A stretch of 64,000 nucleotides of DNA from Selaginella moellendorffii (GCF_000143415.4 NW_003314345.1:576574-640573); one strand, 5' to 3'. Positions 1-64,000 are shown, counted from the first letter of the stretch. The notes: generated by a model not told the origin, from the sequence alone. Numbers and translations: made by a program.

Positions 1-207
1 TCTCCCACCAAAGTATCCAAACGGTGCTCCTCCATCCAAGAAACCCAAAGACTAGAAATAAGCTCTCTCTTTTTTCTTCACATAAATCAAACCATATTAT
101 TTTGATGATCAAAGCCACAACGTTTACAATGTTTAACGTTTAAGCCTACTATATGTTGATATCATTCATTCTATGATACCAAGCTTTTAGAAACTCCGAG
201 CCATCGT

Positions 208-1989
208 CTAGTATCCCGGACCCGCGACTTCTCCTTCGTTCTCGCCATCGTAGCCGCCACCGCCACCACTGCCCGACCCCGACCCGGATCCATATCCACT
301 GCCTCCATTTCCACCATAGCCAGATCCCGAGCCAGTGCCAGCGCCGGAGCCGGAGCCATAGCCACTCCCTCCATTTCCACCAGTTCCATAGCCAGAGCCG
401 GAACCAGAGCCGGAACCGTAGCCACTTCCGCCACCATTTCCCCCGCTCCCATAGCCACTTCCAGTTCCAGAACCAGAACCATGGCCTTCGCCACCTTTGG
501 CACCTTCGCCATAACCAGAGCCAGAGCCAGAGCCCGAGCCATATCCACTTCCAGCACCGTGTCCCGGAGCATATCCATCGCCACCTTTGGCACCCTCGCC
601 GTAGCCAGAACCGGAACCAGAGCCCGAGCCATATCCACTTCCAGCACCGTGTGCCGGCGCATAGCCGTCACCACCTTTGGCACCTTCGCCATAGCCAGAG
701 CCTGAGCCTGAGCCTGAGCCATATCCACTTCCAGCGCCGTGTCCCGGAGCATAGCCATCGCCATGTCCCGGAGCATAGCCATTGCCGTAACCAGAGCCGG
801 AACCAGAGCCCGAGCCATATCCACTTCCACTTCCAGCACCGTGTCCTGCACCCGCACCAGAGCCATAGCCGCTTCCACTTCCAGCACCGTTTCCACTGCC
901 ACTTCCACTCCCATAGCCGCTTCCACTTCCAGCACCGTGTCCCGCGCCACCTCCATAGCCAGAGCCGGAGCCAGAGCCACTTCCAGAGCCACTTCCATAG
1001 CCGGAGCCGGCGCCAGTGCCTTTACCATATCCCGAGCCACTTCCACTTCCAGAGCCAGCTCCATATCCGGTCCCAGCACCGTAGCCTTTACCGGCGCCAG
1101 AGCCGCTTCCACCACCGTAGCCAACTCCAGCGCCGAGTCCAAGCCCGGCACCCGAGCCACCACCTACGAGTCCGTCAACCACGTTGCCAACTCCGTTGCC
1201 TACATGGCGAGCAATGTCACCGAGCAGACCGTCGGGTTGAACGCCAGCAGTGGAAGCCGGGTGGCCGGGCTCGTGGTTCTCCGTGTGGATCCCACCAGTG
1301 TGACCAGGAATGTGGTTGTCCGTGTGAGCATCACCGTGACCAGGCTTGTGGTGCTTCGACGAGAAGTCCTGATGACCAGGCTTGTGGTTGCTTGTCGAAA
1401 CATCCGCAGCTACAGTGGCAAAAGATTGAGCGACGGCATCACCGTGACCGGGCTTGTGGTTCTCCGTATGAACTCCACCAGTGTGACCGGGCTTGTGGTT
1501 CTCCGTAGAAACTCCACCGGTGTGACCAGGCTTGTGGTTCTCAGTCGAAACTCCACCGGTGTGACCAGGTTTGTGGTTGTCAGTTGAAACTCCACCAGTG
1601 TGACCAGGCTTGTGGTTGTCAACGTGAACTTCTGGCTTGTGATTGTTCGTTGACGCGTCCGAGTGACCGGGCTTGTGATTTTTCGTTGACATCTCTCCCG
1701 CTGTCCAATACGGCGGTATAGCTGCGTCAGGCTTGTGGTTCTCTGTGTGAAACCCACCGGTGTGCCCGGGCTTGTGATTGTTCGTCGACACGTCCGAGTG
1801 GCCAGGCTTGTGATCATCTGGCTGGACCACGCCATGCCCGGGCTTGTGGTTCTTCACGGAGCCTCCAAACTCAGGGTGATCGTAAGAGTCTGCATTGCCA
1901 ACCAACGTCTTGTCGCGAGCTTCAGCAACCTGCAGGACGAGGATCGACAAGAGACAAGTTAGCACAACAATCGGCTTGAGTAGCTCCAT
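208..1989 (-). CDS. Secreted glycine-rich (cell-wall GRP-like) protein with an N-terminal His-rich NHKPGH repeat region, 593 aa, intronless
   Basis: Hydrophobic signal peptide (MELLKPIVVLTCLLSILVLQVAEA), about 15 xxHKPGH-type repeats, then GSGSGYG/GAGSGYG repeats to the C-terminus. TATATATA at ~2094-2101 upstream. Confidence 0.85.
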   Translation of the reverse strand: MELLKPIVVLTCLLSILVLQVAEARDKTLVGNADSYDHPEFGGSVKNHKPGHGVVQPDDHKPGHSDVSTNNHKPGHTGGFHTENHKPDAAIPPYWTAGEMSTKNHKPGHSDASTNNHKPEVHVDNHKPGHTGGVSTDNHKPGHTGGVSTENHKPGHTGGVSTENHKPGHTGGVHTENHKPGHGDAVAQSFATVAADVSTSNHKPGHQDFSSKHHKPGHGDAHTDNHIPGHTGGIHTENHEPGHPASTAGVQPDGLLGDIARHVGNGVGNVVDGLVGGGSGAGLGLGAGVGYGGGSGSGAGKGYGAGTGYGAGSGSGSGSGYGKGTGAGSGYGSGSGSGSGSGSGYGGGAGHGAGSGSGYGSGSGSGNGAGSGSGYGSGAGAGHGAGSGSGYGSGSGSGSGYGNGYAPGHGDGYAPGHGAGSGYGSGSGSGSGYGEGAKGGDGYAPAHGAGSGYGSGSGSGSGYGEGAKGGDGYAPGHGAGSGYGSGSGSGSGYGEGAKGGEGHGSGSGTGSGYGSGGNGGGSGYGSGSGSGSGYGTGGNGGSGYGSGSGAGTGSGSGYGGNGGSGYGSGSGSGSGGGGGYDGENEGEVAGPGY

Positions 1990-2629
1990 ATGATCATGCA
2001 GAACAGTAGCGCAGCCAAGATGAACGAGAGCCGAATGAATAAAAATGAGACAATGAAACGAGAATGAATGCTAGAAACCAGCAGCAAGGATAGTATATAT
2101 AAGGAAGCAAACCAACTTGCAGAGGAGATCAAGAGCAATGGAGACCCACCACGTAATGCGTGGTCCTTGTCATGGCCACTAACCGATGCCCAATAAGCAG
2201 CAACAGATACACTGCTCGCAATGATAACGGAGAACATCATTTGCTTACACTTGGTGGAAGTGGCTTAGCTCCAAGTGTGAACGCCAACGTGTTCGAAAGG
2301 TCTGCAGACGCAAAAGCTGCAACAGAGTCAGGACCGGTGAGTGGAAACTAGCGAGACCTTACATACCAGTTGCTTCTTTGACAAAACAAGAGCCACTCTC
2401 ATCTGCGGGACCCGATGGTCACTTGCGATTGCCCATCTTTTCGTCACGTCAAGTTCTCCCAAAACACGAAATATGCGACCATCCAAAACCACTTCGCCAT
2501 CAGAATCCTCCTCTCCAGCCTGCTTATTTTATAAAGCCGGGATCTTGGACCAGATTTGGGGTGCAGGATAGAGCACGCAATTACCTGAGCCAACTCGCAA
2601 GCTTAAACAACGAGGTTTTTGTTCCCTCA

Positions 2630-3354
2630 TTATTCTCTCCGCGTTGTTGAAAGCCGCTTGTAATCCAAAAGTTGGGCAGCGAAAGCGAGATCGTCGTTGT
2701 GGACGCCAGAAGGTGAGAGGGGAGCCTTGTCACTGCAGAACAGTAGAGCTTTCATCATTGCCACAAGAAAAGAGAAAAACAAACCTGTCGCTCTTGTTCC
2801 CAGTTTCAAGTGGAAAATAGCTTGGGGAAACCAAGCGTTGGAAAGACTCAAGCATTTCTGGTCGAGCCTGAGATATCACGGAAGGTAGAGACGGAAGTTC
2901 CAGCTTTTCCATCTCCTCTAAAGAAACTCGATTTAAGAGACAGTTATGGAATGAAAATCCAAGCTCACCTCTAAACAGTGAAGAGCTCGCGTGGTTATTT
3001 GCTGCTTCGTTCTCCTCGAAGTCCAAGTCCAAGTCTTTTGGAAGTGGCAATACCTACAATCAATCCATCCACTCCTCCCACCAACACGAAATCTAAACAC
3101 TCCACTCACCGGAACGACGACACCGCTGGTGAATTGCGATCCCTGGAGCAATTTCCTGCAAAATCTCCTCTCTAGCAAATCCAGACGAGAACCGTTCATG
3201 AATCGATAACCTCTTCCAGACGGGCGGAGCTGCCAGATCCTGCTCTCGGCGACGCTTGCCGTCATTGCTGGCCTGGAAATCAGCTACATCAGAGAGGAGA
3301 GACAGAGATCGAGCCTACCGGATTGCCAAACGCTCCAAGATTTTGAGGCGCCAT
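2630..3354 (-). CDS. Possible small spliced gene of unknown function (exon structure ambiguous)
   Basis: ATG at 3354 and several gt..ag intron-like segments linking ORFs 2933-3265, 2730-3050 and 2630-2851. No recognisable domain, and first-intron choices give conflicting frames. Confidence 0.3.
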
Positions 3355-3595
3355 GCCCAAGAACCCTAGAGTCTTGGCGGGAAGAAAATTTTAAAAGCGT
3401 ATAAGAAGAGAATCAGTCACAAACTATCAAAAATATGCTCCACTTTACCACACGTAGATAGCTGTAACAAAACAAGAAAACTAGCTTAAGCATGAAGATA
3501 AAATCGGCATAAGAAATTTCATCCATTGGGCTGAGCATCCAATGATCAAGGCTTGAACGAATAAAGAAGAGCTTGCGCTGTTCAAGAGAAACTCC

Positions 3596-6054
3596 ATGGC
3601 GTTCCAGCATTTCTGGAAGATCATCGTCCTCCCAGCGCTCTTGTGTTTGAGCGTCACTTCATCTGGAAGAGCCTACGATGATCCCACTACCAAAGTGAGT
3701 AGTAAATTCTCGACTGATAGAAAGAGCGATCGCTTACCTGTGTTGTGTGTTCGTAGACTTATGTTGTTTACATGGGAGGAAAACAAGCCGGGATCGAGCC
3801 AGCATCGGTCACTGCAGGACACCATCAAATCCTTGCGCAAGTCTTTGGAAGGCAAGCTAAAGAACTTACAGATCGTCGCGATTTTTTGCTTTCTTTCCTC
3901 CTGGCTGATAGACGACATCCTTTTTCTTCATTTCCAGCATGGAGATGGCAGCGAGCAAGATCCGGTATAGTTACAACTATGCTTTCAGTGGATTCTCGGC
4001 AACACTGACAGCGGATGAAGCTGAAAAGATAAAAGGTGATCAGCTGAGAATACAAAACAAGAGGAGAAAATCTCACCTTTTGATCTTGCAGGAATGCCCG
4101 GAGTTGTGAGCGTTTTTCGCAGCAGAAACATCCAGCTGCATACTACCAGATCGTGGGACTTCCTAGGCCTCTCACTGTCCAAACAAGTCCCATTAAATGC
4201 ATCCTCAGACGTGATAGTCGGTCTACTAGATACTGGTACGTACCTTGGTTCTTGTCTCGCTGGTTTTCTCTAACTCTGGCTTCGTGAAGGCATTTGGCCG
4301 GAATCCAAGAGCTTCAGTGACGCCGGCATGGGACCTGTACCGTCGAGATGGAAAGGACAATGCGTAAACGGTGCCACTAACGTCTCGGAAAAAGTTATAT
4401 GCAACAGGTACCTCATCCTCGTATTGCATGGCTCCTGTTCGACTTGAAAGGATGTTCTCGCAGGAAAGTAATTGGAGCTCGCTACTACGAGCTCGGCGTA
4501 AGCCAGAGGAGATATGAATCCGGCAGGGACGAGATCGGGCACGGATCACACACAGCGTCCACAGCTGCAGGAAGAGAAGTTCCAGGAGCAAACTCAGACG
4601 GGACAGCCAAAGGAACAGCTCGAGGAGGCTTACCGGGAGCTCGGATCGCCGTGTACAAAGTCTGCTGGATCTTCAAAAAGTGTAGCGACGACGGGATCCT
4701 GGCTGCCTTTGACGACGCTATAAAAGATGGAGTCGACATCCTGTCCATCTCGCTCGGTGCCGAGACGCCAGCGTCGTTCGACCAAGACAGCGTTGCGATT
4801 GGAACCTTTCATGCCGCTCAGCACGGGATCAGTATTTCAACCTCGGCTGGAAACAGTGGTCCGATGATGGGATCCATCGCAAACTTTGCTCCTTGGATGT
4901 TAAGCATCGCTGCAAGCACTACGGACAGGGGCGATAGCTCTTTGACATCAGAATCGGTATAGTAGCAAGCTTTTCACTTTGAAAAAAATTTCAGCATGTT
5001 TACTTGGAATTTTCTCAGCCCAGCCAAGGACTGCCAACTTCAAGCGCACCAGTCATTCCGTATTTCTCAGCAAGAGGACCTAGCAGATTCAGTCCAAGCA
5101 TTCTCAAAGTAAGAAGCTGCAAGCTCTCCAAAGCACAAAGTTAACTCAGACCTTTGTTCTCTGCTTTCTTTTCTTGTTCCATGCTCGAAGCCGGATGTTG
5201 CTGCTCCGGGAGTTCACATCCTTGCAGCTTGGCCTGACAACATAGCCACCGAGAATGGAGAAATTAACCAACAGTTTGGATTTCTTACCGGAACATCCAT
5301 GGCCTGTCCTCATGCCACGGGAGTCATCGCTTACGTGAAATCGCTCCACCCGAAATGGAGTCCAGCGGCTATCAAGTCGGCCATCATGACAACAGGTAAA
5401 GCTTTCTTCTTCCCTGCAAACGAAAGAAAAAGAAAAACCGTGAGAACGTGATCTAAGACTTCGCTTGTTCTTGCAGCAAACAATCTAGACAATACCAAGA
5501 AAGTGATGAAGGTCGACTCTGGAGACACTGGAACTCCATTCGACTATGGAACCGGAGAAGTCCAGCCGGTCCTAGCAGCTGATCCTGGCCTTGTCTACGA
5601 TCTGGACGTCGCAGACTACGTGACTCACCTTTGCAGCGATGGATTCACCTCGGCCCAGCTGCGAACAATCTCTGGAAACCCAAACATTACTTGTCCATCG
5701 CCCAAGAAGCATCCCCGGCCTCCTCTCAACTATCCCTCTTTCTCCTTCCCGGCGCTCGAAATCGCGGTCCCCCAGTCATCCCAGCGGACGCTCACAAACG
5801 TCGGCCCCGAGAAAGCATCCACCTACACCGCTACCATCACCAATGCCGAGGCTTCCACAGCCGCGTCTATCACCGTGGCGCCTTCCAAGCTCGCCTTCAC
5901 CAAGATCGGCCAGAAACTCGCCTACACGCTCACCGTGAATGCCTCCGCGGCGCCAAGCTCGCCGATCGAGTGGGCGTTCGCGTGGATCAGCTGGAGCGAT
6001 GGGAAGCACCAGGTCAAGAGTCCCATCGCCATGAAGATAAACCCTAAATCCTGA
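3596..6054 (+). CDS. Subtilisin-like serine protease (plant SBT, S8A), multi-exon, apparently lacking the PA domain
   Basis: Signal peptide; I9 prodomain ([30 protein letters not shown]); catalytic D (LLDTG), H (GHGSHTAST), oxyanion N (SAGNSGP) and S (GTSMACPH); C-terminal [25 protein letters not shown]; GT-AG introns keep the frame. Confidence 0.92.
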
Positions 6055-6167
6055 CCGGAATGTAGGGCTCTTTAAAATCTTGTAGAGAATATGCCAAATT
6101 TGAATTCAAATTTGCCCTAATAATGGTAATGAATTTCTTTCATGGCAAAGCGCTAGATCCAAGAAGT

Positions 6168-6400
6168 GGCGATTGGGAGTAAGCAATGTCATGGATGACA
6201 TTGCTTACTGAACAGTGCAAACGACGTTATCTTTTTCTTTTGACTCTGAAGATCCAAAACGATGACATGGCAAATACAGCTGACCTCGCGAGTAGTAGAA
6301 GTTTTTGCAGTAGCTCCTGCTGGGATCGAATCCATTACGAAGAAGTTCGCTGGAACCATCTAAAGAGCCGAAAACCCGGGAGATCTTGATCTTGGATGGC
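6168..6400 (-). pseudogene. Internally deleted decayed copy of the WWE-ART gene at 8096-9011
   Basis: Shares blocks gcgattgggagtaag, ccaaaacgatgaca, gacctcgc..gtagaag, gaatccatt and gagatcttgatcttggatggc with 8100-8820, in collinear order. Confidence 0.7.
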
Positions 6401-6550
6401 AGATCTAGTTGACCATCGAGCCAAAGCCTTCATGGGAATATCAACAATTCCAGCAAGGTGTGAGCTACCTATAGTTACGCATGGGTTTTACTCGAAAAAC
6501 TTGAACTTGTATGGTTGTCTTGTAAATCAATAACAATTTATCAACAGAAA

Positions 6551-6780
6551 GTAGCGATTTGGAAACGATGCTATCTTTTTCCTGGCTTTGAATATCCAAA
6601 ACGATGACAACGCGAGAGAGCGGCAATAATGACTTGGAGATCTTGATCTTGGATGCAGGTCTTACACTGTCATCTTTTTTCAAGTCGACCACAGTGAGCG
6701 CGAGAAGAAGGCGATTTTGGCCGTGCCCGAGCTCTTGGTGGCGAGGATACGTCGTTCCATCGTCGCAGCCAATAAAGAAC
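6551..6780 (-). pseudogene. Second internally deleted copy of the WWE-ART gene
   Basis: ORF 6465-6959 contains DDGTT, LALTVVDLKK, SKIKISKS and LSRVVIVLDIQS, i.e. WWE pieces fused directly to the ART C-terminal strand. Confidence 0.75.
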
Positions 6781-8095
6781 TTTTTTTGATCGCTTCTTTC
6801 GCGGCGAAATTGCCCGGCTGTCCTCGTGATCTCCAAATCCCCACGTTGCGCCCTGGGCCTAGATGAGCGCGCAAAATCAATCCAAATCATGCTCTTGTAG
6901 CCCAGGAGCTCTTGAAAATCGAAATTAACCTGGAGCGGCAGATCGCGGAGCTCCACCATTCCTTTGATTGCGCGAAGAACTCGAGCGCGCGCCCTAACCC
7001 TCTCAAAATTTTGGCGCCAAAATCAAATTTGGTGTCATTGCTTGAACGTTTTGGAAACAATGATGCTCACAATGCTGTCCTCTTGTCTTGAGGAGCTGAG
7101 ACATGGTCAAGGTACTTTGCTTTTGTCATCCAAGCGCTATTCTCTCAACGTTTAAAACTCTACTATCTGCCAAGAAGTTTTCCCCCTCCAAGGTTTTAGT
7201 CAAGAGCCTCCTCTATCGTCTGATGAAGCATTTCCAGAGTCAAGGAAGATGTTTTGATCAACCATAATACTAGTTTATAAATAAGTGTAATTTCTGCCCT
7301 TTTCATACAGGGACCGCTTGGAGCTGTTCAAGCCAGGGACATTTTCCAAAGCTTGGTTCGTTCTTTTATTTCTATTACGTCTGTGTCATCTCTGATTTTT
7401 CCAGGCATCCTCACCGATTTACTTGAAAATCAACAGACATATGGGAGAAGCAAGGAGTTTCAAAGAAGAAGTTACTAGAGAGATCAACACCAGATACACC
7501 TGTACAACATGAAGACAGTTCAAAACTGGTCCAAGCTACACGCAGCAAAGTCGATGGACGTCGGCTAAAGACTTCCTGCTTGATTTCATCAGAGAACATT
7601 ATGGAGAAATTGCAATTCCGCTCCAATAGTTCTGAATTGGAAGGGTTTATACATTGGTAATGTAGATTAGTCTGGAGTTATATATTGGAATCAAAGGGTT
7701 TATACATAGAAAACCAATCTAAAACGTTGAATGTCTTAAAAACCAATGAAAAGAGCCAATGTAGCCCATCTAAAAAACATGTGTGTGTGTTTTTTAAAAA
7801 AAATTCTTGTGAAAAGGCATGCCATGTGGACCAAAAGAGGAAGTAAACAACATCAAGAAGACTGAGTGATTTTGTTCATACTCACTAAATTACCTATCAA
7901 TGTAGTACCTTAACCCCATCTAACACTGAAGTATATATAACCTTTCATAATCTTCCTCCGTTAGAGGCTGGCTGCTACAAAAGATTAGCATAAAAGATTA
8001 GTTTAATTGCATAAGACTAGCATAAGTGATTAGTCTAATTGATTGGCATATAAGATTAGAAAAAAATGTACTAAAATATCTTCCTGCTCAAAAAG

Positions 8096-9011
8096 CTAAA
8101 TCCAAAAGGTAGCGATTGGGAGTAAGTAATGTGGTGTCCCGCATGGAACTACGCAAATGTTGCCATCTTTTGTTTTGCTTTGAATATCCAAAACGATGAC
8201 AACGCGTGAGAGCTGATGGCCGCGGCGGCAATAATCTCTAGCAAACACGGCCGACCTCGCAAAGTAGAAGTCTGCGTGGCAGCTCTTGCTGAATCCATTG
8301 CGAAGAATGGAATCGATGTTAACCTCGGGAGTCCCGTGGAAGCCGATGCCAATCGATCCCATCTCCGTTCCTATACTTCCAATTAGATCGCATTGGAAAG
8401 AAGATGGAAACTTTACCTCTTTCCGGGTTGTAGAAAGCCTCACAAAACTTGCTATAGATCGGATGCTTCTCCCGCTCCCCGGGCGTGACCACGTAAGGAC
8501 TCAGCTTCATGTCACTCCCTCCATGCACTTTCTCCAGGAACTCTGCGAGTTTGTTGTCCACGAGCCAGTCCAGCCACTGTTTTCCAGTGAGCTTTGATCC
8601 CTCGGAGCACTCGCCGGGCACTGGAACCAGCTGAAGAGCCGAGTGATGCCACACCGGCACCATGCGCTGCGAGCTTGCATCTATGGAATCTGGCGAGCTT
8701 GCATCCATGGAGTCTGGCGAGGTTGCAGCCATGGAGTCTGGCGTGGAGCTAGAGTCTGGCTTGGATCCAGACTCTGGCGTGGAGCTAGACTCTGACTTGG
8801 AGATCTTGATCTTGGATGGCTTGCGGCCCCAGGTCTTGGACACTGTCATCTTTTTCAAGTCGACCACCGTGAGCGCCAGGCATCCCGAGAAGAAGGCGAA
8901 TTTGGTCGTGCCGGAGCTCTTGGCGGCGAGGATCCTCTCGGACAAGAACTTGGATTCGCACTCCTTCCACGTCGTTCCATCGTCCCTGCTGATCCACACT
9001 TGGTCCGTCAT
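8096..9011 (-). CDS. WWE domain + Ser/Asp-rich linker + minimal PARP-like ADP-ribosyltransferase domain, two exons (~290 aa)
   Basis: N-terminus VWISRDDGTTWKECE...VVDLKKMTVSKTWG fits the WWE pattern. A 46-nt GT-AG intron (8416-8371) joins ORFs 8319-9011 and 8096-8443 in frame. C-terminus FHGT..I.SILRNGF..FYFA..A..Y..ICVV..YLLP matches the ART/PARP core. Confidence 0.75.
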
Positions 9012-9494
9012 ACTACCGCTTTTTAAAGTAACCTAGCTCAAAAATGCCCGTGTCCGCTTTGATCGGCCTTAAAATTCATAGCACAGATCAAAATGTTGCG
9101 CCAAACTTGCTTATTTCAATCTGTTTTTGGCTGAATTTTATTAAATGATTGGTAGGATCAGATTCGATCTTGCATGGCTGCTACCTTCATCTTCCAACGC
9201 CATTGCCTCCTTCTCTCATTCTTCCACTGGAATTCTTCTCGCGTCGGCAGCATCCTCCTCCCGAGGAGCTGAGGCCGTGCACAGTCGAGAGTCTCCTCCT
9301 GGAGGTACCGGCAAAATCATCCAGGCTTCAGCGATGCCGTCTTCTTCTTCTCCTACGCGCTACTGCCACCCCATCTGCTTCCTGCGTGTTCTCCTCCGGG
9401 CTTGCCTCTACGATCGCGCGCGAAGAGCTCCTGCCCGAGATAGTCTTTTCCCTGGCACCTTGCACGGCTTTGGCGACGACTCGATGCCGAGGTA

Positions 9495-9830
9495 TGTGCA
9501 ACGCCAAGATCACCGCTCTGTGCAAGGAGGCCTGGCTGGACGCTGCTCTGCCGGAGTATGACTGCTGAGGAAGTGGCCGCCAGCCACCATCTTCCAGCCA
9601 TACACGGCCAGGCCCCTGCAAGCTGAAGCGGCTGGAGCAGGCCTTGATCTCAGGTGATCGATCTCTTGGGGCGCAGCAACAACTCCCAAATCGGAAAGAT
9701 GGACGAGGCGCTGAACCAGCTGGAGAGGATGCCCGAGACTGGAAGCTCTCCGGACGTGGTTACTTACACCACTCTCATGAATGGCTTCAAGTTGGCGAGG
9801 CTGGACGATGCGTAGCTTCATGGAGAATGA
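9495..9830 (+). pseudogene. Degenerate pentatricopeptide-repeat (PPR) gene fragment
   Basis: Translates to NAKITALCKEAWLDAA and GKMDEALNQLERMPETGSSPDVVTYTTLMNGFKLARLDDA*, with stops and frameshifts. Confidence 0.75.
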
Positions 9831-9954
9831 CGCCGTGCATACTCTCGGCGAGATGAGGAGGAGGAGCTGTTCGTCTTGCTTTACCTCCACTGAGAAGATG
9901 AGGTGTGTCTTGAAGCTGTGATAATGAATATTGACATGACTGACCATGTAAACA

Positions 9955-10575
9955 TAGTGGTAAGCTTTTGAGAGTAATAAAGCATTTCGCTTGCCTGATG
10001 AATTCTTCCAGTTCGTCAACAACTAAGTTACAAAGGTGGCTTCAACCAGAGGTCCCTCACAGACAGGAAGTTCAGGCAAGTTTATGAAATGACAATGGAG
10101 AACTTGGGCGACGCCTCTCTTCTCTTTATCTCAGCTCAACACAACGATCAAGCGCAAAGATCGACCAATCTAGAATCTCCAAAATCCGCAAATGGGTTCT
10201 TCCAAGGACGAAGCGCCGGCCTGGAGCATTGAGAATGCTGGGGATGGTGGGCGACAATCGACCAAAACGCTATGTATTTTCCAAAGATATCCTGCCATAC
10301 GGTTTAAGTAGATGGTATTGTTATTTTATTATCGGAGCCCGGTTGCTGAGATGATGGCTATGAGGTAAGTGTAGAGGTAAACCGTTGTAGAAGACCCGGG
10401 TTCGATGCCGAAGAGTCCAACCAACAAGGACTTTATGCAAAAGTTTTTTGCTCAATAAGTAGCCCTATTTCTGGTTTGGTAGCTCACTAAAAAAGCTTAG
10501 ACCAGTCGGTTAAGACCCTGGTCTCCCAAACAATAGCTCTGAGGTTCGATTCTTGTTTGTATCTATAGATAGAAT
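9955..10575. repeat. Direct repeat copy 1 (~600 bp), second copy at 12684-13283
   Basis: Near-identical sequence, e.g. caggcaagtttatgaaatgacaatggagaa...gaagacccgggttcgatgccgaagagtccaa...agcttagaccagtcggttaagaccctggtctccc. Confidence 0.9.
10494..10556 (+). other. tRNA-like relic / Pol III A-box + B-box inside the direct repeat (also ~13207-13268)
   Basis: TAGACCAGTCGG (A-box-like) 45 nt upstream of GGTTCGATTC (B-box), which is canonical tRNA spacing. Acceptor and anticodon stems do not pair, so it is not a functional tRNA. A second B-box-like GACCCGGGTTCGATGCC lies at ~10393-10409. Confidence 0.4.
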
Positions 10576-10654
10576 AGAGTGGGAAAATGCGGCAATAATC
10601 CTTGCAAAGCTTGAGCCCTAGTTTATTTTTCCCCTTCTCCATCATCGTTTCGCT

Positions 10655-12560
10655 TCGCCCCAGCAACGAACGACAAGATCGTCCAGCTCGAGTTCCGCAG
10701 CCCTGGCTCGCAGCTGCTCATGGATCTGACGCCGTTGTCGTCTGGGACTGGGAGCATCAGCTGCTCCTGCTCGGGAAATCGGGAAACCTCACATTCGGGG
10801 ATTCTAGCTCCTGTATGAGCTCAATGCTGGGGCGTGGATGCCAAGTGCCTCGTTGTGGAGATCCGGGGAAAATATTTCTGGATGCGTCTCTTTGATCCAC
10901 TCTGTTAGATATGAAATTCGTGGAGAAAGGTAACGACTGTGACAGGGTTCCTTGGTAACTTGTAATGGTGTTCTTCTTCTTTGCCTTGGCAGTGTGAAGC
11001 ACATCAGATTTGACGATGACGGAATGGGTGGATCAGTTGGACAGCTGCAGCGGACGCTCATTCCTCTCCAGCTCAGTTCTCTCCATCCCGTTCTCTCGGG
11101 TAGCTCTGGCTCCACTCGAGGCCGACACTTCCTCGTTGTCTGCTGCGAGAACAAAGACATCTTCTTCGATCTCAGCACAGTGCGTGCTCGGCAAACAAAT
11201 CCTGGAAAACAAAGCGATGGTATGTTTGTGAGCATCATTTCTTTTTTATCTAGCGTCATCCTGGGTGATGCCAGTGTGGAGTTTCTTCTACGCTTCGCTT
11301 GTGGAGTTGGTACGGCTTTTATGACGTCTAGCGGGGCGGTAAGTTGAGAGCTGTCGGGTTTTGATAGAGAGCCTAGTTAAATCTCTGGATTTCCAGACGC
11401 TTTTGGTGTCCGGGGCTATGAATGGAATTGCTCTTTCCTGATTTGCCTCTGCAGGCTCACGATGGTGGTGTGCACGGTATGGAAATGGCCAAAGTACCAA
11501 GGGGACCTCCTCAACTTGTAACCAAGATGGCATTGGCCATCTGACTTCTTTCAGGGTAAGATACAGGTATTTCAAATTATTTCTGCAGGAACTCTCTATT
11601 ACTGTACAAAGATTTCGTTTCTCTCGAGTCAGTTTGTGTTTGCTGTGAATGTGCACCTGACTTTTAGTTTTACCGTGCAGGTGTGTGTTCGTTGATGCGG
11701 GGGTACGCGCCATTGATGTTGAAAGAAGGAAGAGATGAAAAACCGTGCAGCTCAGGGAGCCTCCATGGCAGATTGCTTTGTTGACAGTGGACACTTCGAC
11801 CACCTCTGTTACAGGTACGTTGGTTATACGCTTCGAAGTTTGGTAAATTTATTTCTGTCACAGGTTGTCCGGCTCGCTCCATTCCACGCTGCACCTTCAA
11901 GTTCACGGCCTCCGCCCGACCAAACGGATGTGGATGTGGAAGACAAGAAGGTTGCAGGCGTGGCGTTGCGATGGGGGAGGCGGCGTTGCTGTAGCAGTAT
12001 CCAGATCACCTATGGAGCACAAGCGTCCTGGAGTCTGAGACGGCGTCCTTTGGATTGTTGACAGGTAACTGGATTGCGTTCATTTTAACGGAGCATGATC
12101 ATTTGTGGACGTGCACTTTGTATGACAGGTTCATGGTTTATCCACCGATGTCTTGCTGCTCACGGAGACGTTAGCGCTGTGAAATGGTATGCTTTACTGA
12201 TTGGTAGTACTTGCTTTACTAGTAGTTCTTGTTTTGCAGGGCTTTCAGGCTTGGACGAGAGCACCATGATTGGACGACCTTGCTCAGTTTATGCTAGGCA
12301 TGGGCTGTGCTACTGAAGCTTTACATCTGCCTGGCATTCCGAAGGTGGGTTTGTCACTTACATTTCGAAGAGGTTTTGTGTTGAGCGAGTTGCTGTTGTG
12401 TAGGCTGGAGTATGACCTCGCAAGCAATGCCTCGTCATGCTAAGCCAAGAAGCTGATGCAGTTTGACAACCAAGGAGAAAACAAGCGACGCTCTGTGAAG
12501 TTGTCCGATGAGCTGGTAGATGCCAAGTGCTAAAAAAGCTGGCAGTGGCTGGTCCTGTCG
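10655..12560 (+). pseudogene. TWD40-2: Heavily abridged pseudogene of the TPLATE/TSET complex WD40 subunit TWD40-2, with introns retained
   Basis: Collinear peptide blocks PWLAAAHGSDAVVVWDWEHQ, STRGRHFLVVCCENKDIFFDL, AHDGGVHGMEMAKVPRGPPQLVT, DGVLWIVD, RCLAAHGDVSAVKW and RLGREHHD..MLGMGCATEALHLPGI resemble Arabidopsis TWD40-2 as I recall it. Many frameshifts and stops. Confidence 0.75.
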
Positions 12561-12683
12561 AAGGGGAATCGAATGAGAATACTCGAGCGCTCATCCAGGT
12601 TTGTCTTTCTTGACATTCATTTGACCCATTGTAACAGCTCGTGCCTATTAGTTTAGATACAACAGGAGGCCCAGAAACGTTGG

Positions 12684-13283
12684 TAGTGGTAAGCTTTTCA
12701 GAGTTACGAAGGATCGGTTGCCTGATGATCACTTGCAGTTCGTCAACAAGTAAGTTACAGAGGTGGCTTCAAGCGACAAAGCAAGTTCAGGCAAGTTTAT
12801 GAAATGACAATGGAGAAGTTGGGCGACGCATCTCTTCTCTTTTCTTCAGCTCAACACAACGATCAAGCGCAAGATCGACCAATCTAGAATCTCCAAAATC
12901 CGCGAATGGGTTCTTCCAAGGACGAAGCGCCGGCCTGGAGCATTGAGAATGCGGGGGATGGTGGGCGACATCGACCAAAACGCTATGTATTTTCCAAAGA
13001 TATCCTGCCATACGGTTTAAGTAGATGGTATTGTTATTTTATTATCGGAGCCCGGTTGCTGAGATGATGGCTATGAGGTAAGTGTAGAGGTAAACCGTTG
13101 TAGAAGACCCGGGTTCGATGCCGAAGAGTCCAATCAACAAGGACTTTATACTAAAATTTTTTGCTCAATAAGTAGCCCTAGTTCTGGTTTGGTAGCTCAC
13201 TAAAAAAGCTTAGACCAGTCGGTTAAGACCCTGGTCTCCCAAAGCATAGGTCTGGGGTTCGATTCTTCTCTGTAGATAGAATA
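12684..13283. repeat. Direct repeat copy 2 (~600 bp)
   Basis: Matches 9955-10575 with few substitutions and indels. Contains minus-strand ORF 12787-13011 of unknown nature. Confidence 0.9.
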
Positions 13284-14382
13284 AAGTAAAGAATATTGAA
13301 GGCCAGATGGCTAACCTAGTTTTCCCCTTGTCCAGCAAGATTACCCCTGTTTAATCTGCAAAGTGATCGTCATCAGCTCTTTCCATCCATGTTTGCTCTC
13401 CCAGAGTTATTGTGGCATGACAGCAAGAACAAGATCACTTATTTTTATTCAGCCAGTATAAACTCACCCACGGTTATACCCTTGCCAATGGCTAGTTGGA
13501 GGAGGGCCGACAGTTCGATTTTTCCCTGTTAGACGAATTGTCAGATCCCTTTGCGGGTATCTGATTCTCATCTTTTCCCAGAAGCTGTGCTTCTTCTCCA
13601 GGAATGTATTCTCGAACGCGGACGGTTTGCCAGAACTCCACATTCCACAGCTGTGATTCTTCCACGCAGGGACATGGTTGAAACTCCAGAAAAGATTGAA
13701 ACCGGGGGCCGGATTTGTGGAAGTTGAGAAGAGCCTCGATTAGCCACGCGTTGCACAAAGTGAGCCTGGGCTTGAGCCTCGCAATCTCTAGAGACAGAAG
13801 CTCGCCAAATGACAGAATAAACTCAAAGGTCTTTTAGCTTGAAAGAATAAAGTCAAAGGATATTCCGCTGAATCGGCGCTAAAGAATTTATTAAGCACAA
13901 CAGGTAGAAATATAATACTTGTTTGATCTGATCGGATTCGCAGTGGAGGTTACAGGAGCATCCGGGAGTGGAAGATTAGACTTAACAAGAACAAAACGCG
14001 AGAGAGCAAAGCAAAACCACCTTGACTAATCAATCGAATGGCTGCGCCGTCCACAGCTGTGGATCGCGATCCGGAGGGTTAGACGATGCTTGCAAGTGAC
14101 CAGTTTCAAAGATCGCGCGAAGCAAGAAAGATCGAGGGTGGTCTTGAGAGGAAAGAAAGAATTTGATGCAGTCGGTTTGAAGACTGCAAAGCTGGAGCCG
14201 TGACAACAAAAGACAGCACTAGTGGTGGGAAAACTAACTCCTGCTGTACCAGGGATTCACCAGTAGCCGAGCAATCCATGGACAAAGACAGAAAACAGGC
14301 CGTGCGAGGGAAATGGTTAAAGTTTTTACAAAGTTTTAAACCTTACAAAAGGTGGCAGCCAACAAAGACGTTGAGCTTCCGA

Positions 14383-15834
14383 CTAGGTTTCATCTTCTCC
14401 TGCGCGGCAGGAACTTGATTCCTTCGACCAAGCAGAAGAAGCACTAGGACTGCTCTCCGCATCCGAATCCAAATCAAAATCCGTGCTCGACCCGGAGCAA
14501 GAAGAGCCTGTTCGCTCATCAGACGATACCGAAGACACGGTGGCAGCCTTCCCGTCGGAGCTCTCTGCTTCGCCTGAAGAAGAACAAGAGCTCGGTGAGC
14601 GCTCTCCTTCGTCTGACGAAGAACAAGAGCTTGGCCTCCTGCTCCAAGGCGGGGTCATGCACGCAACCTCCTCCTCACCGCCCACAATTCCCAGCTTCTG
14701 CAACTTACCACACAGCCTCTCCACACAAAGCTGCACAGCCTGCACGTCCCAAGTGCCCATCTCCATCTCCTCCTCGAACAGAACCTGAGGATCACAAGAC
14801 TCGTGCGACCAGTGCCTCCTCGCATGCCCAGCAAACTCCGGTGCCCCCCCTCGAATCAGCTGCTGCTTGAAGAAGCCAAACAGCTCCTCGGCCTCCTCCT
14901 CATCCTCCTCCCTGTAGTAGGAAAACGGGAGAAAGAAACAAGCGGCCAAGCTCTGCACGGTCCCCGTCCTGGCCCCGTCCCAGTCCAGAATGCACTGGAC
15001 GTGCCCCGATGCCGGATCCACCAGGACTTGGCGCGGTCCAAAGTCGGGGTGGTGAAGAAAAAACCGGCCGCTGGATTCTTGAAACTCGTCCAGCCACCTG
15101 AGCAAAATCGCCGCGTTTGCCCGTATCGATTCGCCATACCTGCGGCTGTTTCCATACAGCAGCACCAGCCCTCCAGTGTGGTTCCTCGCGTACTCCTTCC
15201 ACGACGAGTAAGGCCCGGGGCTGAGAGCCCCCACGTCCATCCCGCGCTCCATCGCCTCGGACACCGGACTCTGCGGTACCGGTCCCAGGTGGACAGCCCC
15301 GGCACCGTCGGATGCGCCCACCGCCATGCCCCCCATCGAATCCAACGGCCGCTGGTAGAGCCGGATGGTGACGTCTGCCAGGTCAGCGAGCACGGTCTTC
15401 TTCCACTCCACGGTGGCACCCTTCCTCCACAGCTCCCACGCCGGCACGCCCTCGGCGACGGGCATGACGGTCAGGTGGGATTTGCCGCGTGGCGTGTAGG
15501 GCAGCGGTGGCGATGCCACGCGGATGGGCCCTGCCACGACGGTCGGGATGCCCAGCCCCGCCAGGAAGAGCGTCGCGGCGTAGCCCGAATCCGCCACCGG
15601 GCTTCTAATGCGGCTCTCACCTCCGAGTGGGAGTCGAATGGCAACGCGCTCTTCTCGTTTACCTTGTTGACTTTGGTGGAGCTGAGCGTCGAGCACAAGA
15701 TTCCAACCCCCCATACCTAGAATCCCGTTAAATCGAACGGCGCAACCCAGGATTCTACCCACGATCCTCTCCAGTTGCGCTGGAGAGCACAGAAAGCTTG
15801 AAAAGACGGCACTCCGCAGCTCCTTGTCCGCCAT
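14383..15834 (-). CDS. Aminoglycoside-phosphotransferase (APH)/choline-kinase-fold protein with Ser/acidic tail, 483 aa, intronless
   Basis: Gly loop GMGGWNLV, beta3 VAIRLP, catalytic loop FFLHHPDFGPRQVLVD, metal-binding ILDWDGA, and a repeated RxPSSCSSS tail. GC-rich uninterrupted ORF. Confidence 0.8.
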   Translation of the reverse strand: MADKELRSAVFSSFLCSPAQLERIVGRILGCAVRFNGILGMGGWNLVLDAQLHQSQQGKREERVAIRLPLGGESRIRSPVADSGYAATLFLAGLGIPTVVAGPIRVASPPLPYTPRGKSHLTVMPVAEGVPAWELWRKGATVEWKKTVLADLADVTIRLYQRPLDSMGGMAVGASDGAGAVHLGPVPQSPVSEAMERGMDVGALSPGPYSSWKEYARNHTGGLVLLYGNSRRYGESIRANAAILLRWLDEFQESSGRFFLHHPDFGPRQVLVDPASGHVQCILDWDGARTGTVQSLAACFFLPFSYYREEDEEEAEELFGFFKQQLIRGGAPEFAGHARRHWSHESCDPQVLFEEEMEMGTWDVQAVQLCVERLCGKLQKLGIVGGEEEVACMTPPWSRRPSSCSSSDEGERSPSSCSSSGEAESSDGKAATVSSVSSDERTGSSCSGSSTDFDLDSDAESSPSASSAWSKESSSCRAGEDET

Positions 15835-16100
15835 CGCGCGCCTCTAAAAACTCTAACTTTTGTTGTACGGTAGACAACGTTAAAAGAAAAAACAATTTTA
15901 TCTTTTTTTGTACGGTAGACAACATTCTTTCTTGTTAAACCTTAAGAACTTTAACTTACCAGTGTCTGTCAACGAAGTTGCGTGTCACCAAAGAAAACGC
16001 GGATGATTCATCGCCCAAATGCTTGGCTTGGTCACGAAAGATTTCTTCTTTCTTCTCCTCCTTCCGGGGTACGTAGTAACACCATCCATTTCTCTCAAGA

Positions 16101-16847
16101 TCACGGGCTCATCGTCCTCCAGCAGCACGACCTCGACTTTTGGAGGAAATGTGATCCTCTCCGCTCGAACGGATTGCACGAGCTCTCGGGTGCTCCCAGC
16201 GTCCCAATCCTGCGGAGAGGCCAGTAGCGCAGCACCGATCTCCCGAGGATGTTCTTCACGGGCAGCGGCCCCCAGTGGCACGAATCGTAGCTCTGGTTGC
16301 GGTTGTCGCCCATGACGAACACATGATCCTCGGGAACTAGCACCGGTTTCACGTCGCACTGCCGGGGCTCTGCCGTGAAGAACTCGTTCCTGGGGTTACC
16401 GTTCACCACAAGCTTGCCATTGAGTACCTGGACGACGTCCCCGGCCTTCGCCACGATCCTCTTGACGAAGATGTTGTTGGGGATGCCGCTCTCGGAGGAT
16501 GGCTGGAGGATCGACGCTGGTGGGCGAAAGAAGACGATGTCGTTCACCTCTGGGCGGACGAAGCAGTAGGAGATCTTGTCGACGAGGATGCGATCACCGT
16601 CCTCGAAGGTCGGGTACATGGACAGGGAGGAGATGTACCTCAGCTCGGCGATGAAGATCCTCAGAAAGATGGCGTAGAGTGCGAGAGTGACGAAGGCGGC
16701 GGACTTGAGCTTGATCCACGCGAAGATGTAGGAAGCGATCTTGACGGAGGCGACGGCGGCGCCATGTATTGCCTCGGAAGAGAGGATAATGCTGCTCGCA
16801 TTCGCCATGCTTCCCCAGTTACAGAATTCCATCTGTAGCGACGACAT
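16101..16847 (-). CDS. Type I signal peptidase (S26A, thylakoidal-processing-peptidase-like), intronless CDS
   Basis: TM helix, then SLSMYPT (catalytic Ser), [20 protein letters not shown] (catalytic Lys), [19 protein letters not shown] and RYWP. First ATG is at 16847. Confidence 0.9.
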
Positions 16848-17947
16848 TCTTCTCAGGGATTTCACGAGAGAACGAGATCGAGGCTCTTACCTCGAGCGAG
16901 CGATAATCCACAAACCCTGACCGAGAGCTCCGGCGCCGCCTAAACCCTCACCTCCAGATGATCGATCAGCTTAACGCGCCCATTCTGGGATCTGCGGCTT
17001 GAATCAAACAAGCCCCTGCTTGGTCGATCGATGGCCGCCGGCGCAGACGAGCATCTTCCCGAGGGGCGAGAATTTTCGTCCCCCGAATGGCTTAGAACTA
17101 GAACCCTAAATCCCAGACGCGTTTCTTTACACACGTGAGAATCAGCCGAATATGCTGATTTAGAGGATATGCGAATCCAACGGCTCGAATTTGTTCCAAT
17201 TTGAGATTTTTGCGTTTCAACCGGCACCAGCCGGTGGATCGTAAAGTTGGAGGGATCTTACGCCTTGTGGTCACTGGGTGGACATTCCGATCCCGCCAAG
17301 GCTTGAACTTCCCTTGCCGCTAACAGCTCTTGTTAGCCTAACCACACCCAGCAGAGGCAGCGCTCTTACTGGCTTAACTAACCAGATGCCAGTGTGAAAC
17401 GGCGGTGGGAATATCCGGCGAAGCTTTAGCGCGATGGAATGCCGGAGAGTTCCAGTGAGAGCAGTGTGGGGGGAGAGCTGGGAGCAGATCCCACTGGCGC
17501 TCGCCGGCGCAACGCTGCCGCTCGGGGATTTTCGGCTACAGTGCGCTTCCATGCTCAAGGTACGTCGATTCCAGCAGGATTCTGGGGTTTCTCTGGTGAA
17601 TTCGGGGTTTCCTGTAGCTCTTGCGCTCATATCTAGCCGCTGCCGTGCAATGGCGTGGATTCTAGGCTCGATTTCTCGCATTCTCGGCTGTTTTCGTGCT
17701 CCCGAGGGTTTAGTGTGCCGGCATTCTGGCTCTCTCTTGCAAGCAAGCATTTTCTTAGAATTGCATTTCATCTTCTTGTGTGGGCGCGCCATCTAATGGC
17801 GAATTTCTTCTTGGAGCAGTGTTAAGGCGACTAGCAGCAACGCCGACTAGGAGCAGCCTTTGATCCTGGTAAGGCTGCTCTCTCTCCTCGGACTTTAGCA
17901 AATTCGTGCTCCATGGAAACGCACAGTCTCTATAGCCCTTCGGCCCT

Positions 17948-19782
17948 ATGAAGTTGAAAGCAAGGAAGGCCGGAGTAACACCTTTGGGGGACACTCGTCC
18001 CTGCAAAAGGCGTAGAAAGGAGTCTGGGATGTGTGGCAAGGACGGCAAAACCATGTCTGCGGCGTCCATGATCACGTCCTCTTCTCGCAAGCGCAAAATT
18101 GGTAAGCATGCCTCGCTTCGATCAAACTTTTTCTTTTCTTTTCCCTTGAATTCACACAAGTTCTAAAACTTACTACTGCTGCTTCGTGCAGAATGCCCGA
18201 CTTCTCCAGTCACTAAAGCACGAGTAGTCGTCAGTGAAGAAGTAAAAGCCGTAGCCAACCTCATCACTTGTGTTTCCGAACAGTGTGATGGATTGTTGCC
18301 GCCACAGGTATTCTTATGACACTTGAATTCTTCTTTTGTTCGCGTCTTACGACTGGTTTGTATAGGGGGAAGATGATAAGAAGGCCACAGGATTTTTCAG
18401 AAGTGCACTAGAAAATCCACCATCGAAGTCCTTATTTTCTCCGACCTTCAATTCATCCAAGGGAAGCGCTAGCGAAGGATCAACGAGCTGCAACTCTACT
18501 GGTATATCTGCGGGAAGCCTTTTTTCTGTTTTTCTTTGTTTCCAGTACCATGCCCATTGACATTTACCGAATAACCATTGCAGTGGAGCAAGCGGACTGT
18601 CCAGATGAAAGCACGGACTCTTCAGAGATGACGACAGTCCGTCTCGGCAGCTCTCCCCCTCAGGAAAATGCGGCATTGGTTTCGTGCTCAACACTCGCAG
18701 AACAATGTACTTCTACGTGTGAAGCCTTAGCTTGCTCAAGCATAATCAGCGTCGGCGAGGATTGCATACGATGGGTGAATATGGAGGACGCCTCACTCGG
18801 CGAGCACAACCAAATAGTTTGCCAGCTCCAGGAAGAGGATGTTGATGTGGACCCTGCAGCCTTGTTCCTGGCTATGCACCAAACCGTGGAGAAGAGAGAA
18901 AAAGAAGCAACCGCAGATGAACCCGACGAGCTCGACAATTTCGATCCTTACCTTTTCATCAAGCACTTGCCAGATCTCTCGGAGGTTGTGGCTCCTTGTC
19001 GACCGATGCTTTTGCCCAAGCAAACGAGACGGTGTCCGCCAGTGACTCTCGTTCTAGATCTCGATGGTAAGCTTCTGGCAGTTCTGATTTTAATCTTTTC
19101 ACTAACTCTGTACCTCGATCTGGCAGAAACGCTTGTCCATTCGACGCTGGAGCACTGTGCCGACGCCGACTTCAGCTTCCCGGTGTACTTCAACTATCAA
19201 GAACACACCGTCTATGTACGCCGGAGGCCTCACCTTCAAGTGTTCCTGGAAAAAGTAGCGCAGCTCTTCGAGATCATCATCTTCACGGCGAGCCAGAGCG
19301 TGTACGCGGAGCAGCTGCTCAACATCCTGGACCCCAAGCGCAAGCTCATCCGGCACCGGATCTTCAGAGACTCGTGCGTCTATGTGGACGGCAATTACCT
19401 CAAAGACTTGAGCATCCTCGGCCGTGATCTCTCCAAGGTCGCCATTGTGGACAACTCGCCACAGGTATTGGCTTTTCCTGGTTTTAGCGTAGGCCGCCTT
19501 TGTTAATTCCTTCCTCGGTGGCTGCCTCTCATTATTTCCCGTTTTCCGCAGGCGTTTGGCTTCCAAGTCGACAATGGAATTCCCATCGAGAGCTGGTTCG
19601 ACGACCGCTCCGACTGTGCCTTGCTCATGCTGCTGCCATTCCTAGAGACACTCGCGACTGTGGACGATGTCCGGCCAGTCATCGCCAAGAAGTTTAACTT
19701 ACGCAAGAAGATCGCTGCTGCAACGGAGCCAGCGTGCCTGGCCGAAAGGATGTTCGACCATCCTTGCACGGAAGTTTGCTGA
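17948..19782 (+). CDS. SCP1-like small CTD phosphatase (FCP/SCP HAD family, CTDSPL2-like), multi-exon
   Basis: LVLDLD|ETLVHS (DxDxT across an intron), VYVRRRPHL, FTASQSVYA, RIFRDSC, YLKDLSILGRDL, IVDNSPQ|AFGFQVDNGIPIESWFDD. Stop TGA at 19780-19782. Confidence 0.9.
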
Positions 19783-20261
19783 GAATGCTGCGAAGAACAG
19801 CGAGAGAAGAACAAGAAAAGAAAGCAAGAACAGGGAAGGGAAATGATACCAGTGCTGCTGCTGCTGCTGCTGCCGCCGCTACTCCAGGTGCAAAAGAATG
19901 AAGATTTTTTTTCTCAGTTTTGTGCGACGACTTCTAACCGTGGCAAAGCTTTCTCCCTGCTGCTGCTACTCCGAGAGTTTCCTCCCAGATCCCAGATTTA
20001 ACTCCTCCTGGTGTGAGTTTCGATCGATCCTCGCGACGGGATGGAATTTAACTCCAGCGCGACACAAGTGAGAGGTTCTTGGCATGCTAGAACCTCTCGG
20101 GTGTTTTGCTAGACTCCAGTGTACCATAGTGTTGTTCTCATATACGTATTAGTTATAGTGACAAAGCATCAACGGCCAGGAAATGACACTCGAAGCATCA
20201 ACGGCCAGGAGCCAGACTAGTCATAGTAGAGTTTAAATAAGACTTGGCGCCAATTTGCTAG

Positions 20262-21440
20262 GGCTCTTGAGAAGCGATGGGAGCTTGTACGATCGCCAGA
20301 TTCGCGTGTGGGGCGCCCGGCGGCATTGCCGTGCTCCAGGCTGAGCAAATCTCGAGTGCTTGTGGCTGGATTGACTGGTGACACAGCAGAGGTACCGAAA
20401 TCTCTCTTTTTCTTTGCGAGACTGTGTGCTGGAGATCAGGCATGCAGGAATCTGGTCCTTGCGGGAATTGGAATCCTCATTGTGATGGACGACAGCACGG
20501 CCGTGTTTGCCATGATCACAACGCTGAGAACAAGTCCGTGGGTACTTCAGTGGTGGATGTGGAGAACTACGACGTTGTCATCCTCAACTGCGACGCTGTC
20601 AAAGACAAGGTGTGTGTGTGTGTGTGTGTGTGTGTTTACTTTTCTGTTTGATTCCTCTATTTTTGTTCTACTCTCTTTGATGCTTTACTTTGTGTGTTTC
20701 TATTTCTCCCTTCTACACTGTTGGGTTCACGGAGGGAAATCTTTGTCAATTTGCAGACCATACTTACACTTACAAGGTCCACTTTTTCTTGTCACAAAAG
20801 CACAGCAATCCGCTTTGTCTTTTAACTTTTTCTTGGCTTGCAGGCTGCGGCGGCCAAGAGTTGTGAGCTTACAAAGAAGTTCCCGAGCTTTAAGGTAAAA
20901 CCTTGTTTCCTAGTTCACAATTGGGATACAATGTAAGCATGTAGGACGTATTAAAACTGCCTTCGAAAGAGGATAAGTAAGCTCTTCTTTGCAATGCGAG
21001 GTAAGGGAAGTTCATGTTGGGCATAACTAGCTCTGTTGGCCAGTCCTAGAAGAATTTGTTCAGGCGACTGGACGCAAGCCGGCCCCGAAAATCTTCCCCG
21101 AGCTGCTCGCGTTGCGAACGCAAATGTGCCGCAAGCAGATGGTGGTGGTTTTCGTGTTTTGCGGAAGCAAAAACTAACCTCCGCCATGGTTTTGCCAGGG
21201 TGTGGCCGACTCGTTGATCCCGGAAAGCCTTCTCAGGGGACTGGCTGACGCGGATTCCGCCAGTGACTACCAGGCAAGTCACTCCGCTCTTCCTTGTTTG
21301 CAAAGCGCTAAAAATCGCTGTGTTTTACAGGAAAGTAGTCAAGGCTTTGCCTTGCAAGGAGAAAGGAGATTGCATTTTCTACTTCGACACGGACGACAGC
21401 AAAGGAATCATCGAGGTGATAATCAGTTACATAGTGGGAG
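20262..21440 (+). pseudogene. SAE1: Degenerate SUMO-activating enzyme subunit 1 (Aos1-like) with internal deletions and introns retained
   Basis: LYDRQIRVWG, LSKSRVLVAGLTG, CRNLVLAGIG.L..MDD, YDVVILN, GEIFVNL and QEVVKAL..K....FYFDTDDSKGIIE blocks in order, but frameshifted. Confidence 0.75.
20610..20635. repeat. (GT)n microsatellite
   Basis: gtgtgtgt... run at the start of an SAE1-like intron. Confidence 0.95.
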
Positions 21441-21947
21441 AGGAAGGAGGAGGAGGAGGAGGATTGTTGGGTGACAGAAGATCGCTGACGAATACAAGTG
21501 TGGAGGCTACCACCCATTCTGCATTGGCGATAGCTTCTCGGGTGCGCGATACGTCTAGGTGACAGCGTGGCTCCCCTGGGACACCCAGCAAAAGGTTCGT
21601 CTTTCCTTGCGACAGTTTGAGTGGCTACCCCTTGCCACGCCCACTCTTCGCTCCTTCTGTGGCACGCCGGGTCACGCTCAGTCAACTAAAGGTTTAAATT
21701 GTTAATGGGTATATTAATGATTAATTAGCTGGTTTAGGTTTTTCTTCATTGTTAGATTTTGTTTCTTATTTTATTTGGTTTACTTCTTATATTTTCTTAA
21801 TTATATTTTGTTTCTTGTTTTATTTGGTTACTTCTTATATTTTCTTAATTTTATTTGTTTACGAGCACCACAAGCACCATAAGCATCATAAATATCATAG
21901 AGATGATTGAGCAAATCATTGATTTGTGTTAAGCTCAAGGATGTTTC

Positions 21948-22250
21948 AAAGATGGCATTCCAAACAAAAACAAGTGGTTATGAGTTTTTTGTGATGCAGT
22001 TTAGTTTGATAAATGCTCCTACAACTTTTTAAATCAAGTTTTGTAGTGTTTGGTTGCTTAAGGAGGTTTGCAATTAATTATTTTGATAATATCCTAATAT
22101 TCAACCCTACCATGGAAGAATATAACATGCATGTGCAAAGCATTTTGCAACTCTTTAGGCATAACAAATTCTACTTAAAATTATCTAAGTGTGAGTTTTT
22201 CTTAGAAGAAATTAGATATTTCAGGCATTTAATTTTAGTGCATCGTGTGA
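21948..22250 (+). mobile_element. Degenerate Ty3/gypsy reverse-transcriptase fragment
   Basis: KMAFQT..GYEFFVMQFSLINAPTTF and YFDNILIF (YxDD decayed)..H...L..F..NKFYLKLSKCEF. Confidence 0.8.
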
Positions 22251-25126
22251 GAGGTTGTGATTGACTAGCCTATACCTTTGAGAATACATTGATACATGCT
22301 ATTATTCATGGTTGGGATGAGAAATCTTAAATAATGTTTTAATGATCGAAGTAATATTATGATTTGCTCCCGTAAATGTTAAGTGATGTTTCAATAATTG
22401 AAGCAATATTGTGATTTGCTCCCATATTGAAGGTTTTCAATCTAAAAAGCCTTTTGTGAGCAAGCTCAATATCACGGGGGTTCCCAACACTAGCAAGTGC
22501 AAGTCAACGAATGAGTTTCTCTAACCAGGTCAAGTATGCTTGACTAAATAGACACTTAAGAATTCCTTCCTTATGCTCATCTGGTCAAGTGCACACGCAA
22601 GGACTAGTTTCTCAACTAGCTTAGGCGGAGACTGATAACGGGTCTAGCAATACCAACTTCCTGCCGTTGTGGTAGTAAGAAAAGAATATCCGAAAGGACT
22701 GACCGACAAGTAACTTTCGATACCCGAAATCACATTCGCGACACTCTCCCCCCCTTGGGAAGATCGACGTCCTCGTCGATGCATACTCCAGTCTAGAATA
22801 CTACCAAGGAAACAACTCTAGAAAAATTTCACGATATTCACACTATGTGAGAAATGCACCAACTTAAATGAGTGAGGAGGCAACCTCTTTGTCTAATGCG
22901 GATGCGCTACCAACTCAGACACCTTCTGGCCGTTGCCGACAAGGAAATGATCAATGGAGTCAGCCACTCTTGTTGCTCTGGGTGTCACCCAGCTTACAAA
23001 AGTGTGATACGCCCCTGCCTGCAGGGACATAGAGAGAGAAGCCAGAGGCCCCGACCCTCCTGAGCAAAGAAACTAAATCCGTCGGTAAGGTTTAGATAGA
23101 CTACTGTAAATAGGCAATTAGAGTTTTTTACACGGTCATGCAATTTCAACGGAATAAAAAACATCGACAGAGAGGTGGGTTATGTGACCAGTCGATAGTA
23201 ACTACCCCATGACTAAAGATTTCACTATGCACATGAAGTGCCGAAGCCAGTCTGCTTATACTAGCCCAAACTCAAAGATCAATATATGGATAATATCAAA
23301 GTTATAAACAATGATATCTTAGAGACTTAATTATCAGTGAATATATCTTAAATGAGAACACAAAAGTATTCCAAGTAAGTTATCAATCGATAAACTAGTA
23401 TTATAGTAGAGGAACCACCAAGATCACTATAGTTGAAAAATATAGGATTCACCATCCAACAAAATTCAATAGCAAGTATATCATCAAGTAAACCCAATGA
23501 GAAAACTTAACCATCGAAGATTGTAAACAGTATGCTAAACAACTTACCAAAGATAACTCAAAGAACACAAAGTATCCTTAACCGACAAGCACAATACTCG
23601 CGAATATATCATCCGAAGGAAATAACATCCTAATCTATCAGAACTAACCCAATCAAAAATTAACAGAACAGAATGAATATGCTAAGACTAACAAACACCC
23701 ATTCATGCCAATTATCATAGAAGTCAATCTGAATAAATTTTGGTCAACAATACAAAGGTACTTAAGTTACTTAAGCAGGTGTTAGCAACATTCTATTGAT
23801 ATCTCAAACCTAATAGACCAATCCAGAGCAAACCACAAAAAACATATAATATTGCAAAAAGCCATAAGCTATCAAAGAGAATAATTAACCATCATAAAAG
23901 ATTATCAATCATCCCATCATAAAGAGAGATGCATAATCATCATTGAAGAAAGAATCCACCATCCCGAAGAATAAAAAATCATTCTAGATTGACAATAATC
24001 AAGAAAAACTTTTTGATAAGGATAATCAACTATCCTAAATGATAGTCAATCATCACCAAAGATTGCTAGATGTGAAGCTAATGAGCCAAAATGCCTTCCC
24101 CAACAACTTCGAACAAATGGAATAATAAGCATGAAAATTCAAGGAACCAAAAGCTCAAAGAAGTTTATAGCTAAGTCTTGCCTAATAATGATCATGAGTC
24201 TCACATAAACCAACTTCAATGCTAAAGAAGAAATCATGATACAACCCACAATATCCTTTTCAACACTTCCATAAGCTAAATTTCGTAATGCAAAGCTAAT
24301 GAAGAGCATGTTTACATTAATCCAAAAGCTAAACATAATGAAGCTATGCTCAATAAGTGATCATTAAATCGATCCTCCATGAGTCCACCTTTAACAAGAT
24401 GTAACTCACTTTGTAACAAGCACAAGGAGAACCATCAGTGATTGATATATCCCAACTAAAATCCAACAAGGATTCAATCACTTCAATATCAATCACTAAC
24501 TTTTTCACTTGTAAGGTTAGCATAGTTCATGACTAAATTACTTTTCAAGGAAAAGCCAAAGCTCAACCCTCTACTAAATAATCTCGTCTAAAACACAACT
24601 AACTCAAACTTGCCACTCAATTCATTTGAACGTTAATACAGTTGCTAACTAGTAAATGCACAAATGCTAATAACACAAAGCCATAGCTAAATCATCAACA
24701 CTATCTTCATCAAGACTAATGAAACTCAATATCAATCCTACAGAGAAATATTTCATTTCACTCGAATCTCAACATCAATAATGTCAATGACAAGATATCA
24801 CTTCAATGCCATCAACACTATAACAAAGCTAGAAGAAAGCACAAGTGAATCACTACTCAAAACTCCCTAACAACTAAGCTAACCAAGGTCAAAGATACTT
24901 TACTCAGTATCCGAGACCAATCCTTCAACAATACTTAGCCACATATAACACTTTATCAAGGAGTGAATCACCACATCCAAGACTCAATGAAATCCAACAC
25001 TATGAACTAAATACAACCAAATGATATTGATAGAGGTAGAGTCATTATGTCAACTTGGAAAAACCATGCAAGTCTAACAACACAATCCTCCGCAACACCA
25101 TCTGGTAAAACAAACCCACTACTACT

Positions 25127-25387
25127 AAATCTTTATCAAGTGAAGCAAGTATCAACAATCTTCAATGAAATCTACAAGCAATCACTAATCACAAAGCAAC
25201 TAATAATCACTCTTCAACTTGCCTTCACAAGAACCAAACACCTAACTCCCGCCACGAAGTCACATGCGTTTAGTGTTTGGTTCTTGTGAAGGCAAGTTGA
25301 AGAGTGATTATTAGTCGCTTTGTGATTAGTGATTGCTTGTAGATTTCATTGAAGACTGTTGATACTTGCTTCACTTGATAAAGATTT
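25127..25387. repeat. Near-perfect ~115-bp inverted repeat (arms 25127-25241 and 25273-25387)
   Basis: aaatctttatcaagtgaagcaagtatcaac...gaaccaaacac versus gtgtttggttc...gatacttgcttcacttgataaagattt. Confidence 0.92.
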
Positions 25388-28166
25388 GCCACTAAGTTAT
25401 ATGCTTGGCCAACATGAATGTAATACCCCAGGTACGAGATAAAGGATCATGGACAAGCACAAACTAAATGACCACTCAAATCCAACTCAACTGGATAAGC
25501 TCACAAATATATTTAGCCAACAGCTCTGAGCATGTCTTGAAGAGGCTAGCTATGCATGATTAACACTTAGTCAAAACTAAAGTGAAGACCATAAGATGGA
25601 TTCATATTGGTACACAACTTTCTCATAGACAAAGCTATAGTACAGGTACTAACATCTCAACTGTAAACAACTAAGTTGGACATCACTATCTTCAGCCAAG
25701 GCGCAAAGCCACCAAAACCAAGTCAAGATCAGTGAGAGCTCACTATTTTTATAGAGTCTTAACAAAATGCAAAGTGCAATCTGCCACTGAGCATAATGCT
25801 ACAAAAGAAAAAGCACAAGGGTCACCTTTCTTAGAAAAGTGCAACGGCCACTTTTCTACACTAACTCAAAACTCTATCCAACTCAATTGTCTTAGTTTCA
25901 AAAGTCAGCATCCCTTTTGGGTTGCATCATACAAACTACTTACTAAAGTCTAACCTAACCAAAGTCAATTTCAACCCCTTCATTAGTTTGTACTGGCTTA
26001 CGAAAACAAAATGGTTTTTGGATAAAGTGTTAAACAGATCAGCCATTGGAGAAGCCTAAGAAAATTTGTGGAAAATTTTCCATCCTAGAGAAAGAATGAC
26101 TCTTAATCCAGGAATGCAAACTTTCAAGACTTAACCAACTTCCTCCTACTAACAACTTCACACAGGTTCACCTCAACATAAATTCTCAAGACCCATAGTA
26201 TGCCTAAGCCTCGAACATCATACCCATATTTCTAGATCAACACCGATATCCACAAAATGCAAAATAAACATCCAAAACTTGATCACGAAAACCATATCTT
26301 CAGATATCCATATTGCACTAACACTCTTTTTCAACCACCTTCGAGATCCAATGTGAAGCCAAAACACTAACAAGGAAAATGACATGGAAAATCAAGGTCT
26401 AAGGAAAATTCCTCATCACTCGAAATAACAATGCCACTTCCACTAACACAAGTGCTAGTGATGTCAATGCCCTAACTACACATTTTTTCTATCCAACAAT
26501 CTACCCCAACAAGCCATAGGAAGTGAATGCTATAACCCTTTCCAACACCTTATGGGCAAATCCTTCAAAGAACAAAGAACTAACTTAAGCTTAGCATAAT
26601 AGACCACTATTGAGAATCCAGTCAAAGCTATTACAATGTTACTTCATGCAAGTAGACTAGCTTCACCATCAACCATTATAGGGTTGATCATTGTTTAACT
26701 AAGCAACTTCGTAAAGACATTGTTCATTATCACATGGATATGATATAAGTATTACAATGATTTGATCATCAATTGAGCAACACCATGAGCAACACCCATG
26801 TCATTACTTCAAAGGTTCACGTGAGTATCAAGTGTCAAGTCGATTCAACAAAATGCAACATAAATGCCACACCCCACCAATAGAAACTTTTACACCCAAC
26901 ACCACTAACTTTTGTTCACAACATGGACAAGCTCATGCCACTCTCTATCTGACCAAATTCAAAACTAATCCAACACCAAGCTACTCAAAGAGCAATAGTA
27001 AGGTTCCCTGGAAAAGAATTGAGCATTGCAACCTAAGTCTTCCAATAGCGAGTCTATCCATCCCATAACTCACCACTTGTAAAACCATCACTTCCAACAT
27101 GCATCAAGGTAGGGACTCTTGATTGCATAATGTGAACATGAGCTATGAGTCAACACCTCGTTAAAAACTATCTCTCCAAAAAGAGAAAATGATTTACATG
27201 TTTGATCCTTCGTCCTTGTCGACTCTCTTTTCGGTTTCATCTTTGACTAAACCTCAAGCTTGCTTTTGCACTACCTTCAGTCCAATCCAAGAAAAGTTTA
27301 TTAGAGAGCACGGCAATGATTACTTAAACCAATAGACTAATCCCTATAGTCTTGATTGATCCACTCATAATCATGGCTAGGAAGGATCCACTAGTGCCAT
27401 GCTAAATAGCTATTGACCAGCCTATTTGCCACTCATAGTAAACTCAAGGAAGGTTTGATTTCACCTATGGTACATAGAACAACTCATGGAACCACTGATA
27501 GGCTAACATTAATCTTGCCAACTCAAAGTGTAACCTCGAGTTGCTAATGTGCCTCACTCATGAGCCCAAGCGCAAACTCGTGCAAACAGAACGTCTCAAT
27601 CTATCTTATGAGCCCAAGAGCAAGCTCACATTATTACGGTATAAAAAAGTAACCAAATATATACCCAAGGAACAATTGCGAAGCCTTCGCACCAAAACAT
27701 GTACCCACTCGGATCATTGTTTTCATCTCTACGTATGCAATGAGACTAGTTGCTCAATTTCATTGGATAGAACTTGCCGAGACTCATCCTTTGATACCAA
27801 ATGTAGCGCACATGGTTTTGACCCTTTATCCTATGGTGATTTACCATAGGATAACACCACGAAGCACAACCTAAACCCTCTATATGCCACATGACAGATG
27901 CCATGTGTCACATGCCATGTGTCTAAAGGAACGTGGTGTGGAACCTGAGTTTTAGAGCCTTGAGCCACTGAACGAAGGAACGGTGCTAAACTCCCAAGCA
28001 TGGAGCCAAGGAGTGATGGAATCGGACCACGGAGCAACTCCCGAGCATACAGCCCAAGGAGCTAAGGGAGCGAGTTGGATAGTCCTAGATATCCAGCATC
28101 CCAATGCCAAGACTAGCACGCAAACGGAGCCAATGAGTCGGGCAGCTAGTTCAAAAAACCCGGATG

Positions 28167-28631
28167 NNNNNNNNNNNNNNNNNNNNNNNNNNNNNNNNNN
28201 NNNNNNNNNNNNNNNNNNNNNNNNNNNNNNNNNNNNNNNNNNNNNNNNNNNNNNNNNNNNNNNNNNNNNNNNNNNNNNNNNNNNNNNNNNNNNNNNNNNN
28301 NNNNNNNNNNNNNNNNNNNNNNNNNNNNNNNNNNNNNNNNNNNNNNNNNNNNNNNNNNNNNNNNNNNNNNNNNNNNNNNNNNNNNNNNNNNNNNNNNNNN
28401 NNNNNNNNNNNNNNNNNNNNNNNNNNNNNNNNNNNNNNNNNNNNNNNNNNNNNNNNNNNNNNNNNNNNNNNNNNNNNNNNNNNNNNNNNNNNNNNNNNNN
28501 NNNNNNNNNNNNNNNNNNNNNNNNNNNNNNNNNNNNNNNNNNNNNNNNNNNNNNNNNNNNNNNNNNNNNNNNNNNNNNNNNNNNNNNNNNNNNNNNNNNN
28601 NNNNNNNNNNNNNNNNNNNNNNNNNNNNNNN
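28167..28631. other. Assembly gap (N run) inside an LTR
   Basis: 465 Ns. Flanking sequence looks low quality (homopolymer inflation). Confidence 1.
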
Positions 28632-29378
28632 GGGGTTTAACCCCAACCCGGTTGCATAAAAAAGCCAACCCCCCAAGGGGGGGTTAGATTATCCCCCGGG
28701 TGGTTAAGCCATGCCGGACCTACCCATTTTCTTTTTTATACTTTGGGAACCCTTAGAGCCCCCCCCCCCCCCCCCCTTCCCCTTTAGAAACACACACTTT
28801 GGGCTTTCACCCCAAGCCTCCTTTAATACCAAGAGTTAGTTTTTGGGACAAGCTCAAAACTTATTAAATATGGAATGGTGCTAGAATGCGAATTTAGACA
28901 CGGGATGAACACCATTATGTTCAGGCTAATCTTTACATTCCGTAGATATGCCAAATGAGTAAATCTAGACACTTTTCATAAATAGCATTTGAGACCAAAA
29001 TGAGATTAACACAAAAGGCATGATGGCGAAAGTGTTTGGCAGACACGGTAAGCTATCATTTAGCGAATATTGAGGGACCAAGCTCAATATTGCGGGGGTT
29101 CCCAACACTAGCAAGTGCAAGTTAACGAATGAGTTTCTCTAACCAGGTCAAGTATACTTGACTAAATAGACACTTAGAAATTCCTTCCTTATGCTCATCG
29201 AGTCAAGTGCACATGTGAGGATCAGTTTCTCAACTAGTTTAGGCAGAGACTGATAACGGGTCCAGCAATACCGATCTCCTGCCATCGTGGTAGTAAAGAA
29301 AGAATATCCGAAAGGATTGGCCGACAAGTAACTTTCGATACTCGAAGTCACATTCGTGACAGTTCCACTCAATAAAAG

Positions 29379-29680
29379 TGTAACCTCATGAATTTAGACT
29401 CCCAAGGAGATCATTTAGCACAGTAAGGAAAGAATGAAGCTTGACTCCACTCGATGTAATATAACCTCATGAATTTAAATTTCCAAAGAAGGCATCTATT
29501 TCAATACTATTTGGACTTCTTGGATAGTCATCTAATCCAATACTATTTAAACCCAAAAATGTTTAACTCCAAATATTCTAAAACCCTTAACCGGTTAAAA
29601 AAAAGGGTGCACTCTTATTTCATTTTATATTTAAACCCCTATAGATTATTTTTCACATCATTCTCTTTGGTTATGTATAT
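29379..29680 (-). mobile_element. Older degenerate relics of the 5S-containing (Cassandra-like) LTR
   Basis: ttggacttcttggatagtcatctaatccaatactat...aaaagggtgcact...ctctttggtt is collinear with 31427-31620. Repeated partial starts (t/a)gtaacctcatgaattt. Confidence 0.55.
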
Positions 29681-30930
29681 AAGATCTATTGAATTTGGTG
29701 ATCTAGTGACAAAGTCTAACGTTAGCTAATCCTTTAGAGCAAGAAAGTCAAAGTTGATTTAAATTTAGTGGTTGTCTTTTATTCAAGCACATCAAAATCT
29801 CTACTAATAATAAAAGATTCTTAAAGCCTAGCATTATTTCATAACAATTGTACATTATATTAGTACATAAAAGTAATAAAAATAATTAAAAGTACCCTAA
29901 AAGTACCCCATAATTTAACTAGTTTTGTGATATTTCTAAACTATTTATAAAATATTTTACCAAAATGTAATTGATTTTAATAATAAAAATTTTTAGATTT
30001 TGATCACTTTTTACTAGTTTTTATACCATTATAACATGCAATTGCCTTCATACACATTTGCTCTTTTATCCTAGCCACTTTTAGGAATATAGAGATAGAT
30101 AGAACCTTTCTGTCCCAATGGTTATATACTCTTATATAGGTACAAACAAACCTGCAAAACATGTATTATTATTTCATTTGAGTGCAATAGAATTATAGCT
30201 ATGGAACAAATAAAAGTAGTGGTGAGTTTAACATTTTCGTCTTTTGAGGTTTGGGCTGAAACATGTAATAGGATAGTATATCATAATATTTTCATCTATA
30301 TTCACAATATTACATTTATAACAAAGCATAAACTATTAATCAAATTGAACATTTGTTTTTCATTGTAACACACGTGGTTTTTACCCTTTATCCTATGGTG
30401 ATTTACCATAGGATAACCACAAAGCAGAACTTAAACTCTCCATATGCTATGTGTCATATGCCATGTGCCACATGCCATGTGTCCAAAGGACAGTGGTGTA
30501 AAACTCGAGTTTCGGCCTTGGGCCACTAAATGAAGGAACGATGCCAAACTCCTAAGCACGGAGCCAAGGAGCAATGGCACTAGAGCACAGAATGACTCCT
30601 AAGCATACAACCCAAAGAGCGAAATGACAAGGACTTGGAATAGTCCTAGAGCATTTAAAATCCTAATGCTAGAACCAACATGCAAAACAGAGTTAAATGG
30701 AGTTTGGCACTATTTTAGCATACTGAAGGATATGGGTACTCCACCAACTAGCATAGTATAGAACTTAGGCTTAAACCTAAGCCAAATGCAAAACAAGGAC
30801 AGACACATAAGTGGGAGCTAAATTATGCCTTAGGTTAGTCAGTTATGTTCAACTTACCCACTATCTATACTATATATTTGAGGAACACATGCTTTAAGCT
30901 TTCACCCTAAGGCTCCTTTAGTATTAAGAG

Positions 30931-31380
30931 TTAGTCTTTGGGACAAGCTCAAAACTTACTAAATATAGAATATCCTTAGATTCCAAATTTGAATACAAGA
31001 CAAACACTATTATGTTCAGAACAATCTCTATATTCCGTAGATATGCCAAATGAGCAAGTTTAGACACTTTTCATAAATAGCTAGTCGTTGGGACAAGCTT
31101 AAAACTTACTAAATGTAGAATATCCTTAGATTCCAAATTTGAACACGGGACAAACACCATTGTGTTCAAAACAATCTCTATATTCCGTAGATATGCCAAA
31201 TGAGCAAGTTTAGACACTTTTCATAAATAGTTAGTCTTTGGGACAAGTTCAAAACTTACTAAATATAGAATATCCTTAGATTCCAAATTTGAACATGAGA
31301 TGAACACCATTGTGTTCAGAACAATCTCTATATTCCGTAGATATCCCAAATGAGCAAGTTTAGACACTTTTCATAAATAG
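30931..31380. repeat. Three tandem 150-bp units inside the LTR
   Basis: tagtctttgggacaagctcaaaacttactaaat...agacacttttcataaatag repeated at 30931, 31081 and 31231. Single copy in the other LTRs. Confidence 0.9.
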
Positions 31381-31426
31381 TATTTGAGACCGGAATGAGA
31401 CTAACACAAAAGGCATGATAACAAGG

Positions 31427-31620
31427 TGTAAGCTCCTAAGTTTGGACTTCTCAAGAGGTCACCCAGCCCAATACTATTCTAACCCAAGGACACTTAACCC
31501 TAAATATCCCAAGACTCTTAATCGATTGGAAAAAAGGGTGCACTTTTATTCATGGGCCCTTTCCCTTTATATTTGAACCCCATGGATTGTCTTTCAAGTC
31601 GTTCTCTTTGGTTGCTTACA
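31427..31620 (-). mobile_element. Cassandra-like TRIM solo LTR containing a 5S rRNA-derived segment
   Basis: 194 bp, termini TGTAAGC...GCTTACA, perfect 5-bp TSD CAAGG (31422-31426 and 31621-31625). Minus strand 31499-31444 reads ggttaagtgtccttgggttagaatagtattgggctgggtgacctcttgagaagtcc, matching the 5S internal control region. Confidence 0.85.
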
Positions 31621-34600
31621 CAAGGGTGTTTGGCAAACACGGTAAGCTATCATTTAGTGAATATTGAGGGACCAAGCTCAATACTGCAAAAGTTCCTAAC
31701 ATTAGCAGTGCAAGTCAACAAATGAGTTTCTCTAACCAAGTATACTTGACTAATAGCAGTTAGGAATTTTGTTCTTATACTCATCTGGTCAAGTGTACAC
31801 ATGAAGACCAGTTTCTCAATTAGTTTAGGCAAAGACTAATAATGGGCCTAGCAATACTAGCCTCTTATCATTGTGGCAGTAAAGAAAGAATATCTGAAAA
31901 GACTAGCCGACATATAACTTTTGATACCTGAAGTCATATTCATGACACTCTCCCCCTCTTAAGGAAGATCAACATCCTTATCGATGCATACTCGAGTCTA
32001 GACCATCGGTAAGGAAACAACTCTAGAAAAAGTTCATGGTGATCACACTATATGAGAAATACACCAACTTAAATGAGTTAAGGTAACCTCTTTATCTAAT
32101 GCAGATGCGCTATCAACTCAGACACCTTCTGGCCGTTGCCGACAAGGAAATGATCAATGGAGTCAGCCACCCTTGCTACTCTGGGTGTCACCCAGCTTAC
32201 AAAAGTGTGATACGCCCCTGCCTGTAGGGACATAGAGAGAGAAGCCAGAGGCCTCAACCCTCATGAGCAAAGAAACCAAACCCATCAATAAGGTTTAGAT
32301 ATACTATTGTAAATAGGTAGTTAGAGTTGTTTACATGGTCATACCTTTTTAATGAAATAAGGAACATCGACAAAGAGGTGTGATGTGACCAATTGACAGT
32401 AGCTACCCCATGACTAAAGATTTCACTATACACACGAAGTGCCAAAGTCAATCTGCCTATACTGACCCAAACCCAAAGATCAATAGATGGATAATATCAA
32501 AGTTAAAGATAATGATATCTTAGAGACTTAAGTATCAGTGAATAAATCTTAGATTGGAACATAAAAGTATTCCAAGTAAGTTATTATCTGATAAACTAGT
32601 ATTAGAGTACATGAACCACCAAGATTAGCATGATTGAAAAACATAGAATTTACTATCCAACAAAATTCAATAGCTAGTGTATCATCAAGAATACTCAATA
32701 ATAAAACTTAACTATCAAAGATTGTAGATAGCATGCTAAACAACTTACAAAAGACAACTAAAATATCACAAAGTATCATCAACTAGCAAGCAAAATGCTC
32801 GCAAATATATCATTCGAAGGAAATAACATTCGAATCTATCAAAGCTAACTTAAACAACAATCAATAGAATAAAATAAATGCGGTAAAAACCAACAAACAC
32901 TTGTTCATGCTAACTATCACACTAGCTAATCTGTATAAATCATGATCAATAATACCAAAAAATCAAAGTTGCTCAAGCAAGTGTCAGTAACATCTTAACG
33001 ATATCTCAAGCCCAAGAGACCAATCCAGAGCAAACCACAAAGAATATATGGTATTGCAAAAAGGCATAAGCCATCAAAGAGAACAACTAATTATTATGGA
33101 AGATCACTAATCATCCCATTAATAAAGAGATACACAATCATCATTGAAAAAGAATCCACCATCCCAAAAAATGGCACATCATTCTACATTAACAACAATC
33201 AAGCAAAACCTTTGACAAAGATAATTAACTATTTTAAACGATATTCAATCATCTCCAATGATTACTAGATGTAAATAGTAACAACATCAAAGCTAATGAG
33301 CCAAAAATGCCTTCTCTAACAACATCTAACAAATGGAACAATGAGCACAAAAACTTAAGGAACCAAAAGTTTGAAGAAGCCTATAGTTAAATTTTTTCTA
33401 ACAAATGATCACAAGTTTCGTAAGAACTAACTTCAATGCATGAAGAAATCATGGTACAACCTACAATATCTTCCTCAACACATCTATAAGCTAAACTTCA
33501 TAATGCTAAAGCTAATGAAGAGCATATCTGCATCAATCCAAAAGTTAAGTATAACAAAGCGATGCTCAACAAGTGATTATTTAATCAATCCTTCATGAAT
33601 CCATCTTCAGTAAGACGTAACTCACTTTACAACAAGCACAAGAAGAATTATCAATGATCAATATACCCCATCTTAAATCTAATAAAGATTCAAACATTCC
33701 AATATCGATCACTAACTCTTCCTTTCGTAAAGTTAGCATTGTCCACGACTAAATCACTTTTTAAGGAAAAGCTAAAACTCAACCCTTACTAAATAATCTC
33801 TTCTAAAACACAACTAACTTAACTTGTCACTCAGCTCATTGAATGCCAATATAGTTGCTAACTAGCAAATGCACTACTGCCAATAACATAAAGTTATAGC
33901 CCAAGCATCAACACTATTTGCATCAAGACTAATGAAACTCAATATCAATCTTACGGAGAGACATCTCATCCCACTTGAATCTTAACAATAATAATGTCAA
34001 TGACAAAGCATCACTTCAATGCCATCAATACTAGGACAAAGCTAGATGAAAGCAAGAGTGAATCACCACTCAAAGCTCTCAAGCAATGAAATTAACCAAA
34101 ATCAAAGATACATTAATCAGTATTTGAGACCAATCCTCTAACAACATTCAGTTACAGATAATATATCATTAAGGAGTGATTCATCACATCCAAGACTTTA
34201 TGAAATCCAACACCACAGACTAAATGTAACCAAATGATATTAACAAAGGTAGAATCGACATGCTAACATGGAAAACCCATGTAAGTTTGAAGGACACAAT
34301 CCTCCATAACACCATTCGGTAAAGCAATTCTATCATTGCTAAATTATTATCGAGAGAAGCAAGTGTCAACAGTCTTCGACAAAGTTTACAAACAACCATT
34401 AGTCACAAAACAACCAATAATCATTTATTAGCTTACCTTCATAAAACCCAAACACCAACTCTTATCATCAAGTTATATATTTGTCCAACATGAACGTGAT
34501 ACCCTAGGTACGAGATAAAGGTTCATAGACAAGCACAAACTAAATGACCACTCGAATCCAACTCAACCATAATAAGCTCATTAATGCGTTTTAGCTAATA

Positions 34601-37600
34601 GCTCTAAGCATGCTTTGAAGAGGCTGGCTATATATGATCATACTTAGTCAAAACTAAAGTGAAGACCATAAGATGGACATTGGTACATAACCTCCTCATA
34701 AACAAAGCTATAGTATAGATACTAACATTTTAACTTCAAACAACTAAGTTGGACATCACCATCCTCAGCCAAAGCACAGGGCCACCAAGGTTAAATCAAA
34801 ATCAATAAGACCTCATTATTCTCATAGAGTCTTAACAAAATGTAAAGTGCAACTTGCCACTAAGCACAATGCTATAGAAGAAAGGTACAAGGGTCACCTT
34901 TATAAAAAAATGTAATAACCACTTTACTATACCAACTCCAGACTTTATCCAATTTAATTGCCTTAGCCCCAAAAGTCAACATCTCTTTTGGGTTGCATCA
35001 TACAAACTATCTACTAAGGTTTAAGCCAACTGAAGTCAACTTTAACCCCTTCATTAGTTTGTATTGGCTTACAAAAAACAGAATGATTTTCGAGCAAAGT
35101 GATCAATATATCAACTATTAAAAAATCTTAAGAAAATTTGTGGAAATTTTTCCATTCTAGAGAAAGAATGACTCTCAGTCTAGGAATGCAAACTTTCAAA
35201 ACTCAACCAACTTCCTCCTACTAACAACTTCACATAAGTTCATCTCAACACAAATTCTTATGACCCAATAACATGCTTAAATATCGAACATCATGCTCAT
35301 AATTCCGACATCCAACACTGATATCCACAAAATACAAAATGAATATCCAAGGCTTGATCACAAAGGCCATTTCTTTGGATATCCACATTACACTGACACT
35401 TTTCTTTAATCACCTTCAAGATCCAATGTGAAACCAAAACATTAACAAGAAAAACGATATAGAAAATCAAGTTCTAAGGAAAATTCTTCATCACTCAACA
35501 TAACAATGCTACTTTCATTAACACAAGTGTTAGTGATGTTAATGCCTCAATTATATATCTTCTCCATCCAACAATCTACTCCAAGTGCTAACAGATCAAT
35601 CGATAAACCATAGCAAGTAAATGCTATAACCCTTTTCAACACATTATAGGCAAACCCTCAAAGAAATAACGTATTAACTTAGCATATTATGGATCACTAT
35701 TGAGAACTTAGTCAAAGCTACTACAATACTATTACATGTAAGTATGTTAGCTTCACTATCAACCACTTTGGGTTTGATCATTGTTTAACCAAGAAACTTC
35801 GTAAATACATTGCCCATTATCATATGGATATGATATAAGTATCATAATGACTTGATCATCAATTAAGCAACACCACGAGCAACACCTATGTCACTATTAT
35901 AAAAGTTTATGTGAATATCAAGTGCCAACTTGATTCGATAAAATGCAACATATATGCCACACCCCACCAATAGAGATTTATAACACTTAACACTACTAAC
36001 TTTTGTTCACAACAAGGACAAACTTATGCCACTTTCTTTATGACCAAACTCAAAACTAATTTAACACCAAGCTACTCAAGAAGCAATAGCAAAGTTCCCT
36101 GAAAAAGAATTGAGCATTGTAACCCAAATCTTCAATAGCAAGTCTAGATAAAATGGTTTAACACTTCACCGCTATCCATCCCACAACTCACTATTTGTAA
36201 GATTATAATTTCCAACATGTGTCAAGGTAGGGACTCTTGATTGCATAACATAAGTATGAGCAATGAGTTAATACTTCATTACAAATCATCTCCCCAAGAA
36301 GAGAAAATGATTTACGTGTTTGATCCCTTATCCTTGATGGTTTCATCTTTGACTAAACCTCAAACTTGCATTCTCACTGCGTTCAGTCCAACCCAAGAAA
36401 AGTTTATAATAGAGCATGGCAATGACTATTTGAACAATAGACTAATTTCTACAGTCTTGGTTGATCCACTTGTAATCATGCCTAAGAAGGATCCACTGTG
36501 CCATGTTAAATAACTACATACTAGCCTATTTGCCACTCATAACAAACCGAGGGAAGGTTTATTTTCACCCATAGTACATGGAACAACTCATGGAACCACT
36601 GCTAGGCTAATATTAATCCTGCCAACTCAGAGTGTAACCTTGAGTTGCTAATATGCCTCACTCATAGATCCAAGCGCAAACTCGTGCAAACGGAATAACT
36701 CAATCCTTCTTATGAGCCCAAGAGCAAGTTTACATAACATGGAACAAAAAGGTAACCAAATCCGTACCCAAGGAACGATTGTGAAGTCATAACACCAAAA
36801 CATGTGCCCACTTGGATCATCATTTTCATCTCTGCATATGCAACAAGACTAGTTGCCCTAGATTAGAGGATAGTACTCGCTGAGACTCATCCTCTTATAT
36901 CAAATATAGCACACGTGGTTTTTACCCTTTATCTTGTGGTGATTTATCATAGGATAACCACGAAGTGGAATCTAAACCCTCTATGTGCCATGTGTTATAT
37001 GCTACGTGCCACATGCCACAAGTCTAAAGGACAATGGTGCGGAACCTAAGCTTCAGGGCCTTGGGCCATTGAATGAAGGAACGATGCCAAATTTCTAAAC
37101 ACGGGGCCAAGGAGCAATAGTACTAGAGCACGGAACGACTCCTAAGCATGCAACCCAAGGAGTAAAGGGACAAGACCATAGAGCAACTTGGAACAATCCT
37201 AGAGCATCTAGCATCCCAATACCAAGACCAGCATGCAAAGCAGAGCCAAATGAAGTCTGGCGCTATTTTAACATATCGGTGGCCTAATGTGAGGATATGG
37301 GTACTCCACCAACTAACATAGTATGGAACTTGGACTTAGACCCAAGTTGAATGCAGAACAAAGACAGGTACGTAAGTGGGAGCTAGACTATGCCTCAAAG
37401 TTGGCCGGCCATGCCCGACCTACCCACTATCTATACTATACATTTGGAACCCCCTATAATAGAGCATGGCAATGATTACTTAAATAATAGATTAATTTCT
37501 ATAGTCTTAGTTGATCCACTTGTAATCATGCCTAAGAAGGATCCACTATGCCACTATTTACCACTCATAGCAAACTGAGGGAAGGTTTATTTTCACCCAC

Positions 37601-39391
37601 GGTATATGGAATAACTCATGGAACCACTGCTAGGTTAACATTAATCCTGCCAACTCAAAATGTAGCCTTGAGTTGCTAATGTGCCTCACTCAAAAGCCCA
37701 AACACAAACTCATGCAAATGGAACAATTAAATCCTTCTTATGAGCCCAAGAGCAAGCTTACATAATATGGAACAAAAATGTATCCAAATCCATACCTAAG
37801 GAATGATTGCGAAGTCATAACACCCAAACGTGCGCCCACTCGGATCATCATTTTCATCTTTGCATATGCAACAAGACTAGTTGCCCAATCTTATTGGATA
37901 ATACTCACTAAGACTCATCCTTTGATATCAAATGTAGCGCACCCCTTTATCCTATGATGATTTATCATAAGATAACCACGAAGCGGAATCTAAACCCTCC
38001 ATATGCCACGTGTTATATGCTACATGCCATATGCCACATGTCCAAAGGACAATGGTGTAGAACCTGAGTTTTAGAGCTTTGGGCCACTAAATAAAAGAAC
38101 AATGCCAAACTTCTAAGCACGGAGCCAAAGAGTAATGGCATTGGAGCATAGAACAACTCCCGAGCATGCAATCCAAGGAGTAAAAAGACAAGACCATAGA
38201 GCAACTTGGAACAATCCTAGAGCATCTAACATCCCAATACCAAAACCAACACACAAAATAGAGCCAAATGAAGTTTGGTGCTATTTTAGCATATCAGTGG
38301 CCTAACACGAGGATATGGGTATTCCACCAACTAACATGGTACAGAACTTGGATTTAGACCCAAGCTGAACACAGAACAAAGACAGGTACGTAAGTGGGAG
38401 CTAGACTATGCCTCAAGTTGGTTAGCCATATTTGACCTACCCACTATCCATACTATATATTTGGAACCCCTATAATCCCCCCCCCCCCCCCCCCCCCCCT
38501 AAGGAACACAGGCTTTGGGCTTTCACCCCAAACCTCCTTTAGTATCAGGAGCTAGTCTCTGGGACAAGCTTGAAACTTACTAACTATGGAATATCTTTAG
38601 ATTGCGAATTTAGACACAAGACGAACACCATTGTGTTCAAAACAATCTCTACATTCTGTAAATATGCCAAATGAGTAAATCTAGACACTTTCCATAAATA
38701 GCATTTGGGACCAGAATGAGACTAACACAAAGGGCATGATAGCAAGGGTATTTGGCAGACACAGTAAATTATTATTTAGCGAATATTGAAAGACCAAGCT
38801 CAATACCGTGAGGGTTCCCAACATTAGTAAATGCAAATTAACAAGTGAGTTTCTCTAACCAAGTCAAGACTAGTTTCTCAACTAGCTTAGGCGGAGACTG
38901 ATAACAGGTTCAGCAATACCGACCTTTTGCCGTCGTGGTAGTAAGGAAAGAATATCCAAAAGGACTAGTTAATAGGTAACTTTCGATACCTGAAGTCACA
39001 TTCACAACATTTATTAAGAAAAATATTAAAAGAAAAACACACTGAATACAGATACTCCAAAATGTAGCCTAGATGATTCTAATGTTACAAATATACCAAA
39101 ACTCATTATATTTGTCCTGGAAACTTTGGTAACTTGAGCTCATTTGAGTCTTTCCTTACAAATATCACGAAGACCCATTCATCTTCATCTTCCATCCAAA
39201 CAATTTGATGCATCTCCCCATCATGTTTATTCTTGACAATTGCACAAAACATAATCATTTAGGCATAGCTTCTGCCCATTTAGTCACTTAATTAGTGGGA
39301 CACAAAATAATCAATAACCACTATTCTTATTAGGGTAGAGTTTTATTAACTAAATAACATTGTTTTGTATTTTTATAGTGATATATATTGA

Positions 39392-40168
39392 ACCATCCTA
39401 TTTCAGTCTCTCTCCACCTAGCTGGCAATGATGTGGCATGATTACATGGCACTTCTCTCTTTCCACTCCCATCCGCATTTGTCAGTCTTATGACTATGGT
39501 TTGTCTTGGCTTTTGACCAGCACTTTCTTTGACGTCCTAAGCTGAGCAAGGATCATCACCCATCCACCTGCGAAGTTTCAGTGGAACCCCAAGAGCGTGC
39601 TTAAAAGCTTGCAAGGCATCCATTAGAAAAATAAAACTAAGGATGATCCAAAAAGAGAAGACTATGTAGCAATAGTTATGAGCTCCAGGCTGTGCAAAGA
39701 TGAAGAGCATGCCCATATTCCATGATGCCAGAGCTAACAGTACCACTGAGCTTCACAAACTTATAGAAACCTCCATATGATCATTATTGCTGCCTCTTGA
39801 GAGAAAAAAGAAGAGCACTTCCAATTTAGCTGCTGCTCTTGCAGCTTGGGTCAACCAGCATTTCCATTCTAGAGAAGAACCTAAAACCCCCTAGAGAAGA
39901 GGGTATCCCAAAATCCACCAATCTTGATGAGCAAAGCAAAGAGATACTTACACACTGATTGGCATTGGATGCAAAGGAAAAGAACCATCTTTTTTCCCTT
40001 CTCTATCCTCTGAAAGAGACTTTGGTCCAACTTAAAGTGATTGGAAGTAATGTTGTGTGGCAGCACTAGAGAGAGAGAGAGAGTCGGAAGGGAGTGGAAA
40101 GAGAGAAGTGCCATGTAATCATGCCACATCATTGCCAGCTAGGTGGAGAGAGACTGAAATAGGATGGT
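39392..40168. repeat. ~80-bp perfect inverted repeats (39392-39469 and 40090-40168) enclosing fragments of a malectin/LRR receptor-like gene
   Basis: accatcctatttcagtctctctccacctagctggcaatgatgtggcatgattacatggcacttctctctttccactccc and its exact reverse complement. Inside, on the minus strand: signal-peptide-like VVLLALASWNMGMLFIFAQP and ALQAFKHALGVPL...W.GDDPC. Confidence 0.8.
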
Positions 40169-41060
40169 GTTAAACAGGAGGCTATGGTAAAGTTTAGTAA
40201 TTTATAGTGTTTTCTGTTAATAAGTTTTAGTTAAGTGGATATACCTATAATATGCTTGCATATTTTGGGATATTCTGTTAATATTCATTTAGATAATCCT
40301 GTATATTTATAATTTAAAAACACTTCCTAGTATATTCTAGTTTATTCTACTATCTTGTTTATAAATTGAAAACACTTTATCATTATTAACTTCTATTTGT
40401 CAATTGATTTAATAAATAATTAATACACAACTATTAAGAAAACCAAGCATTGCTGCATGTGAGATGCAGCAAATGATGTTTTAAAAGAAAAATATTCAGC
40501 TTATTAGCATCCTTGAACATTGTAAATAAAAATATGAGGATTTATATTTCTGATTTGGGATACCTCAGATTTCTTGCACAACAAGGTTTCTGATTCACAG
40601 TAGTACTGGGTTTCAGTGGCAGCTGCCTAGCTCAAAATCTCTCGTCTAGATCGGGTAAGGTTTTCTGATTATATTCTGTTTTGACCATATTTTTTTACAT
40701 TCTTCTAGATTAAAAAATAAAAGAAATGATGTTCTCATCGGCAGTATATATTCTCATGTTCTCTCCAGACACGTGGATGTGTTCTAGGCAGTAAAATTCT
40801 CGCAAATAGAAAAAGATCTTGATCCAGCGACCTGCAGCCAGCATTCTGGATGTCCATTTTCATTTTAAAATGCGGTAAGATCTGGCTTTGCTGTTTTAGG
40901 TTGCGATGGATATGGGAAAAATAAAGTTGCAAATTGTGTATGAGCGTTGGCTGTGCTGGATCACTGCCACAAAAGTTTATGAAAACATTTTTAAAAAAAT
41001 TCTAAACATGTAATTTGAATGTAAAGCTTTAACACATGAGGTATACCCTAAAAAGGGACA

Positions 41061-43274
41061 ATGGGGAGGCGAACGAGGCAGATCTTCGAGGCTGCACAGG
41101 GTTTCACCTTGCCAGTTGCGGAAGACTTCCGGAGCCCACGCGGTGTTTCTAGGTGGGTGAATCGATTTGTATTCGGCGAACATGCCACCACCGCGGCCAT
41201 GCTGGTGTGGCCCGAGCGACATCGGCTGGCAGAATGTAGTGATAAGGAGGAGTTCATGGCTGTTGTGGAATCCATTGAGGAGAGCGACCAAAGTCACGAT
41301 GACACGACTGACATGAGAGGCGCAGTAGCAGTTGAAAAGGTGGCTGGCCAGGACGCAGCACGAGAAGCCTTCTTCGAGTATCCTCTTGAGGACGAGGACG
41401 TACTGGAAGAGCTTTGGTCTAAAATCAAGAGGGATTATTGGACCTGGGCGCTTGGCAACGCTTACGTGGCACCGTTGTTTGCTATTGTGCAGAGTAGCGG
41501 CTGGGGTAAGTCAAGGCTGACTTTTGAGCTCCACCGGAAGGGCTTGTACATCATCTACATTTCGTGCATGAAGGCCAGCCACTCTGGATTTCCCGGCCAG
41601 ACTCCACACTTGGCTGCATGGATTACTCAAGGCAAGCAGCTAACAGTACTGCGGGTGGCTGCGCTTTTGCTCGCCAGCATTGAGGCCCTCGCGGATTATG
41701 TCAAAGGAGGTGGCAATCCTCATGGCTGGATCCTCGACCAGACGGATCCCACCCGTGGCTTTCCTGTAGCGAACGACATAGCAAGTCGACTCCAAGCCTG
41801 TACAAGGCGTCTTGAAGCATCTGCAGCTGCAAAGGCTGCTGCTTTGCCCAGGACGTTTGAAAGACGCACGAGTAGAGAGTCTCACACATACAATGCTGTT
41901 GGGGAAGCATTAAAGACTGCTCTCCGAGACTTGCCTTTGGATGGTATTGGGCAACGACCGGATCAACGCCTCAAGGTCCTGTTTTGTTTTGACGAGGCTA
42001 GCGAGCTGGCGGAGCTGGAACTGGAGGGTGGCATGGATACGGCATTTACACTGCTGAGGCGGGTCCTTGGTAAAGCAGAGTTTGGTCTGTGGGCTCTAGT
42101 GCTTGGTACCAATTCGCGACTATTGGACTTCGTGCCATCCAAGGCGATGGATCCCACCAGAAAGGTGCGGGCTCGAGACTATAAACTGTTTAAGCCGTTT
42201 TGGCTAACGGCCACTGCTGCTGTGCCTGGGGATCTCTCTTCCGGATCCCCAGAAAGCGTCTTCCGCCTAGGAAGACCCCTGTGGCGAGCTTTTATGGACA
42301 AAGGGTACACTTTCAAGGGCTTACGTTTACTTGCAGTGGACAAGCTCAACTGTTCTGGCGAAGTAACAGATGCAACGGTGATTGCTGTTCTCGGCTGCAC
42401 CATCGGCCTGGATGTTGCGTCATGGTCCGAAGCAGCGGAGACGAGTGTGGCTTCTCACATGATGACAGCTTGCTGGATTTCTGACGACCGGCGACGGCTT
42501 CATGTCTCGAATGCCGCAGAACCTGTTCTTGCGGCGGCCGCAGCAGGGTTTTTGCTTCAAGAGGTGACACTAAACAAAGTCCTCGGCGAGCTCTCCAAGA
42601 TGTGCAAGGAAGGAGTGGTAACAGGGGGCCCCCGCGGGAAAATTGTGACCAGGTTACTGCTGCTACTGGCGATGCTAGCGTGTCACAGGGACGCGGGCGA
42701 TGCAACGTTCACGGGAGAGATAAAGCTGGGAGCATTCCTGTCAAAACTGCTGGGAAAAGTTCCTCACGGTCTAGCCTGCACAGTGGACCTTGATGCGGGG
42801 CTCAACTTCAACGGCTTCTCGCCAACTTATAGGAACTTGGAGCGCGGCTTGATCAACGAGTGCTTGCAGCACATTCGAGTGCTGACGTGCAAGCGTGGAC
42901 AGGAAGCCGTGGACAACGTTGTCCCAAGCACTGGCGGTCCAATTGGGATTCAGGCGAAGCGCTGGGAAAGCAACAACTCCACAAAGATGAGGAGAGCGGT
43001 TGGAAAGCTCGAGGCTGGTGTTGGTGGAGTGAACTTTATGCTCGGTATCATTTTACAGCTCGGTTCCCCTGAGCATCGTATCGTTGTTGAAGGTGCTGCC
43101 AACCGGACCATAGTCGTGTACGGGCTATCTTCCGAGTTGTTTCCGTTTCTCACCCAAGCCACTGCCGACAAACTGCTAGATGTGTTGAAAGTCGGGAGTG
43201 CTGAATACTTGCTCCACATGACCGATGGGGAGCAGCGCATTGTGAGACGCATGCTTCCGCTGACTTATCTGTAG
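41061..43274 (+). CDS. Crinkler/RHS (CR)-type P-loop NTPase + restriction-endonuclease-fold protein, 737 aa, intronless
   Basis: Walker A IVQSSGWGKSRL, Walker B LFCFDEA, LGTNS, GRPLW, VASHM and EPVLA. C-terminal C..GQEAVD.VVP....IGIQAK (PD-(D/E/Q)xK-like). Confidence 0.8.
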   Translation: MGRRTRQIFEAAQGFTLPVAEDFRSPRGVSRWVNRFVFGEHATTAAMLVWPERHRLAECSDKEEFMAVVESIEESDQSHDDTTDMRGAVAVEKVAGQDAAREAFFEYPLEDEDVLEELWSKIKRDYWTWALGNAYVAPLFAIVQSSGWGKSRLTFELHRKGLYIIYISCMKASHSGFPGQTPHLAAWITQGKQLTVLRVAALLLASIEALADYVKGGGNPHGWILDQTDPTRGFPVANDIASRLQACTRRLEASAAAKAAALPRTFERRTSRESHTYNAVGEALKTALRDLPLDGIGQRPDQRLKVLFCFDEASELAELELEGGMDTAFTLLRRVLGKAEFGLWALVLGTNSRLLDFVPSKAMDPTRKVRARDYKLFKPFWLTATAAVPGDLSSGSPESVFRLGRPLWRAFMDKGYTFKGLRLLAVDKLNCSGEVTDATVIAVLGCTIGLDVASWSEAAETSVASHMMTACWISDDRRRLHVSNAAEPVLAAAAAGFLLQEVTLNKVLGELSKMCKEGVVTGGPRGKIVTRLLLLLAMLACHRDAGDATFTGEIKLGAFLSKLLGKVPHGLACTVDLDAGLNFNGFSPTYRNLERGLINECLQHIRVLTCKRGQEAVDNVVPSTGGPIGIQAKRWESNNSTKMRRAVGKLEAGVGGVNFMLGIILQLGSPEHRIVVEGAANRTIVVYGLSSELFPFLTQATADKLLDVLKVGSAEYLLHMTDGEQRIVRRMLPLTYL

Positions 43275-43479
43275 TTTTGTTGGCGGAGACAGATTACTCA
43301 TGGAACGCTTTCGTCGATGACAAGTGCAATATATGAGATGAAATTGTTGGATAGCGTCTTTGTGTCCTCCACACCAAGGGATTGATTGATTTGTTCCTTC
43401 ATTGGGACCAACGGTACGGCACGTACCAATGATCACGTGATTGTCCGGATCGAACTTCCGATCTGGTTTATAGTACGGG

Positions 43480-44180
43480 CCGCGTGACGGCGAACTTGCC
43501 CTCGAGTTCATGGAGAATGCCGAGCCGAGCAACAATGTGAGTCAAGTCCGCATTCTTGGTCTGGGACAGAGATTACCCGAAGTTCGGGGCACCGGTCTCC
43601 GCCGTCTCGTGCATGGAAGGTGGATTCCCTTGGCCAATTGGATCATTGGGGAGGAAACTGCAAATGGCTGCTCGCCAGCATTGATGCTCTCGGAGATTAT
43701 CTCAAGCCCTAGCTAGATCCTTGCAACAGCACGGAATGTATGGAGACAAGATTTGAGTCGATTGGCTATCCGGCATGCTACGGTAGGAAGCCTTAGGGAC
43801 TGCTATCCAGCACTTGCCTTTGGATGGTGTTGCTGGTGATCGCCTCAAGGTGTTGTTTTGCTTTGACAAGCTGGCAGAGTTGAAACCGCATGGTGGCCTT
43901 CAGGATTTACGCTGCTGAGGCGAGTTCTTGGAAGAGCAACTTCTGGTGTGTGGGCTCTGGTGCTTTGCACCACCCCTGGTGCAAACAGGGACTTGGCCTT
44001 CTTTTTCCGCCTTGGAAGACCATTGTGGCGAGCTTTGGGAGCAGCATGAGAAGCTTACGCTGCCTTGCATTTGAACTGTTATGGCGGTCTAAACAGAAGC
44101 AAACATGATTGTCACCCTGGACGTAGCATCATGGTCCTGAGAAGCAGAGAATTAGAGTATGAAGCACATGATGACAACAT
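43480..44180 (+). pseudogene. Decayed, internally deleted paralogue of the CR NTPase gene
   Basis: Blocks VSCMEGGFP, LANWIIG, LPLDGVAGDRLKVLFCFD, GVWAL and RLGRPLW are collinear with 41061-43274. Confidence 0.75.
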
Positions 44181-44729
44181 CATTTGTAGTCGCAGTCAGA
44201 GTCCAGGCTGCGTCAGCTCCAGGGTAGCCATGACCTATTGCACTCTTAATGAGCATCTCAACTTCTCTACCATGGTATCAGACTTTTAGCCCCCAGTGAT
44301 CTTCATACTTTGATCAACTATAAGTGATTCCTATGGAGATATGGTGAGCCACGCTGCCTCTTCTATCTTGGAGCAGCATCTCATCCGTCTCTACAACAGA
44401 GATTTCTCTCATAACTATTGTGTCAGGAACTAAACTAGAACTAGCTGCTGGATCTGCAGAACTCCCTGACTGGCAAATCAGAAACAAGTATTTATCCACG
44501 ATTGGAATTGGCCTGGGTGAGCAGTACATTTATCTCTCAGACGACTCAAATGATGGAACGGGGCAATCATTAAAGACATCTATTATTTTGAAAAGCCATT
44601 CAAAATATGCTTCAACATAGTCAAATTTACCCCATTTGCCCAAATCCATATGGCCTGTCTAGTGAATTCTTCCAAGAAATATATAGTGGGGCAGGCTAGG
44701 TAAATCCAAGGTTACCCCAACTCACTTTC

Positions 44730-46240
44730 TAAACTAACTAGTTAAGTGCTTGTTGTGCTGGGAATCCCACAAAAGAGGATGATACTTGGGGTTACCATTT
44801 TTCCACTAGTCAACTGCAAGCCACCCTAGAATTGGCAGAATAGGGGTTCTAAGGCGCCAAATAAGGTGCAATTGCCTCCTATGAATTCTAGTATTGGAGC
44901 TGACCTACCTTGACAATGATCCAATGCCGACACTAGTGATGCCGACACTAGTGAAGAGACTGCTGATGTCCACCATGATCTCCACCACAATTGATTAAAT
45001 CATCCAATTACCTAAGTGTAAATACTCCACTCCAAAACATTGGGGATTGCAATACCTCTCGGGCTTCTTCCAAGTAGCCACTAGTGTTGGTGTGTTGGCT
45101 CCACTCCAAAATCCATTGCTATGGCCATGTGTGCAATGATGTTAAAGGTAGAGATGATGTGGATGCTCATATGGCAGTAGTTTCCATGTATATTTTCCAT
45201 CCATATGCAGTTGAATATAGAGAGTTCTTCCTCTTAATGTATGCATTTCTCCATTGCTTTCATGGTATCAGAGCAATTGGCTCCTTGATCTTACTTGCTA
45301 GCAAGGAGGCCAGTGATGAGGAAGAGGATGAGCTTTTTGATTGCAATCCCTTTTTGCAATACTTGAAGTTTTTGTTAGATGCACTAGATGCTTTAGAGCT
45401 GTTGAACAACAAGTTATATCAAGAAGTGGGTCAAAATTCAAGAATATTGTATAACAATATTTTATAGGAATTTCTAGCAATTGGGAAAGATGTTTATGGC
45501 AATTAAAATGAGTGGTAGTGGCAAAAAAACCATAACCATGTGCTAGTGGCAAGATTGAAGCCTTAACAAGGAGCAAGAGTGTGCGCAAACAAGGCCAAGA
45601 CCAAGAACTAAGTTTTGGGTATTTAATTGATGAATTTTTCATATGTTTTTCTCATCAGCTCTTCATGCTCAACTTCTTAGACACAATTCAAGCTTAAATT
45701 CAAGCTTGAGTGTTAGAGGTAGAAATGATGTGTGCCCAAGTGGCAATAGTTTCCATGTATATATACCATCTATATATAGTTGAATACAAAGAGTTCATGT
45801 GCGCATTTCTCCACTACTTTTACAATGGATCCCTTGCCTAGCTACAAATGACCAACACCAACACAAAGGATCAGGGCTTTAGGGAATCTATTTGGCATCT
45901 ACATGCATTTTGGAGGAGGAATATCAGATGCCATGGAACTTGGAAGTGACAAATGATGGTCAGGTGCTCATTTTACATCATACTTCTTTCTTAAGAGAAA
46001 GAGTGTTATTTGATGAGCTGAACTTTTAAAAATTTTGTGCAAGAGGAAGTTCTTAATGTTGGGGCACTATAACCTTCCCAATTATTTCTTTTAGTGAATT
46101 CATATTTGTCCCACTTAATATTCATTTCTCCATTATCATGGTCTTTATTGATTGTTATTGGCATTGTCTGAGTTGACTTTTCATTGCATTTAATACAGTT
46201 GGTGCCATGAGGTAGTTCTTGTAAATCCATCATTGAATCT
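44730..46240 (+). repeat. Dispersed repeat module (other copies, inverted, at ~50718-51790 and ~60680-61695)
   Basis: Shared blocks such as ccactagtcaactgcaagccaccctagaattggc, caaggccaagaccaagaactaagttttgggtattt and gagtgttatttgatgagctgaac. Confidence 0.8.
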
Positions 46241-46398
46241 TTGGCTCACATATGACAGCTCCTCCTCCTCCACCATGACCACATTATGTTAATTCACATC
46301 TAACATTTCACAATTTCAAAGATTTGTGAACTAAATCGTCACATAGTGTTACAAACGTTTAATATTATTGGTAAATGAGTAAATGTGGTAACAGCATT

Positions 46399-49270
46399 TT
46401 AAAAACACCAACGACTCCTCTTCGTGCTGGGCTCTTCATCAAAACTGTCATCTTGCTCATTACTAGGTTTGTAGACGAGATCAAAACACATAGCACCTAA
46501 TAAACCTACAAATAAAACATAAAAAACTAATAATAAAAGCATTAAAATAACTTACCAAATGGACTCTGTCCATATAAACATTCCTGAACCTTTGGTAAAA
46601 GCATCACCATCCTTTCAGATTTTTTGACTTTGTAAATCAAGTTACCCAATGCTTGATCGGACATAAAGACCATGGCGTAATTCTCACCTGAAAATACACA
46701 CAATTAACCTCCCACAACTAGAAAATAATTACCTTCATTCATCCATTGCTTTATTGTCCATATTTTTTTCTCAAAATTTTCTTCCCAGTTGGCTTGCTGT
46801 CCTTCATAAATATCCCTGTTACACAATACATTACATTGAGCTTTATAAAGGTTTTGTATACCTGTGTTTGCTCTCAATAAATAAAAAGAAATCTTGCAGC
46901 TTGTTCTCAGCATCCACCAGCTGCAGATGGATGAAGCTATCAGGTCCATAGTTGCCAACACCAACCCAATAAAACTGCTGACTGTTGTCTCTTAGGAAGG
47001 CCTGAAATATGTCTGCTGTATATATCTGATGAGGCTGATGTGTCAGACGTCCAAACTTTGCACCAGCTGGCAGCCGGAACTTCAAAGCTTGCATACTTGC
47101 AGGAATGCAGAAATTGGAGGGAAGAATTTCTTGGAGTCTAAATTCAAATATTGTTCCCTTCCTCTCGTGATCATGAAAAAGCCGCAACATATAGATCATC
47201 AACACAATGGACATCAGATCAGATACCTCCTTGTTTTTGGGATTAGAGATTAGTTTAAATGGACACAAATCCTGGAGCTCCGCCGCATGTAGGTTCTCAA
47301 CGAGATGGTAAATGAGGAGTGGAGAGAACATGATGGAGAAAGCAGCATCTTCATCTCTTGATAATTTAATCTTCCTGTTAGATGGCAGCTCCTGTAATTG
47401 ACAACCATAAGTTCTGACATAAACTCTGAAATATCAAAATAGTACCTCGTTGTGTAAGAGTCGAACTAAACCGCAAGACTCTAAAGACCCCCAGTTATCT
47501 TCGTATCTGCTACCTGGCCAGACTAGTTCTTCCCGACTGATCAGGGTCCCCAGCAGCGCAACATAAAAAGCTCGTAACACCAACAAATACTTATCGTCCT
47601 TAAGGTACCGATAATAAAAACCACGTTTGATATTACCCCAGGCGGTCGTTATTGTGTTATGGAGATCGATTTGAGTGATTGATTCACCTGTAACAAACAT
47701 AGAAAATTTTCTCATCACATCAAGATAAAAGACATGGAAACCTTTTCATAGAACTTCGAAGCATCCAGGTCAGGCATCAACCCTCTCAAAAGGTGAACAA
47801 GCATGCGAGGATTCCCTCCTGATAACTTTATCAGGTTTCTTAGTCCGTCCTTCAGCTCAAATGGTTTCTCCATGTCCAGAGTATTTCCTAGTCTTGTAAG
47901 GAAGATTTTCGTAACTCTGACCACCTCCTGCTCTTTCAAAGGCCTGATAGGTATAAAAATACTCAGAGCCTTCTCCGTTGATGTGTAGCGCATTGTGGCC
48001 CCGGCAAATTCGGTCGTTGCTGCTGTAAGTATAGGAAACGTCAGGCCACCTCGGTTATCTTTGATATATTGAACGTAGGCCGAGAAAGCATCATGAATCC
48101 AGGACGATGCGGGTGGGCGGCCGTGCTGAGGCCGGGCCTTGTTGACATCATCAAAAAACCAAGATAGGAAAATTCGCTTATCTGCAGGAACCTTAAGACC
48201 AGTTCGAATGAAGTCGATCACATCTCCGAAAGTCAGCACATTCCTCAGGCCTGGAAATTTGTCATCCAACTGCCTGAGAAAGCCGCCATAACCAGTAGTA
48301 TGCACTGGACAAAGAGCTGCATGAAAGCACCGAAGGGCCAAAACCTGTTCTGCTGCCAGGCCGTTCTCCAGGAGAGTTACATCCCCTGCCCTCGTAGTTT
48401 CAACCGAATGATACATTGTAAGATCTCTGCCGGTATCCAACACGTTGTTCACCATTTCTTTGAACTGCTTCACAAGCCCTTTGTCGCCTAGCTGATCCTC
48501 TACAAGGCCATCTATATCAGTGTCCCTCTCCCACGCTTCTCTGAGAAGAGCTGAGAGGCATGTCCCGACAGTTGTTTTACCTGCGCCGGGAAATCCGATG
48601 AGCATCAACAAGAACTCTCTTTGTTCAATATCCGAGGCATTGGCCGTCGTGTTCATGAAAGTTCCAAACACCCTTGCAGCGGCTGCCATCAGATGCTGAG
48701 TCGTCTCCTCCCTTCCGACCAAAGTAAAATATTCTCCCAAGTCCGTACATAAACCACCGTTGTCCAGAAGAGGTAACTTGCAGCTTGGCACCCTCTTCTC
48801 AGGCATCCGGTGAAAACACCTTGCGCGCTGCAGTGTTTCTCCGTATACATCCAGCAACTTGGACACTACAACACAAACCGATCCAAAACGAACTCTTTAG
48901 CAAGCCAGACAGACAAGAGCGAGTGCTTACCTGGCGCAGCTTGAAGTGTTATCGCCGCCGGGGTCGCTGAAACAGAAATATAACAAATAAGCAAATACTT
49001 AGCCACAAAACGAGGAAACAGGCAAACATAGAGGAGGCGAAATGAGATAGACCACTTACTCTGGTTTAACAAGGCATCCCACAGCTGCTGCTGTCTATCC
49101 TGCAGCTGCTCCCTCTCGTCCTGCAGCTGCTGTCTCTCGTCCCGCAGCTCCTCCCTCTCCCATGGATCTTTTGCCTCTTCGATTAGCTTCTTGAGTGCTT
49201 CGATTTGCTGCTTGAGTGCTTCGATCTTGTCCTCGAGTGCTTCAATTTGCCTCGCAATGGATGCAGACAT
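46399..49270 (-). CDS. 8-exon CR-type gene: coiled-coil header + P-loop NTPase + PD-(D/E)xK nuclease + basic C-terminal motif; apparent frameshift at the start of exon 4 (pseudogene or assembly error)
   Basis: Exons 49270-49060, 48966-48931, 48865-47742, 47687-47446, 47391-46862, 46815-46733, 46687-46556 and 46496-46399, all GT-AG. Header IARQIEALEDKIEAL..ERQQLQDEREQLQD; LVGRE; Walker A GFPGAGKTT; Walker B WFFDDVN; SGGNPRML; nuclease NYGPDSF...FLFIESKH; tail PSTKRSR. Confidence 0.7.
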
Positions 49271-50354
49271 TGTTAACCCTAGTCGCCAAATGGGCTCTGC
49301 GGGCCCATAAAACTTATATAATTGACAATTACGATACGCTTGTCGTCCTAAAATATGCCCTTCCCCACTTTGGGGACCTGAAGGAACGAAAGGATGCTGT
49401 TGCTCTTGATACTGTGGTGGTCGACCTGGAGCGTACTGTGCTTGAGGGAAAGGTAGTGACGCCCCTGTAAACTATATATCAGCGATTAGCAGCGACCGAG
49501 CATAGCTCCTTTCCTTCCGTTGAGGTTGGCGAACCTGTTTCCAGCCCAAAGGTACACTCTGGGACAATGGACTATGGCACGGATGAAGATGCACCTGTGG
49601 TTCTTTGGGCCGTTCTAGGGTACAGGTTGGCTTCGTCCCGCATGTTCCACATCAAGCTCCACCATGAGGATCCACCTCCGGTTAAGCAACAGATCTGGAT
49701 TGAGTGGTGGCAATGGGCATTTGCCAGCTTTGTCACGGAGCATCTAGTGCGGGACAAGCTGCGAGACAGGAGCTTGAGTGGGTCTCCTGCTCTGACCTGG
49801 CTCTTAAGACTGGAGGGGGATTGGATGTTAAGAGTATATGCTCTCTATGACATGATCCTAGGTGGCAACAATGCCACTTCATTGATCGAAGTGTAGGCTA
49901 GAGGCATGTCTCTTCATCATGTATATTTGGTTATGACATTATATTTGACTATCCTTAAAGTCATCCTTACCCATTGTTTTGCTCCCGTGCACTTCTTCTT
50001 TCATGGTTTTGATTCAGTGTGGGACTTATACACATGGGTTATGATATCATTTTGCAACCTTCTTCTCTTAACAATAAATATATTCAACTCCTTCATGGAT
50101 TTTGCCTATTGTCTCGGCAAATGTGAAGCATAATTCACTAAATGTTGGATTGTTCACTTGTCAATAAGGAATAAGGAACGTGAGCTGGGCTTAGATAAAT
50201 CTCACATGTTGACCAAGCTGGGCCGTTTGCGCAAGGCTGTCAGCCTGTCAATATTTTCAAATATTTTTTGTATATAGAGTCATGAACTATATATAGAAGT
50301 AAAATAATAACTATTAAAGATTAACTTTATATAAGAAAGATAAGAATCTCCATA

Positions 50355-50680
50355 TACATGCTGAATCGTCTCCTCCCTTTCGACCAAAGTAAAATATTCT
50401 CCCAAGTCCGTACATAAACCACCGTTGTCCAGAAGAGGCAACTTGCAGGTTGGCACCGGCATCCGGTTGTGCACTGCAGTTTTTCTCCATATACATCCAG
50501 CAACTTGGATACTACAACACAACCTGATCCAAAAAGAACTCATTAGCAAGCTAGACAGACAAAAGCAAGTGCTTACCTGGTGCAGCTTGAAGTGTTATCA
50601 CCGCTGGGTTGCTGAAACAGAAATATAGACTTGTCAGTACTCGGCCATAGCCACAAAAATGAGGAAACAGGCACGCAGCT
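50355..50680 (-). pseudogene. Partial duplicate of intron 1, exon 2 and the start of exon 3 of the central CR gene
   Basis: ITLQAAP|g and CKLPLLDNGGLCTDLGEYFTLV.REET match 48700-49020. Confidence 0.85.
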
Positions 50681-52329
50681 AGAGAGGCCAAAGCAAACAA
50701 AATCACAAAATGATGTACTATATATGGATGGTATATATACATGGAAACTACTACTTGGCATTCATCATCTTTACCTCTAACACTCAAGCTTGAATAATTG
50801 TGCTTACTTAGTCTAAAATGTTGAAGAGCTGATAAGAAAAACATATGAAAAATTCATCAATCAAATACCCAAAATTTAGTTCCTGGTCTTGGCCTTGTTT
50901 ACACACACTCTTGCTCCTTGTTAAGGCTTCAATCTTGCCATTAGTATATGGTCTTGGTTTCTTGCCGCTACCAAGCACTTAATCTCCATAAACACCTGCA
51001 AAGCATTGTTATACAATATTCTTGAATTTTGACCCAATTCTTGATATAGGTTGTTAAAATCTCTCAATCTTTCTTACTGCTACTTATTGTTCAACAGCTC
51101 TAAAGCATCCATGCATCTAACAAAACCTTCAAATATGGCAAAAAGGGATTGCAATCAAGAAGCTCATCCTTGTCCTCGTCACTGGCCTCCTCGCCAGCAA
51201 GTGCCATGCCCAAGATCAAGGAGCCAATTACTATTGTTGAAGGAAAAGGTTGAAGAGATACCATGAAAACAGTGGAGACATGCACACGAGGAGGAAGAAC
51301 TCTCTATATTCAAGTGCCACATGGGCATCCACATCATCTCTACCTTTAACACCATTGCACACATAGCCATAGCAATAGAGTTTGGAGTGGAGCTAACACA
51401 CCAACACTAGTGGCTACTTGGAAGAGGTATTGCAATCCCCAACGTTTTGGAGTGGACTTGCTTCCAATATTTTCTCTTAGGTAACTGGATGATTTGATTG
51501 ATTGCAGTGGAGATCATGGTGGACATCAGCAGTCTCTTGGCTATCACTAGTGCTGGCATAAGATCATTGTTAAGGTAGGTGGAGAATTTGCAGCTCCAAT
51601 GCTAGAATTCACAAGGGGCAATTGCACCTTATTTGGTGCTTTAAAGCCCCTATTCTGTCAATTCTAGGGTAGCTTGCAGTTGGACTAGTGGAAATGGTAA
51701 CCCTGCATCATCCTCCCAAACACACTTTATCATCCTCTTTTGTGGGATTCCTCTTAACAAGCAATTAGCTTAACTAGTTAGTTTTGGGTAACCTTGGATT
51801 TACCTAGCCTGCCCCATTAAATATTTCTTGGAAGAATTCACTACACATAAGTTGACACATATTTTGGATGGCTTTTCAAAATAATGGATGTCTTTAATTG
51901 TAACGAAGTGTAAAAATTTGCCGCATTCCATCATTTGAGTTGTCTAAGAGATAAATGTACTGCTCGCCCAGGCCAATTCCAATTGTGGATAGATGCTTGT
52001 TTCTGATTTGCCAGTCAGGGAGTTCTGCAGATCCAGTGGCTGGTTCTAGTTTAGTTCCTGACACAATAGTTATGAGAGAAATCTCTGTAAGTTGTAGAAA
52101 GGGATGAAATGCTGCTCCAAGATAGAAGAGGCAGCGTGGCTCACCGTATCTCCATAGGAATCACTTATAGTTGATCAAAGTATGAAGATCACTGGGAGCA
52201 GCTAAAAGTCTGATACCATGATAGAGAAGTTGGGATGCTCATCAAGAGTGCAATAGGTCATGGCTGCGTCTACCCTGGAGCTGACGCAGCATGAGCCTGG
52301 ACTCTGACTGCGACTACAAATGATGTTGT

Positions 52330-53090
52330 CATCATGTGCTCCATACTCTAATTCTCTGCTGCTCGGGACCATGACGGTACGTCCAGGGCCACAATCACGT
52401 TTGCATCTGTTCAGACCGCCATAACAGTTCAAATGCAAGGCAGTGTAAGCTTCTCACGCTGCTCCCAAAGCTTGCCACAATGGTCTTCCAAGGCAGAAAA
52501 AGAAGGCCGGATCAGGCCGACAAACTGGGGGAGGCACAGTGCAAGTCCCTGTTTGCAACAGCGATTCCTTTGGTGGTGCAATAGTCGAAGATGGATTGGT
52601 ACCAAGCACCAGAGCCCACACACCAGAAGTTGCTCTTCCAAGAACTCCGTAAATCCTGAAGGCCACCATGCGGTTTAAACTCTGCCAGCTTGTCAAAGCA
52701 AAACAACACCTTGAGGCGATCACCAGCAACACCATCCGAAGGCAAGCGCCGGATAGCAGTCCCTAAGGCTTCCTACCAGACAGATCCCTGTAGCATGCCG
52801 AATAGCCAATTGACTCAAAGATTGTCTCAATGGATTCCGTGCTGTTGCAAAGATCTTGCTAGGGCTTGAGATAATCTCTGAGGCGAGCAGCCATTTGCAG
52901 TTTCCTCCCCAATGATCCAATTGGCCAAGGGAATCCACCTTCCATGCACAAGACGGCGGAGACCAGTGCCCCGAACTTCGGGTAATCTCTGTCCCAGACC
53001 AAGAATGCGGACTCGACTCACATTGTCGCGCGGCTCGGCATCCTCCATGAACTCGAGGGCAAGCTCGCCGTCACGGGGTCCGTACTATAA
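52330..53090 (-). pseudogene. Decayed CR NTPase paralogue (right-arm copy)
   Basis: DGVAGDRLKVLFCFD, GVWALVLGTN and FCLGRPLWQA blocks. Confidence 0.75.
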
Positions 53091-53292
53091 ACCCTGTATC
53101 CAGATCGGAAGTTCGGATCCGGACAATCACGTGATCATTGGTACGTGCCGTACCGTTAGTCCCAATGAAGGAACAAATCAATCAATCCCTTGGTGTGGAG
53201 GACACAAAGACGCTATCCAACAATTTCATCTCATATATTGCACTTGTCATTGACGAAAGCGTTCCATGAGTAATCTGTCTCCGCCAACAAAA

Positions 53293-55509
53293 CTACAGAT
53301 AAGTCAGCGGAAGCATGCGTCTCACAATGCGCTGCTCCCCATCGGTCATGTGGAGCAAGTATTCAGCGCTCCCGACTTTCAACACATCTAGCAGTTTGTC
53401 GGCAGTGGCTTGGGTGAGAAACGGAAACAACTCGGAAGATAGCCCGTACACGACTATGGTCCGGTTGGCAGCACCTTCAACAACGATACGATGCTCAGGG
53501 GAGCCGAGCTGTAAAATGATACCGAGCATAAAGTTCACTCCACCAACACCAGCCTCGAGCTTTCCAACCGCTCTCCTCATCTTTGTGGAGTTGTTGCTTT
53601 CCCAGCGCTTCGCCTGAATCCCAATTGGACCGCCAGTGCTTGGGACAACGTTGTCCACGGCTTCCTGTCCAGGCTTGCACGTCAGCGCTCGAATGTGCTG
53701 CAAGCACTCGTTGATCAGGCCGCGCTCCAAGTTCCTATAAGTTGGCGAGAAGCCGTTGAAGTTGAGCCCCGCATCAAGGTCCACTGTGCCGGCTAGACCG
53801 TGAGGAACTTTTCCCAGCAGTTTTGACAGGAATGCTCCCAGCTTTATCTCTCCCGTGAACGTGGCATCGCCCGCGTCCCTGCGACACGCTAGCATCGCCA
53901 GTAGCAGCAGTAACCTGGTGACAATTTCCCCGGGGCCCCCTGTTACCACTCCTTCCTTGCACATCTTGGAGAGCTCGCCGAGGACTTTGTTTAGTGTCAC
54001 CTCTTGAAGCAAAAACCCTGCTGCGGCCGCCGCAAGAACAGGTTCTGCGGCATTCGAGACATGAAGCCGTCGCCGGTCGTCAGAAATCCAGCAAGCTGTC
54101 ATCATGTGAGAAGCCACACTCGTCTCCGCTGCTTCGGACCATGACGCAACATCCAGGCCGATGGTGCAGCCGAGAACAGCAATCACCGTTGCATCTGTTA
54201 CTCCGCCAGAACAGTTGAGCTTGTCCACTGCAAGTAAACGTAAGCCCTTGAAAGTGTACCCTTTGTCCATAAAAGCTCGCCACAGGGGTCTTCCTAGGCG
54301 GAAGACGCTTTCTGGGGATCCGGAAGAGAGATCCCCAGGCACAGCAGCAGTGGCCGTTAGCCAAAACGGCTTAAACAGTTTATAGTCTCGAGCCCGCACC
54401 TTTCTGGTGGGATCCATCGCCTTGGATGGCACGAAGTCCAATAGTCGCGAATTGGTACCAAGCACTAGAGCCCACAGACCAAACTCTGCTTTACCAAGGA
54501 CCCGCCTCAGCAGTGTAAATGCCGTATCCATGCCACCCTCCAGTTCCAGCTCCGCCAGCTCGCTAGCCTCGTCAAAACAAAACAGGACCTTGAGGCGTTG
54601 ATCCGGTCGTTGCCCAATACCATCCAAAGGCAAGTCTCGGAGAGCAGTCTTTAATGCTTCCCCAACAGCATTGTATGTGTGAGACTCTCTACTCGTGCGT
54701 CTTTCAAACGTCCTGGGCAAAGCAGCAGCCTTTGCAGCTGCAGATGCTTCAAGACGCCTTGTACAGGCTTGGAGTCGACTTGCTATGTCGTTCGCTACAG
54801 GAAAGCCACGGGTGGGATCCGTCTGGTCGAGGATCCAGCCATGAGGATTGCCACCTCCTTTGACATAATCCGCGAGGGCCTCAATGCTGGCGAGCAAAAG
54901 CGCAGCCACCCGCAGTACTGTTAGCTGCTTGCCTTGAGTAATCCATGCAGCCAAGTGTGGAGTCTGGCCGGGAAATCCAGAGTGGCTGGCCTTCATGCAC
55001 GAAATATAGATGATGTACAAGCCCTTCCGGTGGAGCTCAAAAGCCAGCCTCGACTTACCCCAGCCGCTACTCTGCACAATAGCAAACAACGGTGCCACGT
55101 AAGCGTTGCCGAGCGCCCAGGTCCAATAATCCCTCTTGATTTTGGACGAAAGCTCTTCCAGTACGTCCTCGTCCTCAAGAGGATAGTCGAAGAAGGCTGC
55201 TCGCGCTGCGTCCTGGCCAGCCACCTTTTCAACTGCTACTGCGCCTCTCATGTCAGTCGTGTCATCGTCACTTTGGTCGCTCTCCTCAATGGATTCCACA
55301 ACAGCCATGAACTCCTCCTTATCACTACATTCTGCCAGCCGATGTCGCTCGGGCCAAGTTCCCACCCGCACGGCCGCGGCGACGGCATCTTGGCCGAACA
55401 CAAATCGATTCACCCACCTACAAATACCGCGTTGGCTCCGGAAGTCTTCCGCAACTGGCAAGGTGAAACCCTGTGCAGCCTCGAAGATCTGCCTCGTTCG
55501 TCTCCCCAT
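53293..55509 (-). CDS. CR-type NTPase + REase-fold protein, second near-identical copy (~738 aa from ATG)
   Basis: Intact ORF with the same motifs as 41061-43274. Differences cluster in the N-terminal ~60 aa and at GGPGEIV versus GGPRGKIV. Confidence 0.8.
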   Translation of the reverse strand: MGRRTRQIFEAAQGFTLPVAEDFRSQRGICRWVNRFVFGQDAVAAAVRVGTWPERHRLAECSDKEEFMAVVESIEESDQSDDDTTDMRGAVAVEKVAGQDAARAAFFDYPLEDEDVLEELSSKIKRDYWTWALGNAYVAPLFAIVQSSGWGKSRLAFELHRKGLYIIYISCMKASHSGFPGQTPHLAAWITQGKQLTVLRVAALLLASIEALADYVKGGGNPHGWILDQTDPTRGFPVANDIASRLQACTRRLEASAAAKAAALPRTFERRTSRESHTYNAVGEALKTALRDLPLDGIGQRPDQRLKVLFCFDEASELAELELEGGMDTAFTLLRRVLGKAEFGLWALVLGTNSRLLDFVPSKAMDPTRKVRARDYKLFKPFWLTATAAVPGDLSSGSPESVFRLGRPLWRAFMDKGYTFKGLRLLAVDKLNCSGGVTDATVIAVLGCTIGLDVASWSEAAETSVASHMMTACWISDDRRRLHVSNAAEPVLAAAAAGFLLQEVTLNKVLGELSKMCKEGVVTGGPGEIVTRLLLLLAMLACRRDAGDATFTGEIKLGAFLSKLLGKVPHGLAGTVDLDAGLNFNGFSPTYRNLERGLINECLQHIRALTCKPGQEAVDNVVPSTGGPIGIQAKRWESNNSTKMRRAVGKLEAGVGGVNFMLGIILQLGSPEHRIVVEGAANRTIVVYGLSSELFPFLTQATADKLLDVLKVGSAEYLLHMTDGEQRIVRRMLPLTYL

Positions 55510-56569
55510 GGTGTTGAGCAACCCTAACCCTCGGTCTGGCCCTTTCTAGGGTATATACCTTGGAAATACAACACTTCATTCAGGTGCTTGATGATAAAGG
55601 TATATATATATATAGATATATATAAGAAGAGCCCAAGAAAAGGGATGTTTATGAAAATGAGATTGTGTGGCAGTGATCCACCACCATACCAAGCAGAATC
55701 TGTAACTTTATTAAATGAAAATGTAGCTCACAAACAAGCTGATGCATTTTGAATCCCACCCTCTCTCCAACTCTCACATGACGGGCTGGTGATCATATTT
55801 TTACCATAACATTGTAAATATAGGTGAAATATTATGATTTGCCAAGTGAACAAGGATAAAAACCTCCTTGTGTGAAACTTCTGACACTCACACCGTCCTA
55901 TTACATACTTCAGCCCAAACCTCAAAAGAAGAAATTGTTAAGCCTGCCACCACTTTCATTTGTTCCATAGCTGTGATTCTACTTGCACTCAAATGAAATA
56001 ATAATACATGTTTTGGGTCTGTTCACTCCCATCTGGAAGCATAAGACCACTGGGAGGAGGCCAGAAGTGGCTACAAAGAGGATAAAAGAGCAAGCGTACT
56101 TGAGCAAGTGCTAGGCTTCAAGCAAATCACTGATATTTCATGGTTTTCCATATGCTATAATCAGGGACAACCACCAAGTTTAAATAGATCAGCTTTTCAT
56201 GGCCACAGTTTTTACAGGTAATTCAAGTAAAAAACGTTTCATGAACACTTAGCAGATTTAACCCATGCCAAAGTATGTCAAACACGAGATCATCCGCCAA
56301 AGAGTCTGATCTGGAAGACATTCCTCTAGCTTCTTAAGCCAACATCTCCTCATTGTTTGAGATTGAGTCCATATCCACAGAAATGTACTCTCCTGCCACG
56401 GTCTGCTACCATAGCTGCTTTGTTTGAGCACATCTCCAGCTATGGTCGATGGCAATGCTGCTCCATAACACTGACTCAAGATAACACCCACCACCTCATA
56501 CCGAGCTTGCAACCACCAAGGTGTTAAAAGCTTATAGAGTTTGATGCTGCCAGTCATAACAAAGATCAC

Positions 56570-56925
56570 AAAGTTTGTTGAAGGGAAATTCTAAACCATG
56601 AATGTGTCTGTGATCATTGTTTTGAACTGCTCCCAGTCTGGAAAGATTCTAGGCTCCAAGTTATGAAACCACTCCAATGCCACATCTTTGAGAAAGATTG
56701 AGGCGAATGGCACCTTGTCCACATTCTTAGTATCCCCGCAACACTTCAATTTCTGCAACCACTCTTGAAGCTTCAGGTGGTCATTCTCTCAATCATACTC
56801 TGGGTTATTCAGATTTTCACATTCTTGCCATTGCAACCCTGACAGCTGCCTGTAATTCCATTCTGCCACCAAAATCCAAATGACGACTTGGGGCCTCTCC
56901 CAAGATGGTTCCCAAATCTAGCCTA
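56570..56925 (-). mobile_element. Degenerate retrotransposon gag fragment
   Basis: LQEWLQKL....KVPFASIFLKDVALEWFHNLEP....DWEQFKTMITDTF, typical of the retrotransposon gag helix region. Confidence 0.65.
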
Positions 56926-56999
56926 GGAGTTTCGGCTTGTCCAACAATTTGTTATATTACATTAGAAGGTTATTATTGCTATTGCCACAATAGGAGGTT

Positions 57000-59460
57000 G
57001 GTATTGCTAGATTTTTTATCAATCCCTTTTATTCAAATGTTAATAAACTAGAGTTAACATATGTACTTAGCCAAATGAGCATAAGGAATGAATTCTTTAA
57101 ATATCTATTTAGTTAAGTATACTTCATTTGGTTTGTTAATTCTATTTTCCTCTTTCTACTGGCTTGCTATATTGAGTTTGGTCCCTTAATATTCACTAAA
57201 TGAGAGCTTTAATATGTCTGCCAAAACACTTTCACTATTATTTTGCATGTGTTGGTCCCATTTGATCCCATTGGCAATTTATAGAATGTGTGTGGGGGGG
57301 TGGGATGTCAAGGGGGATCAACACCTCCATTTCTGCATTAAATTTATTAATCGTTCCATTGTATAGGTTAATAGTTCCATGTGAGGCAACTAATCATCCA
57401 TCCATACTAAAGTCCTATGATGGATATTTTAATTTGTGAATGCCTTACAAGATAAAAGATGTACTTATGGATGTCCAATACATACAATTTCAATTTTAAG
57501 AGTAAAAATATATTTTACTTAAAATTATATTATATTTTAAATAGCTACTAATCAATTGGAATTGTCAACCCATGTCATTTTTTTTAATACCACATGTAGC
57601 ACACCCTATTTCTATCCCCCAATCCAACTCGAAAGGGGCAATTATTTGATGAGAAAGCCTTGTGGTGTGTAGTTGACGCATTTTTAGACTGAGACTCATT
57701 TTTTCTTTAGGTTTTTCTAAGGCTTTTCACAAATTTTCGTAAAGCTTTTCTATGATTTATTGATCATTTTACCCAAAAACCAATCCATTGTGAAAGGGTT
57801 AAAGTTGACTTCAGTTAGCTTAAACTTTAATAAATAGTTTATATGATATGGCCCAAAATGGATACTGAGAGTAGTGAGCTCTCACCAATCTTGACTTAGT
57901 CTTGGTAGCCTTGTGCATTAGTTGAGGATGGTGATATCCAATTTAATTGTTTACAGTTGAGATACTATAGCCTTATTTATTAGGAGGTTGTGTCCCTATA
58001 TAAGTTCATCTCATGGTCCTCACTTTAGCTTAAGCTAAGTGTTAATTATATATAGCTACCCTCTTCAATCATGCTCAGAACTATTGGATATATGAACTTA
58101 TTGTGGTTTAATTGGACTTGAATAGTCATTTTGTCTACATTTTTTTGTGATCCTTTATGTTACGGTGTTACTTTTCTGTTGGACAAATATATAACTCAAT
58201 GACATGAATTTGATATTTGGGTTTTATGCACCAAGTTGAAATGTGATGATTGGTTATATTGCAATTAGTAATTGCTTGTAGACTTCGTTAAAGATTTTTA
58301 ACACTTATTTCACTCAATGGGTGATGGGCTTATTTTACAAGATGGTGTTGCAAAGGATTATATCGTTAAACTTATATAGTTTCTCTATATTAGCTTTTTG
58401 ATCCATTTTTGTTGATAACATTTAGTTGTGTTTAATCTATGGTGTTGGATTTTATTGAGTTTTGGATGTGGTGAATCACTCCTTGATTATATATTATCTA
58501 TAGTTGATTATTGTTGAACGCTTAGTCTCGAATACCAAATAAGATATATTTGACCTTTAGTTGATTTGGTTGGTAGGGATTTTCTTTTGATTTCTTCTAG
58601 TTTTGTTCTAGTGCTAATGACATTAAAGTGATACCTTGATGTTGATATTGTTAACGTTGAGATTAAAGTGAGGCAAAATATTACTCCATGAGCATATTGA
58701 GGAAATTGGATTTTCTATCTATAGTGATATAGATAGTTAGTGATTAGTTGAGCTTAATTCAAATTAACATTTTGTTTCATTAGTCTCAATAAAGATAGTG
58801 TTGATGGTTTGCTTTTGTGTCATTGGCATTCGTCCATTTGCTATTTAGCAATTATATTAGTGTTCAACCAAACTGAGTGGTAAGTCAGGTTAATTGTGTT
58901 TTAGACGAGATTGTTTAATAAAGGTTGAGCTTTAGCTTTTTCTTGAAAAGTGATTTAGTTATAGATTGTACTAACTTTACAAAAATAAGAGTTAGTGATC
59001 AATATAGAAGTTGTTGATTCCTTATTAGATTTAAGTTTGGATTATATTGATCATTGATGATTCTCCTTGTGCTTGTTATTAAGTGACTTATGTCGTAGTA
59101 TAAAAGATAGATTTATGAAGGATCAATTTAATGATCACTTGTTATCATATCTTCATAATGCTTGGCTTTTTTATTTATGCACATATATTTTTTATTTTAT
59201 GAAGTTCTAATTTATAGATGTGTTGACAATATTTTGGGCTGTACTATAATTTTTTATTTGGCATTGAAGTTGGTTCATGCAAGATTTGTAATCATTGTTA
59301 GATGAGATTTGGTTATAGATTTTTTCAAACTTTTAGTTAATTGAGTTTTCATACTTATTATTTCATTTATTAGGAGTTGTCAGGGAAAGCATTTTGGCTC
59401 ATTAATTCTAATATTTAAATTGGTGTTTGCATCTTGTGATCATTGGTGATGGTTGACTGT
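57000..59460 (+). mobile_element. Older, highly decayed copy of the same LARD-like family in the opposite orientation
   Basis: Reverse-complement matches to the LTR end (57060-57230) and internal region (e.g. 58921-58960 versus 24535-24570, and 58460-58485 versus 24958-24985). Confidence 0.7.
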
Positions 59461-60679
59461 CATCTAGAATGAAGATCCTCATTTGCATGAACAAGGTGGC
59501 ACTATTTCAAGAGGTGGTTGTTTCATTCCATGCCTACAAGTGGTTCTTCACATCTATTTTGCCTAGGTTGCATGTGTTTGAGCTGGTTACAGACAATTCT
59601 GGAAATCTGGGCCTTGACCATGTCTCTAAACAGCCATGTGCTTTGAGCTGATCTATCTGGTGGGAAGCTCATGGTGGGATGTTGAAGCAACAAATCAGCT
59701 CATATTGTTGCAATTGAGCTCTCAAGATTTGACTTTCCCTTTTTTGACTTTCACCACTAGAGATCTGTTTAAGTGGTGCCATGTTCTATGCCATAGTGCT
59801 CTTGACAATACTTGCTTGTACAATGTTGTGGCTTTTGCCATCAAGAAGCTACTAAGCGGAAGGACCATCGTGAGCTTGACACACACCATGAGAGACACAC
59901 AATGAGTGATGGATGAAATGGCCATCGACATTCTCCGGTCTTGAGGTGGTAGGCTCGTCCGAGCTAGCAAAGAAAATGGTAGTGAAGCACATGAGAATGG
60001 TGAGCCATGTAAAGGGTGACCATGAGTGGATCTTCACTGCAAATGTGTTATAGCCTATATTAGGTGATGCTGCCACTTGGATACTGGCTGATAATACTGA
60101 TTAGTTGAGTGTTGTGTTGAAGGTGGCAGAGCCAATCTTCAGGCAGGCTTATGTTGTGAAGGGGTGTCACGACGAGATGCAGCCTATAAAGACAAGGACA
60201 AGCAAGCAAGGTACAACTTGTTTAGTTACCCTGTCAAAGTCCAAGAGTTTGTGAGCAAGCTGCAAATGGAAGTGGAATGGCTCATCTGCTTCAACTGCTT
60301 TGCCTTGCTTAATAAGAAGCAGATCACTCGAAAGCATTTGCTCTTTTGCTTTCTATGCTGCATGGAAATTATACCCCCATGCTGATGCCGAGGCCAGATG
60401 GTAAGTATGAGCTGGATGCAAGCTGTGTCAGTTCAGATCTGAAACAATGATATTTATGCAGTAAAGCCTCAAAAAGCTTGCTTGGGTATGGTCTCTTTTT
60501 CCCTTACCAGCCTTTGTGATCTTATTATAAGTGGATGCTACCATCTGTTGGAGTGAGCTCTAGCCAAGATGAAGATGATGATGATGATGATCTCACTCTT
60601 GATGAGGAGGAGGAGGAGCTGTCATGGGTGAGCCAAAGATTCAATGATGGATTTATAGGAACTACTTCATGGCATCAAC

Positions 60680-61695
60680 TGCATCAAATGCAATGAAAAG
60701 TCAACTCAGACAATGCTAATAGTAGTCAATAAAGACCATGATAATGGAAAAATGAATATTAAGTGGAACAAAATATGAATTCACTAAAAGAAATAATTGG
60801 GAAGGTTATAGTGCTGCATTAAGAACTTCCTCATGCACAAAACTTCAAAAAGTTCAGCTCATCAAATAACACTCTCTACCTTGAGAAAGGAGTATGATGT
60901 AAGATGAGCACCTGACCATCATCTGTCACTTCCAAGTTCTATGGCATCGGACAGTCCCTCGTCCAAGATACAGGTAGAGGCCAAAGGGATTCCGTAAAGC
61001 CGTGATCCTTTGTGTTGTTCCTGGTCATTTGGAGCTAGGCAAGGGATCCATTGTGAAAGTAGTGGAGAAATACACACATGAACTCTTGGTATTCAACTAT
61101 ATATAGATGGTATATATACATGGAAACTATTGCCACTTGGGCACACATCATCTCTACCTCTAACACTCAAGCTTGAACCTAAGCCTGAATTGTGCTTACT
61201 TAGTCTAAGATGTTGAGCATGAAGAGCTGATCAGAAAAACATATGAAAAATTCATCAATCAAATACCCAAAACTTAGTTCTTGGTCTTGGCCTTGTTTGC
61301 ACACACTCTTCTTGCCACTAGCATGTGTTCTTAGTTTTCTACTGCTACCAGGCACTTGAATCTCCATAAAAACTTTTCCCAATTGCTGGAAATTGCGGTA
61401 GAGATCATGGTGGACATTAGCAATCTCTTGGCTATTACTAGTGCCGGCATTGGATCATTGTCAAGGTAGGTGGAGAATTTGTAGCTCCAATGCTAGAATT
61501 CAGCAGAGGGTAATTGCACCTTATTTGGCACCTTAGAGCCCCTATTATGCCAATTCTAGGGTGGCTTGCAGTTGACTAGTGGAAACATGGTAGCCCCAAG
61601 TCATCCTCCCAAACACACTTTATCATCCTTTTTTGTCTACATAGCATAACAAGCAATTGAGGCTCCTAGTTTAACTAATTAGTTTAGTAAGTGGT
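60680..61695 (-). repeat. Third copy of the dispersed repeat module found in the palindrome arms
   Basis: Reverse-complement identity with 44730-46240 and direct identity with 50740-51790. Confidence 0.8.
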
Positions 61696-62699
61696 TGAGT
61701 CTTGAAAGTTTATATATTCTTAGATTGAGAGTTATTCTTTCTTTAGGTAAGAAATTTTCCACAAATTTTTTCCAATGGTTGATTCATTTTGCCTGAAACC
61801 CAATCTATTTATAATTATTTCTAATTGCTTCATGTTTATCTATGATGAGTGTTGCCTAGTTGGGTCTTTCTTCTTTGAATGCCTAAGCTTATATTTCACC
61901 TAAGCTTCTTTCTTTTACTCTATCTGGGAAAATACACAAGATAAAACATTTACCTTCCACGACAAAGTTATTGCTTGTCCTCAAGCATTTGGATTCTCCA
62001 AATCCTGCTCTAGGTTGTTGAGCTTGGTCTTCATAGTGATAAGCTCATCCCCCATGACCAGAAAAATTATATTATGTATCAAGAACTCGATGATCTACAC
62101 CAAAGCGTGCAATACATCAGTAATTTTCCTAGTCAAGCATTGCAATGTGCTAGTTTTGGTAGTTGATGTGCTCTATATTGGTGGATGTGAAAGCTAGGAT
62201 TGCACTCTTGAGTTTTTAGATTATGTGGCTCTGATAATTCTACTCGCCCATGACTCCATCCACTTTCTTGGTTATTGTCTTAAAGTAGCTCAAGACCTAT
62301 ACATGATATTTTGTTGTTTCTTTGTTTTCTATCGGCTGCATTGGCTCATCGACTAACTGCTTGCCTCCTCCCTTAATGTGTTGAGTGAGCTCCTCCATAA
62401 AGCTTCAGATTGCTAACTTGCTTAACTGACTCACAGTCTTGTGAGCAAAGGTGCAATTAGCCTTGATTTTGTAGTGCTATTGCGACGCCTGCTGCTACTA
62501 TGGCTGGCTAGACTAATCGGACGAGGGTGTGTAATTGTTGGATGCAAAAGTTCACTAGAGAAGACTTAGCCCACACTCCTTTAGTTCACCTAGATCCTCT
62601 TTTGTATCTTCATCCTCTTCATCCTATTGAGTTTCTTGGCTGTGAACTTCTTGGCCTAAACTCACTTCATTAGTTATATTTACAACCAATGGTTTTATG

Positions 62700-63900
62700 G
62701 CATTTTTAGGCATATTATATGTCAAAATTTATGGCCTAAGTTGTGAAATTTCTTTCACAACTTTGACCTCCATTGTTAACCTAGTGTTGTCTGTTTGTGT
62801 ACTCATCACTTCCTCAATGCTCAAAGAGATTTATATCAACATTAGGGTTGTCTCTGTAAATGTAGACAAGTCACAACTTTGCTCCTAATTGGGGCATGGC
62901 ATTTTATCACCATACTTGCTGAGTCCAACTTTTTTGCGGCATACTTGGCCACTAGATTTCTGTGGAACAAACCCTAGAGGTCTTGCAACTTGGATTTTTA
63001 GGTTTAGGAGGAGTTTCTTTTTGAAGGGAGAACTTTCCTCACTTGAATTCGTATCATCGAGATTTTTCTCCACATCCACATCCCTTGCTATTTCCCTCAT
63101 AAGATATATTGGAGGTGGTGGCTTAATAGCAAGGTGAGGTGTGGGATTCTCTTGAGTAGTGTAATGCTCGTAGATGTGCCGCAAAAAGATAAATGTCTTC
63201 CCTTACCTACCTATAAGGCAACATTCTTTATTTCGGCCATAAATCTATTGTAGGAGAAATGAGCTATGTTTATTTGTTGTCTAGTCTTGATAGCTTCCAA
63301 TGGGCCAACTATCTTAATGTTGGCATTTTGCACAACTGTCCTCCCGTTGATGATGATACACAACACCTTAAGCCTAGCATGATTATCGGGCTTCAAGTAG
63401 GTGAAATTGCCTCCTTGTCTAGATGTGTAGTTAAGGAGGATGTATTGATCAAACATGCAATCCTTCTTGCTCATCATGATTATTTTGCCCTCATTGTCTA
63501 CGCAAAAAATCTGAGTAAATTGGGTGAGTCCAAAGGGATGGATTTGCCTGTGGAAGAGAAATGCATGCTCCGTTAGGTACCACTTTTGCATAAGCTCGAT
63601 CTCTTGTTTAATCAATATTTCTCTTTCGAGTAGCTCCATATAGGCGAGTAACCCAAAAGTATTAAGCCAAAACTTGTCCTAGGGAGAAAACACAAGCTCT
63701 CTAAACAATTTTACTTGGCCATAATCAAGCTTTTTGCTGTTAGACGAGATTTCCTCCATATGCTTGTTTTGTTTAGGCATTTTTGCCGCCCATACAGATT
63801 TGTAGACAAAACACTCAATGTTAGGTGACCGGGAGATGTAGTGTGGTGCCAATAGAGGTGCTCAAGTGAAATCTTTCGTCAACAGTGTGTCAAGAGTGGA
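62700..63900 (-). mobile_element. Degenerate ORF remnants, possibly a retroelement accessory ORF
   Basis: Broken ORFs 63211-63639 and 62885-63184 in a repeat-rich context. No diagnostic motif. Confidence 0.25.
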
Positions 63901-64000
63901 GTTGATAGCTTGTGGCAATGGCGTGAGGACAAAATCACTCTGTCTAATCAAGGGTGCACTCCATCCAGTAGGCAGCGGCAATGGCGTTTGCTGTTGCGCA

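What the first reader, a model, noticed from the sequence alone, without database searches (positions are those of the whole stretch)
40850..55730. ~15 kb palindrome of NTPase-nuclease (Crinkler/RHS-type) genes enclosing a third, different NTPase-nuclease gene
Seen: two ~5 kb arms in inverted orientation. Each carries an intact, intronless ~740-aa P-loop NTPase + REase-fold gene pointing inward, followed by a decayed paralogue. The ~4.9 kb spacer holds an 8-exon header/NTPase/PD-(D/E)xK gene of a different subfamily and a partial duplicate of it. Known: NTPase+REase CR proteins are best described as oomycete/fungal effectors and have been proposed to derive from transposons. Coupling a STAND-like NTPase to a nuclease also recalls prokaryotic antiviral systems. 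Inference: this is a dedicated plant locus of nuclease effectors, either an immune/cell-death or selfish-drive cluster, or a composite mobile unit mobilised by its own nuclease.
Basis: partly seen in the sequence, partly recalled or inferred. Interest (0 to 1): 0.85.

Follow-up and report, generated by a model that had tools for sequence, protein, structure and literature searches.

The report
Inverted pair of plant ATPase-nuclease genes
A real 14.5-kb inverted duplication in the spikemoss Selaginella carries two intact copies of an uncharacterised ATPase-plus-nuclease gene, kept alike by gene conversion, around a third, unrelated ATPase-nuclease gene that is frameshifted here; it looks like a fast-evolving host gene cluster rather than a transposon, and its biological role is untested.

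Summary
Arms 41058-45780 (+) and 55512-50717 (-) are an inverted repeat, 88% identical overall and 98-100% in the ORFs. Each arm has an intact, intronless, inward-pointing 737/738-aa gene followed by a 0.5-kb fragment of a distant paralogue.

The window is Selaginella moellendorffii scaffold GL377649.1. A confident AlphaFold model (pLDDT 88.7) and motif conservation give a helical header, an AAA+/STAND-like P-loop NTPase, a helical linker and a C-terminal alpha-beta-beta-beta-alpha-beta domain with conserved D...QxK. No profile or fold search gave a significant nuclease hit.

The family is large (1216 cluster representatives) and found in fungi, ferns, lycophytes and protists. It has no Pfam model and no Crinkler header. 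Two lineages look shared with a fern, and dN/dS is about 0.3.

Site patterns show ORF-limited gene conversion between the arms.

The spacer gene (coiled coil, TnsC-like P-loop, PD..ESK) belongs to a different, Selaginella-only family. Under canonical splicing it is frameshifted in this window but open in the other scaffold.

That scaffold carries the same arm units dispersed over 65 kb, not as a palindrome. No transposon termini, target duplications or transposase were found.

Verdict: a birth-and-death cluster of NTPase-nuclease genes, with the mobile-unit reading unsupported and function unknown but probably in genetic conflict.

The parts
41058..45780 (+). Left arm of the inverted duplication
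   Evidence: blastn against 55512-50717, 87.8% over 4964 columns; 18 collinear inverted blocks. Its non-coding tail is closest to the P0003 copy on GL377673.1 (94-97%).
41061..43274 (+). Left arm gene: intact, intronless, 737 aa. Helical header (~1-105), AAA+/STAND-like P-loop NTPase (Walker A K150 = nt 41508-41510; Walker B D311/E312 = nt 41991-41996), helical linker, and C-terminal PD-(D/E)xK-like domain (D618 = nt 42912-42914; Q631-A-K633 ending at nt 42959)
   Evidence: ORF and translation. AF2 pLDDT 88.7, pTM 0.83. Motif conservation in 85 relatives. Foldseek best hits are AAA+/STAND ATPases. dN/dS 0.3-0.6.
43664..44188 (+). Fragment of a distant paralogue of the arm gene (aa ~240-485 only, frame-broken)
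   Evidence: tblastn, 33-45% identity in three frames. Present downstream of all five arm-type copies.
44775..46271 (+). Dispersed repeat 'R', forming the inner end of the left arm and running 490 bp into the spacer. A full copy lies at 61685-59051 (-) and a truncated copy in the right arm at 51784-50717
   Evidence: Self-blastn. The copy on L003 continues through the full repeat.
46271..46283 (.). Unique junction (~11 bp of filler) where collinearity with both alt-scaffold loci ends: a rearrangement breakpoint
46400..49270 (-). Spacer gene, 7-8 exons, inferred from GT-AG sites and frames. E1 coiled-coil header 49270-49060; optional micro-exon 48966-48931; P-loop NTPase exon 48865-47742; exon 47685-47446; nuclease exons 47391-46862 (PD...ESK at 46941-46867), 46815-46733, 46687-~46556; last exon ~46505-46400
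   Evidence: Frames and ORFs. Sequence and splice-site enumeration. Paralogues P0186-P0188 carry the NTPase C-terminal part and the nuclease in one protein. The profile hits VchTnsC at E=5e-4. Not annotated in the window's record.
47674..47682 (-). Site where the window's spacer gene is 4 bp shorter than the copy on GL377673.1. With the canonical exon 3/4 splice, the window copy meets a stop 12 codons into exon 4
   Evidence: Alignment and phase-0 translations of both copies. Only a non-orthologous 44-nt intron would keep it open.
50358..50692 (-). Partial duplicate of the spacer gene: 3' part of intron 1, the micro-exon, and the start of the NTPase exon
   Evidence: blastn, 82.5% to 48693-49042; translation.
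50717..55512 (-). Right arm of the inverted duplication
   Evidence: Its tail is closest to the P0002 copy on GL377673.1 (93-99%).
52279..52772 (-). Right-arm copy of the paralogue fragment
   Evidence: tblastn.
53293..55509 (-). Right arm gene: intact, intronless, 738 aa, 96.9% identical to the left copy

Best explanation
This is a structurally unstable, birth-and-death cluster of host genes for ATP-dependent nucleases in Selaginella moellendorffii. It is not a mobile element.

Shown:
- A ~4.7-kb unit (gene, paralogue fragment and repeat R) was duplicated in inverted orientation before the two scaffold lineages diverged.
- Since then, recurrent gene conversion limited almost exactly to the ORF has kept the two coding sequences 98-100% alike, while the flanks drifted to 86-94%.
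- The genes are under moderate purifying selection.
- The protein is a variable helical header, an AAA+/STAND-like P-loop NTPase, a helical linker and a C-terminal domain with PD-(D/E)xK topology and a conserved D...QxK.
- It belongs to a large, unnamed, patchily distributed eukaryotic family that in vascular plants appears to predate the lycophyte-fern split.
- The spacer carries an architecturally parallel but unrelated gene (coiled coil, TnsC-like NTPase, PD..ESK nuclease) that is frameshifted in this haplotype.

Inferred:
- The NTPase assembles or switches on nucleic acid, as ORC/Cdc6, MuB and TnsC do, and licenses cleavage by the nuclease domain.
- The header, which differs between lineages, sets targeting or partners.
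- The clustering, copy-number flux, pseudogenes and haplotype polymorphism are those of a genetic-conflict family, either defence against invasive DNA or a domesticated selfish nuclease.
- The palindrome itself is a by-product of segmental duplication that favours conversion, not a functional device.
For: Palindrome and intact ORFs.

Species and scaffold.

Gene conversion:
- Outside the ORF, 78 informative sites support (winL, altP0003)|(winR, altP0002), against 5 for the other groupings.
- Inside 41208-43274, 0 sites support that grouping and 7 support (winL, winR)|(alt, alt).
- The longest identical run between the arms is 411 nt.
- dS between the arm ORFs is 0.022, against 6-14% divergence in the tails.

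Selection: dN/dS is 0.21-0.57 among close copies and 0.32 against the P0005/P0007 paralogues.

Fold and motifs:
- AF2 pLDDT 88.7.
- Walker A K150 in 81/85 relatives; Walker B D311 and E312 in 85/85; T350 in 83/85; D618 in 80/85; Q631 in 70/85; K633 in 73/85.
- D618 sits at beta-2 and QxK at the end of beta-3 of an alpha-beta-beta-beta-alpha-beta unit.
- Top Foldseek hits are PAB2304 (prob 1.0), MuB (0.99), ORC/Cdc6, CED-4, RdrA and TnsC.

Family size and spread: 1216 representatives at E<1e-3. Named members come from Adiantum, Calcarisporiella, Paraglomus, Ascosphaera and Peniophora, plus several Selaginella subfamilies.

Vertical signal: the arm clade pairs with Adiantum P0009 (SH-aLRT 97) and Selaginella P0018 with Adiantum P0021 (99).

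Not a transposon:
- The homology boundary is fuzzy.
- The alt-scaffold copies have different extents.
- Other members are single genes among housekeeping genes.

Birth and death:
- The alt P0004 copy has a premature stop.
- Fragments lie next to intact genes here and at L007.
- The window's spacer gene is frameshifted while the alt copy is open.
Against: - No significant sequence or fold match ties the C-terminal domain to a solved or curated nuclease. Foldseek gives nothing below E=1e-3; Pfam, PDB-profile, PHROGs, PADLOC and NCBIfam searches are empty or marginal.
- The Q in QxK replaces one canonical acidic residue, so catalysis is unproven.
- There are no expression data. The window's spacer gene was not even called by the annotators.
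- The palindrome is absent from the only other copy of the region, so it could be young, polymorphic or, less likely, an assembly error.
- The intronless genes, patchy eukaryotic distribution and a 14-member cluster at >=90% identity in Selaginella are also what a selfish element would show.
- The tree is a quick search with long branches and midpoint rooting.
Confidence: 0.6

Rival explanations
1. Composite mobile element: the two arms act as giant terminal inverted repeats, and the NTPase-nuclease (TnsC/TnsA-like) mobilises the 14.5-kb unit.
For: - The arms are inverted and enclose cargo.
- Both NTPases resemble transposition AAA+ ATPases: MuB and TnsC in Foldseek, and VchTnsC at E=5e-4 for the spacer profile.
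- From my own recollection, not checked here, D...QxK is the variant reported for Tn7 TnsA.
- The genes are intronless and multi-copy.
- NTPase+REase modules are said to derive from prokaryotic transposons (PMC5289972).
Against: - Arm homology fades over ~45 bp with indels just upstream of the ATG rather than ending at defined termini, and there is no convincing target-site duplication.
- No transposase or integrase ORF lies in or near the unit.
- On GL377673.1 the same arm units lie 24-63 kb apart in other orientations, with different extents and with shared outside flank. That is segmental duplication.
- The inner arm ends lie inside an unrelated dispersed repeat.
- Other family members are solitary.
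Confidence: 0.06
2. Assembly artefact: one arm is a mis-joined haplotype or paralogous copy in the 2011 Sanger two-haplotype assembly.
For: - The other scaffold carrying this region has no palindrome.
- Collinearity with both alt loci ends at the same point, 46271-46283.
- The assembly mixes two haplotypes (my own knowledge of the Selaginella genome project).
Against: - The arms differ by 6-14% and many indels in their tails.
- Each arm has its own distinct closest counterpart on the other scaffold.
- There is no N or gap in 38-64 kb.
- The junction is unique sequence with ~11 bp of filler, not a shared repeat an assembler would collapse through.
- The left and right arms have different outer flanks, each matched on the other scaffold.
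Confidence: 0.12
3. Hairpin small-RNA locus: read-through transcription of the convergent, near-identical ORFs gives long double-stranded RNA that silences the family. Inverted gene duplications are a known origin of plant siRNA/miRNA loci, and the proteins would be incidental.
For: - The two ORFs are convergent, 98-100% identical and 10 kb apart.
- The family is multi-copy.
Against: - Both ORFs are intact with dN/dS below 1.
- Conversion also homogenises the non-palindromic copies on the other scaffold.
- There are no RNA data and no Rfam hit.
Confidence: 0.08
4. Foreign DNA: fungal or oomycete effector genes, either contaminating the assembly or recently transferred.
For: - Many relatives are fungal.
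- The genes are intronless, unlike their neighbours.
Against: - The genes are embedded in an 833-kb plant scaffold beside subtilase, signal peptidase and NIF phosphatase genes.
- Paralogues lie on at least six further scaffolds among plant housekeeping genes.
- The nearest non-Selaginella relatives are from a fern.
Confidence: 0.03

Closest known systems
Crinkler-RHS-type (CR) proteins with an NTPase + HTH + REase C-terminal module (Zhang et al. 2016, as summarised in PMC5289972 and PMC6131194)
   Same: Modular plan: a lineage-specific N-terminal header, then a P-loop NTPase, a helical DNA-binding-like linker and a PD-(D/E)xK-type nuclease. Occurs in fungi, protists and non-pathogenic land plants, with lineage-specific expansions and clustered copies.
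   Different: No ubiquitin-like Crinkler header and no LxLFLAK/HVLVxxP in 96 members. No signal-peptide-like N-terminus. The window arm proteins have no RHSP Pfam match. Sequence homology to the defined CR-NTPase and CR-REase families could not be tested. These are endogenous, apparently vertically inherited plant genes, not pathogen effectors.
Transposition AAA+ ATPases MuB and TnsC, and the Tn7 TnsA restriction-like nuclease
   Same: The arm NTPase model matches MuB (8xvb, prob 0.99) and VchTnsC (7ufi, prob 0.87). The spacer NTPase profile hits VchTnsC at E=5e-4. A D...QxK nuclease motif is, from memory, the TnsA variant.
   Different: Here the ATPase and nuclease are fused in one polypeptide. 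There is no TnsB-like transposase, no element ends and no target-site duplication. All E-values are marginal.
ORC/Cdc6, the archaeal PAB2304-type ATPase, and STAND ATPases (CED-4, plant NLR ZAR1)
   Same: These are the best overall fold neighbours of residues ~130-560: 2qen prob 1.0, 1fnn 0.85, 8jol 0.90, 6j5t 0.63. They share Walker A, Walker B and sensor-1-like motifs.
   Different: TM-scores are low (0.2-0.5) and no hit is below E=1e-3. No NB-ARC or NACHT Pfam match and no repeat sensor domain. The C-terminus is a nuclease-like domain instead.
Prokaryotic helicase/NTPase-nuclease fusions (AddAB, AdnAB, DdmD) and ATPase-nuclease antiphage proteins
   Same: NTPase followed by a PD-(D/E)xK nuclease. 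Several appear among the top 50 Foldseek hits over long alignments (4cej, 7sjr, 9bf1).
   Different: Probabilities are 0.07-0.3, and there is no PADLOC or NCBIfam match. This is a resemblance in architecture only.
Large palindromes with arm-to-arm gene conversion (for example the ampliconic palindromes of primate sex chromosomes; from my own knowledge)
   Same: Inverted arms carry intact genes, and arm-to-arm identity in the genes exceeds identity to the allelic or orthologous copy.
   Different: Here the conversion tract is confined to the 2.2-kb ORF rather than the whole arm. It also operates between non-palindromic copies 60 kb apart on the other scaffold. Overall arm identity is only 88%.

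Membership tests
Crinkler / CR effectors | N-terminal ubiquitin-like header with LxLFLAK and a terminal HVLVxxP motif (Pfam Crinkler domain) | tested here: not met
   A regex over 188 fetched proteins found no LxLFLAK or HVLVxxP in a header position. A Pfam scan of 96 N-termini and of the arm proteins gave no Crinkler domain.
Crinkler / CR effectors | C-terminal module of P-loop NTPase + helical/HTH linker + REase-superfamily nuclease | tested here: met
   Walker A, Walker B and D...QxK motifs are conserved in 85 relatives. The AF2 model shows an NTPase core, helices 488-564, and an alpha-beta-beta-beta-alpha-beta unit at 595-666. The match is in architecture only.
Crinkler / CR effectors | Sequence homology to the defined CR-NTPase and CR-REase families or to bona fide CRN/RHSP proteins | not testable with these tools
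   Zhang et al. 2016 is not held, and no CRN sequences or profiles could be fetched. The Pfam scan of the window arm proteins gave no RHSP hit at E<=1.
Crinkler / CR effectors | Delivery into another organism's cells (secretion or translocation) | not tested
   The N-terminus MGRRTRQIFE... is hydrophilic by eye. No predictor was run. These are endogenous plant genes.
PD-(D/E)xK (restriction-endonuclease-like) nucleases | Core alpha-beta-beta-beta-alpha-beta topology | tested here: met
   In the AF2 model (pLDDT mostly >90 in this stretch): H595-603, E606-609, E619-621, E628-632, H640-652, E661-666.
PD-(D/E)xK (restriction-endonuclease-like) nucleases | Catalytic D at beta-2 and (D/E)xK at beta-3, conserved across the family | tested here: inconclusive
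   D618 is conserved in 80/85 relatives and K633 in 73/85, but the middle residue is Q631 (70/85), not D/E. The spacer family has a canonical D...ESK.
PD-(D/E)xK (restriction-endonuclease-like) nucleases | Significant profile or fold match to a known member | tested here: not met
   A PDB profile search with the C-terminal alignment gave 0 hits at E<=10. Pfam gave only DUF4365 (E=0.063) and Mrr_cat (E=0.055) in 3 of 67 members. PHROGs gave none. Whole-chain Foldseek hits to AddAB/AdnAB have prob <=0.3. A domain-only fold search was not possible.
AAA+/STAND P-loop NTPases | Walker A GxxGxGK[ST], Walker B hhhhDE, and sensor-1 polar residue after beta-4 | tested here: met
   QSSGxGK[ST]R, hhhhD311-E312 (85/85) and T350 (83/85).
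AAA+/STAND P-loop NTPases | Significant fold or sequence match | tested here: inconclusive
   Foldseek probabilities are 0.8-1.0 for PAB2304, MuB, Cdc6, CED-4 and RdrA, but the best E-value is 4e-3. Pfam AAA models are below threshold.
DNA transposon with terminal inverted repeats | Sharp termini flanked by a target-site duplication | tested here: not met
   A five-copy alignment of the outer boundary shows graded homology with indels and no consistent duplication.
DNA transposon with terminal inverted repeats | Element-encoded transposase or recombinase | tested here: not met
   No such ORF or Pfam hit in 40.8-55.7 kb.
DNA transposon with terminal inverted repeats | Copies of identical extent at unrelated sites | tested here: not met
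   The three copies on GL377673.1 end at different points and share outside flank.
Gene-converting palindrome | Arm-to-arm identity exceeds identity to the allelic or orthologous copy within the converted tract | tested here: met
   98.8-100% against 96.8-98.7% across most of the central ORF (41454-42426), and the site-pattern switch at the ORF borders.

The most novel reading that the evidence does not exclude
The cluster is a working plant genetic-conflict module. The convergent pair of ATP-gated nucleases, together with the unrelated coiled-coil NTPase-nuclease between them, would act as an innate defence or cell-death trigger against invasive DNA, or as a toxin/antidote-like selfish (drive) system. 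It would have been inherited in vascular plants since before the lycophyte-fern split, and its haplotype polymorphism (palindrome with a broken middle gene, against dispersed copies with an intact middle gene) would be maintained by that conflict.
Probability: 0.1. Interest if true: 0.8.

Novelty: new member of a known kind. Interest (0 to 1): 0.4.

Why it matters
NTPase-nuclease 'Crinkler-like' proteins are studied as pathogen effectors. What their counterparts do inside free-living hosts is an open question (PMC5289972, PMC12957317).

This locus offers a concrete, well-delimited plant case:
- a large family with no Pfam model and a confident predicted structure;
- apparent retention in both lycophytes and ferns;
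- purifying selection;
- ORF-restricted concerted evolution;
- a natural contrast between haplotypes, one with a palindrome and a frameshifted middle gene, the other with dispersed copies and an open middle gene.

That makes ordinary tests feasible: expression, ATPase and nuclease assays, and Walker A or D/K mutants. If the family proves to be a DNA-targeting defence or selfish system, it would extend the prokaryote-like ATPase-plus-nuclease logic to early vascular plants. If not, this is simply a well-documented example of gene conversion in a segmental duplication.

Tried and rejected
- AF2 with the 6-sequence Selaginella alignment gave an unusable model (pLDDT 39.5). It was replaced by an 85-sequence alignment.
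- Whole-chain Foldseek against PDB and BFVD gave nothing below E=1e-3.
- Sequence and profile searches of the arm protein or its C-terminal domain were empty or marginal: Pfam, PADLOC, NCBIfam, PHROGs and PDB.
- hhalign of the arm family against the spacer family, both whole proteins and nuclease domains, was not significant (prob <1%). The Walker B, sensor and D...xK motifs did line up.
- Word-based homologue searches for the spacer gene found only Selaginella proteins.
- Zhang et al. 2016 could not be read. No paper in the library cites these locus tags.
- A brute-force exon-path search timed out and was replaced by per-junction enumeration.
- I considered an empty-site reading of L002, where left-flank-like sequence follows the spacer. 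I rejected it because that sequence is a short dispersed repeat also found at L003 and L006, and in the wrong orientation.
- I considered tandem-duplication and inversion models for the 46271|46283 junction. Neither is fully consistent with the flanks available, so the origin is left open.
- Rfam, tRNA and tandem-repeat scans added nothing.

Full report

Yes. Self-comparison aligns 41058-45780 with 55512-50717 in inverted orientation at 87.8% over 4964 columns. It appears as 18 collinear inverted blocks. Identity is 99% over 1425 nt and 98% over 820 nt in the coding part, and 83-97% in the tails. The stretch contains no N; the only gap in the window is 28167-28631.

Each arm holds an uninterrupted, intronless ORF pointing inward: 41061-43274 (+, 737 aa) and 55509-53296 (-, 738 aa). 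They are 96.9% identical in protein.

Downstream of each ORF, tblastn finds a frame-broken fragment matching only aa ~240-485 at 35-40% identity, at 43664-44188 and 52772-52279. The 'decayed paralogue' is therefore a 0.5-kb relic.

The inner 1 kb of both arms belongs to a dispersed repeat R, also present at 61685-59051.

Arm homology starts only ~20-45 bp upstream of the ATG and fades through indels. The two genes therefore have different upstream regions.

**2. Where is it from?**

The arm protein is identical to a gene on GL377649.1, an 832,636-bp scaffold of the Selaginella moellendorffii assembly GCA_000143415.2. The window is 576,574-640,573 of that record.

Positions 1-21 kb of the window carry ordinary plant genes: subtilase, signal peptidase S26, NIF phosphatase and an APH-like kinase. 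Positions 22-39 kb and 57-62 kb are AT-rich degenerate repeats.

**3. What are the arm genes?**

Pfam, NCBIfam, PADLOC and direct PDB sequence searches give nothing.

An exhaustive profile search found 1216 cluster representatives at E<1e-3, of which 421 are below 1e-10. Named members come from:
- the fern Adiantum;
- the fungi Calcarisporiella, Paraglomus, Ascosphaera and Peniophora;
- a protist transcriptome;
- many metagenomes;
- several further Selaginella subfamilies, one with 14 members at >=90% identity.

With an 85-sequence alignment, AlphaFold gives a confident model (pLDDT 88.7, pTM 0.83). Across the 85 relatives the conserved motifs are:
- Walker A, QSSGxGK[ST]R (K150 in 81/85);
- Walker B, hhhhDE (D311 and E312 in 85/85);
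- a sensor-like T350 (83/85);
- C-terminally, GxD618 (80/85)...P622...Q631 (70/85)-x-K633 (73/85)-N.

In the model, D618 precedes beta-2 and QxK closes beta-3 of an alpha(595-603)-beta-beta-beta-alpha(640-652)-beta unit. That is the canonical PD-(D/E)xK layout.

Foldseek on the whole chain finds no hit below E=1e-3. Its best neighbours are consistently AAA+/STAND ATPases: PAB2304 (prob 1.0), MuB (0.99), Cdc6/ORC, CED-4, RdrA and TnsC. A few NTPase-nuclease fusions (AddAB, AdnAB, DdmD) appear at low probability.

Profile searches with the C-terminal domain alone give no significant nuclease match. Only DUF4365 and Mrr_cat appear, at E~0.06, in 3 of 67 members.

My reading is that the NTPase assignment is solid. 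The nuclease assignment is well supported by topology and motif but not proven, and the Q in place of D/E is a caveat.

The N-terminal ~100 residues are helical, conserved among the Selaginella paralogues and unrelated to the N-termini of other members, where mean column identity is 7%.

**4. Is it a Crinkler/CR protein?**

By architecture, yes. Header, NTPase, helical linker and REase is the commonest CR C-terminal layout, and CR homologues were reported from land plants (PMC5289972; PMC12957317).

By the testable defining features, no:
- None of 96 members has the Pfam Crinkler domain, and none has LxLFLAK or HVLVxxP.
- The window arm proteins give no RHSP match.

I therefore file it as 'works like / built like' a CR NTPase-REase, with membership open.

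**5. Evolutionary behaviour**

The scaffold GL377673.1 carries three arm-type copies:
- P0003 at ~310 kb, on the minus strand;
- P0004 at ~334 kb, on the plus strand;
- P0002 at ~373 kb, on the plus strand.

A five-way alignment shows that in the 5' 150 nt and the whole non-coding tail, the left arm is closest to the P0003 copy (93-97%). The right arm is closest to the P0002 copy (91-99%). Left against right is only 85-94% there. Across most of the central ORF (41454-42426), left against right is 98.8-100%, higher than either allelic comparison.

Site patterns make this explicit:
- Outside the ORF, 78 informative sites support (L,P0003)|(R,P0002), against 5 for the alternatives.
- Within 41208-43274, none do, and 7 support (L,R)|(P0003,P0002).
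- The longest identical run between the arms is 411 nt.

The duplication therefore predates the divergence of the two scaffolds, and the ORFs, almost exactly, have since evolved in concert.

dS between the arm ORFs is 0.022, and dN/dS is 0.21-0.57 among the five copies. Against the 53%-identical paralogues P0005 and P0007, dN/dS is 0.32. This is moderate purifying selection, so the genes are not pseudogenes. The P0004 copy has a premature stop at codon 428.

A quick maximum-likelihood tree pairs the arm clade with Adiantum P0009 (SH-aLRT 97), and Selaginella P0018 with Adiantum P0021 (99). The two pairs join in one plant clade (93). This suggests two lineages older than the lycophyte-fern split. 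The caveats are that it is a quick search, with long branches and midpoint rooting.

**6. The spacer gene**

On the minus strand there are:
- a coiled-coil exon starting at the ATG at 49270, with heptads visible as a 21-nt tandem repeat;
- a 1.1-kb exon with GFPGAGKTT and a hhhhDD Walker B;
- further short exons with canonical GT-AG introns of 45-60 nt, reaching a stop near 46400.
These exons include PD...ESK at 46941-46867.

The Selaginella paralogues P0186-P0188 carry the C-terminal NTPase part and the nuclease domain in one protein, and D...ESK is invariant among them. P0187 adds a weak kinase fragment.

The NTPase profile's best PDB hit is the transposition ATPase VchTnsC at E=5e-4.

Searches found this family only in Selaginella, though the method was limited. 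hhalign finds no significant link to the arm family.

Splicing matters here. With the canonical exon 3/4 splice, which reproduces the paralogue's ...EKV|NQD... junction, the copy on GL377673.1 stays open. The window copy is 4 bp shorter near 47678 and stops 12 codons later. Only a non-orthologous 44-nt intron would rescue it. The window's record has no gene model here.

The 'partial duplicate' at 50692-50358 is a 335-bp copy of intron 1 to the start of the NTPase exon.

**7. Is the palindrome conserved, mobile or an artefact?**

On GL377673.1:
- The right flank, right arm and spacer are collinear with the window down to 46280, then continue into an O-fucosyltransferase gene with no left arm (L002).
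- The left flank and left arm are collinear up to 46271, then continue through the full repeat R (L003).
- The third copy (L001) has right-type flank but ends at window 52542.

In the window, the two paths meet at a unique junction: 46271, ~11 bp of filler, then 46283. It lies ~120 bp beyond the spacer gene's stop.

This argues against a transposon. The copies differ in extent, share outside flank, have no sharp ends or target duplication, and there is no transposase.

It also argues, less decisively, against misassembly. The arms are distinct, each has its own counterpart, there is no gap, and the junction is not in a shared repeat. Only long reads can settle this.

Other family loci are single intact genes among housekeeping genes: L005, L006, L007 and a metagenomic contig with MCM and Piwi neighbours. 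L007 has two flanking fragments. Inverted pairing is therefore not a recurring feature of the family, but fragments beside intact copies are.

**8. Mechanism**

Shown:
- an inverted segmental duplication;
- ORF-limited gene conversion;
- purifying selection;
- NTPase motifs;
- nuclease-like topology and motif;
- structural and coding polymorphism between scaffolds.

Inferred:
- The protein is an ATP-gated nucleic-acid nuclease. Its AAA+/STAND-like module assembles on or is switched by a ligand or DNA, as its fold neighbours ORC/Cdc6, MuB and TnsC do.
- Its lineage-specific header provides targeting.
- The birth-and-death dynamics point to a conflict role, either defence against invasive DNA or a domesticated or selfish nuclease.
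- The palindrome is most economically a by-product of duplication that facilitates conversion.

I put 0.6 on this package. The rivals are an assembly artefact (0.12), a hairpin siRNA locus (0.08), a composite mobile unit (0.06) and foreign DNA (0.03).

**9. Novelty and score**

NTPase-REase CR-like proteins in land plants are already in the literature. Palindromes with gene conversion are a known phenomenon.

What is new here is the specific, well-characterised locus:
- a large family without any curated model, but with a confident structure;
- apparent lycophyte-fern conservation;
- ORF-restricted concerted evolution;
- a haplotype contrast.

I rate it a new member of a known kind, with interest 0.4. 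The most novel reading still open is a functional conflict or drive module. I give that about 0.1 probability and an interest of 0.8 if true.

Noticed in passing
window 47674-47682 (-) and L002 ~17740-17760: The two scaffold copies of the spacer gene differ by 4 bp in exon 4. The GL377673.1 copy reads through in the paralogue's frame, while the window copy stops 12 codons later. The annotators called a 468-aa gene on the other scaffold and nothing in the window.
   Followed up: yes
L001 10001-12235 (GL377673.1 ~334 kb): The third arm-type copy (SELMODRAFT_428879) has an in-frame stop at codon 428 that the annotation hides in an 'intron'. It shares the right-type outer flank but ends at window-equivalent 52542.
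   Followed up: partly
window 46560-47391 vs L002: Divergence between the two scaffold copies of the spacer gene is mosaic. dS is 0.02-0.04 in the header, NTPase exon and exon 4, ~0.10 in the nuclease exons, then identity returns to 100% at 46400-46290. This may be another conversion tract from a paralogue.
   Followed up: partly
window 22458-38868 and 57866-59470: There are two tandem ~9-kb copies (~80-81% identical) of an ORF-poor, AT-rich repeat upstream of the palindrome. A partial inverted copy lies downstream. The same family lies upstream of the P0002 copy (L002 288-7301).
   Followed up: no
window 39392-39488 / 40072-40168 and 40234-40459: A MITE-like small inverted repeat (97-nt arms) sits beside a short dispersed repeat. 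The dispersed repeat also lies next to other family loci: L002 19451-19960 as 189-bp tandem units, L003 8830-9641, and L006 14406-14513.
   Followed up: partly
L001 ~9860-9900; window 55513-55555: Plant telomere-type (CCCTAAA)n repeats lie directly upstream of the P0004 copy. A GGGTTAGGGTT telo-box-like motif lies in the 5' leader of the right-type copies only. Left and right arm genes therefore have different upstream regions.
   Followed up: no
window 59934-60095 (+): Weak extra fragment of the arm superfamily, matching P0018 aa 365-418 at E=3.7e-5, inside the repeat-rich region right of the palindrome.
   Followed up: no
P0187 (SELMODRAFT_420523), aa 594-640: A paralogue of the spacer gene combines the NTPase C-terminal part and the PD..ESK nuclease with a weak protein-kinase fragment. 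This recalls the REase+kinase CR architecture.
   Followed up: no
L007 6069-6719 and 21326-21968: Another Selaginella subfamily gene (SELMODRAFT_429380) is flanked on both sides by same-strand partial copies of itself. Fragments beside intact genes recur in the superfamily.
   Followed up: partly
window 28167-28631: This run of N is the only assembly gap in the window. The overlapping ORFs 27952-28687 on both strands are artefacts of it.
   Followed up: yes
window 208-1989 (-) and 266-1052: A GC-rich 593-aa ORF with internal ~190-bp imperfect repeats and no Pfam match lies at the left edge of the window.
   Followed up: no
window 9955-10580 / 12684-13287: A 626-bp direct repeat at 90.7% identity lies within the gene-rich left part of the window.
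   Followed up: no
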